NCBI RefSeq assembly: GCF_004768465.1
Contig: NZ_SRMF01000002.1
Span: 520,401 to 552,400 of the forward strand
Direction: 5' to 3'
DNA length: 32,000 nt
Source: Natronospirillum operosum
GTDB lineage: Bacteria > Pseudomonadota > Gammaproteobacteria > Pseudomonadales > Natronospirillaceae
The translations under genes were made by a program, and so were the position numbers. Numbering within the stretch: position 1 is the first letter of the stretch; each line of letters starts with the position of its first letter. The notes beneath the pieces were generated by a model. It was not told where the DNA came from, did not search any database, and saw nothing but the letters and a program-made list of their open reading frames with translations. Below are positions 1 through 32,000 of this stretch, piece after piece.

Positions 1-1047
1 CTCTGCGCCCTTCACTGCGGCCGCCATGGCGGCATCAAACTCGGCATCGGGCTGTCGGCGACCGGCCACACGACTGGCCAGTGCCACCAGCACCTCGGCA
101 CAGTCGCCGCACAGGAAATCGTCCACCACATAGTTGCGCTGTGCCGCTGCCGGGTCCGCATCTATCTGCACCAGCGGGCGCGGCAAAACCACCGAGTAGG
201 TGCGGGTTTCATTGCTGCGCAGCTTGGAGCCGGCCACCACCATCAGATCACAGGTGCCAAAGAGCTGCTCCACGGATTCACTACTGTGGAAGGCACGCAG
301 GCTGCGCGGGTGACTGTCGGGCAGTACCCCCCGCCCGTGCGTACTGGACACCACGGCAATGCCGGCATCGGCCAGCGCCCTGACGGACGCCCCCGCATGG
401 CGGGCGCCGCCGCCGATCCAGAGCACTGGCCGCCGGGCGCTGAGCAGCCGTTCTGCCAATTGATCCAGTTGCTCCGCCGATGGCTGGGGCAACTGCAGCG
501 GTGCAACCGTGGGCAGGGGTGTATAGTTCAGCGTCGCGGCCTGTATATCGATGGGAATTTCTATACTGACCGGCCCCGAAGGCGCGGTACGCGCCTCCTG
601 AATGGCCCGGTGCAGCACGGGAATCATCTGCTCTGGCGTGGTCACCCGGTAGGCGGCCTTGCAGCAGGCGCGCAGTACATTCAACTGGTCCTTGGTTTCA
701 TGAATGAAGCCGGCCTCGCGATCCAGATAACCGGTTTCCACCTGGCCGGTCAGGTGCAGCATGGGCGTTCCGGCGTTGTAGGCTTCCATCAACGCGCCAA
801 TGGCGTTACCGGCACCGGCACCAGTGCTGGTCAGGGCGACGGCCAGGCTGCCGACCCGGGTGTGGGCATCGGCCATGGTCACGGCACCGGCCTCGCCGCG
901 TGCCGGCACGAAGCGAATCCGCTGGCGCTGCCCGATGGCATCGGCGATGGGCAGGTTGTGAATGGAGATCACGCCATAGACAGCGTCCACACCATAGTCT
1001 TCCAGGGTCTGACTGATGGCCGTACCAACAGAGACTGCATTGTTCAT
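1..1047 (-). CDS. Thiamine-diphosphate-dependent enzyme (acetolactate-synthase/decarboxylase-like). N-terminal 349 codons only; the C-terminus lies beyond the window edge.
   Basis: Not in the ORF track because no stop lies in the window. I translated the reverse complement by hand from the ATG at 1047-1045, and the frame is open to position 1. It begins MNNAVSVGTAISQTLEDYGVDAVYGVISIHNLPIADAIG and continues RGEAGAVTMADAHTRVGSLAVALTSTGAGAGNAIGALMEAYNAGTPMLHLTGQV, which is the typical ThDP pyrimidine-binding domain. The later WIGGGARHAG stretch fits the central domain. An SD GGAGGAA lies 4-5 nt upstream of the ATG. Confidence 0.85.
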   Translation of the reverse strand, partial: MNNAVSVGTAISQTLEDYGVDAVYGVISIHNLPIADAIGQRQRIRFVPARGEAGAVTMADAHTRVGSLAVALTSTGAGAGNAIGALMEAYNAGTPMLHLTGQVETGYLDREAGFIHETKDQLNVLRACCKAAYRVTTPEQMIPVLHRAIQEARTAPSGPVSIEIPIDIQAATLNYTPLPTVAPLQLPQPSAEQLDQLAERLLSARRPVLWIGGGARHAGASVRALADAGIAVVSSTHGRGVLPDSHPRSLRAFHSSESVEQLFGTCDLMVVAGSKLRSNETRTYSVVLPRPLVQIDADPAAAQRNYVVDDFLCGDCAEVLVALASRVAGRRQPDAEFDAAMAAAVKGAE

Positions 1048-1077
1048 AAATTCCTCCAGGGCAATGGATCGCTGGCC

Positions 1078-2547
1078 TCAGTCACTCCAGCCAATGGGTT
1101 CGGGACTCATCCCCAGGTAAAGGCTCTTCTGCTGCATGTATGCCAGCACTCCCTGGCGGCCTTTTTCGCGACCGATGCCGCTGTCCTTGTAACCGCCGAA
1201 CGGCGTGGAGATGGAGAATTTCTTGTAGGTATTGATCCAGACCGTGCCGACAGCCAGTCGGCGCGCCAGACTGAACGCGCGCTGATAGTCGGCCGTCCAG
1301 ATGCCGGCGGCCAGGCCATAGACATTGTCGTTGGCCAGGCGGACCAGTTCGTCTTCGTCACGGTAGGAGAACACCACCAGCACCGGGCCGAAGATCTCCT
1401 CCTGACAGGCGACGCTGTCATGAGGCAGGCTGTCGATGATGGTCGGCAGGTAATAGTTGCCGCTGGCCAGCGCCGGGTCGTCGGGAATGGCACCGCCGCA
1501 CAGGATGCGGCCGCCATCGGCTCGTGCCTGGTCCACATAGGCGGCCACACTGTCCCGATGTTCGGGCGTGATCAGCGGGCTGATATGCGTGCCCTCGGTT
1601 TCCGGGTGACCGACACGAAGGTTGCGCGTCACCGCCAGCAGCCGAGCCATGAATTCGTCATAACGGCTTGCGTGGATGAACAGCCGCGAGCCAGCAATAC
1701 AGGCCTGGCCGGAGGAACTGAATATGCCGAATACGACACCCTTGACGGCCTGTTCCAGATTCGCGTCCGGGCACACAATGGTGGGCGACTTGCCGCCCAG
1801 TTCCAGCGAGGTCGAGATCAGCTTGTCGGCCGCCACATGGGCCAGGTGCCGGCCGGTCCGGGTGCCGCCGGTAAAGGAGATCCGGCGCACCCTTGGGTGC
1901 CGGCAGATGGCCTCCCCGATCACGCTGCCCTTGCCCGGCAGTACGCTCAGCAGACCCTTCGGCAGACCGGCTTCCTCGAACAGCTCGCCCATTTTCAGGG
2001 CCAGCAGCGGTGTGGCCTCTGCCGGTTTCATGATGACGGCATTGCCGGCAGCCAGCGCCGGGGCCACCTTCTGCATTTCACTGGCAATGGGGGAATTCCA
2101 CGGCGTGATGGCCGCAATGACGCCCAGCGGCTCATACTGACTGAAGGTCATGGTGTCGGGCAGACGCGGCGTGGTGATCTCGCTGTCCAGCGTCTCGCTG
2201 ACCGCCGCAAAGTAGCGCGCGGTGCCGGCCGCGCTGGCGACCAGAGCCCGGGTTTCGGCCAGTGGCTTGCCGTTGTCGCGGGTCTGCAGCGCCGCCAGTT
2301 CCTCCTGCCGGGCCATGATCAGATCGCTGACCCGGTACAGCACGGCGGCCCTTTCATGGGGCAGCCGGTCGCGCCAGCCGGGTGCCTGCCAGGCGGCGTC
2401 GGCAGCGGCGATGGCGGCTTCCACATCCTCCAGGCCCGCTGCCCTGAGTTCGGCATTGACCGAGCCGTCGGCCGGGAATACGGACTGCATGGGGTTGCCG
2501 CTGCCCAGCTTCCATTCGCCGCCCACCAGTATGGGTTGCTGTTTCAT
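1078..2547 (-). CDS. NAD(P)+-dependent aldehyde dehydrogenase
   Basis: 489 aa with the ALDH hallmarks ELGGKSP (catalytic Glu region) and GQACIAGSR (catalytic Cys), plus PWNSP and FTGGTRTG. An SD AGGAGAG lies upstream. Confidence 0.95.
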   Translation of the reverse strand: MKQQPILVGGEWKLGSGNPMQSVFPADGSVNAELRAAGLEDVEAAIAAADAAWQAPGWRDRLPHERAAVLYRVSDLIMARQEELAALQTRDNGKPLAETRALVASAAGTARYFAAVSETLDSEITTPRLPDTMTFSQYEPLGVIAAITPWNSPIASEMQKVAPALAAGNAVIMKPAEATPLLALKMGELFEEAGLPKGLLSVLPGKGSVIGEAICRHPRVRRISFTGGTRTGRHLAHVAADKLISTSLELGGKSPTIVCPDANLEQAVKGVVFGIFSSSGQACIAGSRLFIHASRYDEFMARLLAVTRNLRVGHPETEGTHISPLITPEHRDSVAAYVDQARADGGRILCGGAIPDDPALASGNYYLPTIIDSLPHDSVACQEEIFGPVLVVFSYRDEDELVRLANDNVYGLAAGIWTADYQRAFSLARRLAVGTVWINTYKKFSISTPFGGYKDSGIGREKGRQGVLAYMQQKSLYLGMSPEPIGWSD

Positions 2548-2574
2548 ACGATACTCTCCTGCGGCGTCCGCAGC

Positions 2575-3405
2575 TCAGATCACGATCGGTGCCAGCGCCT
2601 GTCGACAGGCTCTGACCACGGACAGTGCCGCCAGCGTGGATGTTTTCGGGTTGTTTTCCAGCGGGCGGCCGTTCAATTCGATATGGAATTCGCCAAAGCG
2701 CCCGCGGGCATGAATGCGATGGGTGTTGGTGGCGGTGTGCGGGTCCACTGTCAGCTTGACGGTGGTGGCCTCAAGCCCCACCCCGGCCAGGCCGACCGTC
2801 GCCGCCACATTGGCATTGGCCGGAAACAGACGCGCAGCTTCGGCCGCGGTGCCTTCGAAGAACACGGTTGCGGAGCTGACTGTATCCAGATTGATCAGAT
2901 TCTCGGCATGGCTGCCTTTCCAACTGCGCGGGGCCTTGCGTGACTCGTAGGTAACCTCGTCCAGCCCGCCTTCGCGGGCTGCCGCCAGGCCATCGATGCC
3001 GGCAATGGCGCCCGACAGCAATATCAGTCGGCCACCGCCCTTGCGGGCCGCTTCTTCAAGACGCTTGTGCAGGGCTTCGTCAGCCAGCGCACCGACCGAG
3101 ACCACGGCCAGATCCAGACCCCGTTCGAGGACGGCGACGCCGTGCTCGCGCACCCCGGCCTGACCGGCGCACTCCAGTACCAGATCCGGACGGCCGGCAC
3201 ACTGGTCGACCCGGCTTACGGTGTTGATGTCGCGCAAGTGCTGACGTTCACTCAGATCACTGTGAGCCGGCAATACCACCCAGTCCAGAGACAGGCCGGC
3301 CGGCAGCAGACGGTGAACTTCGCGCCCCATGGCGCCATAGCCGATCATCATGATGCTGCGGCTGGCGGCGCCGGACTGGGGGTTCTGATTGCGTTGAGCT
3401 GTCAT
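2575..3405 (-). CDS. Aspartate-dehydrogenase-like (NadX family) NAD(P)-dependent dehydrogenase
   Basis: 276 aa. It has an N-terminal Rossmann IGYGAMG motif. The C-terminal half reads LSGAIAGIDGL...ESRKAPRSW...FEGTAAEAARLFPANANVAATVGLAG...DPHTATNTHRIHARGRFGEFHIELNGRPLENNPKTSTLAALS, which is characteristic of the aspartate dehydrogenase family. The start may instead be the internal MM at codons 19-20. Confidence 0.85.
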   Translation of the reverse strand: MTAQRNQNPQSGAASRSIMMIGYGAMGREVHRLLPAGLSLDWVVLPAHSDLSERQHLRDINTVSRVDQCAGRPDLVLECAGQAGVREHGVAVLERGLDLAVVSVGALADEALHKRLEEAARKGGGRLILLSGAIAGIDGLAAAREGGLDEVTYESRKAPRSWKGSHAENLINLDTVSSATVFFEGTAAEAARLFPANANVAATVGLAGVGLEATTVKLTVDPHTATNTHRIHARGRFGEFHIELNGRPLENNPKTSTLAALSVVRACRQALAPIVI

Positions 3406-3407
3406 GA

Positions 3408-4205
3408 TTACAGATGCCTGTTGAAACCGCCCGATACGTCAAGCGCCGCACCGGTTGTGAATGAAGCCATGGGCGAAGCCAGAAAGACCAGAGCCCGCGC
3501 GGGCTCTTCCGGTCGGCCCAGGCGGCCCATGGGTATACCGCGTTTGCGGGCAATGCCGCCGATCCAGTCTTCCCAGGTCTGCTCGGGGTCGGCACGCTGC
3601 TCGTAGCGGCGCCGCCACTGACCGGACTCCACCATGCCCAGCAGGATGGAGTTGACGCGAATGCCATCCGTGATCAGTTCATGCGCCAGGTTGTGGGTCA
3701 TGTTGAGCAGGGCGGCACGTGCCGCCGAGGTGGCGATCATGTGGGGCTCGGGCTGCAGGGCCAGCAATGAATTGACGCAGGTCAGAGAACCGATATCCGA
3801 CGCGGCCAGCTGCGCGCGAAAGGCCTGCAGCGGGTTGAGCACGCCATGCAGTTTCAGCTGTGTCTCGGACAGCCAGGCGTCAGCCGGTGTCTCGTCCAGC
3901 GTTGCCACATAGCCCTGGCCGGCATTGGCGATCAGCATGTCCACTGCACCCATGGTCTGCACCACATCCGTCGCAAAGCGGTGACAGGAAGCCGGGTCCA
4001 GCACATCACAGGGAGCGCTCATCAGTTGCGCCTGCGGGAAGTCCGCGCGCAGTGACCGGGCCGCCTGTTCCAGGCGCTCGGCGTTGCGTCCACAGAAGGC
4101 CACCCGTGCACCGGCGGCCAGCAACAGGCGGACGGTCTCCAGACCGATCCCCGAAGAGCCTCCGGTGACCACCGCCACCCGCTCGCGGATCAGAAAATCC
4201 ATCAT
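3408..4205 (-). CDS. Short-chain dehydrogenase/reductase family protein with a non-canonical active site
   Basis: 265 aa with TGGSSGIG cofactor motif, ANAG and VNS. TSAAR occupies the YxxxK position. An SD GGGAGGA lies upstream, and the stop is 2 nt from the next start. Confidence 0.9.
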   Translation of the reverse strand: MMDFLIRERVAVVTGGSSGIGLETVRLLLAAGARVAFCGRNAERLEQAARSLRADFPQAQLMSAPCDVLDPASCHRFATDVVQTMGAVDMLIANAGQGYVATLDETPADAWLSETQLKLHGVLNPLQAFRAQLAASDIGSLTCVNSLLALQPEPHMIATSAARAALLNMTHNLAHELITDGIRVNSILLGMVESGQWRRRYEQRADPEQTWEDWIGGIARKRGIPMGRLGRPEEPARALVFLASPMASFTTGAALDVSGGFNRHL

Positions 4206-4210
4206 TTCAT

Positions 4211-5047
4211 TTATCCTCCCAGCGCCATGGTTTCGGTGCGCGCCACCTGGCCGCTCAGTTCACGCACGGCGGCGGCAAATCCGCTCGGGTTGTCGATGTA
4301 GCTGGCATGGCCCGCCGCCTCGATACTCCGATAGGGCAGCCCCAGTCGCGCGGCCAGGGCCTGGGCGCCCGCCGGCGGCGTAATGGCATCTTCGGCGCCG
4401 CACAGGACCACGCCCGGCAACCCGGCGGGCAGCGGCAGGTAGTCCGCCAGCGCATCATGCGCCAGCATCCAGTTGGCGCGCCGAAAGCCTTCCACATTCA
4501 GCTTGCCCATTTCGGCCCGGACCCGCTCTAAATTGGCTGCCTCGGTCCCCGCTCGCAGCAGTCGCGGTGCCCGCCCCTCGGCGTAGGCCACCGTGCCCTG
4601 GCGCTCCAGTTCCGGCCAGCGGCTCTGGTAGACCCGTACCTGCTCCTCGGTGCCGGCATGACGGTACCCCTCGGCCGGGTCGGCCAGGATCAGACCCTGT
4701 ACCCGCTGCGGATAACGCGCCACATAGGCCGTCGCCATCATGGCGCCCAGCGAATGCCCCAGCAGAATGCAGTGCTCAATGTTCATCGCTGCGAGCCAGC
4801 ATTCCAGCCGCTCGGCGTAGTCGGCAGCGGTCGGTTCACTCGCTGCCAGTATGCGGCTGATGCCGTAGCCCGGTGCATCCCAGGCCAGCAGTCGATGGTC
4901 ACCCAGATGGCGCACCAATGGCTGCCAGGACCCGCTGCCGGAACTGATGCCATGCAGCATGACCACAGTCGGCGCTGCGGCCTGTTGCGCCGGCCATTCA
5001 CAGTAGGCCTGGGTACCGGAGGCAAGAGACAGGGCAATCATTTTCAT
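4211..5047 (-). CDS. Alpha/beta-fold hydrolase (meta-cleavage-product/ester hydrolase-like)
   Basis: 278 aa. HG oxyanion motif (VMLHGISSGSGSW), nucleophile elbow GHSLGAM, and a C-terminal GH (EAAGHASY). Confidence 0.9.
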   Translation of the reverse strand: MKMIALSLASGTQAYCEWPAQQAAAPTVVMLHGISSGSGSWQPLVRHLGDHRLLAWDAPGYGISRILAASEPTAADYAERLECWLAAMNIEHCILLGHSLGAMMATAYVARYPQRVQGLILADPAEGYRHAGTEEQVRVYQSRWPELERQGTVAYAEGRAPRLLRAGTEAANLERVRAEMGKLNVEGFRRANWMLAHDALADYLPLPAGLPGVVLCGAEDAITPPAGAQALAARLGLPYRSIEAAGHASYIDNPSGFAAAVRELSGQVARTETMALGG

Positions 5048-5073
5048 GGCATCACCACCTGGCCGACTGGCCT

Positions 5074-5595
5074 CTAGTTGCGCTTGATCTTCGACAGCGG
5101 ATGATCATCCGGATAGGTCGGAATCTGCGGTTTGGGTGTGCCCAGCATGACGCACATCAGACTCTCTTCCTCGGTACCGTTGAACAGCCCGCGATAGATA
5201 CCAGGCGGAATGGAGATCACATCACGCTCCTGCAGCACGGTTTCCATGTAGTGGTCGCCATCCTGCAGAAACAGCGTGATTTCACCCTTGAGCACAAAGA
5301 ACACCTCTTCCACATCGTCATGCACGTGCAGGGGGCCTTCACACTTGGCCGGCAGCACCATGGTGGAGAAGGTGAAATGTTCTGCCGGAATGGTGTTGGC
5401 ATCGTCCTTCACGCCGGTGGCGCCGGTGCCGATGTAGCGCATCTGGGCGCGCCGGTACTTGGGGTCGTAATCAGCCTGGAACTTGAGGGCATCCCAGTCG
5501 TACTTGCGGCCCTTGAAGCGGGCAATGCGGGATTCCATCCAGTCCTCGAAGCTCTTCTCTGCAGGTTTCTTCCAGGTGTCCAGTTGTGCGGTCAT
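5074..5595 (-). CDS. Cupin-domain protein
   Basis: 173 aa. Cupin motif 1 is GPLHVHDDVEEVFFVLKG. Motif 2 is PPGIYRGLFN, with Arg where the third His is usually found. An SD GAGAGGTGA lies upstream. Confidence 0.8.
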   Translation of the reverse strand: MTAQLDTWKKPAEKSFEDWMESRIARFKGRKYDWDALKFQADYDPKYRRAQMRYIGTGATGVKDDANTIPAEHFTFSTMVLPAKCEGPLHVHDDVEEVFFVLKGEITLFLQDGDHYMETVLQERDVISIPPGIYRGLFNGTEEESLMCVMLGTPKPQIPTYPDDHPLSKIKRN

Positions 5596-5657
5596 GATCG
5601 TTCACCTCTCTTTGGTGTGCAGTGATTCAATGGAGTCCGGTCGGGACTGTCTTGTGC

Positions 5658-6581
5658 TCAGTCCTTCTTCTGGCGCCGGGTCTTGTCATCGATACCGCCT
5701 TCTATGGCCCACTCGGTGAAGGACGTGAGCGAGTGCTCCATCTCCCGGGCCTGCCAGTTTTCCGTCAGGTAGTCTTCATTGGTGTAGTATTCAAAGGCGC
5801 CGCCGAGCGGGCTGTTGACGTACCAGAAATAGGCCGACGACACCGGGTGTCGCCCCGGGCCGATAAAGGTTGTCCACTCCTTGCCAGTCATGTGAATGCC
5901 ACCGCCGATGACCTCGTGGATATCGCGCACGGTAAAGGCCACATGATTCAGGCCGCGCGGCTTGTTCGGGATCTTCAGCAGAAACAGGTTGTGGTGTCCG
6001 CCCCGGGCCTGCATGCGCATGAACACGCCCCGATCGGTATAGCGGTCGGAGGCATGGAAGCCCATGACATCACGGTAGAACGCCTCGGTTTCTGCCAGAT
6101 CCTCGACAAAGAACACGGCATGGCCGATACCGACCGGCTCGGCCCGCTCATAGACCGGGCTGGGCTCGTCCACACGGCGCATATCACCATGTTGATTGAT
6201 CGGAGGCACGCGCAGCTCCACGGGCTGCAGTGCGGTGCGCATCACGCGGACCGTCATGCCATTGGGGTCACGGCACTGCACGACCTCGGCCGAGGCTTCG
6301 AAACCCGGCTGCTCGGCCATGCGCTGACGCAGGGTCTCAAGCGCGGTTGCATCCGCCACGCCCCAGGTCATCCGGCGCAGGGTAGACCCTTCTTCAAAGG
6401 GTGTCGGGAGAGTCGGGTCCTGCAGCGGGCGCGCTTCAATCCGGGCGCCATTCTGGGCCCGAAAGACGGCGTGCTCTGCTGTTTCGACCTCAGGCCTCAG
6501 GCCAAAGTCGCGCAGAAAACGCTGGCAGACCTTCATGTCGGCCACGCCGAACTCGAATGCTTCTATACCTACAATGCTCAT
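5658..6581 (-). CDS. Two-domain VOC-superfamily protein (extradiol ring-cleavage dioxygenase-like)
   Basis: The ORF runs to 6605, but the ATG at 6581 (MSIVGIEAFEFGVAD) is preceded by GGGAGAG at good spacing. Two glyoxalase/dioxygenase-like halves are visible (IGHAVFFVEDLAETEAFY... and LNHVAFTV). Confidence 0.85.
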   Translation of the reverse strand: MSIVGIEAFEFGVADMKVCQRFLRDFGLRPEVETAEHAVFRAQNGARIEARPLQDPTLPTPFEEGSTLRRMTWGVADATALETLRQRMAEQPGFEASAEVVQCRDPNGMTVRVMRTALQPVELRVPPINQHGDMRRVDEPSPVYERAEPVGIGHAVFFVEDLAETEAFYRDVMGFHASDRYTDRGVFMRMQARGGHHNLFLLKIPNKPRGLNHVAFTVRDIHEVIGGGIHMTGKEWTTFIGPGRHPVSSAYFWYVNSPLGGAFEYYTNEDYLTENWQAREMEHSLTSFTEWAIEGGIDDKTRRQKKD

Positions 6582-6625
6582 TTCACTGCTCTCCCGAACC
6601 TGCAATACGGTTGCACGTTCTGTTG

Positions 6626-7432
6626 TCAGGTCGCCTGTCGCGCTGCGCGGCCGCCGCGATAGCCCAGCATGCCGGAGATGCTGGCTGCCGCTTCCTCGAC
6701 ATGCGCTCTCAGTGGTTCACGATCTTCTGCCGGAATCTCATGCACCGGCACCAGAATACTGACCACGCCCTCGATATCGCCCTGGCCGTTGAATACCGGG
6801 TACACCACGGAGGAAATACCGAACTGGAAGAAGGATTCACCGATCACGTAGCCTCGACGACCATCTTCCTGCACCAGTTCCCACAGGGCTTCCCGATTGG
6901 CCGGTGCGCCGGGCTTGGTATCCGGCAGCTCGCCATCGGGATACACCGCTTCGAATTCGGACCGACTCAGCCCGGACAGCAGCATGCGGCCCAGCGACGT
7001 GCGGTGCGCCGGCAGACGGGTACCCACACTCACCTGGTTGATGGTGGCATTGGCCGCACTGACCCGGGCCACGTAGATCACGTCCTGCCCATCACGGATG
7101 GCGATATGGCTGGAGCACTGGGTCTTGTCGCGCAGCGACTCGATCACCGGCTGCCCGGCCTGGACCAGGTCCAGCGACGCGACATATTCGAAGCCGAGGC
7201 GCAGTACATTCACACCCAGTGAATACAGCCCTGTGGTCGGATGCCGGCGAACGAACCCCATGTACTCCAGGGTCTGCACCGCCCGATAGGCGGTGGCCTT
7301 GGGAAAATCCATCCGTTCGGCGAGTTCGGCAAAACTCATTTCACGATGACTGCGGGCCAGTTCCATCAGGATGATCAGCCCCCGCTCAAGACCGGGAATC
7401 AGGTATCTGCGGGCATCTTTTTCTTGGCTCAT
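6626..7432 (-). CDS. IclR-family transcriptional regulator
   Basis: 268 aa. N-terminal winged HTH (LERGLIILMELARSHREMSFAELAERMDFPKATAYRAVQTLEYMGFV) followed by an IclR effector domain. It is the first gene of the minus-strand operon. Confidence 0.9.
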   Translation of the reverse strand: MSQEKDARRYLIPGLERGLIILMELARSHREMSFAELAERMDFPKATAYRAVQTLEYMGFVRRHPTTGLYSLGVNVLRLGFEYVASLDLVQAGQPVIESLRDKTQCSSHIAIRDGQDVIYVARVSAANATINQVSVGTRLPAHRTSLGRMLLSGLSRSEFEAVYPDGELPDTKPGAPANREALWELVQEDGRRGYVIGESFFQFGISSVVYPVFNGQGDIEGVVSILVPVHEIPAEDREPLRAHVEEAAASISGMLGYRGGRAARQAT

Positions 7433-7539
7433 ACTCTTTTCACTCTTGTCAGGTCATGCTGGGCTATTGTGCCATCGTGTTTCCGTACTGCCTGAATCGA
7501 ACAAATTTAATATTTGAAACATCAGTTATTATATAAACT

Positions 7540-7568
7540 ATACTACGCCTGTACTGCTCAGCTGTCAA
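7540..7568 (-). promoter_or_regulatory. Sigma70-type promoter P1 for the iclR-led operon
   Basis: On the minus strand: TTGACA (7568-7563), a 17-nt spacer, then TAGTAT (7545-7540). An AT-rich block containing TGATGTTTCAAATATT follows. A GTTCGAT element (plus strand 7496-7502) lies further downstream. Confidence 0.6.
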
Positions 7569-7580
7569 TCCGGACCCCGC

Positions 7581-8897
7581 TCAGCGGAACATCATTTCGA
7601 CCGGCCAGGTCACGATCTGCGGGAACGTGAAGACCAGAATCAACGCCATGAAGTCACAGATCAGGAAGGGTATGGCGGCTCTGTAGATGTCCATCATGGT
7701 GGTGCCCTTGGGCGCCACACCCTTCATCACGAACAATGCAGCCCCTACTGGTGGTGAGGTGGCACCGGTCTCGATCGCAATCAGGAACAGCACTGCAAAC
7801 CAGATGGGATCAAAGCCAAGCTGGGTGACCACTGGTATATAGATGGGCAGTGTAATCAGCATGATTGGCAGCGGCCCCATGAACATGCCCAGCAGCACCA
7901 CAGACAGGATCATCATAAGGACGATCATCCGCGGGCTGATGTCCAGACTCATCACCGCATTCATCAGACCGAAGGTCACGCCGGTAAAGGCCAGCAACTG
8001 GCTGAAACCGATGGCGGTGCCTACTATCAGCAGAATCATTACCGAGAGATTGGAGCTCTCGAACATGGAGGCACCGAACTTGCGGACAGTCAGCCGCCGC
8101 TTGAACAGCGCCAGCAGTACCGTGGCCACGGCCCCGGAGGCCGCTGCCTCGGTCGGCGTGGCCCAGCCCAGAAAGATCACCCCGACCACGGAGAAGACGA
8201 CAACCCCGATGGGCACTATGTTGGCCGCACCGGACTTCAGCTTCTCGGGCCAGGGGGTGTAGGGTATGTCGAAAGTCGGCGCCACCGAAGGCTGCACCGT
8301 ACAGCGAATCCATATATAGGCCGCATAGAGCACCGCCATGATCAGGCCGGGCAGAATGATGGCAATCAGGATGCGACTGATGGACAGTTCACCCACGACC
8401 CCCAGCAGCACGGCCAGGGCACTGGGCGGTATCATGATGGCCAGCCCGGAGGAGCCGATAATGGGCCCCAGTGACATGGGCTTCTTGTAGCCTCTTTTTT
8501 CCATCTCCGGGGTCAGACTTGAACCCAGCAGGGCAATCGAACCCATGCTGTTGCCGGTCAGGGTGGAAAACAGCACCCCGCCGCCCACAGCCATGAAGGC
8601 CAGTCGACCCCGCAGCTTGCCGAACCATTTGTCCAGCGTATCCATCAGGTCATTGGCAATGCCCGATCGGAACATGACCTCGCCCATGATCATGAACATG
8701 GCTATGGGTACCAGCGTGAAACTGGTCAGGGCTCCGGTGGAGTTGACTACCAGCTGGCGCACCCCGGGAATACCACCCATGAATATGTAGGCCCCGACCA
8801 CATTGACGGCCAGAAAACTGAAGGCCACCGGCACACCGATGATCATCAGGAACATCAGGGCGCCCAGGATCAGCGACAGCGTCATCCACCATTCCAT
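7581..8897 (-). CDS. dctM: TRAP transporter large permease subunit
   Basis: Polytopic membrane protein. The ORF-track start at 8939 is a GTG. The ATG at 8897 (MEWWMTLSLILG) has GGAGG 9 nt upstream and gives the usual DctM N-terminus. Confidence 0.9.
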   Translation of the reverse strand: MEWWMTLSLILGALMFLMIIGVPVAFSFLAVNVVGAYIFMGGIPGVRQLVVNSTGALTSFTLVPIAMFMIMGEVMFRSGIANDLMDTLDKWFGKLRGRLAFMAVGGGVLFSTLTGNSMGSIALLGSSLTPEMEKRGYKKPMSLGPIIGSSGLAIMIPPSALAVLLGVVGELSISRILIAIILPGLIMAVLYAAYIWIRCTVQPSVAPTFDIPYTPWPEKLKSGAANIVPIGVVVFSVVGVIFLGWATPTEAAASGAVATVLLALFKRRLTVRKFGASMFESSNLSVMILLIVGTAIGFSQLLAFTGVTFGLMNAVMSLDISPRMIVLMMILSVVLLGMFMGPLPIMLITLPIYIPVVTQLGFDPIWFAVLFLIAIETGATSPPVGAALFVMKGVAPKGTTMMDIYRAAIPFLICDFMALILVFTFPQIVTWPVEMMFR

Positions 8898-8935
8898 ATC
8901 AGCGTACCTCCGGGGCAGGACAGTTGACCTTGCGT

Positions 8936-9466
8936 TCACTCGGCATCGGAGGTCCCCCTCAGGCTGTGCACTGCATGCGCCACAAACTGGATCGTCAGCA
9001 ACAGCATGCTCAGCGGCACCACGGCGGTGAAGATATAGCGCTGCGGGCGCAGCACGGACGTCACCCGGATGCCATGCTGATACTGGTCGATAGTGACCTG
9101 CAATGCATACCAGGCGAAGTACAGGCAGATGACCGCACCAAACAGATTGGTCAGTGCGGTCAGTATCTTCTGTGGTGTGGCGGGCAAGGCACCGGCCAGC
9201 AGATCAATGGCCACATGCCGGTTCTTTTCCAGCAGGAAGGGCGCCCCCAGGAAGGTCATGTACAGCAGTGAGTACCCGCTGACCTCCACCGTCCACATCA
9301 GTGATCGGTTGAACAGCAGGCGGGAGATGATCTCGGAAAAGACCATCAGGGTGGCGGCAACCAGTATGGCTGCAGCCAGGGCGGCCAGGGCCAGATTCAC
9401 CGCACTGACCCCCCGCATGATGGCAGCCATCCAGTCGTTCAACCGCGACATCTTTATCGAGGACAT
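8936..9466 (-). CDS. dctQ: TRAP transporter small permease subunit
   Basis: 176 aa with four hydrophobic segments, placed between the DctP-like and DctM-like genes. Confidence 0.85.
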   Translation of the reverse strand: MSSIKMSRLNDWMAAIMRGVSAVNLALAALAAAILVAATLMVFSEIISRLLFNRSLMWTVEVSGYSLLYMTFLGAPFLLEKNRHVAIDLLAGALPATPQKILTALTNLFGAVICLYFAWYALQVTIDQYQHGIRVTSVLRPQRYIFTAVVPLSMLLLTIQFVAHAVHSLRGTSDAE

Positions 9467-9495
9467 AATGCTCTACTCCCGCCTGACAGGCTGGT

Positions 9496-10473
9496 TCAAT
9501 CCACCAGCATGTCCATCAGTTCGTTGGCCAGATCCTCGCCCAGATCCTCACGCATCAGATCCCAGGCGGTTTCCAGCGACTGGTTGAGATAGTCTTCCGC
9601 GTCATCGCCTTCCAGGCGCAACTCGACATAGCCGGCCTCTTCGATCTCCTGCTCACCCAGCGCCAGGTACTGATCCCAGCTCTCGGCTTCCAGTTGATAG
9701 GCCAGATCGTCGCGCAGATAGGTTTGGAGCCGCTCGCGCAGATCTTCCGACATCCGGTTCCAGGCATCCTGATTGACCAGCACATTGAAGCCGGCACGGT
9801 AGAACTGAGGCGATACATAATGGGACACGACGTCGCCATACTGCGGCGCCCAGCCCTGATTGCCCTGCACAAAGCCGTCGATCACACCACGCTCCATGGC
9901 GGTGAAAATTTCTCCGATCGGCATGATGGTGGTATTGGCACCCATGGCCTCCAGGAACGGCTGCGCAGTCGGGAAGACCCGAATCCGCTTGCCGCGGATG
10001 TCGTCCAGAGAAGTGATTTCGTCACCCAGCCAGATATTGAAGCCGATTTCCGAGGCCGGAATTTCACCCCAGAACTTCAGCCCGCGGTCAGCATGCAACT
10101 CGTCCAGCCGCTCGTAATACCCGGTGCCGCGAATCTCCTCATAGGTCTTCATGGACAGGTTGTTGGTGGTGGAAGCCGGCACAGTACCCGAATAGTAGCT
10201 CGGGCTGATCAGCGCCACATCGATGGCGCCATTGCGCACGGCGTCAGCGAGATCGAATGGATTGATCACTTCCGGGCCACCGATCCAGTTCAACTGCACC
10301 TCGCCCGCAAACTCGTCATTGATGCCGTCAATAAAGGCCTGAAAGCCGGTCGCCAGCGGAATGGCCTGCGGGATGAAAGACACCACACGCAGCTGTTGTT
10401 GGGCCTGGGCCGAAACGGCCAGGGTCGCAGTGGCCAGACCTGCGGCAAGAGCAGTCAGTATCCTGTTTTTCAT
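9496..10473 (-). CDS. dctP: TRAP transporter substrate-binding protein (DctP family)
   Basis: 325 aa with signal peptide MKNRILTALAAGLATATLAVSAQA. DctP-like length and position. An SD AGAGGTG lies upstream. Confidence 0.9.
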   Translation of the reverse strand: MKNRILTALAAGLATATLAVSAQAQQQLRVVSFIPQAIPLATGFQAFIDGINDEFAGEVQLNWIGGPEVINPFDLADAVRNGAIDVALISPSYYSGTVPASTTNNLSMKTYEEIRGTGYYERLDELHADRGLKFWGEIPASEIGFNIWLGDEITSLDDIRGKRIRVFPTAQPFLEAMGANTTIMPIGEIFTAMERGVIDGFVQGNQGWAPQYGDVVSHYVSPQFYRAGFNVLVNQDAWNRMSEDLRERLQTYLRDDLAYQLEAESWDQYLALGEQEIEEAGYVELRLEGDDAEDYLNQSLETAWDLMREDLGEDLANELMDMLVD

Positions 10474-10510
10474 GGTACACCTCTGTTTTTTTCTATGGTC
10501 AGTCTAGAGA

Positions 10511-11641
10511 TCAGTCCAGCGCGACATTCCAGGCATCATAGCCATACACCCAGTCCGCATTGCCAGCCTGTTTGAGCCAGTCATTGGCTCGGGAACCGCG
10601 TTGTACATTGGCGGTACGTTCCAGCCGTGCGCGCTCGAAACGCTGCAGTGCCGGTGCCAGATCCGTTGTCGAAACACTCTCCAGGCAGCGCGCCAGCACC
10701 ACGGCATCCTCAATGGCCATACAAGCCCCCTGCGCCATGAAGGGCACCATGGGGTGCGCCGCATCACCCAGCACCACGGCCGCGCCACGGTGCCACGCGG
10801 ACATGGGCTCACGAACATAGAGCGCCGATTTGGTCACCGACTCGACTGCGCCCAGCAGCGCCTGCACTTCAGGATGAAAGTCCTGGTAAACCGCACGCAA
10901 CTCTTCCACATCACCCGGCATGGTCCAGGACTCCTCGGTCCAGCCCTGTTGTGGTGTGGTGGCAAAGATGAACACCTCTTCACCGCGAGTCAGCGGAAAG
11001 ACCACGACCTGAATGTCCGGTGAGGGCCCCCACCACTTGGTGAAGGCATCGAGATTGGGTACATCAATGGCGCTGCGGGGCACCACGGCCCGGTAGGACA
11101 CCAGACCGGTAAATTCGGGCTGATCGGCGCCAAACAGGCTGCGGCGAACGGCGGAATGGATGCCGTCACCACCGACCAGCAGGTCTGCCGTGGTGGTACG
11201 GTCACGTTCGAAACGGATCAGCGGTGGTGTGGACTGGCTGTCTACCGACTCCACACCGTGATCCAGATGGATAACATCAGAAGGCAGCTGCTGTTCCAGC
11301 GCCTGCAGCAGGTCGCCACGGTGGATGGTAAGCTGCGGTGCACCATAACGCTCTTCAGCGTCATTGCCCATGGCCAGCTTGGAAGTGACTTCGCCGGTAT
11401 CCCAGGTGCGACTGAGGCGATGCGTCGGCCGAGCGGCCGTCTCGCGAATGATGCCACCGACACCCAACCCGTCCAGGCACTTCACCGCATTGGGCGTAAG
11501 ATTGACATCCGCGCCGATGCGACGGAATGCCTTTGCCTGCTCATAAACCCTGACCTGATGCCCGACCTGTCCGCAGGCAATGGCCGCACAAAGGCCGCCA
11601 ATGCCGCCGCCACAGATAGCCAGTTCCAACCCTGTCTTCAT
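10511..11641 (-). CDS. FAD-dependent aromatic-ring monooxygenase (salicylate / 3-hydroxybenzoate hydroxylase-like)
   Basis: GGGIGGLCAAIA dinucleotide fold, GGDGIHSAVR, and GDAAHPMVPFMAQGACMAIEDA. I moved the start to the ATG at 11641 (MKTGLELAI) behind GAGAGGG. The 30-codon upstream extension runs through the AT-rich promoter. Confidence 0.9.
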   Translation of the reverse strand: MKTGLELAICGGGIGGLCAAIACGQVGHQVRVYEQAKAFRRIGADVNLTPNAVKCLDGLGVGGIIRETAARPTHRLSRTWDTGEVTSKLAMGNDAEERYGAPQLTIHRGDLLQALEQQLPSDVIHLDHGVESVDSQSTPPLIRFERDRTTTADLLVGGDGIHSAVRRSLFGADQPEFTGLVSYRAVVPRSAIDVPNLDAFTKWWGPSPDIQVVVFPLTRGEEVFIFATTPQQGWTEESWTMPGDVEELRAVYQDFHPEVQALLGAVESVTKSALYVREPMSAWHRGAAVVLGDAAHPMVPFMAQGACMAIEDAVVLARCLESVSTTDLAPALQRFERARLERTANVQRGSRANDWLKQAGNADWVYGYDAWNVALD

Positions 11642-11730
11642 AAGGCCCTCTCGCCGTCGATCACCGATTTCAACCGGCTTGTTTCCTGCTCCATGTTTTA
11701 TTATATGAAACAAGTTTTTATATATGATCA

Positions 11731-11759
11731 ACGATAGAACAGGACCCGCCGGATGTCAA
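11731..11759 (-). promoter_or_regulatory. Sigma70-type promoter P2 for the monooxygenase-dctPQM operon
   Basis: On the minus strand: CCGGATTGACA (the same 11-mer as at P1), a 17-nt spacer, then TATCGT. An AT-rich block with TTGTTTCATATAAT follows. Confidence 0.6.
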
Positions 11760-11890
11760 TCCGGCCCGAACCAGGGCAGAACTGCAGCCAGATGGCGAGA
11801 AAGGCAAGACAATCAATGAGTTATGAACAGAACCGGGAAATGCGCTCTGTTTCAGAGTGTCAGAAAGTGTAAATGCATGTACTGGTTACC

Positions 11891-11915
11891 CTGCCGGCAC
11901 TCGGAGTGCCGGCAG
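11891..11915 (-). terminator. Strong GC hairpin 13 nt downstream of the tauD-like stop
   Basis: CTGCCGGCAC-TCGGA-GTGCCGGCAG, a perfect 10-bp stem with a 5-nt loop. No U-tract follows on either strand, so intrinsic termination is uncertain. Confidence 0.45.
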
Positions 11916-11927
11916 AGATTGCAGGCA

Positions 11928-12746
11928 TCAGGCAGCCGCCGCCAGGGGCCGAGTCGTACCCTCTATCTGCACCCGGTAACCAGACCGCACGTGCGGCCAG
12001 TAGTCCCATACCGCCTTGTGGTGGGTACAGCGGTTGTCCCACAGGGCCACCGAATGCGGCGTCCAGTTGAAGCGGCAGCTCCACTCCGGCTTGGCGCAGT
12101 GTTCATAGAGAAACTCCAGAACACGCCTGGACTCATGCCGGGGCACTTCATTGATGTGCGACGTGAAGTCCGTATTGACGAACAGCAGCTTGCGCCCGGT
12201 TTCGGGGTGCTTGACGACTACCGGGTGCGCGGACACCGGTGTGCCCTGCCCGAATACACGCGTGCCGTCATGGGTCGCAGTCAGTCCGTCCAGATACTGT
12301 TTCATGGGCTCCGACAGCGCTTCATAGGCGGCGTACATGCTCGCAAACATCGTGCTGCCGCCGTTGTGCGGCGGTACCGTGTGGTTGTACAGCATGCTGC
12401 CCAGAGGCGGCACTTCGGCACAGGATTGGTCACTGTGAAAGTTCTCACCGGAGATCATGGTGCTGGTTTCGTCGTAGTGAAACTTGCGTACCAGCGGGTT
12501 GTCCGTGGTCTTGCTGATGGTCTTGGCCCCCACATGCTTGCCCAGCGGACCAAACTGACGCGCAAAGCGGATCTGATCGTCGAAACTGATCTGCTGGTCG
12601 CGGAAAAAGATGACACCACAGTCCAGAAATGCTTTCCTGATTTCCGCAAACACCTCGTCACTGATTTCAGAGGTGAGGTCCACGCCCTCGATCTCCGCGC
12701 CCACATGCGGGCTCAGACGAGTTACTTTTATATGTTGGTACGGCAT
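11928..12746 (-). CDS. TauD/TfdA-family Fe(II)/2-oxoglutarate-dependent dioxygenase
   Basis: 272 aa. HSD iron-binding motif (FHSDQS), GGSTMFASM, and WDNRCTHHKAV. An SD GAGGA lies upstream. Confidence 0.9.
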   Translation of the reverse strand: MPYQHIKVTRLSPHVGAEIEGVDLTSEISDEVFAEIRKAFLDCGVIFFRDQQISFDDQIRFARQFGPLGKHVGAKTISKTTDNPLVRKFHYDETSTMISGENFHSDQSCAEVPPLGSMLYNHTVPPHNGGSTMFASMYAAYEALSEPMKQYLDGLTATHDGTRVFGQGTPVSAHPVVVKHPETGRKLLFVNTDFTSHINEVPRHESRRVLEFLYEHCAKPEWSCRFNWTPHSVALWDNRCTHHKAVWDYWPHVRSGYRVQIEGTTRPLAAAA

Positions 12747-12845
12747 GCTGAATCCTCATTGCAACTAATACAGTATCAACTATACAGAGCCGGAAAAGCG
12801 CTGGTAAAATACGAAATATATATCTGCTGATACCGATTCGATAAC

Positions 12846-13772
12846 ATGGACATAAGACACCTGCGCCATTTCGTGGCGGTCGCGGAAGAGCTCCATTTCG
12901 GACGTGCAGCGCGCCGCCTGAACATGGAGCAGGCGCCGCTGAGCCAGTCCATCAAGCGTTTCGAAGAATATCTCGGAGGCGCACTTTTCGACCGTGCCGC
13001 ACGCAGTGGCACCCAACTGACCCCACTGGGGCAGCAACTGCTGCCGGATGCCCGACGGCTGGTCAGCGAGTTCGAGCTGACCATGCAGAATGCCCAGCTT
13101 GCAGCCACCGGAGAGCAGCGGCCGGTGAAGGTCGGGTTTGTCACTGCCGGCATTTTGCAACTGGTGCCTCAGGCCATTCGGCGCCTGCATCAGGTTGCAC
13201 CGGACATTCAGGTCAAACTGCGTGAAGCAGGCACTGCGGACCTGCTGGACATGCTGCGGGACGACGAACTGGATGTCTGCATCACCTTGCCCAGCGAGCA
13301 CTGCCCGCCCGGCATACAGATGATGGAAATCAGAAGAGACAGGACAATGCTGGCGATATGCAGACATCATGCACTCGCCGAACAGAAAATAATAACTGTC
13401 GATGATATTCGAAAAGAGCCACTTATATTTTTCCCGCGCGCAGTAAATCCCTATTTATATAAGCGCTTGCATGATTATTTTAATGCCCATGATTATACCC
13501 CGAGTATCGAACAGGAAGCGAAACTGACGCCAACCATGCTGGCCCTGGTCTCCGCCGGGCTGGGGGTCTGCTTCGTGCAGCAGAGCGCCGCCCTGTTGCC
13601 GTTCCCGGATGTGACGCTGCGCGAGATCGACGATCTCAGCGACGCGGTGCCCTGGAGCCTGATGCTGGCCTGGAAGCCCAGGCTCGCCAATGACGGGGTC
13701 ATGCGCTTTATCGACTGCCTGAAAGCTGCGGCACAGGACGCAGATAACGCAACGCCAGCAGCAGCACCATGA
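12846..13772 (+). CDS. LysR-family transcriptional regulator
   Basis: 308 aa. N-terminal MDIRHLRHFVAVAEELHFGRAARRLNMEQAPLSQSIKRFEEYLG is the canonical LysR HTH. It is divergent from the TauD-like gene. Confidence 0.9.
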   Translation: MDIRHLRHFVAVAEELHFGRAARRLNMEQAPLSQSIKRFEEYLGGALFDRAARSGTQLTPLGQQLLPDARRLVSEFELTMQNAQLAATGEQRPVKVGFVTAGILQLVPQAIRRLHQVAPDIQVKLREAGTADLLDMLRDDELDVCITLPSEHCPPGIQMMEIRRDRTMLAICRHHALAEQKIITVDDIRKEPLIFFPRAVNPYLYKRLHDYFNAHDYTPSIEQEAKLTPTMLALVSAGLGVCFVQQSAALLPFPDVTLREIDDLSDAVPWSLMLAWKPRLANDGVMRFIDCLKAAAQDADNATPAAAP

Positions 13773-15645
13773 TGGTCAGCAACAGCCACTGGTACACACC
13801 CGCTCCGACGCCGGTGAACCCCATCAGCACGATCGCCGCGCCCAGCAGACACAGCACCAGCCGATACAGCGGCGGCAACATGCCACGCCAGTAGCCGATG
13901 CTGCCGGCGGCGATACCCGCAAAGCTTACCACCACCAGCACAAACATCAGCAACCCTTCACCCCAGCCTCTGGTCAGCAACAGAGCCGGGTTCACGATCA
14001 TCATGAAAGGCAGTACAAACAGGGGCCACCCGAGAGCGACACATTCCACCGCCGTGCGCATGGGCCGGGCGTCGCCGATGCTGGCAGCAGAGAAGGCGGC
14101 GATGGCCACCGGCGGGGTAATCATCGACAGCACGCCAAAGTAGAAGATGAAGAAGTGGGCCGCCAGCGGCTCGATGCCGACCTGCACCAGCGCCGGCGCC
14201 ATCAGCACTGCCAGCAGCACATAGACACCGGTAGTGGGCATGCCCATGCCCAGTATGATGGAGGCCACAGCCGTGTAGACCACCAGCAGGGTCACCATGT
14301 CGAAGGACAGATACAGCAGGAACCGGGACAGGGACTGAGTCAGCCCGGAATAGTTCAGCACCCCGATGATCACGCCGGCCGCAGCCGATATGATGATAAC
14401 GTCGGTGGCGATCACACCGGTGGAACGAAAGTTGTCCAGCACCTCGCGCAGCCGCACCTTGTGGCCCATGTAGCCCAGGGTCAGGCCGCAGACGGCATAG
14501 AAGGCAGCAGCACTGAAGGCGGCCATTTCCGGACTCCAGCGAAACCCGATCAGCAGCACGAACAACAGTATCAGCCCGAAGAAGGTGTACCAGCCACTGC
14601 GAAAGTACTCCCAGGCGGTGCGGTCCAGCGGCTCAATGGCGCCGGTACCATCCCGGCAGGCCAGCAGGTGGATATTCAGAAACAGAATGACGAAGAACAG
14701 CGTGGCCGGGATCAGCGCTGCCATGACCACGGTAGCGAACGGAATCTGCAGAAACTCTGCCATCAGGAACGCTGCGGCGCCCATCACCGGCGGTATCAAC
14801 TGGCCGCCCGTCGAAGCCACCGCCTCGGTGGCTGCGGCGCGTTCCGGTTTCACACCGGCCCGCTTCATCATCGGAATGGTGATCACACCACTGGTGGCCA
14901 CATTGGCCACCGCACTGCCGGACACCGAGCCCAGCAGCGCCGATGACACCACCGACACCTTGGCCGGCCCACCGGGCGAACGCCGGAAAACGGCCAGGCA
15001 GATGTCGGTAAAGAACTGTCCGCCGCCCGAACGACTCAGCAGCCCGCCCATGAACAGGAAGGGCAGCACCACCACAACGGCCACAGCCACCGGCATACCC
15101 AGCAGGGCCGACGGGTCGGTGGTGATATAGGTCACCAGGTAATCCCAGTTCACGGAGGGCGCCGCAAACCGGGACGGCAGATGACTGCCCCAGAGCCCAT
15201 AAGCCACTATGGTGACAATGATGACCAGCAGCGGCAGACCGGCAATACGACGCACTGCCTCCAGCATGGCCAGCAGCAACAGGGAGCCGCCGATAACGAC
15301 CTCCGGCGGCCGAAAGGCGATGGCCATGGAGTATTGCTCGAAATTCCAGGCGAAATAACCCGCTACCAGCAGGCACCCCCATGCGGCCACAAGGTCCAGT
15401 ACGCGGCGCAACCAGAACTGCCAGGGCGCCAACTGCGCCGATACCGGCCATTTGTGGTAGGCCACAAACAGCGCACAGCCCACAGCCAGCGCGAAGAACT
15501 GCTCTTCGTAATAGCTGATGCCAAAATAGGAACCCAGATTGAAAGCCAGAAAACAGGTGATCAGAGTCAGGGCAGCAGCACAGGCCACAAAAACCCATTG
15601 ATTGATCAACACCAGGCCACGTACAACCATCGACATCAGGATCAC
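13708..15645 (-). CDS. TRAP transporter fused permease (TAXI-type, small and large domains fused)
   Basis: 645 aa and highly hydrophobic throughout. It lies directly downstream of a TAXI-family binding-protein gene. Confidence 0.9.
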   Translation of the reverse strand: MILMSMVVRGLVLINQWVFVACAAALTLITCFLAFNLGSYFGISYYEEQFFALAVGCALFVAYHKWPVSAQLAPWQFWLRRVLDLVAAWGCLLVAGYFAWNFEQYSMAIAFRPPEVVIGGSLLLLAMLEAVRRIAGLPLLVIIVTIVAYGLWGSHLPSRFAAPSVNWDYLVTYITTDPSALLGMPVAVAVVVVLPFLFMGGLLSRSGGGQFFTDICLAVFRRSPGGPAKVSVVSSALLGSVSGSAVANVATSGVITIPMMKRAGVKPERAAATEAVASTGGQLIPPVMGAAAFLMAEFLQIPFATVVMAALIPATLFFVILFLNIHLLACRDGTGAIEPLDRTAWEYFRSGWYTFFGLILLFVLLIGFRWSPEMAAFSAAAFYAVCGLTLGYMGHKVRLREVLDNFRSTGVIATDVIIISAAAGVIIGVLNYSGLTQSLSRFLLYLSFDMVTLLVVYTAVASIILGMGMPTTGVYVLLAVLMAPALVQVGIEPLAAHFFIFYFGVLSMITPPVAIAAFSAASIGDARPMRTAVECVALGWPLFVLPFMMIVNPALLLTRGWGEGLLMFVLVVVSFAGIAAGSIGYWRGMLPPLYRLVLCLLGAAIVLMGFTGVGAGVYQWLLLTIMVLLLALRYLRPVPQLSGSR

Positions 15646-15679
15646 TCTCCCATCGGCTTTCTGTTCTGCGGAATAAAGG

Positions 15680-15710
15680 GCCCGGGGGCATTTGCCCTGC
15701 GGGCCCGGGC
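15680..15710 (-). other. Intercistronic GC stem-loop between the TAXI binding-protein and permease genes
   Basis: GCCCGGG (15680-15686) pairs with CCCGGGC (15704-15710). GGGCCCGGG occurs twice (15678-15686 and 15701-15709). Confidence 0.4.
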
Positions 15711-15713
15711 AGG

Positions 15714-16658
15714 TCAGTCGAAGTAGTTCAGAGCTGCATCATGGTAGGGAATGTTGGGTACGCCACGCATGCGTTCACGGTCAATGCCGCGGAAGTTGGC
15801 GACCGCATTGCCCAGTTCCTCACTGCCTTCTTCCATGGCCTGCAGGACCGACTCGATCGCTGCGGGATCGAAATCGCGGTGCGCGACCAGAACCACAGCA
15901 TAGGTCAGCAAATTGGTATCTGCAGCAATACCGGCCGGCAGGCTCTCTCTGTCCATCGGCGCCGGATAACCCTGCGGCATGATTTGCTGCGTGGCTTCAA
16001 CGGCAGCGTCATCGTCATACAGCGACAGGAAACGAACGCCGCCCATGGAGGCTTCCAGCTCTTCCACACTGCCGGAGCCTGCAGACAGGAAGGCCACATC
16101 CACCCGGCCGGAAGACAGCAGTTCGCCGCCGCGCGGTGTATTCGGCACCGATACAGTGGTTATGTCCGAGTCGGACAGCCCCGCATTGGCGACTATGGCC
16201 TGACGCATCAGTTCGATAATCGGCGCTGAAGAGTAGCCTGCGGCCACTCGCTTGCCGGCGATATCAGACAATTCCTGAATGTCCGAATCATCATCCACCA
16301 GAAAGCCGACCTGGCTTTCAAACAGCCCCGCGACCACGCGCAGGTTCGGGTGCTCCGAGTTGAACGGCACCTCGCCGTCCAGTGCGCGCGATACCTCGAA
16401 CACATTGACCACGGCAAAGTCGAGTTCGCCCTGATTGACCAGAGCCATCAGCGGCCCCGAGCCGGCATAAGGCTGCACCCGGGCATTGATGCCCTGATTT
16501 TCGAGTGTTTCGGACAAGCCGACACCGGTGGAGTAGAACAGCGTACCCGGCTGGTTGGTTCCGATTGTGACTGTCTGGCTGGCAGCCGGGGCAGACGCGA
16601 GCAGCCCGGTTATCAGCAGGGACAGCGGGAGTAGCAGTCTCGATTTGATCGTCAGCAT
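15714..16658 (-). CDS. TAXI-family TRAP transporter solute-binding protein
   Basis: Signal peptide MLTIKSRLLLPLSLLITGLLASAPAASQ, then TIGTNQPGTLFYSTGVGLSE...GELDFAVVN. I chose the ATG at 16658 behind AGGTGA. The ORF-track start at 16667 is a GTG. Confidence 0.9.
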   Translation of the reverse strand: MLTIKSRLLLPLSLLITGLLASAPAASQTVTIGTNQPGTLFYSTGVGLSETLENQGINARVQPYAGSGPLMALVNQGELDFAVVNVFEVSRALDGEVPFNSEHPNLRVVAGLFESQVGFLVDDDSDIQELSDIAGKRVAAGYSSAPIIELMRQAIVANAGLSDSDITTVSVPNTPRGGELLSSGRVDVAFLSAGSGSVEELEASMGGVRFLSLYDDDAAVEATQQIMPQGYPAPMDRESLPAGIAADTNLLTYAVVLVAHRDFDPAAIESVLQAMEEGSEELGNAVANFRGIDRERMRGVPNIPYHDAALNYFD

Positions 16659-16690
16659 AAACATCACCTGTTATGTGTTTCAGTTCCGTT

Positions 16691-16753
16691 TCAGGCCAGG
16701 CAGGCCATCGCGCTGCGGGGGCTTCTGTCTTCGCCTGTCCCCTCGGCACTCAT
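16691..16753 (-). CDS. Candidate 20-codon leader ORF (MSAEGTGEDRSPRSAMACLA) in the long 5' leader of the TAXI operon
   Basis: The ATG at 16753 is preceded by AGAGGAGGGAGG with a 5-nt spacer, the strongest SD-like sequence I saw in the window. The ORF stops 33 nt before the binding-protein start. There is no other support. Confidence 0.3.
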   Translation of the reverse strand: MSAEGTGEDRSPRSAMACLA

Positions 16754-16846
16754 TGTAACCTCCCTCCTCTTGGGCGGTCGCACGGGTCCGGGCAGGGCTC
16801 CATTATTTTTAGGACGGGTCGGCGTCTATGGTGATCCTTTACACTG

Positions 16847-16865
16847 CAGAATAGAGTCTATTCTG
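16847..16865. promoter_or_regulatory. Perfect 19-bp palindrome CAGAATAGA-G-TCTATTCTG (candidate operator)
   Basis: Nine-bp arms around a single central base. It lies about 45-65 nt downstream of the predicted P3 -10. Confidence 0.5.
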
Positions 16866-16914
16866 GCTGCAACCCATTTTATATATGAAACATCATTTTT
16901 TATCTGATAATATG

Positions 16915-16943
16915 ACGTTAGCGCGGGGGTTGATCGATGTCAA
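16915..16943 (-). promoter_or_regulatory. Sigma70-type promoter P3 for the TAXI-TRAP operon
   Basis: On the minus strand: TTGACA (16943-16938), a 17-nt spacer, then TAACGT. An AT-rich block with TGATGTTTCATATATA follows. It implies a leader of about 245 nt. Confidence 0.55.
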
Positions 16944-16994
16944 ACTCTTTTCAGTGTCCTGATACGCCCGGAAGCCCCCGAAGCGCACCCACAC

Positions 16995-17756
16995 TCAGTT
17001 GAAGACAAAGCCGCCGTTGACCGGGATGACCTGACCGCTGACAAAGTCGGACCAGCCTGACAACAGGTAGAGCACAGTGCCGTCGACATCATCAGCCTGC
17101 TGCTCGCCGGCCAGCGAGCGGCCGGCGGCATAGTAGTCCCAGCGTTCCTGCGGCACGTATTCGGTGGCCTCGACCCGGGTCAGCCCAGGCGCCACCACAT
17201 TGACACAGATATTGTCGCTACCCAGCTCGCGCGCCATGGCGCGGCTCATGGAGATCACTGCCCCCTTGCTGGCCACATAGGCCATCAGGCGCGGCGCGCC
17301 CCAGAGGGCCGTGTCCGAGGCCATGTTCACCACCTTGCCGCGTCTGTCACCGCCTTTCAGCAGCGGCACTGCGGCTCGTGTCATCAGCCAGACACCGCGC
17401 ACATTGACCTGCATGACCCGGTCCCACAGGTCCTGGTCGTATTCATGCATCGTCTTGCCGCCGACATTGGTGGCCAGGGCAGCATTGTTGACCAGACCAT
17501 CCAGTGGGCCGTCGGCAGCGACCCGGGCCATGCCTTGCTCGATGCTGTCCGGGTCGGCCTGATCAATGTACAGATCTTCCACCGCATGACCCTCGCCGCG
17601 CAAGGCTGCGGCGGTGGTTGCCAGTTCGTCCTGCAGAATGTCGCTCAGCACCAGTTGCGCCCCGGCGGCGGCGGCGGCAGAGGCGATCTGGCGCCCCAGA
17701 CCGCGCGCGGCGCCGGTGATCATGATGCGGCGACCGGCAAGCATACCGTCACTCAT
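16995..17756 (-). CDS. Classical short-chain dehydrogenase/reductase
   Basis: 253 aa with TGAARGLG, NNAA, MAS...YVASK (a canonical Ser/YxxxK). Its start overlaps the upstream stop as ATGA at 17753-17756. Confidence 0.9.
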   Translation of the reverse strand: MSDGMLAGRRIMITGAARGLGRQIASAAAAAGAQLVLSDILQDELATTAAALRGEGHAVEDLYIDQADPDSIEQGMARVAADGPLDGLVNNAALATNVGGKTMHEYDQDLWDRVMQVNVRGVWLMTRAAVPLLKGGDRRGKVVNMASDTALWGAPRLMAYVASKGAVISMSRAMARELGSDNICVNVVAPGLTRVEATEYVPQERWDYYAAGRSLAGEQQADDVDGTVLYLLSGWSDFVSGQVIPVNGGFVFN

Positions 17757-18787
17757 GACGCCGCCTCGGTATGCCGCTTCAACTGCTGTTTGGCTTCCTT
17801 CTGCAGTACCCGGCGCAGGCGCGACAGACCGACATCATGCTGATACAGGTTTTCATGCATGCGGGCCTCGGGAGCCAGGCTTTCGAGAATGACTCGGTCC
17901 TGTTCCAGCACATCCCAGTGCAGGCCTTCCAGCTTGGTGCGATAGAAGAACTTCCACACATCGCGCTGCCAGCCGCTGACCTTGCGTACGCGCCAGAAGA
18001 AGACGCGGCAGTTGTCCGCATCTTCCGGTACTACCATGCCGACAATCCAGAACGGACCACCGGGGCCGAACTCCTTCTTGTAGGGGATCGACAGGCGCAG
18101 CCAGAGGGCGCCGGTGTTGCCGTACTCCACCCAGTCGAAATTGACGCCGAGCTGGCCGGTTTTCTTGAAGATGAAGCCGGCGTCCGTGGGCACCAGTTCC
18201 ATTTCGGCCTTGCGGTCACCTTCGGCCATGGAATGCGAGTCCGCATGGAGGTAGGTGCCGTGCATGGGGTCCATGACGTTGTCGATGGCATACTGATAGT
18301 TGCACTTCCAGGTGGCCGTGCACAACATGTGGCCGTAGGTTTCGGTGTCGTCCAGTTGCTCCGGCAGGGCCAGTTCGGTCGGCTCTTCATTCGGCGTGGT
18401 GCCGAACCAGACAAAGACCGCGCCGTGCGCCTCCTGCACGTGGTAGCGGCGCACACAGTTCTGCCCCACCAGCGGGCTGTTGCTGATGGCCGGCACATCA
18501 CAGATGGTGCCTTCGCCATTCACCTCCACCCCGTGATACCAGCAGGCCAGCCGGTCACCCAGATTCCAGCCTCGTGACAGGCGGGCACCCCGGTGCGGAC
18601 AGCGGTCCTCGATGGCATTGATGTTGCCGTCGAAATCACGCCACAGCACGATATTCTCGCCCAGGCGGGTAATGCCGAGCGGGTTGCTGCCCACTTCCCA
18701 ACTGGCCACAACCGGATACCAGAGTGACCGCAGGCCCTGATCCAGGTACTGCTGTACAGCGTCGTTCTGTTCTGTTGTCTTGCTCAT
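17753..18787 (-). CDS. Rieske [2Fe-2S] non-haem-iron oxygenase, alpha-type catalytic subunit (no beta subunit present)
   Basis: 344 aa. Rieske motif CPHRGARL...CWYHG, mononuclear iron motif NVMDPMHGTYLH. An SD GGGAGG lies upstream. Confidence 0.9.
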   Translation of the reverse strand: MSKTTEQNDAVQQYLDQGLRSLWYPVVASWEVGSNPLGITRLGENIVLWRDFDGNINAIEDRCPHRGARLSRGWNLGDRLACWYHGVEVNGEGTICDVPAISNSPLVGQNCVRRYHVQEAHGAVFVWFGTTPNEEPTELALPEQLDDTETYGHMLCTATWKCNYQYAIDNVMDPMHGTYLHADSHSMAEGDRKAEMELVPTDAGFIFKKTGQLGVNFDWVEYGNTGALWLRLSIPYKKEFGPGGPFWIVGMVVPEDADNCRVFFWRVRKVSGWQRDVWKFFYRTKLEGLHWDVLEQDRVILESLAPEARMHENLYQHDVGLSRLRRVLQKEAKQQLKRHTEAAS

Positions 18788-18813
18788 GTCTGCCTCCCGC
18801 TGTACCGGTGCGC

Positions 18814-19119
18814 TCAGCGCCCCAGCACCGCCATTTCACGCTGAAAACTGTCTTCGGTCCACTGGGCCCCGGTACGATCAAGGCAGCCTGCCTTGTTGAG
18901 ACCCTGCACCACTTCGGGCAATTCGGTAGCGCCGGCAGCGAACACCTCTTCCAGGGCGGCCTGCAGGTCCAGCTCGAACTGCGCCGGTGCATGCTTGCGT
19001 GTCTGCCAGACCGGGTTGGCAAAGCCACCCGGCTGCTCGATATGACCCTGCCCTGGCTGGGAGGCCGGTATGACTTTCTGCCAGTCGCGCAGTTGGGCGT
19101 TGTATGCCGATTCGTTCAT
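18814..19119 (-). CDS. Small conserved-looking protein of unknown function (101 aa); the C-terminus resembles a recombinase-type helix-turn-helix
   Basis: The ATG at 19119 overlaps the Rieske ferredoxin stop (ATGA at 19116-19119) and is preceded by GAGGTGA at 8 nt. Third-position GC bias matches the neighbouring genes. The C-terminal LPEVVQGLNKAGCLDRTGAQWTEDSFQREMAVLG follows the LN..G....G..W pattern. The 46-codon upstream extension in the ORF track overlaps the ferredoxin gene and is rejected. Confidence 0.6.
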   Translation of the reverse strand: MNESAYNAQLRDWQKVIPASQPGQGHIEQPGGFANPVWQTRKHAPAQFELDLQAALEEVFAAGATELPEVVQGLNKAGCLDRTGAQWTEDSFQREMAVLGR

Positions 19120-19439
19120 GATGCGGTCACCTCGGCTGAGTCCAGTTGAATTTCTTCGTCCACGATGCGCAGCGGATACACCTTGATGTCCCGCTCCGCC
19201 GGGCCGCCCAGACACTTGCCGGTGCGGATATCGAAAGTGGCTTCGTGCAGCGGACACTCAATCTCGCCGTCTTCCACAAACCCCTGCGACAGCAGGGCAT
19301 AGGCGTGAGGACAGACATCTTCCAGTGCATAGTAGTCATCGTCGAGCAGGTAGATGCCGACTTCCTTGCCGTCTATCTTGGCCGAGAAGGGAAAGTCTTC
19401 CTGTACCTGATCCTTGCGACAGACTGTGGTCCAACTCAT
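19116..19439 (-). CDS. Rieske-type [2Fe-2S] ferredoxin (oxygenase electron-transfer component, NirD/CarAc-like size)
   Basis: 107 aa from the ATG at 19439 (MSWTTVC) behind AGGGGG. Contains CPHAYALL...CPLHEATF. Confidence 0.85.
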   Translation of the reverse strand: MSWTTVCRKDQVQEDFPFSAKIDGKEVGIYLLDDDYYALEDVCPHAYALLSQGFVEDGEIECPLHEATFDIRTGKCLGGPAERDIKVYPLRIVDEEIQLDSAEVTAS

Positions 19440-19500
19440 GGTGATTACCCCCTGAGATCGAAAATTATCATATATCAACTTTTGTTTTTTATATGGTACG

Positions 19501-19528
19501 AGTATAGGCAGTCGCCCACTCCTGTCAA
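19501..19528 (-). promoter_or_regulatory. Sigma70-type promoter P4 for the Rieske operon
   Basis: On the minus strand: TTGACA (19528-19523), a 16-nt spacer, then TATACT (19506-19501). The AT-rich block CATATAAAAAACAAAAGTTGATATATGATAATTTT follows. Confidence 0.6.
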
Positions 19529-19576
19529 TTACTATATAGTATTAGGGCATGCCTTTTGTGTTACAGCTTGTTATGG

Positions 19577-20365
19577 TCAGGCTTCATCCGGCCGGGTCCG
19601 GGTCACCACCTGATAGTCATGCGGCGGCATGACCATGGTCATCCAGGCGAAGGGGCGATCCGGGGCGATACTGCGCAGACTGTAGCGGATATCCAGGCGC
19701 AATCCGGTATCACCCGCTGCTGCCCCGACATGAGGACCGATGGATTGGGGAATTCGATAACGGCTCAGGCGGTTCTCGGCCTGCAGTTCCGCCAGCGGGA
19801 TGCGATCCTGCAACAATGGCAGTACACTTTCGTGCTCGAGCGCTTCCGCCGGCAGCGTCATCAGGGGCGCGGCGATGTCGCCGCGCAGAATGATGTTGGA
19901 GTAGGCATCAAAGGCACCGTCGATGCGGTCCTGCCGCACGATCTGCACATAGCCGTCGTCACAGGGCCCGAGCACACCGGTCCAGGCGCCACGCCCGGTC
20001 AGGCGACGCCGCTTGAGCAGGCGAATGAACACCATGCGGACACGGTCACCGTCCGGACGCAGAAAACTGAAGGCCGGGGTGCTGATCTCGTGTCGATGGT
20101 CCCCCGCCGCGACAAAGGTACCACGGCGGCGGTGCCGGACCAGTTCACCGCTCTGTACCAGTTCGCGCAGAGCCTTCTGTATGGTGCCGAGACTGAGCGG
20201 CAGCGCCTCGGCCATGGCCTGTTCCGTGGGCAGGCGGGTACCCTCGGCCAGCGCCCCGTCGACAATCAGTTCGATCAGGGCATCACGCAGCAGCCGGTAC
20301 TTGGGCGTTCTCGGATTCTGCGCCTGCAGGGCCTGCAGACGGCGTTCGAGGCGTTGCATCAACAT
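19577..20365 (-). CDS. GntR-family transcriptional regulator (probable UTRA effector domain)
   Basis: The winged HTH reads PKYRLLRDALIELIVDGALAEGTRLPTEQAMAEALPLSLGTIQKALRELVQSGELVRHRRRGTFV. The start is uncertain (ATG at 20365, 20359 or 20434). The 20434 start would overlap the divergent MFS gene. Confidence 0.8.
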   Translation of the reverse strand: MLMQRLERRLQALQAQNPRTPKYRLLRDALIELIVDGALAEGTRLPTEQAMAEALPLSLGTIQKALRELVQSGELVRHRRRGTFVAAGDHRHEISTPAFSFLRPDGDRVRMVFIRLLKRRRLTGRGAWTGVLGPCDDGYVQIVRQDRIDGAFDAYSNIILRGDIAAPLMTLPAEALEHESVLPLLQDRIPLAELQAENRLSRYRIPQSIGPHVGAAAGDTGLRLDIRYSLRSIAPDRPFAWMTMVMPPHDYQVVTRTRPDEA

Positions 20366-20421
20366 GATCAATGGCAGGCTCAGGGAATACAGGACATCTC
20401 TTATGGCATATTGGAACCCGC

Positions 20422-21813
20422 ATGGACAAGTCACAATCCGTTGAAATCAACCGACCACTGATTCTGGGGGTGCTGATTTTCGGCGCCTTCGTCACCGTGC
20501 TGAACCAGACGCTGATGCTGGTGGCGATTCCGCCCATCATGCGCGATTTCGACATCAGCGCGGCGCAGGCACAGTGGGTGACCACGGCCTTCATGCTGAC
20601 CAATGGCATCTTCATTCCGGTGTCGGCAGCCCTGATCGACCGCTATTCCAGCCGCTACCTGTACCTGACCGCGATCACGCTGTTTCTGCTCGGCACCGCG
20701 CTGGGTGCCATTGCCCAGACATTCCCCCAGTTGCTGACAGCACGCATCATCCAGGGCATGGCCGCCGGCATCGCCATGCCGCTGGCACAGACCGTGATCA
20801 TGTCGCTGTTTCCGCCCCATCGACGCGGCACGGCCATGGGGCTGGTCGGGCTGGTAATCGCCTTTGCGCCAGCCATAGGCCCGACGCTCTCGGGCTGGCT
20901 GATCGACCAGTTGTCCTGGCGCTACCTGTTTATTGTACTGCTGCCCTTTGTGGTACTGGGTCTGATCGCGGCCTGGTGGGTCATGGCCGATGTGACCGAG
21001 TATCGCGACAGCCGCATCGACCCGCTGTCGGTCAGCCTGTCGACCCTGGGCTGGGGCGGCCTGCTCTACGGCTTCAGCATGGCCGGCACCGTGGGCTGGA
21101 ACCAGCCCAGCGTGATCGGCGCGCTGCTGATCGGCGTGGTGGCCCTGAGCCTGTTCATTCCCCAGCAACTGCGCATGGACAAACCCATGCTGGAGTTCAG
21201 GGTATTTCAAGCCCCCATGTACCGGCTGACCACCGGCATCTCCATCATCGTCTTCACGCTGCTGATCGGCCCGCAGACGCTGCTGCCCATCTATGTTCAG
21301 AACGCGCGCGGCTTCGGTGCCCTGCAGACCGGCCTGCTGCTGTTGCCGGGGGCGGTGGTCATGGGGCTTATGTCGCCCATAGCCGGCCGCCTGTTCGACC
21401 GCTTCGGCATCCGCTGGCTGGCCATTGGCGGGCTGCTTCTGATGTGCATCGGCCTCGGGCACTTCGTCACCCTGGGACCGGAAACGCCGCTGTCACGCAT
21501 TACCGTCGGCTTTATTCTGCACATGCTGGGCATTTCCACTCTGATGATGTCGCTGATCACGGCCGGCATCAACGCCAGCCCGCCGCATCTGATTGCCCAT
21601 GCCACCGCCATGAACAACACCCTGCGCATGGTCGGCGCCTCCATCGGCACGGCCGTGCTGGTGTCCATCATGAGTGCCCGCACGGCAACACTCGCTGACC
21701 TGCCGACAGAACTGGCGCTGATCGGCGGTCTGCGCACGGCCTTTGTCACGGCTCTGTGTCTGGCCCTGGCTGGCCTGGTGCTGGCCTTTCGGCTGCGTGA
21801 TCAACCGAGCTGA
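20422..21813 (+). CDS. MFS transporter, DHA2 (EmrB/QacA-like, 14-TMS) drug/metabolite:H+ antiporter type
   Basis: 463 aa from the ATG at 20422 (MDKSQSVEINRPLILGVLIFGAFVTVLNQTLMLVAIPPIMRDF). Length and motif pattern are typical of DHA2. It is divergent from the GntR gene. Confidence 0.9.
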   Translation: MDKSQSVEINRPLILGVLIFGAFVTVLNQTLMLVAIPPIMRDFDISAAQAQWVTTAFMLTNGIFIPVSAALIDRYSSRYLYLTAITLFLLGTALGAIAQTFPQLLTARIIQGMAAGIAMPLAQTVIMSLFPPHRRGTAMGLVGLVIAFAPAIGPTLSGWLIDQLSWRYLFIVLLPFVVLGLIAAWWVMADVTEYRDSRIDPLSVSLSTLGWGGLLYGFSMAGTVGWNQPSVIGALLIGVVALSLFIPQQLRMDKPMLEFRVFQAPMYRLTTGISIIVFTLLIGPQTLLPIYVQNARGFGALQTGLLLLPGAVVMGLMSPIAGRLFDRFGIRWLAIGGLLLMCIGLGHFVTLGPETPLSRITVGFILHMLGISTLMMSLITAGINASPPHLIAHATAMNNTLRMVGASIGTAVLVSIMSARTATLADLPTELALIGGLRTAFVTALCLALAGLVLAFRLRDQPS

Positions 21814-22032
21814 GGCCTGAGCGGGCGCATTCGCGGCACCAAAAGACAGCATTGCCGGACCAGTCTGCACTGCAACCGTGCACCCGGAGCACCTGGTGCC
21901 AGAGGCCTCTGGTTGCCAGCGCTGCCAGTTACAAATTTTTACACTCTTCACCAAAGCCCTGTTCCGGGGGTTTTCCCGGTCAGTCGGTCCACCTGCAAGA
22001 CCGAGTCGCAAGTCTTTCTGGATCGATTCTTG

Positions 22033-22060
22033 TTGACTGCTCTCTCAACACATGTAATTT
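22033..22060 (+). promoter_or_regulatory. Sigma70-type promoter P5 for the tctCBA-amidase operon
   Basis: TTGACT (22033-22038), a 16-nt spacer, then TAATTT. An AT-rich block carrying a perfect palindrome follows. Confidence 0.5.
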
Positions 22061-22070
22061 ATAAAAATGT

Positions 22071-22084
22071 ATCTTATATAAGAT
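22071..22084. promoter_or_regulatory. Perfect 14-bp palindrome ATCTTATATAAGAT (candidate operator)
   Basis: Read directly from the sequence. It is flanked on both sides by ATGT and lies between the predicted -10 and the tctC start. Confidence 0.5.
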
Positions 22085-22119
22085 ATGTTGCATAACCAAT
22101 CATAACGAGAGGGGTTCGT

Positions 22120-23145
22120 ATGAATCGCACAGCCACAATCTCATTCTCATTCAAGGCAGCACTCGCCAGCACTCTGGGCGGCATTCTGCTCACTGCCGGC
22201 GCCACCACAGCGCTCGCAGATTATCCGGAACGACCACTGACCATGGTTGTCGCCGCCGGGCCGGGTGGTTCGAATGACCGCGCGGCCCGTGTCATGTCCA
22301 ATTTTCTGGCTGAAGAACTCGGTCAGCCGGTCAATGTGGTCAACCGCCCGGGTGGCGGCAACTTGCTGGGTCATGAGTATCTGCGCCAGCAGGCCGCCGA
22401 TGGCTACACCCTCCTGCGTACTACCGCCATTCCCTACATGACCATCAATCAGGAACTGCAGGGTGCTTCGTTTACCATTGAGGACTTTCAGCCACTGAAC
22501 CTGGTGGACATTGATACGTCCATGATCGCGAGCTCGACACGGGGTGACTACGACTCCATCGATGACCTGATCGCAGCCATCAGCGACAACCCTGGCAGTG
22601 TCAGCATGGGCGTGCAGCCGACCTCGTCGGACATGATCAATGCCACCCTGTTTCTGGAAGCCATCGGTCTGTCTGTTGATGATGTACGCGTAGTGACCTT
22701 TGACGGCGGTGGTGATGTCCGCACCGGCGTTGCCGGCAATCAGTTCGATTTCGGGGTCGTCGGGGAAGCCGGCCTGCGCCAGATGTCCAGCGAGATTGAG
22801 CCGCTGATGACCTTCTCGCGCGAGCCGATGTCCGATGTATGGGATGCACCGCATGTGCTGGAAGTCGTTGACCAGCACGGGGTTGAAGACTATCCGCATG
22901 TGCTGTCCGGCTCCATCCGTGGCTACTTTGTGCATTACGAGCTGATGGAAGAAGAGCCCGAGCGCTATGCCCGCCTGGTCGAGGCCTTCGAAAACATCGC
23001 CAACAACCCGGAAGCCATCGAAGCACACCATGAACAGGATCTGACCATCGACTGGATGGGTCCTGAGGCCTCGCGGGAAATGATGCTGCAAGAGCATGAG
23101 AGCCTGGCTCGTCCCGAGTTCCTGCAGATCGTGCAACCTGACTGA
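22120..23145 (+). CDS. tctC: Tripartite tricarboxylate transporter (TTT) substrate-binding protein
   Basis: 341 aa with a signal peptide ending TTALA, then DYPERPLTMVVAAGPGGSNDRAARVMSNFLAEELGQPVNVVNRPGGGN, the Bug/TctC signature. Confidence 0.9.
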   Translation: MNRTATISFSFKAALASTLGGILLTAGATTALADYPERPLTMVVAAGPGGSNDRAARVMSNFLAEELGQPVNVVNRPGGGNLLGHEYLRQQAADGYTLLRTTAIPYMTINQELQGASFTIEDFQPLNLVDIDTSMIASSTRGDYDSIDDLIAAISDNPGSVSMGVQPTSSDMINATLFLEAIGLSVDDVRVVTFDGGGDVRTGVAGNQFDFGVVGEAGLRQMSSEIEPLMTFSREPMSDVWDAPHVLEVVDQHGVEDYPHVLSGSIRGYFVHYELMEEEPERYARLVEAFENIANNPEAIEAHHEQDLTIDWMGPEASREMMLQEHESLARPEFLQIVQPD

Positions 23146-23262
23146 TCCGGAAGCCGAAGCGCAGCAATGCTGCCGCGGACACCACAGAAGCGGTGTCTGC
23201 GGCTGTCTCCGCCATCAAGACAACCACGCTTCACCTATCAATTGACCGCAGGAGTGACGACC

Positions 23263-23793
23263 ATGCAGCTCGGAAACTGGCGCCTCGACGCAGACTGGGG
23301 CCATCTCGCCTTTGCCACAGTCATCGCCGGCATCACCTGGTGGTACTTCCAGGACGTCACGGGTACCTCCATGAATCGCAACAACATCATTCTGGTTTAC
23401 CCCCTCAGTCTGATGATTCTGGGGCTGTACGGCGTAACCCTGATCAAGAGTATCCGCATCCACAGAACTGCCGGCGATGCCGATACTACAAAGCCGGAAC
23501 CGGATCCTGCCGTAGCGGCAGAAGACGATGAACCGCAGACCAACGAACAGGAACAATCACTGTTCGACATGGTGCGCGCGCTGATACTCCTGCTGATGCT
23601 GGGCGGCTTCGTGTTCAGCTACAACATCATCGGACTGGATGTCGCTACCTTTGTCTTTATCGCACTGAGCCTGGTACTGCTCGGCTACCGTCGCTGGTGG
23701 TTCGTGCTGGTTTACGCCCTGGTATTCACTGTCTTTGTCATCGGCGGAGCGAGGTTTCTGCTCAGCTACCCGATGCCCACCCTGTTTCTATAG
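23263..23793 (+). CDS. tctB: TTT small membrane subunit
   Basis: 176 aa from the ATG at 23263 behind AGGAG. It has four hydrophobic segments and lies between tctC and tctA. It carries an unusual acidic loop of about 40 aa. Confidence 0.75.
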   Translation: MQLGNWRLDADWGHLAFATVIAGITWWYFQDVTGTSMNRNNIILVYPLSLMILGLYGVTLIKSIRIHRTAGDADTTKPEPDPAVAAEDDEPQTNEQEQSLFDMVRALILLLMLGGFVFSYNIIGLDVATFVFIALSLVLLGYRRWWFVLVYALVFTVFVIGGARFLLSYPMPTLFL

Positions 23794-23805
23794 GAGATTG
23801 CCACC

Positions 23806-25329
23806 ATGCTTGACTGGACGGCGCTGAGCGGAGCCTTCGCTCTGCTTGGCAGCGACATCAACATCTGGCTGGTTATCATACCCGGCCTGATCATAGGTCT
23901 GGTGGCCGGTTCGATAGCCGGCCTGTCCAACTCCATGGCCATGGCCCTGTGCCTGCCACTGACCCTCTACATGGACTTCCTGCCTGCCGTCATGTTCCTG
24001 ACCGCCATATTCACCGGCGGCGGTTTCGGCGGTGCAGTGACCTCCATTCTGATGGGCATCCCAGGCACGACGTCCGCTGTGGCCACCACCTTTGACGGCT
24101 ATCCCATGACCCGCCAGGGTCTGCACAATGAAGCCATGGGCCTGGCACTGATGAGTTCCGTCATCGCGGTGTTCATCGGCTACATCCTGCTGATGTTTGT
24201 GGTAGCACCGCTCGGCGCCTGGGTCATCGGACTCGGACCCGGCGAGATGCTGATGATTGCCATCTGGGGCCTGACCATGATTGCCGCTCTGGGCGGCAAG
24301 GACCTGACCCGAGGGCTGATAGCCGGCGGCTTCGGCCTGATGCTGGGTACGGTCGGCATGAACACCAGCGGCTATACGCGTGGCACCATGGACATCCCCT
24401 TCCTGCTCGACGGTATACCGGTGGTACCTGCCATGATGGGCATGTTCGCCGCCAGTCAGTTGCTGTCACTGGTCGGCAATCAGTTCATCATCAGTGATGA
24501 AGGCGCGCGCCGCGCCGATTTCCGGCGCGTATTTGCCGGCGCGAAACAGGTCCTCAAGGTGCCGTTCTTCCACCTCCGAGGCAGCCTTATCGGTGTCTTT
24601 GTGGGCGCCATCCCGGGTGTGGGCTCTTCTGTGGGCAATCTCATCGCCTATGCCCAGGCCAAACGGACAGATGACGACCCCGAGAGCTATGGCAAGGGCA
24701 ACCCCAAGGGGGTCATTGCGGCAGAATCGGCCAACAGCAGCTCCGAGGGCGGCTCCATGGTGACCATGCTGGCACTGGGCATACCCGGTGGGGCCGGCAC
24801 CGCCATGCTGCTGGCTGCCTTCACGATGCACAATGTGACCGGCGGTCCGCAGTTCATCAACAACAATATGGATATTGTCTACACCATCATTCTGGGCAAT
24901 CTGGCCCAGGTCGTGCTGCTGCTGGGTGTGGGCATGGTGTTTCTGGCCGTGGCGGGCAACATAGTGCGCGTGCCGCTGACCATACTGATTCCCTCGGTCA
25001 TGGTGCTGGCTATTCTGGGATCCTATGCGATCACCGGCGATGTGGCCGGGCCGATCACCCTGTTCGTGTTCGCCGCCCTGGGCTGGCTGATGAAACGCTA
25101 CAAGTATCCGGTCGCGGCCGCTGTCGTGGGCCTGCTGCTGGGCCGCATGGTCGAGACCCAACTGATCCGGACCTATCAGCTCAGCGGTGGCATGGAACTG
25201 CAGTACTTCCTCGAGCGTCCCATCATCATCACGTTCTTCATTCTTCTGGTTCTGTCGCTGCTGCAACCTCTGATTACCCGTCAGATCAAGCAGCGCTGGG
25301 GCCGCAAAAACCTCAAGGCAGGAGTCTGA
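23806..25329 (+). CDS. tctA: TTT large membrane subunit
   Basis: 507 aa polytopic protein with GGGFGGAVTSILMGIPGT and GIPGGAGTAMLLAAF motifs typical of TctA. Confidence 0.9.
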   Translation: MLDWTALSGAFALLGSDINIWLVIIPGLIIGLVAGSIAGLSNSMAMALCLPLTLYMDFLPAVMFLTAIFTGGGFGGAVTSILMGIPGTTSAVATTFDGYPMTRQGLHNEAMGLALMSSVIAVFIGYILLMFVVAPLGAWVIGLGPGEMLMIAIWGLTMIAALGGKDLTRGLIAGGFGLMLGTVGMNTSGYTRGTMDIPFLLDGIPVVPAMMGMFAASQLLSLVGNQFIISDEGARRADFRRVFAGAKQVLKVPFFHLRGSLIGVFVGAIPGVGSSVGNLIAYAQAKRTDDDPESYGKGNPKGVIAAESANSSSEGGSMVTMLALGIPGGAGTAMLLAAFTMHNVTGGPQFINNNMDIVYTIILGNLAQVVLLLGVGMVFLAVAGNIVRVPLTILIPSVMVLAILGSYAITGDVAGPITLFVFAALGWLMKRYKYPVAAAVVGLLLGRMVETQLIRTYQLSGGMELQYFLERPIIITFFILLVLSLLQPLITRQIKQRWGRKNLKAGV

Positions 25330-25332
25330 CAC

Positions 25333-26784
25333 ATGGCAGCAACAGAACTGCATTATCTGACCGCACTTGAACAGGCGGCACTGATTCGGGATCGCAAGAT
25401 CTCTCCGGTGGACCTGGCCGAAGCCAGTCTGGCCAGAATCGAGTCTTCCGACAATCAGCTCAATGCCTGGACTCAGGTAGACCCGGAACAGACACTGGCT
25501 GCGGCCACTGCCGCAGAGCAGGAGATATCGGCCGGGCACTATCGCGGCCCGCTGCACGGGCTCACCTTTGGGGTGAAGGACCAGATGCACACCGATGGAT
25601 TCAAGACCACACTGGCCACCCGGGTTCTGAACGAGGACGAGATGGAGGCCGGCGAACAGGCCACCATCATCAGTCGCCTGCGCGCCTCCGGGGCCATCCT
25701 GCTGGGCAAACAGAACCTGCACGAGTTCGGCAAGGGCGGCACCATCGATTTCCCGTACGGCCAGCCGCGCAACCCATGGAACCTGAAACATACGGCTTCA
25801 AGCTCGTCCTCGGGGTCCGGAATTGCTCCGGCTGCCGGGCACTGCAGTTTCAGTATCGGCGAAGATACCGGCGGCTCCGTGCGCGGCCCCGCATCCTGCA
25901 ATGGCATTGTTGGCCTGCGCCCCACCCATGGTCTGGTCAGTCGCCATGGCGGCGTCATGTACGCCTACACCAGCGATACCTTTGGCCCCATGGCACGCAC
26001 CGTCGCCGATACCGCCGCCGTGCTGCAGGCCATTGCCGGGCATGACCCGCGTGATCCGATCAGCCTGCGCCACCCCGTCCCTGACTACTCGAGCCAGCTC
26101 GACGGCGGCATCAAGGGACTGCGTTTCGCCGTGGTCCGGGAACTGGCCCAGGGCGAGGGCACGGATCCTGAGGTGCGGGCTGCCTTCGATACGGCCGTAG
26201 ACACCCTGCGTGATGCGGGCGCCACTGTCGAGGAGATATCACTGCCACTGGCCAAGTGGGCCGTACCCCTGCAGTTACTGTCGGCTGATGCCGATGTGGC
26301 AGCCCAGTTTCTGGCGCAGTTTCTGCGTGATCGCTATGACCGCTTCGATGTCGGCACCCGCACCCGTCTGGCGGCATCGAGTCTGATCCCGGCCACGGTC
26401 TACAGTCGTGCTATGCGAGCGCGTACTCTGGTTCGGGAGCAGGTACTGGCGGCGACACGTCAGTACGATGCCCTGCTCACGCCCACCAATGTCACGCCCC
26501 CCAAACTGATCGAGGCCAGCCAGGAGAAAGTGGGTGGCAATCATGATGTAGTGAGCCGGCTGATCGAACGCCGCATCTGCCACTATCCGTTCAGCCTTGC
26601 CAATGTGCCGGCCATGTCCGTGCCTTGCGGGTTTGCCCGCAACGGTGGCGTGCCGATCGCCCTGCAGATTGCCGGCAGACCGCTTTCCGAGCCCCTGTTG
26701 TTCCGCATCGGTCATGCCTATCAGCAGCTGACGGACTGGCACCGGCAGCATCCCGATCTTGGCGGAATTACAGCTGCCGCCTGA
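25333..26784 (+). CDS. Amidase-signature (AS) family amidohydrolase (GatA/AtzE-like)
   Basis: 483 aa. Contains the catalytic Lys context FGVKDQ, a Ser-rich signature SSSSSGSGIAPAAG, and the nucleophile context GEDTGGSVRGPAS. It starts 4 nt after the tctA stop. Confidence 0.9.
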   Translation: MAATELHYLTALEQAALIRDRKISPVDLAEASLARIESSDNQLNAWTQVDPEQTLAAATAAEQEISAGHYRGPLHGLTFGVKDQMHTDGFKTTLATRVLNEDEMEAGEQATIISRLRASGAILLGKQNLHEFGKGGTIDFPYGQPRNPWNLKHTASSSSSGSGIAPAAGHCSFSIGEDTGGSVRGPASCNGIVGLRPTHGLVSRHGGVMYAYTSDTFGPMARTVADTAAVLQAIAGHDPRDPISLRHPVPDYSSQLDGGIKGLRFAVVRELAQGEGTDPEVRAAFDTAVDTLRDAGATVEEISLPLAKWAVPLQLLSADADVAAQFLAQFLRDRYDRFDVGTRTRLAASSLIPATVYSRAMRARTLVREQVLAATRQYDALLTPTNVTPPKLIEASQEKVGGNHDVVSRLIERRICHYPFSLANVPAMSVPCGFARNGGVPIALQIAGRPLSEPLLFRIGHAYQQLTDWHRQHPDLGGITAAA

Positions 26785-26835
26785 ATTCCGAGCTGATAAC
26801 GACGCAGCGCTTGCTCAACCTAGAGGAGATCCGTG

Positions 26836-27030
26836 ATGAAAGTGACACTCGATGACGTGCGTACGCTGGCCCGGCTGCAGCAGTTGCAGATTCCGGACAA
26901 CGAACTGGAAAACGTGGCTACTCGACTGAGTACCTGGCTCACTGCCATGGAGCAGATCGAGGCGGAACTGGGCGAGGCCATGAACAATGTCGACCCCATT
27001 CCACCGGTATTCCCGAGAGAAGAGTACTGA
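26836..27030 (+). CDS. GatC-like / AtzG-like small subunit (64 aa)
   Basis: MKVTLDDVRTLARLQQLQIPDNELENVATRLSTWLTAMEQIEAELGEAMNNVDPIPPVF follows the GatC pattern: V..LA.L..L, an acidic linker, a helix, then a V.P tail. A GAGGAG SD lies 7 nt before the ATG at 26836. The ORF track starts at the GTG at 26833. Confidence 0.65.
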   Translation: MKVTLDDVRTLARLQQLQIPDNELENVATRLSTWLTAMEQIEAELGEAMNNVDPIPPVFPREEY

Positions 27031-27035
27031 TTGGA

Positions 27036-27064
27036 GGCTCGGTTCTGTACTGACAAGCCGAGCC
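27036..27064 (+). terminator. Weak hairpin after the GatC-like gene
   Basis: GGCTCGG, a 15-nt loop, then CCGAGCC, beginning 6 nt after the stop. There is no U-tract. Confidence 0.25.
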
Positions 27065-27127
27065 CTGTCATGCTGGAAAACCGACGCTTGTAATTGAGTA
27101 CTTCGGCTAGCTGCGCTATTTTGTATA

Positions 27128-27143
27128 ATATGCAGAGCTGACC
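27128..27143. promoter_or_regulatory. Inverted repeat CTGACC-ATCA-GGTCAG, downstream of a perfect TATAAT (27114-27119) and in front of the HutC-type gntR gene
   Basis: Read directly. GACC/GGTC half-sites are the kind used by HutC-subfamily regulators. I found no convincing -35. Confidence 0.35.
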
Positions 27144-27213
27144 ATCAGGTCAGTCGCCATAGTGAAATCGCTCATGGGTGGCAGTGGTGTTAACCAGAAC
27201 GGAAGCCTGAGAC

Positions 27214-27945
27214 ATGACAGTATTGAAGCCGACCGCACAACCCCTGTACCAACAGGTCAAGCAGCACCTGGTACACAGGGTTCTGACGGGTGAATGGAAA
27301 CCAGGTCAGTTGCTGCCCAGCGAATTCAAACTTGCCGACGAGTACGGCCTCAGCCAGGGTACGGTGCGCAAGGCCATAGAAGATATGGCCAGCGAAGGCC
27401 TGGTCACCCGCCAGGCGGGCAAGGGTACCTTCGTCACCACCCACGACGGTGACTACCATCCTTTCCGTTTCCATCGGTTCTACAGTGATCAGGGGGAACG
27501 CATTGCCAAGGATGAAGCCGTCCTCGTATCGTCCTCGCCGGCCAAGGCCGACACACGCATCGCAAAGGGTCTGGACATCCGCAAGGGTACGGCCGGTTGC
27601 AAAACCGTGCGCATCAGGCAACTGCATGCCGAACCGGCACTGGTGGAAACCTTCTTTCTGATCGACAGTATCTGCCCCGGTGCCCGGGATTTTCTGGAAC
27701 AGGAGAATCCCAAGTCCGTCTACCTGTTCATGGAACGTCATTACAACCTGCTGATCACCAAGGTGCTGGAACAACTGCGAGCCCGATCAGCAACCGAGCA
27801 GGAAGCCGAATTGCTGAATCTGGAGCCCGGAACGCCGGTACTGGAGGTTGAACGCATCGCCTACAGTCTGGGCGGGGAAGCCGTTGAATGGCGTACTATC
27901 GTCGGGGCGACCGACCATATTCACTACCGCAATGAACTTGGCTAG
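27214..27945 (+). CDS. GntR-family regulator, HutC subfamily (UTRA domain)
   Basis: 243 aa. PLYQQVKQHLVHRVLTGEWKPGQLLPSEFKLADEYGLSQGTVRKAIEDMASEGLVTRQAGKGTFV, followed by a UTRA-sized C-terminal domain. Confidence 0.9.
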   Translation: MTVLKPTAQPLYQQVKQHLVHRVLTGEWKPGQLLPSEFKLADEYGLSQGTVRKAIEDMASEGLVTRQAGKGTFVTTHDGDYHPFRFHRFYSDQGERIAKDEAVLVSSSPAKADTRIAKGLDIRKGTAGCKTVRIRQLHAEPALVETFFLIDSICPGARDFLEQENPKSVYLFMERHYNLLITKVLEQLRARSATEQEAELLNLEPGTPVLEVERIAYSLGGEAVEWRTIVGATDHIHYRNELG

Positions 27946-28985
27946 GCCGACCTGCGCGCTACGTGCCGCCGGACCCGGTTCAGTATGAACGGAGCACTGG
28001 AGTTGATCAGTACGCTGCGAAATATCTGATGGAAGGTCACAAAGACCGGGTCCACGCCCAGCACCGCAGCCAGAATGGCCATCTCCGCGATGCCCCCGGG
28101 CACGACAGCGAGCAGGGCTACCGGCAGTGGCACACCGGTCAGCCAGTGGATAATCAGCGCGACCAGCCCGGTAGTGGCCAGTGTCACCAGATTGCCGACC
28201 AGGGCATGGCGCCCGGTACCCAGCAGCGTCGACATCGGCATGCGATAGAAACGCCCGCCAATGGAGGCGCCCAGCACAACGAAGGTCACGGCAAACAGCC
28301 AGTCCGGCAAGGTCACACTGAAGCCGCCCAGTGACAACCCGGCTGCCAGTATCATGGGGCCCGTCAGCTCCGGTATGGGCAGGCGAATCAGACGGCCGAG
28401 GTACCAGGCACCGGGCACGAGCAGCAACGCCCAGAGATGCACTCCCCACCAGTCGATCCCCTGCTCGGCGGCTACCAACCGGCCAGATCCGCTGCCCTGC
28501 CAGAGGGTAAACAGCGGCGGTATGATCAATATGATCAGCGTGATACGAAACAGGTGGGGCAGCACCATCTTTCTGGGGTCCGCCCCCATGTCGATGGCGA
28601 TCATGGGGATGGTACTGATGGCACCGGGCAGCGACGCGGACACGGAGGTCAGGGTATCGAACCGCGCCACATGGCGGTAGTACAGGGTGGACAGCACAGC
28701 CATCAGCATGACACCGGCCACCACCAGGGCCAGACTGACCGGCCACTCTCCCACCCGGCTCAGTGTCTCCGGGTTGACTGCAGCCCCCAGAATAACACCC
28801 ACTGCCATGCGACAGCTGGTCTTGAATGGCTTGGGAATACTGATTTCCACACCACCCAGTGACAGCACCATGGTGAACACCAGAGCGCCCAGCATCCAGG
28901 CCAGGGGTAAATCGAACCAGGCGGCTACTGCTCCACCTGCAAAACCCAGCAGCAGACTGCGGGTCACCTTAAGTGGCTTCGACAT
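27942..28985 (-). CDS. AbrB-family (duplicated AbrB / 'putative ammonia monooxygenase' type) integral membrane protein
   Basis: About 347 aa and highly hydrophobic, with an internally repeated architecture. The N-terminus MSKPLKVTRSLLLGFAGGAVAAWFDLPLAWMLGALV is typical of the family. An alternative start lies at 29006. Confidence 0.8.
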   Translation of the reverse strand: MSKPLKVTRSLLLGFAGGAVAAWFDLPLAWMLGALVFTMVLSLGGVEISIPKPFKTSCRMAVGVILGAAVNPETLSRVGEWPVSLALVVAGVMLMAVLSTLYYRHVARFDTLTSVSASLPGAISTIPMIAIDMGADPRKMVLPHLFRITLIILIIPPLFTLWQGSGSGRLVAAEQGIDWWGVHLWALLLVPGAWYLGRLIRLPIPELTGPMILAAGLSLGGFSVTLPDWLFAVTFVVLGASIGGRFYRMPMSTLLGTGRHALVGNLVTLATTGLVALIIHWLTGVPLPVALLAVVPGGIAEMAILAAVLGVDPVFVTFHQIFRSVLINSSAPFILNRVRRHVARRSA

Positions 28986-28995
28986 GTCCTTGTTG

Positions 28996-29496
28996 TCACT
29001 CCTCATTCTGGTCGGGTGAACCCTGCAAGGGAAACTGCATGGCCTTGATCAATTGCTGTGCCGTCAGCGGCAACTGCTGTCGCTGCCCCAATGAATAGCC
29101 TCTGGCGCGTGCGGCGAACATGTTCTCTGCCTTGCGATAACTGCGACTGCGCCGCCGCAGCAACGTCAGGGCCAACTGGGCCTGCTCGTCATCAATGCTG
29201 CCATCTGTCTGCAACCGATCCAGGCGCTGACAGATATCCATGAAGGCTCGATAACGCTTGCGAAAGGACAACCAGCCGATGGTCGGCATGTGGCGTTCAC
29301 ACTCGTCAGCGGCCCGCTCAGCTTCCGGCCACAGAGCGCGAATTCGTTCACGCTCGCTGGTCGACAGAGGCATCTGTACAGCCAACTCATCCAGAAAATT
29401 GTCCACCTCTGCCACGACCTTCCCCCTAATCACCGGAGCCAATTGAACCCACTGCTGTGGCCAGCATAGCGGTGTCCGACTTGCATGACCAACCAC
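28996..29496 (-). CDS. Hypothetical protein with no recognisable domain (helical, Arg/Gln-rich)
   Basis: The reading frame has host-like codon bias. The ORF-track start at 29496 is a GTG that abuts the AT-rich promoter. A better-supported start is the GTG at 29415 behind AGGGGGAAGG, which gives 139 aa. The first in-frame ATG is at 29373. Confidence 0.5.
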   Translation of the reverse strand: MVGHASRTPLCWPQQWVQLAPVIRGKVVAEVDNFLDELAVQMPLSTSERERIRALWPEAERAADECERHMPTIGWLSFRKRYRAFMDICQRLDRLQTDGSIDDEQAQLALTLLRRRSRSYRKAENMFAARARGYSLGQRQQLPLTAQQLIKAMQFPLQGSPDQNEE

Positions 29497-29600
29497 TATG
29501 AGTTATAAATTATATAAATTTATATTTTATAACAATTATACCGCCATGAAAACCGGACCCCTGCGGCAAGCCGCAGCCGACTGGCTACAGGAGCAGCACC

Positions 29601-30371
29601 ATGCAAAACCGTTCTGAAACCCGGCCGCTGGCAGGCAAGGTCGCTGTGGTGACCGGCAGCGCGCGCAACATCGGCAAGGCCATTGCGATGCGCCTGGCCG
29701 ATGAAGGCGCCGCGCTGGTGATCAATGCACGCACCAGCCAGGCTGAAGTGGAAGCCACCGTGAACGAGATCCGCACTGCCGGAGGGCAGGCCGTTGGCTG
29801 CCTGGCCGATGTGACTCGACCGGCGGATGTGGAACGCCTGATGCACTGTGCTCGGGATGAATTCGGTGGTCTGGACATCCTGGTCAACAACGCAGCCGTT
29901 CGACAGGAAGGTCGTCTGGACACCCTGACGCTGGAAGACTGGCGCTCGGTACTGGCCATTATCCTGGACGGCGCCTTCCTCTGTGCACAGGCCGCTGCTC
30001 CTCTGCTCCGCCAGAGTGACAGCGGCGCCATTGTCAACATTGGCGGCCTCACCGGCAGTTCCGGCGGCAGTGATCGGGCCCACGTCGTGACCGGCAAGGC
30101 CGGACTGATCGGACTGACCAAGGCCCTGGCATGGGACCTCTCCGATGACGGCATCACGGTCAATCTGGTGTCACCTGGCATGGTCGCGACCGACCGCACG
30201 CACAGTTCCTCGGCCGTCAGGCCCAGGCATCATTCCGTACACAAGCCCCTGCTCGGCCGCCGGGGCACACCCGAGGAAATCGCCGGTGTGGTGTACAGCC
30301 TGTGTGGACCGGACGGCCGGTTCATGACGGGACAGACCATTCATGTCAACGGCGGCACCTATCTCCCCTGA
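29601..30371 (+). CDS. SDR-fold protein lacking the canonical catalytic Ser and Tyr
   Basis: 256 aa with TGSARNIGKAIA cofactor motif and NNAA. It has IGG where the catalytic Ser lies, and VVTGK where YxxxK lies. Confidence 0.85.
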   Translation: MQNRSETRPLAGKVAVVTGSARNIGKAIAMRLADEGAALVINARTSQAEVEATVNEIRTAGGQAVGCLADVTRPADVERLMHCARDEFGGLDILVNNAAVRQEGRLDTLTLEDWRSVLAIILDGAFLCAQAAAPLLRQSDSGAIVNIGGLTGSSGGSDRAHVVTGKAGLIGLTKALAWDLSDDGITVNLVSPGMVATDRTHSSSAVRPRHHSVHKPLLGRRGTPEEIAGVVYSLCGPDGRFMTGQTIHVNGGTYLP

Positions 30372-30466
30372 AGTGGGTACTCAAGCACAAACTCGACGCG
30401 GGACATGCAACCCGTGACCTCTCAAGACAAGCCCAGAGCAAGATAAGATTTGACGGAGAAAACATC

Positions 30467-31861
30467 ATGACAACAGCAAAGAAACCCAATGCAAGCCAAC
30501 AGCACTCCGTGTCTGAACAACTGGCAGAGTGGGCCGCCGAGCTGCAGGAAAACGACCTTCCGCAGGCGGTCAGGGATGCCGTTGCCAATACGGTACTGGA
30601 CACCGTTGCACTTTCCATTGCCTCACTGGACACCGACTATGGCCGGGCCGTGGACCAGGCTGCCGACACCCCGGGGGAGTGCACCGTGTTTGGTCACGCC
30701 CAAACCCGCAGCCCCTATGATGCGGCTCTGATCAACGGCACCACGGGCCATGGCGAAGACTTCGACAACACCTATGAAGGATGCCCGGTACATTCCGGTG
30801 TGGTAGTGGTTCCCGCACTGTTTGCTGCCGGTGAGGCCTATCAGCTTTCGGAGGGGCGTGTGGCCCTGGGTCTGGCAGTGGCCATGGAAGTCATGTGCCG
30901 CCTGGGCGTTGTGGCCCGCAAGGGCGTACATACAGCCGGTTTTCACCCCACTTCCGTGCTGGGTACGGTCGCCGCGGCCCTGGGCATTGGCGTTGCTCGA
31001 GGCCAGTCCGCAGAGCAGTTGAAAGACGTTCTGGGTGTATCGGCCAGCATGTCTGCCGGCATTATAGAATACCTGGCCGACGGCTCCTGGACCAAACGCA
31101 TGCATGCGGGTTGGGCGGCACAGTCCGGGCTGCGGGCTGCAGCCATGGGTGGCGCCGGATTCATGGGCCCGGTTTCGGTTTTCGAGGGTGTGCACGGCCT
31201 GTACAGGGCCTTCGCGCCCTCGATTGAGCCAGATCTAAGCGAGCTGCTGGACGATCTGGGTGAGCGCTGGGAAGCAGCCAATGTGGCCTTCAAGCCCTAT
31301 GCCTGCGGCACCATGACGCAACCCTTCATCGACTGTGCGGTCCGCCTCGCCGACCAGGGCATCAAACCCGAGGATGTCGTGGACATCGTCTGCCATGTAG
31401 GGGAAGGCACCGTGCATCGCCTCTGGGAACCGCTTGATCTCAAACAGGCACCGCCGACCCCCTATGCCGCCAAATTCAGCGGCCCTTACACCGTAGCCGC
31501 CGGCCTGCTGTACGGGGATGCTGGTCTGGCAGAATTCACCGAGCGGGCCATCCGCAACAAGGACGTGCTGGATCTTACATCGCGCATTCGCTTCAAGGTG
31601 GACCCCGGCAACGAGTACCCGCACAACTATACCGGTCAGGTGGATGCCAAACTCAAGAACGGCGATGTGGTGACAGAATTTCAGGGCCAGTTGCGCGGTG
31701 GCATACGCGAACCCCTGACGCGCCAGCAACTGCTCACCAAGTGTCAGGCCAATCTGGATTTCGGACAGTGGAAAGGCCTGAATGCGGAGCAGCTCGCCCG
31801 CTATGCGGACGGACTGTTTGGCAGTCAGAAGACCTTCTCTGCTGCGGCCCTCAAGGGCTGA
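30467..31861 (+). CDS. MmgE/PrpD-family protein
   Basis: 464 aa from the ATG at 30467 behind GGAG. The N-terminus LAEWAAELQENDLPQAVRDAVANTVLDTVALSIAS, the later GHGEDFDNTY and the overall length are typical of the PrpD fold. Confidence 0.9.
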   Translation: MTTAKKPNASQQHSVSEQLAEWAAELQENDLPQAVRDAVANTVLDTVALSIASLDTDYGRAVDQAADTPGECTVFGHAQTRSPYDAALINGTTGHGEDFDNTYEGCPVHSGVVVVPALFAAGEAYQLSEGRVALGLAVAMEVMCRLGVVARKGVHTAGFHPTSVLGTVAAALGIGVARGQSAEQLKDVLGVSASMSAGIIEYLADGSWTKRMHAGWAAQSGLRAAAMGGAGFMGPVSVFEGVHGLYRAFAPSIEPDLSELLDDLGERWEAANVAFKPYACGTMTQPFIDCAVRLADQGIKPEDVVDIVCHVGEGTVHRLWEPLDLKQAPPTPYAAKFSGPYTVAAGLLYGDAGLAEFTERAIRNKDVLDLTSRIRFKVDPGNEYPHNYTGQVDAKLKNGDVVTEFQGQLRGGIREPLTRQQLLTKCQANLDFGQWKGLNAEQLARYADGLFGSQKTFSAAALKG

Positions 31862-31891
31862 ACCATGCGCTGCGAGCTGATCCGCTAAGGA

Positions 31892-32000
31892 ATGGAACTC
31901 GGTCTGCCGATTGACAGTGCCACAGCACTGCAGTTCATCCTGGTCATGCTGGCGGCCTTGCTGGCCGGACTGGCTGGCGGTTTGTCCGGCTTTGGCGGCG
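31892..32000 (+). CDS. Start of a TauE/SafE (TSUP)-like membrane permease; truncated by the window edge
   Basis: MELGLPIDSATALQFILVMLAALLAGLAGGLSGFGG matches the hydrophobic N-terminus plus G-rich motif typical of TSUP proteins. AAGGA lies upstream. Only 36 codons are visible. Confidence 0.5.
   Translation, partial: MELGLPIDSATALQFILVMLAALLAGLAGGLSGFGG

Follow-up and report, generated by a model that had tools for sequence, protein, structure and literature searches.

The window analysed here is a 32,000-nucleotide stretch of the Natronospirillum operosum genome. Eight ORFs lie on its minus strand in the order IclR, VOC, cupin, alpha/beta hydrolase, SDR, AspDH, ALDH and ThDP (Table 1), separated by gaps of 20, 62, 26, 5, 2, 27 and 30 nt. 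One strong promoter, P1, is located in the sole sizeable intergenic gap upstream of them, and a search for intergenic terminators inside the eight-gene operon finds none. The distance from the operon end to a convergent AcrB-type RND efflux gene is 21 nt. The eight genes are a real, single operon, as a first-pass annotation of the window had described it (IclR-led, eight genes, gaps of 2-62 nt, one promoter). Profile and domain searches agree with the families it had named for the eight genes, and about 80 orthologs preserve the catalytic motifs. The unit it had drawn is too small, however, as the Rieske oxygenase module and the transporters belong to it too.

Table 1 Genes, promoters and operator boxes of the cluster.
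Feature	Position	Strand	Basis
ThDP-dependent enzyme, first 349 of 545 aa	1-1047	-	NF005470; gene extends 590 nt past window start
Aldehyde dehydrogenase (ALDH)	1078-2547	-	Pfam Aldedh, E 1e-167
Predicted L-aspartate dehydrogenase (AspDH)	2575-3405	-	NF009828
Atypical SDR, T-S-A-A-R replacing YxxxK	3408-4205	-	PDB 3LF1/3LF2
Alpha/beta hydrolase, Ser-Asp-His triad	4211-5047	-	Pfam Abhydrolase_1
Single-domain metal cupin	5074-5595	-	Pfam Cupin_2
Two-domain VOC protein, extradiol dioxygenase type	5658-6605	-	PDB relatives, TIGR02295
IclR-family regulator, first operon gene	6626-7432	-	HTH_IclR and IclR_C domains
Promoter P1, TTGACA-17-TAGTAT (7568-7540), then operator box TGTTTCAAATAT	7510-7568	-	
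TRAP transporter	DctM 7581-8939, DctQ 8936-9466, DctP 9496-10473	-	TIGR00786, NF037995 above cut-offs
NicC-like class-A FAD monooxygenase, 376 aa	10511-11641	-	PDB 5EOW
Promoter P2, TTGACA-17-TATCGT, then operator box TGTTTCATATAA	11701-11759	-	
TAXI-type TRAP transporter	fused permease 13708-15645, binding protein 15714-16667	-	TIGR02123, TIGR02122 above cut-offs
Promoter P3, TTGACA-17-TAACGT, then operator box TGTTTCATATAT	16881-16943	-	
SDR1, upper module (proposed diol dehydrogenase)	16995-17756	-	
Rieske oxygenase alpha subunit, upper module	17753-18787	-	Pfam Rieske and VanA_C
Small HTH_62 protein, upper module	18814-19119	-	Pfam HTH_62
Rieske ferredoxin, upper module	19116-19439	-	Pfam Rieske
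Promoter P4, TTGACA-16-TATACT, then degenerate operator copy GTTGATATATGATAA	19463-19528	-	Read directly from sequence

The regulator carries both domains of the IclR family (N-terminal PF09339, 8e-13; C-terminal PF01614, 1e-26) and scores 149 bits against the PcaR/PobR subfamily model, under its cut-off. The VOC protein likely starts at 6581, according to the database gene call and the orthologs. Its best PDB relatives are homoprotocatechuate 2,3-dioxygenases (7.5e-14), and the TIGR02295 alignment covers residues 20-287. Residues H162, H204/H205, H221 and E272 are invariant in 84 sequences. The protein thus has the two modules, the His/His/Glu set and the catalytic His of a type I extradiol dioxygenase, with residue correspondence judged by motif position alone.

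The cupin is the best-conserved protein of the set (60-85% identity), with H90, H92 and E96 invariant. Its barrel is predicted with pLDDT 81-94, and the nearest solved structure is the Ni-quercetinase QueD (25% identity, rmsd 1.5). The nearest relatives are quercetinases and generic cupins; the protein resembles cupins generally, and quercetinase most. A beta-diketone-cleaving cupin of the Dke1 type was considered and rejected, since Dke1 is absent from the PDB sequence matches (E <=1) and from the best 50 Foldseek matches. The role we propose for the cupin is that of a dioxygenase cleaving a pyridone ring.

The hydrolase retains GHSLGA, Asp and His in its orthologs. Its best solved relative is RutD (4e-13), and its best matches overall are PcaD-like and RutD-like. 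It was rejected as a meta-cleavage-product (C-C) hydrolase of the BphD/HsaD/MhpC type: it scores 34 bits against a cut-off of 462 for BphD and 45 against 400 for HsaD, and both models match only its N-terminal part. We propose that it acts as an amide hydrolase.

The SDR scores 419 bits against NF005468 (PRK07062; cut-off 266) and matches PDB 3LF1/3LF2 (Q9HYA2 of P. aeruginosa PAO1) at E 2.8e-88. The two proteins are about 60% identical end to end and have the TxxxR centre in common; the same replacement of Tyr and Lys has been described for Q9HYA2 (PMC8659612). A classical SDR is rejected, because TGxxxGxG and Ser are kept while the catalytic Tyr and Lys have become Thr and Arg, respectively (TSAAR), in 81 of 81 orthologs. 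Among the other PDB matches (seven at E <=1e-25) is the peroxisomal trans-2-enoyl-CoA reductase 1YXM. Because the protein is without the alcohol-dehydrogenase Tyr/Lys pair and matches enoyl reductases, we propose for it the role of a C=C (enone) reductase.

AspDH scores 391 bits against NF009828 (cut-off 177), and contains the NAD_binding_3 and Asp_DH_C domains of its family. Three other genomes have it as a single-copy gene located inside the cluster. Assays have characterised the orthologs of K. pneumoniae, Delftia, P. aeruginosa PAO1 and R. eutropha as aspartate dehydrogenases; these enzymes favour amination, and their reported substrates are aspartate and oxaloacetate (PMC5554190). By family and by these orthologs, the window protein is probably an L-aspartate dehydrogenase. 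The catalytic Cys and Glu of ALDH are kept in 80 orthologs. The ThDP enzyme was scored on the full gene (L009 11410-13047, 545 aa), which reaches 806 bits against NF005470 (PRK07064; cut-off 495). It contains the three TPP domains, the cofactor-activating Glu and the conserved GDG-X(26)-N / GDG..ND motif of its superfamily. The closest named decarboxylase model is of the AruI type. Its sequence alone would fit a decarboxylase or a carboligase, and the role we propose is that of a 2-oxo-acid decarboxylase.

Upstream of the eight genes are the remaining genes of the cluster. The NicC-like monooxygenase matches 5EOW, a 6-hydroxynicotinate 3-monooxygenase, at E 1e-80. Its true start is ATG 11641 rather than TTG 11731, because P2 falls inside the longest ORF. 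It shares 58% identity with the monooxygenase encoded within a Pseudomonas cluster and 55% with one adjoining an Acinetobacter cluster; it is joined to the cluster in three lineages and optional across lineages. Both this occurrence in three lineages and the RidA imine deaminase of the Pseudomonas version were counted in favour of kynurenate as the substrate (see below). The best PDB relatives of the Rieske alpha subunit are the carbazole dioxygenase CarAa, phthalate dioxygenase and 2-oxoquinoline 8-monooxygenase (OxoO).

Three copies of TGTTTCAWATAW are placed just downstream of the -10 element in P1, P2 and P3, the last standing in front of the TAXI-type TRAP genes. The 4.34-Mb genome has four copies against about 0.3 expected by our own estimate. 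By visual count, the copy behind P4 shares 11 of 14 positions with the TTTCATATATGAAA core. In Enterobacterales, the 18-bp palindrome AGTTTCATATATGAAACA is located about 36 nt upstream of the first cluster gene, and variants of it are present in Zobellella, Acinetobacter and Burkholderiaceae. The IclR protein probably keeps the four window promoters repressed by acting at their common operator, and would release them when the substrate or an intermediate is present.

About 80 species, from at least seven bacterial families, have the same 11-12 genes grouped together in an order that varies. The taxa are Halomonadaceae, Enterobacterales, Acinetobacter (including species of the A. calcoaceticus-baumannii group), Zobellella, Burkholderiaceae, Psychrobacter and Neisseriaceae, and Klebsiella and Pseudomonas are among the carriers. 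Of the 83 other loci examined, about 75 have the upper Rieske module in one gene block with the lower genes. Of 151 Enterobacteriaceae-family genomes, 15 have both the ThDP and the Rieske gene, neither of which occurs outside this set, and AspDH is present in all 15 and in one further genome; in the 15, the three genes are on one contig, at most about 12 kb apart. Co-conservation, which the first-pass annotation had named as a check, is strong. The eight genes do not stand alone: they make up the common lower half of a breakdown pathway of about 13 genes that stays clustered in hundreds of species of bacteria. The ThDP gene of this orthologous group is absent from 30 of 30 nearest relatives, and the whole 20 kb is missing from both genomes of the same genus that were compared.

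The gene order differs among lineages. One Pseudomonas genome has a single block of cupin-hydrolase-IclR-SDR-ThDP-AspDH-ALDH-VOC-FAD monooxygenase-HTH_62-Rieske. This block and the orthology of the SDR to Q9HYA2 bear out the resemblance to Pseudomonas named in the first-pass annotation; the P. aeruginosa counterpart is presumably the gene block around PA3504-PA3510. In Burkholderiaceae, the VOC and hydrolase genes are apart and the SDR gene overlaps the ThDP gene (SDR2-ThDP-AspDH-ALDH). The importer role of the window's TRAP transporter is filled in other taxa by an MFS transporter inside the cluster.

The cluster genes have only generic names in databases, and we found no paper assigning them a pathway, in line with the first-pass annotation. 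Its description of the pathway as unknown holds in that none has been assigned so far, but a specific route can now be proposed. With confidence evenly balanced, we suggest that the eight genes comprise the regulator and the shared lower part of a conserved route for breaking down a nitrogen-containing aromatic acid, most likely the tryptophan product kynurenate (kynurenic acid, 4-hydroxyquinoline-2-carboxylate). From the observed gene families, intact catalytic motifs, co-conservation and shared operator, we infer the substrate and each step, relying on enzyme-family logic and partly on papers of 1959-63, which reportedly describe the later steps and glutamate, alanine and acetate as end products.

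In the proposed scheme, the Rieske oxygenase and SDR1 (16995-19439) would convert kynurenate to 7,8-dihydroxykynurenate. The VOC dioxygenase would open the benzene ring to give 5-(3-carboxy-3-oxopropenyl)-4,6-dihydroxypicolinate, and the atypical SDR would reduce the side-chain double bond. The ThDP enzyme would decarboxylate the 2-oxo acid to an aldehyde, which ALDH would oxidize to 5-(2-carboxyethyl)-4,6-dihydroxypicolinate; AruI and KauB are a known case of a ThDP decarboxylase acting ahead of an ALDH. The cupin would then cut the pyridone ring oxidatively beside the substituted carbon, the hydrolase would split the resulting amide into 2-oxoglutarate and aminofumarate/iminoaspartate, and AspDH would reduce iminoaspartate to L-aspartate. 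The last three steps are our own proposal.

Each published kynurenate reaction has a candidate of a suitable enzyme family here, which is compatibility rather than proof. The Rieske oxygenase, diol dehydrogenase and extradiol dioxygenase correspond to EC 1.14.99.2, 1.3.1.18 and 1.13.11.10, steps for which the reference is confirmed (Taniuchi and Hayaishi 1963), and 5-(3-carboxy-3-oxopropyl)-4,6-dihydroxypicolinate, the intermediate after reduction, is among the listed metabolites. The AspDH orthologs act as true aspartate dehydrogenases with a preference for amination, which points to iminoaspartate or oxaloacetate as an end product; this in turn requires a ring N-C(COOH)-C-C unit, as in kynurenate. 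A. baumannii has been reported to grow on kynurenic acid (PMC10732645).

Several observations count against kynurenate. The quinoline enzyme OxoO is a more distant relative of the Rieske alpha subunit than are the carbazole and phthalate dioxygenases, and the cupin is without specific Dke1 likeness. A ferredoxin reductase was sought in the window's cluster and none was found; 66 of the 83 other loci have one in the cluster. Genes for tryptophan 2,3-dioxygenase and kynureninase are absent from the 10 kb around the cluster in all 83 loci, and the scheme leaves the NicC-like monooxygenase without a role. Among the literature and database names, we found no genes assigned to the classical kynurenate pathway.

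The same architecture could serve a different substrate, namely a related carboxylate of aromatic or N-heteroaromatic type. Candidates are xanthurenate, quinaldate, other hydroxyquinoline or indole carboxylates, and aromatic acids from plants or marine sources, with the logic of Rieske attack, extradiol cleavage and side-chain shortening retained. We consider this unlikely. In its favour, the nearest solved relatives of the Rieske alpha subunit act on carbazole, phthalate and dicamba, the closest solved relative of DctP is a binding protein of only generic aromatic/oxo-acid type, the transporters vary by lineage (MFS, ABC, TRAP, TAXI), and Halomonas relatives have a sulfatase in the cluster. 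However, a bona fide AspDH, single-copy and always located within the cluster, needs a skeleton that yields (imino)aspartate, which is missing from most aromatic acids, and the trio of reductase, ThDP enzyme and ALDH fits the unusual published intermediates of kynurenate.

The first-pass annotation had pictured a meta-cleavage core of VOC protein and hydrolase. A picture in which a monocyclic core of this kind leads into an Ehrlich-type route is improbable; amino-acid deamination would then fall to the AspDH-like enzyme, decarboxylation of the 2-oxo acid so formed to the ThDP enzyme, and oxidation of the aldehyde to ALDH. The adjoining AspDH, ALDH and ThDP genes fit it, as do the VOC protein's homoprotocatechuate dioxygenase relatives and the good scores of ALDH, though under cut-offs, against the HpaE and hydroxymuconic-semialdehyde dehydrogenase models. 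The VOC half of the core stands, but the hydrolase half does not, as the protein fails the BphD and HsaD models and is not a neighbour of VOC in Burkholderiaceae. In addition, the SDR-ThDP overlap there pairs reduction, not deamination, with decarboxylation, and the AspDH assays report aspartate and oxaloacetate as substrates (PMC5554190). That AspDH is a NadX-like enzyme of NAD biosynthesis beside an unrelated catabolic operon, the eight genes not being one functional unit, is hardly credible despite the NAD-biosynthesis GO term that RefSeq puts on orthologs: of the 16 genomes with the gene, 15 also have the ThDP and Rieske genes, and the other 135 of the 151 genomes lack it, it is 2-27 nt from its neighbours, and the 30 nearest relatives and the two same-genus genomes are without the ThDP ortholog and the whole 20 kb, respectively.

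The Pseudomonas block differs from the window in its gene order, ABC importer, PDR-type reductase and RidA, whereas the window has two TRAP systems, a Rieske ferredoxin, no linked reductase and four transcription units. The upper pathways of the naphthalene/biphenyl type share the first three reaction types and superfamilies (Rieske dioxygenase, cis-diol dehydrogenase and type I extradiol dioxygenase). Unlike those pathways, the cluster lacks both a hydratase-aldolase and a meta-cleavage-product hydrolase, and side-chain shortening would instead fall to a reductase, the ThDP decarboxylase and ALDH. AruI and KauB of the arginine transaminase pathway use a ThDP enzyme and an ALDH for the same conversion of 2-oxo acid to aldehyde to acid, but the ThDP enzyme here is far under the AruI cut-off (183 versus 500 bits), and the substrate and gene context differ. 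In the nicotinate pathway, NicC is matched by the window monooxygenase, and an alpha/beta hydrolase acting after pyridone cleavage would parallel the amide hydrolase NicD, but the NicX-type dioxygenase, maleamate amidase and maleate isomerase have no counterpart here. The classical kynurenate ("quinoline") pathway of pseudomonads (Hayaishi laboratory, 1959-63) is known as biochemistry only, and we infer its link to these genes. Its reactions match the families here in number and type: dioxygenation, diol dehydrogenation, extradiol cleavage, side-chain reduction, two-step oxidative decarboxylation, and release of C5 and C3/C4 acids with the nitrogen.

Eight minus-strand ORFs, separated by gaps of 20, 62, 26, 5, 2, 27, and 30 nt, make up the operon at the start of the window. 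The first-pass annotation listed the encoded families as IclR, two-domain VOC, cupin, α/β hydrolase, short-chain dehydrogenase (SDR), aspartate dehydrogenase (AspDH), aldehyde dehydrogenase (ALDH), and ThDP enzyme, and Pfam and NCBIfam bear out this list. Its description of the operon is confirmed as a whole; its interpretation, an eight-gene operon with no assigned pathway, is partly supported, and is extended here to a larger unit and a proposed pathway. Scores exceed the curated NCBIfam thresholds for three of the proteins, namely AspDH (NF009828; 391 bits, cut-off 177), the atypical SDR, SDR2 (NF005468/PRK07062; 419 bits, cut-off 266), and the ThDP enzyme (NF005470/PRK07064). The window edge truncates the ThDP gene, and the full gene in the genome encodes 545 residues with all three TPP domains present. 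The catalytic motifs are intact and conserved across ~80 orthologs. A single promoter (P1) had been proposed for the operon; in accordance, P1 is the sole strong σ70-like site upstream, positioned in the 148-nt AT-rich gap that precedes the IclR gene. No terminator-like sites are found in the intergenic gaps within the operon. A convergent AcrB-type efflux gene lies 21 nt past the end of the ThDP gene, indicating that the operon stops there.

The catabolic unit extends beyond the eight genes. Replicon records were searched by blastn, and one genome per species was then scanned with protein guidance; relatives of the VOC protein are present in at least 540 species. Of these, the best 80 loci, together with three annotated loci, were compared. 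Nearly all loci that are not shortened by a contig end share genes for a Rieske ferredoxin, a small HTH_62 protein, a Rieske α subunit, a second SDR (SDR1), VOC, cupin, hydrolase, SDR2, AspDH, ALDH, and the ThDP enzyme, usually together with an IclR gene. Gene order varies among the Enterobacterales/Acinetobacter, Burkholderiaceae, and Halomonas-like lineages, and the gene set is retained despite this shuffling, which favors functional coupling over inherited adjacency. Across the 83 loci, no further cluster genes recur apart from those for a ferredoxin reductase (66 loci) and for an MFS transporter (54 loci).

The distribution of the cluster is patchy. Carriers include Klebsiella, Enterobacter, Serratia, Yersinia, Providencia, Acinetobacter, Pseudomonas, Burkholderia, and marine Halomonas. 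None of the 30 nearest relatives sampled has the cluster, and neither of the two same-genus genomes contains DNA that matches the window's first 20 kb. In a class-wide sample of 300 genomes, the cluster is present in the window's own genome and absent from the other 299. It is therefore too rare class-wide for a co-occurrence test, and 151 evenly drawn genomes of the family Enterobacteriaceae were used instead. The co-conservation that the first-pass annotation had singled out as a check is evident there: the ThDP and Rieske α genes occur in an identical set of 15 genomes, and the AspDH gene occurs in those 15 and one more. In each of the 15, the three genes share one contig and lie within ~12 kb of each other. 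AspDH is single-copy and within the cluster in all three genomes checked. The additional genome (G337) carries AspDH without ThDP or Rieske genes. Some enterobacterial copies contain in-frame stops, in the ThDP gene of G350, G464, and G367 (TAA or TGA) or in the AspDH gene of G344 (TGA). The stops and the lone AspDH gene may mean that the cluster is decaying in some lineages.

An AT-rich box lies downstream of each of four minus-strand promoters of one design (P1–P4). The box TGTTTCAWATAW is present in four copies in the 4.34-Mb genome, as compared with ~0.3 expected by our own estimate, and three of the copies are at P1, P2, and P3. The fourth copy, TGTTTCATATAT, is at position 394488 of contig C1, in a very AT-rich spacer between genes for an OmpR-type response regulator and an ABC binding protein; we reject it as a regulon member, as the spacer is unrelated and the match is probably due to chance. 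In Enterobacterales, the same sequence is a perfect 18-bp palindrome, AGTTTCATATATGAAACA, ~36 nt upstream of the first gene, and variants of the palindrome are present in Zobellella, Acinetobacter, and Burkholderiaceae. The shared box is a putative operator, as expected for the IclR regulator of the cluster. Such an operator at four promoters would link the Rieske module, the TAXI-TRAP importer, the monooxygenase–DctPQM unit, and the IclR-to-ThDP operon in one regulon.

Coordinates of features in the window (P1–P4 share TTGACA, a 16–17-nt spacer, and a TAnnnT hexamer)
Feature	Position	Strand	Remark
IclR-to-ThDP operon	1–7432	minus	eight ORFs
Promoter P1	7568 (7568–7540)	minus	TTGACA-17-TAGTAT
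DctP binding protein	9496–10473		
FAD monooxygenase, longest ORF	10511–11731		over-called
FAD monooxygenase, true start	11641		ATG; GAGAGG ribosome-binding site upstream
Promoter P2	11759	minus	
335-aa ORF	11823–12830	plus	divergent from P2, upstream of LysR gene; no Pfam or NCBIfam match
LysR gene	12846–13772		
Promoter P3	16943	minus	
Rieske module	16995–19439		
Promoter P4	19528	minus	

The first-pass annotation had raised the question of whether a biochemical pathway is already defined, and none turns up: a full-text literature search finds no assignment of genes or a pathway to the cluster, PA3504–PA3507 appear in the literature searched only in omics (expression or fitness) lists, and the 120 VOC orthologs checked, like the SDR orthologs, bear only generic names in databases. 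Within the literature searched and the database names, the cluster is therefore without a described function.

We consider it likely that the cluster encodes a conserved, uncharacterized pathway for a nitrogen-containing aromatic acid, ending in (imino)aspartate. Our best explanation is more specific and, in our view, has an even chance: the operon would form the lower half of a regulon for kynurenate catabolism, with a substrate that we infer throughout. Kynurenate degradation, as worked out in the Hayaishi laboratory (1963 reference), reportedly proceeds through the 7,8-dihydrodiol to 7,8-dihydroxykynurenate. Extradiol cleavage is then said to give 5-(3-carboxy-3-oxopropenyl)-4,6-dihydroxypicolinate, which is reduced to the oxopropyl compound, and a later oxidative decarboxylation reportedly yields 5-(2-carboxyethyl)-4,6-dihydroxypicolinate. 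The oxopropyl compound, with its reduced side chain, is a listed metabolite.

The enzyme set of the cluster fits this pathway. The Rieske system, SDR1, and VOC would catalyze the first three steps. SDR2, a relative of enoyl reductases without the Tyr/Lys pair, would reduce the side-chain C=C bond, and the ThDP decarboxylase and ALDH would carry out a two-step oxidative decarboxylation. In Burkholderiaceae versions, the SDR and ThDP genes overlap. For the remaining steps, we propose that the cupin opens the pyridone ring next to its substituted carbon, that the Ser-hydrolase then releases 2-oxoglutarate and iminoaspartate from the N-acyl enamine so formed, and that reduction of iminoaspartate by AspDH gives aspartate. 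The proposed products match the end products reportedly found in the old work (glutamate, alanine, and acetate). AspDHs from Klebsiella, Delftia, PAO1, and R. eutropha have been assayed, and amination is favored (PMC5554190). An iminoaspartate end step would account both for a genuine AspDH that travels only with the cluster and for the RidA imine deaminase of the Pseudomonas version. Growth of A. baumannii on kynurenic acid has been reported (PMC10732645), and close relatives of A. baumannii carry the cluster.

Other observations weigh against the kynurenate reading or do not discriminate. The nearest solved relatives of the Rieske protein are carbazole and phthalate dioxygenases, with the quinoline enzyme OxoO further down the ranking. 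The modeled cupin (mean pLDDT 70; 81–94 in the barrel) resembles cupins generally, with Ni-quercetinase as the best match, and the protein is a metal cupin that probably acts as a dioxygenase. A Dke1-like diketone dioxygenase is supported neither by the sequence search nor by the fold search. No homologs of tryptophan dioxygenase or kynureninase are found near the cluster in the 83 loci; the window's genome carries both genes elsewhere, which does not discriminate.

The kynurenate scheme does not account for the NicC-like monooxygenase or the missing ferredoxin reductase. The longest monooxygenase ORF opens at a TTG inside P2, and its first 30 codons are AT-rich leader and operator. The enzyme matches NicC (6-hydroxynicotinate 3-monooxygenase; E 1e-80) and is 58% identical to a monooxygenase within a Pseudomonas cluster. 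In Acinetobacter ihumii and A. guerrae (L075 and L077, ~1000–6200), a divergent neighbor of the cluster is a NicC-like monooxygenase 55% identical to that of the window, indicating that the enzyme is a recurrent but optional member. A second, distant Rieske α gene (35% identity) is also divergent beside the cluster in these two loci. A speculative idea is that the NicC-like enzyme hydroxylates xanthurenate at C7, providing a second entry to the pathway. Taken jointly, the cluster would encode a complete route from kynurenate to 2-oxoglutarate and L-aspartate whose genes have so far been missing. AspDH would serve catabolism as a reductase of iminoaspartate, by which the ring nitrogen is salvaged directly as aspartate. 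In this genome, one IclR regulon would serve two branches of entry, supplied by separate importers (Rieske and SDR1 for kynurenate; for an analog that is already 8-hydroxylated, e.g., xanthurenate, the NicC-like hydroxylase), which meet at 7,8-dihydroxykynurenate. We regard this full combination as speculative and rather unlikely.

Among the tryptophan metabolites of the host, kynurenic acid is a major one and takes part in immune and neural signaling. The chemistry of its bacterial destruction was solved ~60 years ago, and to our knowledge no genes have been assigned to the pathway. If the cluster is that pathway, it would supply sequences for three orphan EC numbers and physiological roles for the puzzling "mesophilic aspartate dehydrogenase" and the atypical SDR Q9HYA2, and gene knock-outs could probe microbial kynurenate removal in hosts.

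The likeness to Pseudomonas suggested in the first-pass annotation holds: over its whole length, including the VNSLLA...ATSAARA region, SDR2 aligns at ~60% identity with the P. aeruginosa PAO1 protein Q9HYA2 (PDB 3LF1/3LF2). The TxxxR center of Q9HYA2 has been noted previously (PMC8659612). The block that the annotation placed around PA3504–PA3510 agrees with one compared here in a Pseudomonas genome. The latter comprises an ABC importer, SDR1, cupin, hydrolase, IclR, SDR2, ThDP, AspDH, ALDH, VOC, an FAD monooxygenase, a further ORF, HTH_62, Rieske, RidA, and reductase genes. In Pseudomonas hygromyciniae (L099, 18513–18920), a RidA/Ribonuc_L-PSP imine deaminase gene lies between the Rieske α and reductase genes. 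RidA in the Pseudomonas version would fit an enamine or imine intermediate.

Among solved structures, the window's DctP is closest to a structural-genomics TRAP binding protein (PDB 4MNC/4MNI; E 1e-30), whose ligand is reportedly an aromatic 2-oxo acid. The 335-aa ORF is overlapped on the opposite strand by a 272-aa ORF and is a predicted gene only. The closest relatives of the window's cluster are those of Halomonas and Bisbaumannia (66–85% protein identity). In Bisbaumannia pacifica (L013, 7053–8753), a gene for a 566-aa sulfatase lies between dctM and IclR, and the ferredoxin reductase gene follows SDR1; comparable gaps of ~2 kb are present in other Halomonas-type loci (L014–L018, L022, L043, L045, and L086). 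A sulfatase beside a hydroxylase and an importer could indicate a sulfated aromatic substrate. Compared with these relatives, the window is without a cluster-linked ferredoxin reductase and sulfatase, and a reductase homolog (37% identity) is encoded elsewhere in its genome. Between SDR1 and the monooxygenase, the window also carries additions relative to the Halomonas and Bisbaumannia clusters: a TAXI-TRAP importer, a LysR gene, and an unassigned ORF.

Follow-up and report, generated by a model that had tools for sequence, protein, structure and literature searches.

A four-gene Rieske oxygenase operon of Natronospirillum operosum with an HTH_62 companion, probably the ring-activating module of a conserved, apparently uncharacterised pathway

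Carbazole 1,9a-dioxygenase (CarAa/CarAc/CarAd, class III), whose substrate is an N-heterocycle, consists of an alpha-only oxygenase, which lacks a beta subunit, served by a separate Rieske-type ferredoxin and a separate reductase, as are relatives of the window. The class IA two-component oxygenases (phthalate dioxygenase, VanAB, isophthalate dioxygenase) are also alpha-only, with a VanA_C-like catalytic domain that occurs in monooxygenases and O-demethylases as well, and we know of no HTH_62 partner in these systems. With respect to whole pathways, two known routes offer themselves for comparison, namely the Hca/Mhp route of E. coli (HcaEFCBD and MhpABC), which acts on 3-phenylpropionate, and the kynurenate (“quinoline”) pathway of Pseudomonas. 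The latter starts with NADH/O2-dependent dihydrodiol formation, NAD-dependent dehydrogenation and extradiol-type cleavage, and proceeds through side-chain reduction, oxidative decarboxylation of a 2-oxo acid and ring opening of a dihydroxypicolinate (partly as drawn in KEGG map00380).

The window, i.e., the whole 32,000-nucleotide stretch of the N. operosum genome analysed here, carries the four minus-strand ORFs that the initial annotation had described as one unit, all of which were recovered, together with a regulator gene directly upstream:

19577..20380, minus strand: GntR-family regulator (Pfam GntR E 1.8e-13; length of 267 aa adopted from contig L091)
19468..19541, minus strand: operon promoter region, with the palindrome TACTATATAGTA at 19541-19530 (promoter scan and sequence reading)
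19116..19439, minus strand: Rieske-type [2Fe-2S] ferredoxin, 107 aa from ATG (Pfam Rieske E 1e-21)
18814..19119, minus strand: HTH_62 protein, 101 aa, acidic (Pfam PF20552 E 2.6e-27)
17753..18787, minus strand: alpha-only Rieske/mononuclear-iron oxygenase, 344 aa (Pfam Rieske and VanA_C)
16995..17756, minus strand: classical SDR, 253 aa (Pfam adh_short_C2 E 2.7e-52)

The claim of a single, tightly coupled unit with its own promoter is supported by both the junctions and the promoter scan. The ferredoxin and HTH_62 genes share an ATGA overlap, as read in the sequence (gcatcATGAacg), the oxygenase and SDR genes overlap by 4 nt according to their coordinates, and the 26-nt gap between the HTH_62 and oxygenase genes holds a GGGAGG ribosome-binding site 5' of the latter. 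A sigma-70-like promoter (19528-19501, 11/12 positions) sits between the GntR and ferredoxin genes, with a -35 box TTGACA at 19528-19523, a -10 box TATACT at 19506-19501 and a spacer of 16, and is followed by an A/T-rich CATATA...TATATG element at 19496-19468. The scan returned no second site of such quality in 16500-20600, and the same architecture is common to three other promoters of the window. Homologues of the GntR regulator are found at the same position in loci L001-L012 (47-59% identity) as well as in L091 and L092, and the regulator is kept in the Halomonas/Saccharospirillum/Natronospirillum version of the cluster.

The oxygenase is alpha-only, of the Rieske type, and has a CarAa-like fold. 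It has Rieske (E 8e-21) and VanA_C (E 1e-12) domains in Pfam, and its metal-ligand residues C63, H65, C82 and H85, and D173, H176, H181 and D297, are invariant in 57 sequences. In line with the comparison first drawn, the solved structure nearest to it in sequence is that of CarAa (E 3e-23), which is also its best fold match in searches with the predicted structure (AF2, pLDDT 82.7; E 1e-19, TM 0.65-0.72); the identity is only 22-24%, and CarAa is longer, at about 384 aa. 2-Oxoquinoline 8-monooxygenase is among the sequence and fold matches, and phthalate and isophthalate dioxygenases are fold neighbours, the identity to class IA enzymes being about 20%. The separate ferredoxin is indeed of the Rieske type; its best NCBIfam matches, AndAb and HcaC, are both under their cut-offs, and its relatives in the PDB are the ferredoxins of naphthalene, biphenyl, toluene and carbazole dioxygenases, the last being CarAc. 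In that, the window and the other gammaproteobacteria differ from class IA. The window oxygenase differs from CarAa in its obligate HTH_62 partner, in that its orthologues may use a VanB-type reductase instead, and in the SDR that follows it, which implies lateral rather than angular dioxygenation.

The order ferredoxin–HTH_62–oxygenase recurs in all 80 genome loci, with the SDR gene next in 78 of them, so that the arrangement is far from chance. Gene order, on which the interest of the locus had been said to hinge, is thus conserved in related genomes, and no already characterised system with these four genes in this order was found. Rather than standing alone, the four genes are best described as the upper module of a pathway of ~13 genes, the rest of which lies at 1-7432 of the window, accompanied by a hydroxylase gene:

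10511..11641, minus strand: FAD-dependent aromatic hydroxylase, 376 aa from ATG at 11641 (FAD_binding_3; start set from L091 and the sequence)
1..7432, minus strand: lower-pathway operon (Pfam, NCBIfam and translation of 1-1100), comprising the eight genes below
6626-7432, minus strand: IclR regulator
5658-6605, minus strand: two-domain VOC/extradiol dioxygenase
5074-5595, minus strand: cupin
4211-5047, minus strand: alpha/beta hydrolase
3408-4205, minus strand: second SDR
2575-3405, minus strand: aspartate dehydrogenase
1078-2547, minus strand: aldehyde dehydrogenase
1-1047, minus strand: TPP-dependent enzyme, cut by the window edge

Annotated records of Klebsiella and A. baumannii show the cluster in full. 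In most of the enteric and Acinetobacter genome loci, the stretch from IclR to aspartate dehydrogenase forms one contiguous block with the oxygenase genes, and the genes for the aldehyde dehydrogenase and the TPP enzyme come next in annotated records of Klebsiella, Acinetobacter, Cupriavidus and Ralstonia, and also of Novosphingobium, Paracoccus and Pseudosulfitobacter. The Caballeronia M1242 variant has a RidA imine deaminase in the cluster. The FAD hydroxylase, whose best NCBIfam match is 3-hydroxybenzoate 6-monooxygenase (under cut-off), belongs to the conserved cluster of Halomonas-type genomes, and L001-L012 carry homologues of 67-73% identity at 2-4 kb downstream of the SDR. Taken together, the four genes probably form the upper, ring-activating module of an apparently uncharacterised pathway that degrades an anionic aromatic, probably N-heteroaromatic, acid. 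Many bacteria share this pathway, Klebsiella and Acinetobacter baumannii among them, and the window holds almost all of it; neither a paper nor an NCBIfam model for it was found.

The 101-aa protein, listed as unknown in the initial annotation, matches Pfam PF20552 (HTH_62) with 95 bits against a cut-off of 27. Judged by its genomic distribution, it is the obligate companion of this oxygenase clade: its gene lies directly 5' of the oxygenase gene in 80/80 genome loci, all other contexts examined (alpha-, beta- and gammaproteobacteria, Streptomyces) have the two in one operon, and tblastn with the protein gave matches only in records having the oxygenase clade, with no Pseudomonas plasmid among them. 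The family is small, with 391 representatives at 50% identity among 1.84 billion sequences, nearly all of them single-domain proteins of 70-125 aa; HTH_62 fusion proteins found in databases were rejected as frameshift artefacts. The AF2 model comprises an N-terminal tail and a three-helix bundle (residues 47-100), the N-terminal 45 residues being highly conserved, yet unstructured in isolation, and gave no significant match to solved structures. The protein may act as an accessory of the oxygenase (a subunit, an assembly factor or a gate) rather than as a DNA-binding regulator. That it is instead a transcription factor or co-regulator acting outside the enzyme, e.g., an anti-repressor of GntR or IclR, appears unlikely, even though Pfam places HTH_62 among helix-turn-helix families and its helical domain is homologous to a DNA-binding motif of large serine recombinases, with an LNxxG...G..WT motif in the C-terminal helices as in their recombinase domain. 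Multi-repeat proteins matching both PF20552 and PF07508 point the same way, as do the alphaproteobacterial clusters, in which HTH_62 comes first in the operon, with three ABC-transporter genes before the oxygenase. Against this, the protein is acidic in 63 of 63 sequences (median pI 4.66, range 4.2-5.6, net charge about -7; pI 4.2 for the helical domain of the N. operosum protein), which is unusual for a DNA binder, and no cluster lacks a GntR or IclR regulator of its own. Moreover, its gene in the window is bound into the operon by the overlap with the ferredoxin gene and the 26-nt distance to the oxygenase gene, and it stays with the oxygenase under any type of regulator (GntR, IclR, TetR) or electron-transfer partner.

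In the proposed pathway, the oxygenase would produce a cis-dihydrodiol, which the SDR would re-aromatise to a catechol, whose ring would be opened by the VOC-family extradiol dioxygenase. The second SDR, TPP enzyme, aldehyde dehydrogenase, cupin and hydrolase could then convert the cleavage product to aspartate/oxaloacetate and a C5 acid, with the aspartate dehydrogenase taking the nitrogen-bearing fragment; the roles given to the cupin, hydrolase and second SDR are guesses. The SDR is presumed to be a cis-dihydrodiol dehydrogenase from its context, because comparison with BphB/HcaB-type enzymes revealed no specific similarity. Among solved structures, the SDR comes closest to FabG-like enzymes and pyridoxal 4-dehydrogenase, a kinship that would also suit a different chemistry, in which the oxygenase is a monooxygenase or an O-/N-demethylase of the VanA/DdmC/NdmA kind and the SDR oxidises an alcohol or another intermediate. 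This would be compatible with the VanA_C domain, with the presence of DdmC, guaiacol O-demethylase (7qwt), NdmA, KshA and SxtT among the fold and sequence neighbours of the oxygenase, and with the SDR gene not adjoining that of the oxygenase in Novosphingobium, Caballeronia M1242 and Streptomyces. It is nonetheless decidedly unlikely, as CarAa, the best match in structure, is a dioxygenase, and as the oxygenase gene overlaps or directly adjoins the SDR gene in 78/80 loci, with a two-domain extradiol dioxygenase after them, which makes up the classical dioxygenase/dehydrogenase/cleavage triad.

Under the dioxygenase reading, the leading candidate for the substrate, though itself less likely than not, is kynurenate, with xanthurenate entering via the FAD monooxygenase; this assignment draws on the genes present and on the recorded chemistry of the kynurenate pathway. 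Kynurenate is an anionic N-heteroaromatic acid, like the substrate type proposed for the cluster, and the enzyme types map one-to-one onto its route, the correspondence being one of chemistry only. The aspartate dehydrogenase, present throughout the clusters (NCBIfam 391 bits, cut-off 177), together with RidA in the M1242 variant favours an N-heterocyclic substrate or kynurenate, and an N-heterocycle is also favoured by the hydrolase, which is nearest to RutD and alpha-(N-acetylaminomethylene)succinate (AAMS) hydrolase, both acting on N-containing ring-cleavage products, with BphD more distant. The TPP enzyme and aldehyde dehydrogenase fit the recorded conversion of 5-(3-carboxy-3-oxopropyl)- to 5-(2-carboxyethyl)-4,6-dihydroxypicolinate (KEGG map00380). 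If the substrate is kynurenate, the upper enzymes would be kynurenate 7,8-hydroxylase (EC 1.14.99.2), 7,8-dihydro-7,8-dihydroxykynurenate dehydrogenase (EC 1.3.1.18) and 7,8-dihydroxykynurenate 8,8a-dioxygenase (EC 1.13.11.10), for which, to our knowledge, genes or sequences are not assigned. Taniuchi and Hayaishi (1963, cited in PMC5610271) described a Pseudomonas route of kynurenate degradation that passes through 7,8-dihydroxykynurenate, and a literature search found no assignment of genes to this route. The aspartate dehydrogenase of K. pneumoniae has measured activity with aspartate/oxaloacetate (PMC5554190).

A different substrate class is suggested by the Hca/Mhp route, with which the clusters have in common an HcaC-like ferredoxin, an SDR, a glutathione-reductase-type reductase (317 bits to HcaD for that of the Klebsiella cluster), an IclR regulator, an MFS transporter, a FAD monooxygenase as second entry, extradiol cleavage and an alpha/beta hydrolase. 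By this logic, an aryl-alanine (phenylalanine or m-tyrosine) would undergo dioxygenation and dehydrogenation to 2,3-dihydroxyphenylalanine, extradiol cleavage and C-C hydrolysis to L-aspartate (replacing succinate) and 2-hydroxypentadienoate, with the FAD monooxygenase as an MhpA-like second entry. The aspartate dehydrogenase would use up the predicted product, and A1S_0956-0958, which belong to the A. baumannii cluster, show about 2-fold induction on mucin, an amino-acid source (PMC5757984). It has to be noted, however, that all scores to Hca/Mhp-type NCBIfam models are far under the equivalog cut-offs, that the oxygenase is of the alpha-only VanA_C/CarAa type rather than alpha/beta as in Hca, and that the extradiol enzyme is VOC-type rather than LigB-type as in Mhp. 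The hydratase, aldolase and acetaldehyde dehydrogenase of Mhp are replaced by aspartate dehydrogenase, TPP enzyme, aldehyde dehydrogenase and cupin; genes for 2-hydroxypentadienoate hydratase and aldolase are absent, and the TPP enzyme, aldehyde dehydrogenase, cupin and second SDR would have no clear role. Since, in addition, the hydrolase is nearer to RutD and AAMS hydrolase than to meta-cleavage-product hydrolases, and phenylalanine is presumably already handled by homogentisate or phenylacetate routes in the organisms carrying the cluster, an aryl-alanine substrate is quite improbable.

As for electron supply to the oxygenase, the reported absence of a ferredoxin reductase from the 32 kb is confirmed by tblastn and Pfam scans of the window: three glutathione-reductase-type reductases from orthologous clusters gave a best E of 0.04, one more of this type and three PDR/VanB-type reductases gave nothing at E <= 1, and the Pfam scan of large ORFs showed no FNR or Pyr_redox architecture. 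This absence is not a property of the system as such, since nearly all relatives have a reductase gene in the cluster: in 77 of 80 orthologous loci it is of the glutathione-reductase type (HcaD/AndAa-like), and it lies directly after the SDR in Halomonas, Saccharospirillum and a Natronospirillum MAG. The gene is present in the 82%-identical L092 and absent from the 92%-identical L091, which places its loss in the lineage of the window and L091 only. Nor is the ferredoxin an intrinsic partner of the oxygenase. Gammaproteobacterial clusters combine a Rieske ferredoxin with a glutathione-reductase-type reductase; betaproteobacterial orthologues, such as those of Cupriavidus, Ralstonia and Caballeronia M1242, and that of Streptomyces come without ferredoxin and are paired with a fused, class IA-like PDR/VanB-type reductase, in Cupriavidus, Ralstonia and Streptomyces within an otherwise matching gene set, so that the family displays both the usual and the exceptional electron supply. 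Between the window and L091, both reductase-less, dN/dS is 0.036-0.077 for the four genes (0.036 for the oxygenase, 0.075 for HTH_62 and 0.077 for the ferredoxin) at a dS of about 1.2-1.5, so that strong purifying selection on ferredoxin, HTH_62, oxygenase and SDR went on long after the loss. Electrons would then be supplied by a reductase whose gene lies at another place in the genome, as is common for Rieske systems. The position of the lost gene is occupied in the window by an insertion:

11642..16993, strand not assigned: lineage-specific 5.35-kb insertion at the reductase-gene position of relatives (blastn against L091), with the genes below (domain searches)
15714-16667, minus strand: TAXI binding protein
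13708-15645, minus strand: fused TRAP permease
12846-13772, plus strand: LysR regulator
11928-12746, minus strand: TauD-family dioxygenase

That the operon is a decaying remnant with a non-functional oxygenase system, as the lack of either reductase type in the 32 kb and the insertion at its place might suggest, is highly improbable given four intact ORFs, the dN/dS values between reductase-less lineages, a strong promoter with a regulon motif common to the lower pathway, and the common use, by Rieske systems, of reductases encoded elsewhere.

The boundaries of the insertion follow from blastn, which pairs L091 1-4453 with window 21420-16994 and L091 4782-7782 with window 11641-8684, leaving 11642-16993 with no counterpart in L091. 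The TAXI-TRAP importer next to the operon had been taken to indicate an anionic substrate; this conclusion stands, while the adjacency itself results from the lineage-specific insertion and is absent from L091. The TAXI promoter (16943-16882) has the regulon motif and promoter-operator architecture of the pathway promoters. The conserved transporters of the cluster are DctPQM, MFS or ABC systems, the one conserved in this genome group being:

7581..10473, minus strand: DctP-DctQ-DctM TRAP transporter (Pfam DctP, DctQ, DctM)

This importer adjoins the FAD monooxygenase gene in L001-L012, L091 and L092.

What stands out here is an obligate small partner of one clade of Rieske oxygenases, the interchangeable electron-transfer chains that serve this clade, and a widespread catabolic pathway, with kynurenate as a candidate substrate. 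The DNA is that of Natronospirillum operosum, which has a protein 100% identical to the 344-aa oxygenase. The oxygenase gene lies in a unit of four minus-strand genes, which are found at the positions assigned to them in the initial annotation and whose domain assignments are upheld by Pfam.

Genes of the four-gene unit (assignments by Pfam)
19116-19439, minus strand: Rieske ferredoxin, 107 aa
18814-19119, minus strand: 101-aa HTH_62 protein (PF20552)
17753-18787, minus strand: Rieske/VanA_C oxygenase, 344 aa
16995-17756, minus strand: classical SDR

The layout of the unit was likewise borne out: the ATGA overlap of the ferredoxin gene with that of the 101-aa protein is visible in the sequence, the last junction (oxygenase/SDR) is a 4-nt overlap by coordinates, and the 26-nt gap between the genes of the 101-aa protein and the oxygenase has a GGGAGG ribosome-binding site inside it. 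The unit has its own promoter, TTGACA-16-TATACT (11/12 positions, 19528-19501), the sole such site in 16500-20600. The ferredoxin is a separate Rieske-type protein, the solved relatives of which are dioxygenase ferredoxins. The 101-aa protein can no longer be called unknown, as the initial annotation had it, since it matches the Pfam family PF20552 (HTH_62, "recombinase-like helix-turn-helix") with 95.1 bits against a cut-off of 27 (E 2.6e-27).

The observation is confirmed, and the gene order, whose conservation had been named as a point to check, is strongly conserved. A genome scan for orthologues of the oxygenase gave at least 80 loci, and among the 80 listed, from Halomonas, Saccharospirillum, Klebsiella, Enterobacter, Raoultella, Serratia, Yersinia, Kluyvera, Providencia, Acinetobacter, Aeromonas, Zobellella and a Neisseriaceae bacterium, the order ferredoxin, HTH_62 protein, oxygenase is kept in all 80 and the SDR comes next in 78, with oxygenase identities of 67-82% across the genera of the scan. 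Within the plasmid/replicon collection the limits of the oxygenase clade are sharp: identities run from 72% to 45%, and the next matches reach at most 29%.

The unit is continued by further conserved genes. As annotated in Klebsiella pneumoniae and Acinetobacter baumannii, the genes run ferredoxin, HTH_62 protein, oxygenase, SDR, (IclR), VOC-family protein and FAD-dependent oxidoreductase, followed by MFS transporter, cupin, alpha/beta hydrolase, second SDR, aspartate dehydrogenase, aldehyde dehydrogenase and TPP-binding protein. The last three are A1S_0956-0958 in A. baumannii ATCC 17978, where the oxygenase genes are expected immediately upstream of them. The window holds homologues of all the lower-pathway genes on the same strand, with 40-80% identity to the enteric proteins; the four genes thus make up the upper module of a pathway with some 13 genes.

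Lower-pathway genes in the window
6626-7432, minus strand: IclR
5658-6605, minus strand: VOC protein (extradiol dioxygenase)
5074-5595, minus strand: cupin
4211-5047, minus strand: alpha/beta hydrolase
3408-4205, minus strand: second SDR
2575-3405, minus strand: aspartate dehydrogenase
1078-2547, minus strand: aldehyde dehydrogenase
1-1047, minus strand: TPP-dependent enzyme, 5' part, the gene running off the window edge; last conserved gene of the pathway

The same gene set occurs in Cupriavidus, Ralstonia, Caballeronia NK8, Novosphingobium, Paracoccus and Pseudosulfitobacter, and in part in Streptomyces chartreusis, while E. coli genomes gave no DNA homologous to the cluster. The pathway genes are located on the chromosome in Klebsiella pneumoniae, Enterobacter, Serratia, Yersinia, Acinetobacter baumannii and the Burkholderia cepacia complex. 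A literature search by Pfam name, accessions, A. baumannii and P. aeruginosa locus tags, gene content and the kynurenate pathway found no characterisation of the cluster. Although the pathway is widespread, including in pathogens, each of its genes bears a generic name only. The tripartite tricarboxylate transporter TctC/TctB/TctA, an amidase (25333-26784) and a GntR/UTRA regulator (27214-27945) make up a separate cluster at 22120-27945, for which no connection with the oxygenase pathway is evident.

Rieske oxygenases have been studied as thoroughly as almost any bacterial enzymes, and their accepted components are alpha (with or without beta), ferredoxin and reductase; should a small protein that is inherited together with one oxygenase clade in four bacterial classes, whichever electron-transfer partners are in use, act on the enzyme, it would add a new kind of component. 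All contexts examined have the HTH_62 protein together with the oxygenase, irrespective of the regulator (GntR, IclR, TetR), the transporter (TRAP, MFS, ABC) or the electron-transfer partner. Its gene stands immediately before that of the oxygenase in gamma- and betaproteobacteria, Novosphingobium and Streptomyces, whereas the operons of Paracoccus and Pseudosulfitobacter begin with it and have three ABC-transporter genes between it and the oxygenase. At 50% identity the family has 391 representatives in a set of 1.84 billion proteins, almost all of them single-domain proteins of 70-125 aa, and orthologues are named by PGAP "recombinase-like helix-turn-helix domain-containing protein"; for PF20552, a named family, the search found no function.

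The family name invites the reading of this protein as a DNA-binding regulator. The helical part has an LNxxG...G..WT motif in common with the recombinase domain of large serine recombinases, and three long, basic proteins (P0310, P0348 and P0353; 458-525 aa) carry four to six tandem HTH_62 helical motifs and also match Pfam Recombinase (PF07508), which accounts for the Pfam name and traces the family back to the DNA-binding recombinase domain. The proteins of the family are uniformly acidic (63 sequences, median pI 4.66, net charge of about -7), the helical domain of the window's own protein has a pI of 4.2, and a basic DNA-contacting surface is, judged on charge alone, absent. In the AF2 model residues 47-100 form a three-helix bundle of high confidence, and for the roughly 45 residues before it no structure is predicted, although this tail holds the invariant residues N7, L10, P18, G23, G25, I27, P30, G31, N35, W38, Q39 and R41. 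A Foldseek search with the model against solved structures returned nothing like it (best E 2.7). The acidity, the overlap with the ferredoxin gene, the close spacing to the oxygenase gene, the conserved tail, unstructured in isolation, and the independence of regulator type favour a role as an oxygenase accessory, presumably a subunit, an assembly factor or a gate, over that of a DNA-binding regulator.

Apparent Rosetta-stone fusions of HTH_62 with the oxygenase or of the ferredoxin with HTH_62 had to be rejected, as P0028 (446 aa) and P0328 (197 aa) show out-of-frame linkers or internal deletions. The oxygenase-SDR "fusions" P0027 and P0057 are assembly or frameshift artefacts, and with P0004 and P0034 included these apparent fusions and an internal duplication all have that origin; such entries in public protein sets could mislead domain-architecture or Rosetta-stone analyses. 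ORF7 of the carbazole (car) operon was considered as an HTH_62 homologue and dropped, because tblastn against all plasmids matched only records with this oxygenase clade and no Pseudomonas plasmid. A divergent sub-clade is found on a plasmid of Caballeronia sp. M1242 (locus L085, 6645-9609), with an oxygenase of 50% identity and an HTH_62 protein shortened to 72 aa, from which the conserved N-terminal tail is missing. An unrelated hypothetical protein of 110 aa comes before this HTH_62 protein, RidA and a reductase of the VanB type come after it, and no SDR is adjacent; this sub-clade may carry out a different reaction on an amino-substituted substrate.

Within the alpha-only family the oxygenase itself forms a separate clade that has no name. 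Its Rieske motif (C63-P-H65 and C82-W-Y-H85; Pfam Rieske E 8e-21) is invariant in 57 sequences of 45-100% identity, as are D173, H176, H181 and D297, a VanA_C domain is present, and H176, H181 and D297, together with D173, are the presumed iron ligands by motif position rather than by structure. A gene for a beta (NTF2-like) subunit is found neither in the window's cluster nor in the annotated orthologous clusters. With the AF2 model (mean pLDDT 82.7), the best Foldseek match is CarAa of carbazole dioxygenase (E 1e-19, TM 0.65-0.72, 22-24% identity), in agreement with the sequence search, followed by phthalate dioxygenase, guaiacol O-demethylase, DdmC, 2-oxoquinoline 8-monooxygenase (OxoO) and SxtT/GxtA; the best fold matches (CarAa, phthalate dioxygenase, DdmC and OxoO) are all alpha-only enzymes, and among NCBIfam models none comes near its cut-off. 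The pLDDT falls below 50 in the highly conserved residues 174-188 and 308-316, one of these segments holding the presumed ligands H176 and H181; such segments may be ordered only with the metal, in the trimer or with a partner protein.

A separate ferredoxin had been taken as the exception for an alpha-only oxygenase and a fused reductase as the usual partner; both are found within this single oxygenase family. No Rieske ferredoxin adjoins the orthologous oxygenase (50-64% identical) of Cupriavidus, Ralstonia, Caballeronia M1242 and Streptomyces, whose clusters encode a fused reductase of the PDR/VanB type instead. One oxygenase clade is thus combined with a class-III-like chain in gammaproteobacteria and with a class-IA-like reductase in other lineages, i.e. 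two different electron-transfer chains serve the same oxygenase in different lineages.

As to the reductase, tblastn with glutathione-reductase-type and PDR/VanB-type queries from the orthologous clusters found no ferredoxin reductase in the 32 kb, as had been claimed, but its absence is not a trait of the system, because a glutathione-reductase-type reductase is encoded in the cluster at 77 of the 80 orthologous loci listed. That of the Klebsiella and Acinetobacter clusters is the FAD-dependent oxidoreductase, an HcaD/AndAa-like protein with Pyr_redox_2 and Reductase_C domains. In the nearest genera the gene directly follows the SDR gene, and so it does, unlike in the window, in a Natronospirillum MAG (L092, oxygenase 82% identical). 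Of the three-component (class III-like) character of the system the separate ferredoxin therefore stands, whereas the dedicated reductase is missing in the window's lineage.

The comparison with a metagenome contig (L091), which has the closer oxygenase (92% identical) and, like the window, no reductase, bears on how this came about. At 328 nt after its SDR gene come the FAD monooxygenase and DctPQ genes, and in a whole-contig comparison positions 1-4453 correspond to 21420-16994 of the window and positions 4782-7782 to 11641-8684. This collinearity implies that the reductase was lost in the common ancestor of both lineages and that 11642-16993 of the window is a further insertion of 5.35 kb, specific to the window's lineage. 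The block carries the TAXI binding protein (15714-16667), a fused TRAP permease, a divergent LysR and a TauD-family dioxygenase, and sits at the position of the relatives' reductase. Between the window and L091 dS is about 1.2-1.5, at which the dN/dS of 0.077 for the ferredoxin, 0.075 for the HTH_62 protein, 0.036 for the oxygenase and 0.071 for the SDR indicates that purifying selection on all four genes went on well beyond the loss. Most simply, the system would be served by a reductase from another part of the genome, and the window is an example of system evolution in which an oxygenase outlives the loss of its own reductase. Both the missing reductase and the TAXI importer are to be regarded as lineage-specific accidents.

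The initial annotation had taken the neighbouring TAXI importer as a clue to the substrate; it is part of the lineage-specific insertion, but a functional link in this organism is supported in part by a common promoter architecture. Four promoters of the window consist of a TTGACA -35 box, a TAnnnT -10 box and, just downstream, a ATCATATA...TGTTTCATATA-like element, the spacing of the two boxes being 16-17 nt at the three of the four promoters that were measured.

Promoters of the shared architecture
19528-19468, minus strand: ferredoxin operon
16943-16882, minus strand: TAXI-TRAP operon
11759-11702, minus strand: FAD monooxygenase-DctPQM operon
about 7570-7511, minus strand: IclR-VOC operon

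The 11-mer TGTTTCATATA occurs seven times with at most two mismatches, against 2.0 expected, and 0 of 100 shuffles reach seven; the promoter motif is also present in contig L091. The shared motif suggests that the ferredoxin, TAXI-TRAP, FAD monooxygenase-DctPQM and IclR-VOC operons form one regulon, and the inserted TAXI-TRAP genes, with a promoter of the same architecture, appear to have been brought under the same control. The mechanical ORF of the FAD monooxygenase (10511-11731) begins at a TTG within its own promoter; by comparison with L091 and from the sequence, the true start is at 11641 (376 aa), with ATG then MKTGLELAICGGG. A perfect 12-bp palindrome, TACTATATAGTA (19541-19530), stops 1 nt short of the -35 box of the ferredoxin operon on the upstream side and is a candidate operator for the adjacent GntR-family regulator.

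The SDR has the expected fold and a YVASK motif, the families and structures closest to it are FabG, glucose 1-dehydrogenase and pyridoxal 4-dehydrogenase, and no dihydrodiol dehydrogenase is near the top of these matches. We infer a role as cis-dihydrodiol dehydrogenase from position only: nearly everywhere the gene abuts or overlaps that of the oxygenase, and every cluster includes a two-domain extradiol dioxygenase (best NCBIfam match HpaD).

Several features of the cluster bear on the substrate. Its transporters are suited to organic anions, and the nearest characterised relatives of the oxygenase act on N-heterocycles. Aspartate dehydrogenase is present in every version (391 bits against an NCBIfam cut-off of 177). 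Activity with aspartate/oxaloacetate has been measured for the K. pneumoniae aspartate dehydrogenase (PMC5554190). One variant includes a RidA imine deaminase. The hydrolase is nearest to RutD and alpha-(N-acetylaminomethylene)succinate hydrolase, both of which process nitrogenous ring-cleavage products, the BphD-type hydrolases being more distant, and a TPP enzyme with an aldehyde dehydrogenase amounts to the oxidative decarboxylation of a 2-oxo acid.

Such features fit the kynurenate ("quinoline") branch of tryptophan catabolism, which was reportedly described biochemically in the early 1960s in the Hayaishi laboratory. In this branch (KEGG map00380) kynurenate is converted to 7,8-dihydro-7,8-dihydroxykynurenate (EC 1.14.99.2) and then to 7,8-dihydroxykynurenate (EC 1.3.1.18), ring cleavage (EC 1.13.11.10) yields 5-(3-carboxy-3-oxopropenyl)-4,6-dihydroxypicolinate, reduction of the side chain leads from the oxopropenyl to the oxopropyl form, 5-(2-carboxyethyl)-4,6-dihydroxypicolinate arises by oxidative decarboxylation, and the picolinate ring is then opened. 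To our knowledge, genes have been assigned neither to EC 1.14.99.2, 1.3.1.18 and 1.13.11.10 nor to the later steps, which lead to aspartate/oxaloacetate and a C5 acid. A 1963 paper on the pathway is cited in PMC5610271. The full-text literature search returned no paper that gives genes to steps of the kynurenate pathway. The gene types present are a Rieske oxygenase, an SDR, an extradiol dioxygenase, a second SDR, a TPP enzyme with aldehyde dehydrogenase, a hydrolase/cupin and an aspartate dehydrogenase, compared with the pathway by reaction type, as no reference sequences exist. Opening of the picolinate ring would leave the nitrogen on a C4 dicarboxylate, as aspartate or iminoaspartate, and xanthurenate (8-hydroxykynurenate) could reach the same catechol through the FAD monooxygenase of the Halomonas-type clusters.

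By this analogy kynurenate is a tentative candidate for the substrate. The main alternative is an aryl-alanine pathway, which would yield aspartate by the logic of Hca/Mhp but leaves several genes of the cluster without a role. The ligand of DctP (9496-10473) gives little guidance: the best solved relative of this binding protein, 4MNC/4MNI (E 1e-30), which we take to be an aromatic 2-oxo-acid binder, is too distant to serve as a clue. The fuller reading, in which the cluster would be the kynurenate branch and its dioxygenase would need the acidic HTH_62 protein as a fourth component bound through the conserved N-terminal tail, is a rather unlikely one. Kynurenate is a tryptophan metabolite of hosts, plants and insects with signalling roles, and were it the substrate, the cluster would provide sequences for enzymes still without known genes and would indicate how gut and wound pathogens remove this metabolite. 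In the Natronospirillum MAG (L092) a sulfatase gene lies at 9399-10985, between the DctM and IclR-VOC genes, a hint that the substrate is also used in the form of sulfated conjugates.

Follow-up and report, generated by a model that had tools for sequence, protein, structure and literature searches.

The 101-residue protein encoded at positions 18814–19119 of the 32,000-nucleotide stretch of Natronospirillum operosum DNA that was analysed (the window) most likely belongs to a Rieske oxygenase, as a protein component not described before, rather than being a DNA-binding regulator, because its family, HTH_62, always travels with one oxygenase clade and is sometimes fused to it. The reading that we favour, with a probability of about 70%, is that of a dedicated, cofactor-less partner of the alpha-only Rieske oxygenase encoded immediately downstream, acting neither as a transcription factor nor as a ferredoxin adaptor.

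The HTH_62 gene and its neighbours

The HTH_62 gene (18814–19119, minus strand, 101 codons and a stop) is, in our assessment, a coding gene beyond doubt, given its match of 95 bits to the Pfam family PF20552, its 157 relatives and its conservation over the full length. Its translation contains the C-terminal stretch quoted in the sequence-only reading, LPEVVQGLNKAGCLDRTGAQWTEDSFQREMAVLG. The minus strand reads GAGGTGACCGCATCATGAACGAA at the junction with the preceding gene, where the HTH_62 start overlaps the TGA stop of a Rieske ferredoxin gene as ATGA; this overlap is as described in the sequence-only reading, while the GAGGTGA motif that it placed 8 nt upstream ends 7 nt before the ATG. GC contents of 0.72/0.45/0.72 at codon positions 1/2/3 form a coding-like pattern (ferredoxin, 0.65/0.37/0.69; oxygenase, 0.63/0.41/0.79), and the third-position bias said to match both flanking genes is close to that of the ferredoxin and slightly lower than those of the oxygenase and the short-chain dehydrogenase (SDR). 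On the downstream side, a spacer of 26 nt (18788–18813, minus strand), which on direct reading is GCGCACCGGTACAGCGGGAGGCAGAC followed by the oxygenase ATG, carries a Shine-Dalgarno-like GGGAGG. With the Pfam match, the overlap upstream and the short gap downstream, the earlier description of a real gene in a tight unit with the oxygenase genes holds.

All neighbouring features lie on the minus strand. The oxygenase (17753–18787), the invariant partner of HTH_62, is an alpha-only enzyme with Rieske and VanA_C domains in Pfam. Its stop is overlapped by the start of the SDR gene (16995–17756; adh_short_C2, E 2.7e-52), which comes after the oxygenase in most related loci and whose product is likely the cis-diol dehydrogenase of the pathway. 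Downstream of the SDR there is a TAXI-type TRAP transporter (13708–16667), composed of a binding protein at 15714–16667 (TRAP_TAXI, 132 bits, cut-off 84) and a fused permease at 13708–15645 (DctM, E 1.5e-81); it forms the variable uptake module of the window's version of the cluster. The protein encoded upstream of HTH_62 is a Rieske-type [2Fe-2S] ferredoxin (19116–19439; Pfam Rieske, E 1.6e-21), whose top NCBIfam match, an AndAb-like ferredoxin, is under the cut-off of that model. The listed open reading frame begins at a TTG at 19478, with the Rieske domain starting at residue 15 of this long version, and the start is likely the ATG at 19439 (MSWTTV...); the Providencia orthologue begins MSWVAV. 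Further upstream, a promoter-like site at 19501–19528 (TTGACA, 16 nt, TATACT) matches the consensus at 11 of 12 positions and is likely the head of the four-gene unit. As a consensus match only, found once where 1.1 sites are expected in shuffled sequence, this candidate promoter is weak taken alone. Finally, a GntR-family protein (19577–20434; GntR, E 1.8e-13) is a candidate for the local regulator and one of the components that differ between versions of the cluster.

Family and predicted structure

The window protein matches PF20552 (HTH_62, “recombinase-like HTH”) with 95.1 bits (E 2.6e-27, cut-off 27), well above the gathering threshold and over most of the model (positions 3–71 of 72, residues 13–100 of the protein). 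All 45 aligned relatives match the same model. The family occurs in a short (~72 residues) and a long form, and the 72 positions of the Pfam model miss the first part of the N-terminal arm of the latter. A search of 50%-identity cluster representatives yields 157 relatives (E ≤ 0.001), nearly all of them stand-alone proteins of ~100 residues. The NCBI product name is “recombinase-like helix-turn-helix domain-containing protein”, and there is no NCBIfam model for the window protein. A literature search found no paper naming PF20552 or HTH_62, in agreement with the earlier remark that Rieske systems have no described role for a protein of this kind; the family carries a fold-based name only, for which we found no function, partner or paper.

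Conservation extends over the full length of the protein and is not a property of the C-terminus alone, with 2.05 bits per column in the N-terminal half and 2.22 in the C-terminal half. The strongest signature proper to the family lies in the N-terminal half (NPxL..W, GxGxIExPG and NxxWQTR...P..YE; in the window protein NAxL..W, GxGxIExPG, NPVWQTR and P..FE), and R41 is invariant. The previous statement that this half has no motif is correct as far as known motifs are concerned and misses the family's own.

In the structure model, helices at residues 47–61, 67–76 and 89–100 form an acidic three-helix bundle (residues 46–101 and the stop, 18814–18984, minus strand; pLDDT 87–98). The conserved N-terminal arm that precedes it (residues 1–45, 18985–19119, minus strand) contains no helices or strands and has pLDDT values of 55–71, as would be expected of a conserved stretch that acquires its fold on a partner. 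Among the 159 unique HTH_62 proteins no column shows a conserved Cys or His, and conserved metal ligands are lacking. Regarding charge, all 159 are acidic (median pI 4.7, maximum not above 6.6); the pI of the window protein is 4.85, that of its last 55 residues 4.18, and the median for the helical domain in the family 4.3. In the PDB, the family profile has no sequence match below E 0.1 and the model has no Foldseek match below E 1, hence no significant structural match to DNA-binding proteins.

The last ~60 residues of HTH_62 remotely resemble the “Recombinase” domain of serine recombinases (PF07508; LN..G....G..WT...F), and repeat proteins exist that match both the PF07508 and PF20552 models. 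HTH_62 differs from serine recombinases in that its domain is acidic instead of basic and no Resolvase catalytic domain is present, the window protein consisting of 101 residues with no other domain. For the window protein no match to PF07508 itself appears at E ≤ 0.1, and only 1 of the 45 relatives matches it, with an E value of 0.059. The recombinase-like helix-turn-helix proposed for the C-terminus therefore stands in so far as PF20552 bears that name, while direct membership in the “Recombinase” domain family is not supported.

The same label lends some weight to an alternative in which HTH_62 is a small regulator or co-regulator, its bundle binding operator DNA or the local repressor and tuning the operon, and the oxygenase in the fused proteins described below is a PutA-like “trigger enzyme”. 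When profiles were compared, a repeat protein bearing Recombinase and HTH_62 matches came out with a probability of 85.6%, and HTH_62 leads some operons, where it stands before transporter genes. Moreover, PutA is a known case of an enzyme fused to a DNA-binding regulator, so fusion to an oxygenase would by itself be compatible with a regulatory role. We nevertheless consider such a role very unlikely. Neither the basic surface nor the similarity to known helix-turn-helix proteins that characterise DNA-binding transcription factors of this type is found; not one family member is basic, and the PF07508 and Foldseek results are as described above. In addition, a conventional regulator is present in every cluster, and its family is swapped (GntR, IclR or TetR) while HTH_62 remains constant; the exact co-occurrence of HTH_62 with one oxygenase clade would be unusual for a regulator. 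The uniform acidity and the changing local regulators weigh against the small regulator offered in the sequence-only reading.

Linkage to one oxygenase clade

HTH_62 loci were gathered with a degenerate DNA pattern for N..WQTR...P..YE, which biases the sample toward long-form members with WQTR...P..YE and toward Burkholderiaceae. The 129 pattern loci yielded 127 open reading frames that match the family profile at E ≤ 1e-5, and at least one locus, from Actinopolyspora (L021), is a chance match of the pattern. An orthologue of the oxygenase is found directly downstream and on the same strand, with a gap of −5 to 118 nt, for 88 of the 100 HTH_62 genes that have sufficient flanking sequence, and 1.6–2.9 kb downstream, with ABC-transporter genes between, for another 8; the sequences of the other 4 end within such transporter genes, too early to tell. 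All six distant database members located by exact sequence show the same pairing. We define the HTH_62/Rieske-oxygenase pair operationally, for this analysis, as the two genes in one operon with HTH_62 usually directly upstream, the arrangement present in the window.

The pairing is also seen in whole genomes. HTH_62 is present in 6 of 38 genomes of the window's family, and orthologues of the oxygenase (≥80% identity) in the same 6. A strong HTH_62 match occurs in 82 of 201 Burkholderiaceae genomes, the same 82 have the oxygenase, always side by side with it, and none of the 201 has the oxygenase without HTH_62. Members of the clade occur in laboratory and clinical genera, namely Paraburkholderia (P. 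xenovorans LB400), Cupriavidus, Ralstonia, Klebsiella, Serratia, Providencia, Acinetobacter and Halomonas. In LB400, the NCBIfam matches of the neighbouring genes are confined to PRK-type models that are uninformative (PRK07062, an SDR; PRK07064, a TPP protein; PRK13303, an aspartate dehydrogenase).

The linkage between HTH_62 and the oxygenase holds across Alpha-, Beta- and Gammaproteobacteria despite rearrangement of the other components. The regulator varies between loci as stated above, and uptake relies, depending on the locus, on a TAXI-TRAP, MFS plus porin, ABC/NMT1 or TctC system. The electron donor encoded in some loci is a Rieske ferredoxin together with a GR-type reductase and in others an FNR/Fer2 reductase, and still other loci have no donor gene nearby. 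The gene directly preceding HTH_62 codes for a Rieske ferredoxin in the window, as it does in 66 of the 109 loci that are informative on this point.

This variation in the electron donor bears on the possibility that HTH_62, as an adaptor, brings about the docking of the Rieske ferredoxin on the oxygenase, or serves electron transfer in some other way. Such a function would explain the position of the gene between those of the ferredoxin and the oxygenase where the three are adjacent, and it would suit the strong charge of HTH_62, the docking of the ferredoxin CarAc on the oxygenase CarAa being electrostatic. However, 43 of the 109 loci have no adjacent ferredoxin, some hold HTH_62 and the oxygenase only, and the short-form systems have an FNR/Fer2-type reductase and no Rieske ferredoxin. 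HTH_62 is equally conserved where the adjacent ferredoxin is missing or where the FNR/Fer2-type reductase takes part. Its evolutionary distances follow those of the oxygenase more closely than those of the ferredoxin (partial r 0.72 vs 0.23), and the natural fusions join it to the oxygenase and not to the ferredoxin. We therefore regard an adaptor as very improbable, and the docking factor among the earlier suggestions is not sustained.

In the oxygenase tree, the partners of short-form HTH_62 form one clade (support 100/99) and those of the long form are separate, while the fused proteins make up one nested clade (100/100). The rate at which HTH_62 evolves is about double that of the oxygenase. 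Some degree of operon linkage, co-occurrence and mirror-tree correlation is to be expected for any gene that is inherited with the cluster.

At least 20 protein clusters (90% identity) consist of natural fusions of 470–500 residues, in which the oxygenase is followed by a linker of 40–70 residues rich in G, A, R and P and by a full long-form HTH_62. The fusions were confirmed on DNA in four assemblies (NCBI, ENA and JGI), where the separate HTH_62 gene is absent. Because the domains stand in the opposite order to that in which the two genes usually lie, read-through of a stop codon cannot explain the fusions. A monomer AlphaFold2 model of one fusion (P0284), built from an alignment that left out stand-alone HTH_62 sequences because their N-termini were misaligned onto the oxygenase, shows a well-folded oxygenase and a well-folded helical bundle; the pLDDT of the arm is ~40–60, and with both linker and arm below 60 the model carries no docking information. 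Three further kinds of candidate were not counted as fusions. The junctions of P0125 (Rieske ferredoxin plus HTH_62, the lone case involving a ferredoxin) and of P0189 (HTH_62 followed by the oxygenase) resemble frameshifted sequence, and the long frames around short-form Burkholderiaceae genes are two genes in different frames.

The fusions also bear on whether HTH_62 could be a passenger, for instance the remnant of a mobile element, inherited with the cluster and unrelated to the oxygenase. Its fold label derives from recombinases, a serine recombinase gene lies ~8 kb away in LB400, and a borderline family member (30 bits) occurs in an unrelated context without an oxygenase. A passenger would, however, have had to survive next to the oxygenase through the rearrangement of all other cluster components in three proteobacterial classes, under conservation of its full length, and, throughout one clade, to become joined to the oxygenase in a single protein. 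Synteny and fusion have largely refuted this explanation, which we hold to be extremely unlikely.

Possible role and comparison with known systems

We infer that HTH_62 binds the oxygenase, that its arm folds on binding and that it acts as a subunit, a chaperone or an effector. In the mechanism that we propose for this partner, HTH_62 would be made from one transcript with the ferredoxin, the oxygenase and the SDR. The acidic bundle would be the folded core, with a recombinase-HTH-like fold whose DNA-binding character has been lost, and the unstructured 45-residue arm would fold against the surface of the oxygenase trimer. In that position the protein may be a small subunit with a structural or auxiliary part to play, or else a factor for assembly or an effector, needed for a stable and active enzyme. 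Of the four roles offered in the sequence-only reading, the exact co-occurrence, the adjacency and the fusions thus speak for an accessory subunit or a chaperone, and the docking factor and the regulator fall away. The fusions lend indirect support to a stoichiometric subunit.

The beta subunits of alpha3beta3 Rieske oxygenases (NdoC, BphA2) are likewise small, non-catalytic and cofactor-less, are encoded beside the alpha gene and co-inherited with it, and their role is presumed to be structural, as for HTH_62. They are nevertheless longer (~170–190 residues vs 101) and show no relation in sequence or fold: neither the window protein nor its 45 relatives match Ring_hydroxyl_B in Pfam, and an unstructured arm with a three-helix bundle is predicted in place of the NTF2-like fold. 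Unlike the alpha3beta3 enzymes, the partner of HTH_62 falls in the alpha-only CarAa/phthalate/VanA group, in which, to our knowledge, no small subunit is needed. Its nearest solved structure is CarAa, the carbazole 1,9a-dioxygenase (E 3e-23), the alignment being limited to the N-terminal half. The CarAa/CarAc/CarAd system also combines an alpha3 oxygenase with a separate Rieske ferredoxin, and the GR-type reductase has its counterpart in loci related to the window; we know of no HTH_62-type protein in this system, described as having three components. A non-catalytic extra protein for a VanA-like Rieske oxygenase does exist in the N7-demethylase NdmCDE, where NdmE, a GST-fold protein, bridges a Rieske-less oxygenase and its reductase. 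NdmE is unrelated to HTH_62, whose oxygenase retains its own Rieske domain.

The effector and assembly proteins of diiron monooxygenases (MmoB, DmpM and T4moD; DmpK) offer a functional analogy only. They are cofactor-less proteins of ~90–140 residues encoded within the oxygenase operon; the disordered N-terminal tail of MmoB becomes ordered on the hydroxylase, and DmpK is an assembly factor that leads its operon. They serve a different class of enzyme and have folds unrelated to that of HTH_62, the partner of HTH_62 being a Rieske non-haem iron oxygenase, and no Pfam match to the diiron effectors (MmoB/DmpM) is found for the window protein or the 45 relatives. Extending this analogy, it is conceivable, albeit rather doubtful, that HTH_62 represents a third type of Rieske-oxygenase subunit, present in stoichiometric amounts (alpha3-gamma3), whose acidic bundle and partner-induced arm would gate the access of ferredoxin or reductase, or oxygen activation, in the manner of MmoB; the short-form systems would then be completed by a second protein of 110 residues.

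The picolinate 6HPA monooxygenase PicB1-B4 and the riboflavin/lumichrome system LumABCD were considered as precedents and set aside, the former being a classical system of large and small subunits with ferredoxin and reductase and the latter also an alpha/beta system. Kynurenate as the substrate of the HTH_62-associated pathway is a speculation, for which our search found no genetic literature.

Rieske oxygenases have been described as alpha3 or alpha3beta3 enzymes with one or two electron-transfer proteins. Here, a whole oxygenase clade was never found in our samples without an extra small protein, which is fused to the enzyme in one lineage. If the alpha3-gamma3 arrangement were true, this widespread clade would be the first among Rieske oxygenases to have an effector protein. 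If HTH_62 is needed for assembly or activity, this would explain failed reconstitution from the oxygenase and its redox partners alone, add a new type of component to the classification of Rieske systems, and provide a function for PF20552.

The HTH_62 gene and its surroundings

The 101-codon ORF at 18814–19119 on the minus strand was read from the sequence. Its ATG shares bases with the TGA of the upstream Rieske ferredoxin gene (ATGA), and a GAGGTGA motif ends 7 nt before it; the sequence-only reading had described the ORF, the overlap and the motif correctly, except for a spacing of 8 nt. Position by position in the codon, its GC content has a coding-like pattern near that of the ferredoxin gene, in agreement with the third-position bias claimed to resemble that of the neighbours. 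The alpha-only oxygenase (17753–18787, minus strand; 344 aa, with Rieske and VanA_C domains) starts 26 nt past the HTH_62 stop, preceded by GGGAGG, and its stop overlaps the start of the short-chain dehydrogenase (SDR) gene (16995–17756, minus strand). A promoter-like site, identified as a consensus match only, lies upstream of the ferredoxin gene.

The mechanical ferredoxin ORF begins with a TTG at 19478, but the likely start is the ATG at 19439, with 19440–19478 upstream of it, since the Rieske domain begins at residue 15 of the long ORF and orthologues begin with MSW. The unit at 16995–19439 comprises ferredoxin, HTH_62, oxygenase and SDR genes; a reductase, an extradiol dioxygenase and a hydrolase are absent nearby, and only one Reductase_C-type (GR-type) ferredoxin reductase was detected genome-wide, on a different contig (C1:370749–371015). 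Modules for uptake and catabolism are densely packed in the region: a TctCBA tripartite tricarboxylate transporter directly followed by an amidase-signature enzyme (22120–26784), a DctPQM TRAP system (7581–10473) and an FAD monooxygenase (10511–11731).

An acidic helical domain preceded by a conserved arm

The protein scores 95 bits for PF20552 (HTH_62, “recombinase-like helix-turn-helix domain”), where the cut-off is 27. This is an uncharacterised family; a search of the literature library by family name or accession found no paper on it, and NCBIfam has no model for the protein. Searched exhaustively, 1.8 billion cluster representatives (50% identity) yielded 157 relatives at E ≤ 0.001, nearly all of them stand-alone proteins of 70–115 aa. 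An alignment of 45 members is conserved over its full length, with the motifs NPxL..W, GxGxIExPG, NxxWQTR (R41 being invariant), P..YE, LN..G and G..WT..F, and conservation of the N-terminal 45 residues is close to that of the remaining ones (2.05 vs 2.22 bits per column). The N-terminal half, in which the sequence-only reading recognised no motif, contains the first four.

AlphaFold2, run with the family alignment, predicts a confident three-helix bundle at residues 47–100 (pLDDT 87–98), preceded by an arm, residues 1–45, without regular structure (pLDDT 55–71). No significant match came from a profile search of PDB sequences or from Foldseek against the PDB. As for the proposed resemblance of the C-terminus to the serine-recombinase helix-turn-helix, the recombinase-like label of PF20552 agrees with it, but the window protein does not match the ‘Recombinase’ domain PF07508, and only one of the 45 relatives does, at an E of 0.059. 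The probability is 85.6% for the alignment of the family profile with a repeat protein that matches both the PF07508 and the HTH_62 model. The similarity between the two domains is remote.

All 159 unique members are acidic, with a median pI of 4.7 (maximum 6.6) for the whole protein and 4.3 for the helical domain; the corresponding values for the window protein are 4.85 and 4.18. This universal acidity, together with the absence of a conserved Cys or His from every column of the alignment, makes a DNA-binding or metal-binding role unlikely.

Linkage to one group of oxygenases

The order ferredoxin, HTH_62, oxygenase recurs in five further genomes from the same taxonomic family as the window, with identities to the window of ~71%, ~60% and ~80%, respectively. 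Each of six distant members (31–37% identical to the window protein, or of a short form), located in public assemblies by exact sequence, has a Rieske + VanA_C oxygenase gene directly downstream. A larger sample was obtained with a degenerate DNA pattern for N..WQTR...P..YE on one-genome-per-species contigs, and its 112 stretches, biased to long-form members like that of the window and to Burkholderiaceae, come mainly from that family and also from Alpha- and Gammaproteobacteria; P. xenovorans LB400, Cupriavidus, Ralstonia, Klebsiella and Providencia are among the genomes. In total, 127 ORFs from 129 loci match the HTH_62 profile at E ≤ 1e-5. Where enough downstream DNA was available, 88 of 100 HTH_62 genes have the oxygenase orthologue immediately downstream on the same strand and eight have it 1.6–2.9 kb downstream, while in four the locus ends before it could appear; an ABC ATPase, an NMT1-type binding protein and a permease fill the interval in the eight and the remaining DNA in the four. 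The suggestion to test whether homologues always neighbour both Rieske genes found the oxygenase wherever the locus was long enough, and a Rieske ferredoxin directly upstream of HTH_62 in only 66 of 109 loci.

The two genes also occur together across genomes, in counts that are descriptive rather than statistical because kin are not independent: in the window's family, HTH_62 and an oxygenase orthologue (≥80% identical) are found in the same 6 of 38 genomes, and in Burkholderiaceae strong HTH_62 matches and the oxygenase (E ≤ 1e-40) are found in the same 82 of 201, always adjacent, none of the 201 having the oxygenase without HTH_62. Other Rieske oxygenases of the window's family (≤39% identity, matching in the Rieske domain only), which are copies in the remaining genomes or extra copies in the six, have no HTH_62 companion. 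HTH_62 is essentially absent from 400 genomes of the same class outside these two families, which together with the exact overlap indicates a patchily distributed but strictly linked pair. Two Burkholderiaceae genomes contain weak HTH_62-like matches only, and one of these matches, a borderline member (L136:4986–5285; 99 aa, 30 bits), lies among unrelated unknown genes with no Rieske oxygenase; PF20552 has, by these sequence matches, a fringe outside the oxygenase-linked group.

A widely conserved catabolic cluster starts with the pair; it is found in LB400 (L130, chromosome 2, about 3.164–3.184 Mb), Providencia (L132) and loci L009, L145 and L146. The cluster contains two SDRs (the second PRK07062), a TPP enzyme (PRK07064), an aspartate-dehydrogenase-like protein (PRK13303), an aldehyde dehydrogenase and an extradiol dioxygenase, along with a cupin, an alpha/beta hydrolase, a GR-type reductase, IclR and an MFS transporter or porin. 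Carbazole dioxygenase CarAa, phthalate dioxygenase and DdmC are distant relatives of the oxygenase, and the linked SDR, extradiol dioxygenase and hydrolase of the fuller clusters suggest a cis-dihydroxylating enzyme feeding a meta-cleavage pathway. NCBIfam names for the neighbours are generic only, and a literature search on the pathway substrate found nothing. Two database proteins, P0206 (544 aa) and P0235 (492 aa), combine SDR domains with a Rieske + VanA_C oxygenase, and may either be fusions of oxygenase and SDR or have arisen as artefacts of the stop/start overlap.

Around the pair, the clusters vary. For transport, the window has TAXI-TRAP and other loci have MFS plus porin, ABC/NMT1 or TctC; the electron donor is a Rieske ferredoxin with a glutathione-reductase-type reductase, an FNR/Fer2 reductase, or none nearby; and the regulator, GntR in the window, is replaced by IclR in LB400, in Providencia and in several metagenomic loci, and by TetR in another. 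The invariant core is HTH_62 and the oxygenase, usually followed by the SDR, and in one locus the first two form a transcription unit alone. A regulatory role for HTH_62, one of those offered from the sequence, is improbable given its acidity, the changing conventional regulators and its exact linkage to one enzyme clade. That it serves as an adaptor for ferredoxin docking, also offered, is similarly doubtful, as many loci lack a Rieske ferredoxin and the oxygenase, not the ferredoxin, is its partner in natural fusions.

Fusions, co-diversification and a probable role of HTH_62

These fusions were found by joining HTH_62 and the oxygenase as a single query. Among the best 120 matches, precomputed Pfam content identified at least 21 proteins with PF20552, Rieske and VanA_C. 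At least 20, of 470–500 aa and mutually 73–87% identical, consist of the oxygenase, a 40–70-residue G/A/R/P-rich linker and a complete long-form HTH_62 with all motifs. Separate genes usually occur in the opposite order, which excludes read-through of adjacent genes as the explanation. Four assemblies (NCBI, ENA, JGI) encode fusions exactly, one of them on a 5.4-Mb contig; they have no separate HTH_62 gene and show the same kind of catabolic cluster. In the oxygenase tree the fusions form one nested clade (100/100). The twenty-first candidate, P0189, and an apparent ferredoxin fusion, P0125, were set aside, as both look like frameshift artefacts. One natural fusion was modelled as a monomer, whereas a trimer is expected of the real enzyme; its oxygenase and bundle fold well, and its linker and arm are of low confidence. 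Synteny and fusion together leave very little room for HTH_62 being an unrelated passenger.

The short form (~72 aa) lacks the first ~25 residues. Its partners are a sister oxygenase clade, ~50% identical to the window's oxygenase and supported at 100/99 in the maximum-likelihood tree, with the long-form partners making up the other side. In most loci examined, a conserved 110-aa protein, P0179 (L015:7669–8001; also in L133–L135, L137–L139 and L143), is encoded directly upstream of the short form, where long-form systems often have the Rieske ferredoxin. Its homologues are 73–77% identical to the L015 copy, and it belongs to no Pfam family (weak DUF3303, E 0.11). P0179 is fused to the short form in the 214-aa database protein P0161, and may be a second component of short-form systems. 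In an Arenibaculum sp. MAG (L123), one stretch holds a long-form pair as well as a short-form pair accompanied by the 110-aa protein, so that the two systems can coexist as paralogous modules. The rate of evolution of HTH_62 is about double that of the oxygenase, and HTH_62 pairwise distances follow those of the oxygenase (r 0.93–0.98) more closely than those of the ferredoxin (partial r 0.72 vs 0.23), a correlation that is weak evidence alone because all the genes share the history of the operon.

Gene context, co-occurrence, co-diversification, fusions and protein properties are most simply accounted for if HTH_62 acts on, and probably binds, the oxygenase itself, as a small non-catalytic subunit, assembly factor or effector; we put the probability of this reading at about 0.7. 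Among the roles offered from the sequence, those of a protein partner of the oxygenase, as accessory subunit or chaperone, are favoured by the exact co-occurrence, the conserved adjacency and the fusions. Conservation without intrinsic structure is expected where a segment becomes ordered on a partner, as the arm would do. HTH_62 is neither a Rieske oxygenase beta subunit, nor a member of the MmoB/DmpM-type effectors, nor NdmE, and these provide analogies only for a small cofactor-less protein serving an oxygenase. To our knowledge, alpha-only Rieske systems have been described as requiring redox partners only; if HTH_62 is obligatory, the systems that contain it would represent a new variant of this scheme, in which an extra protein is added.
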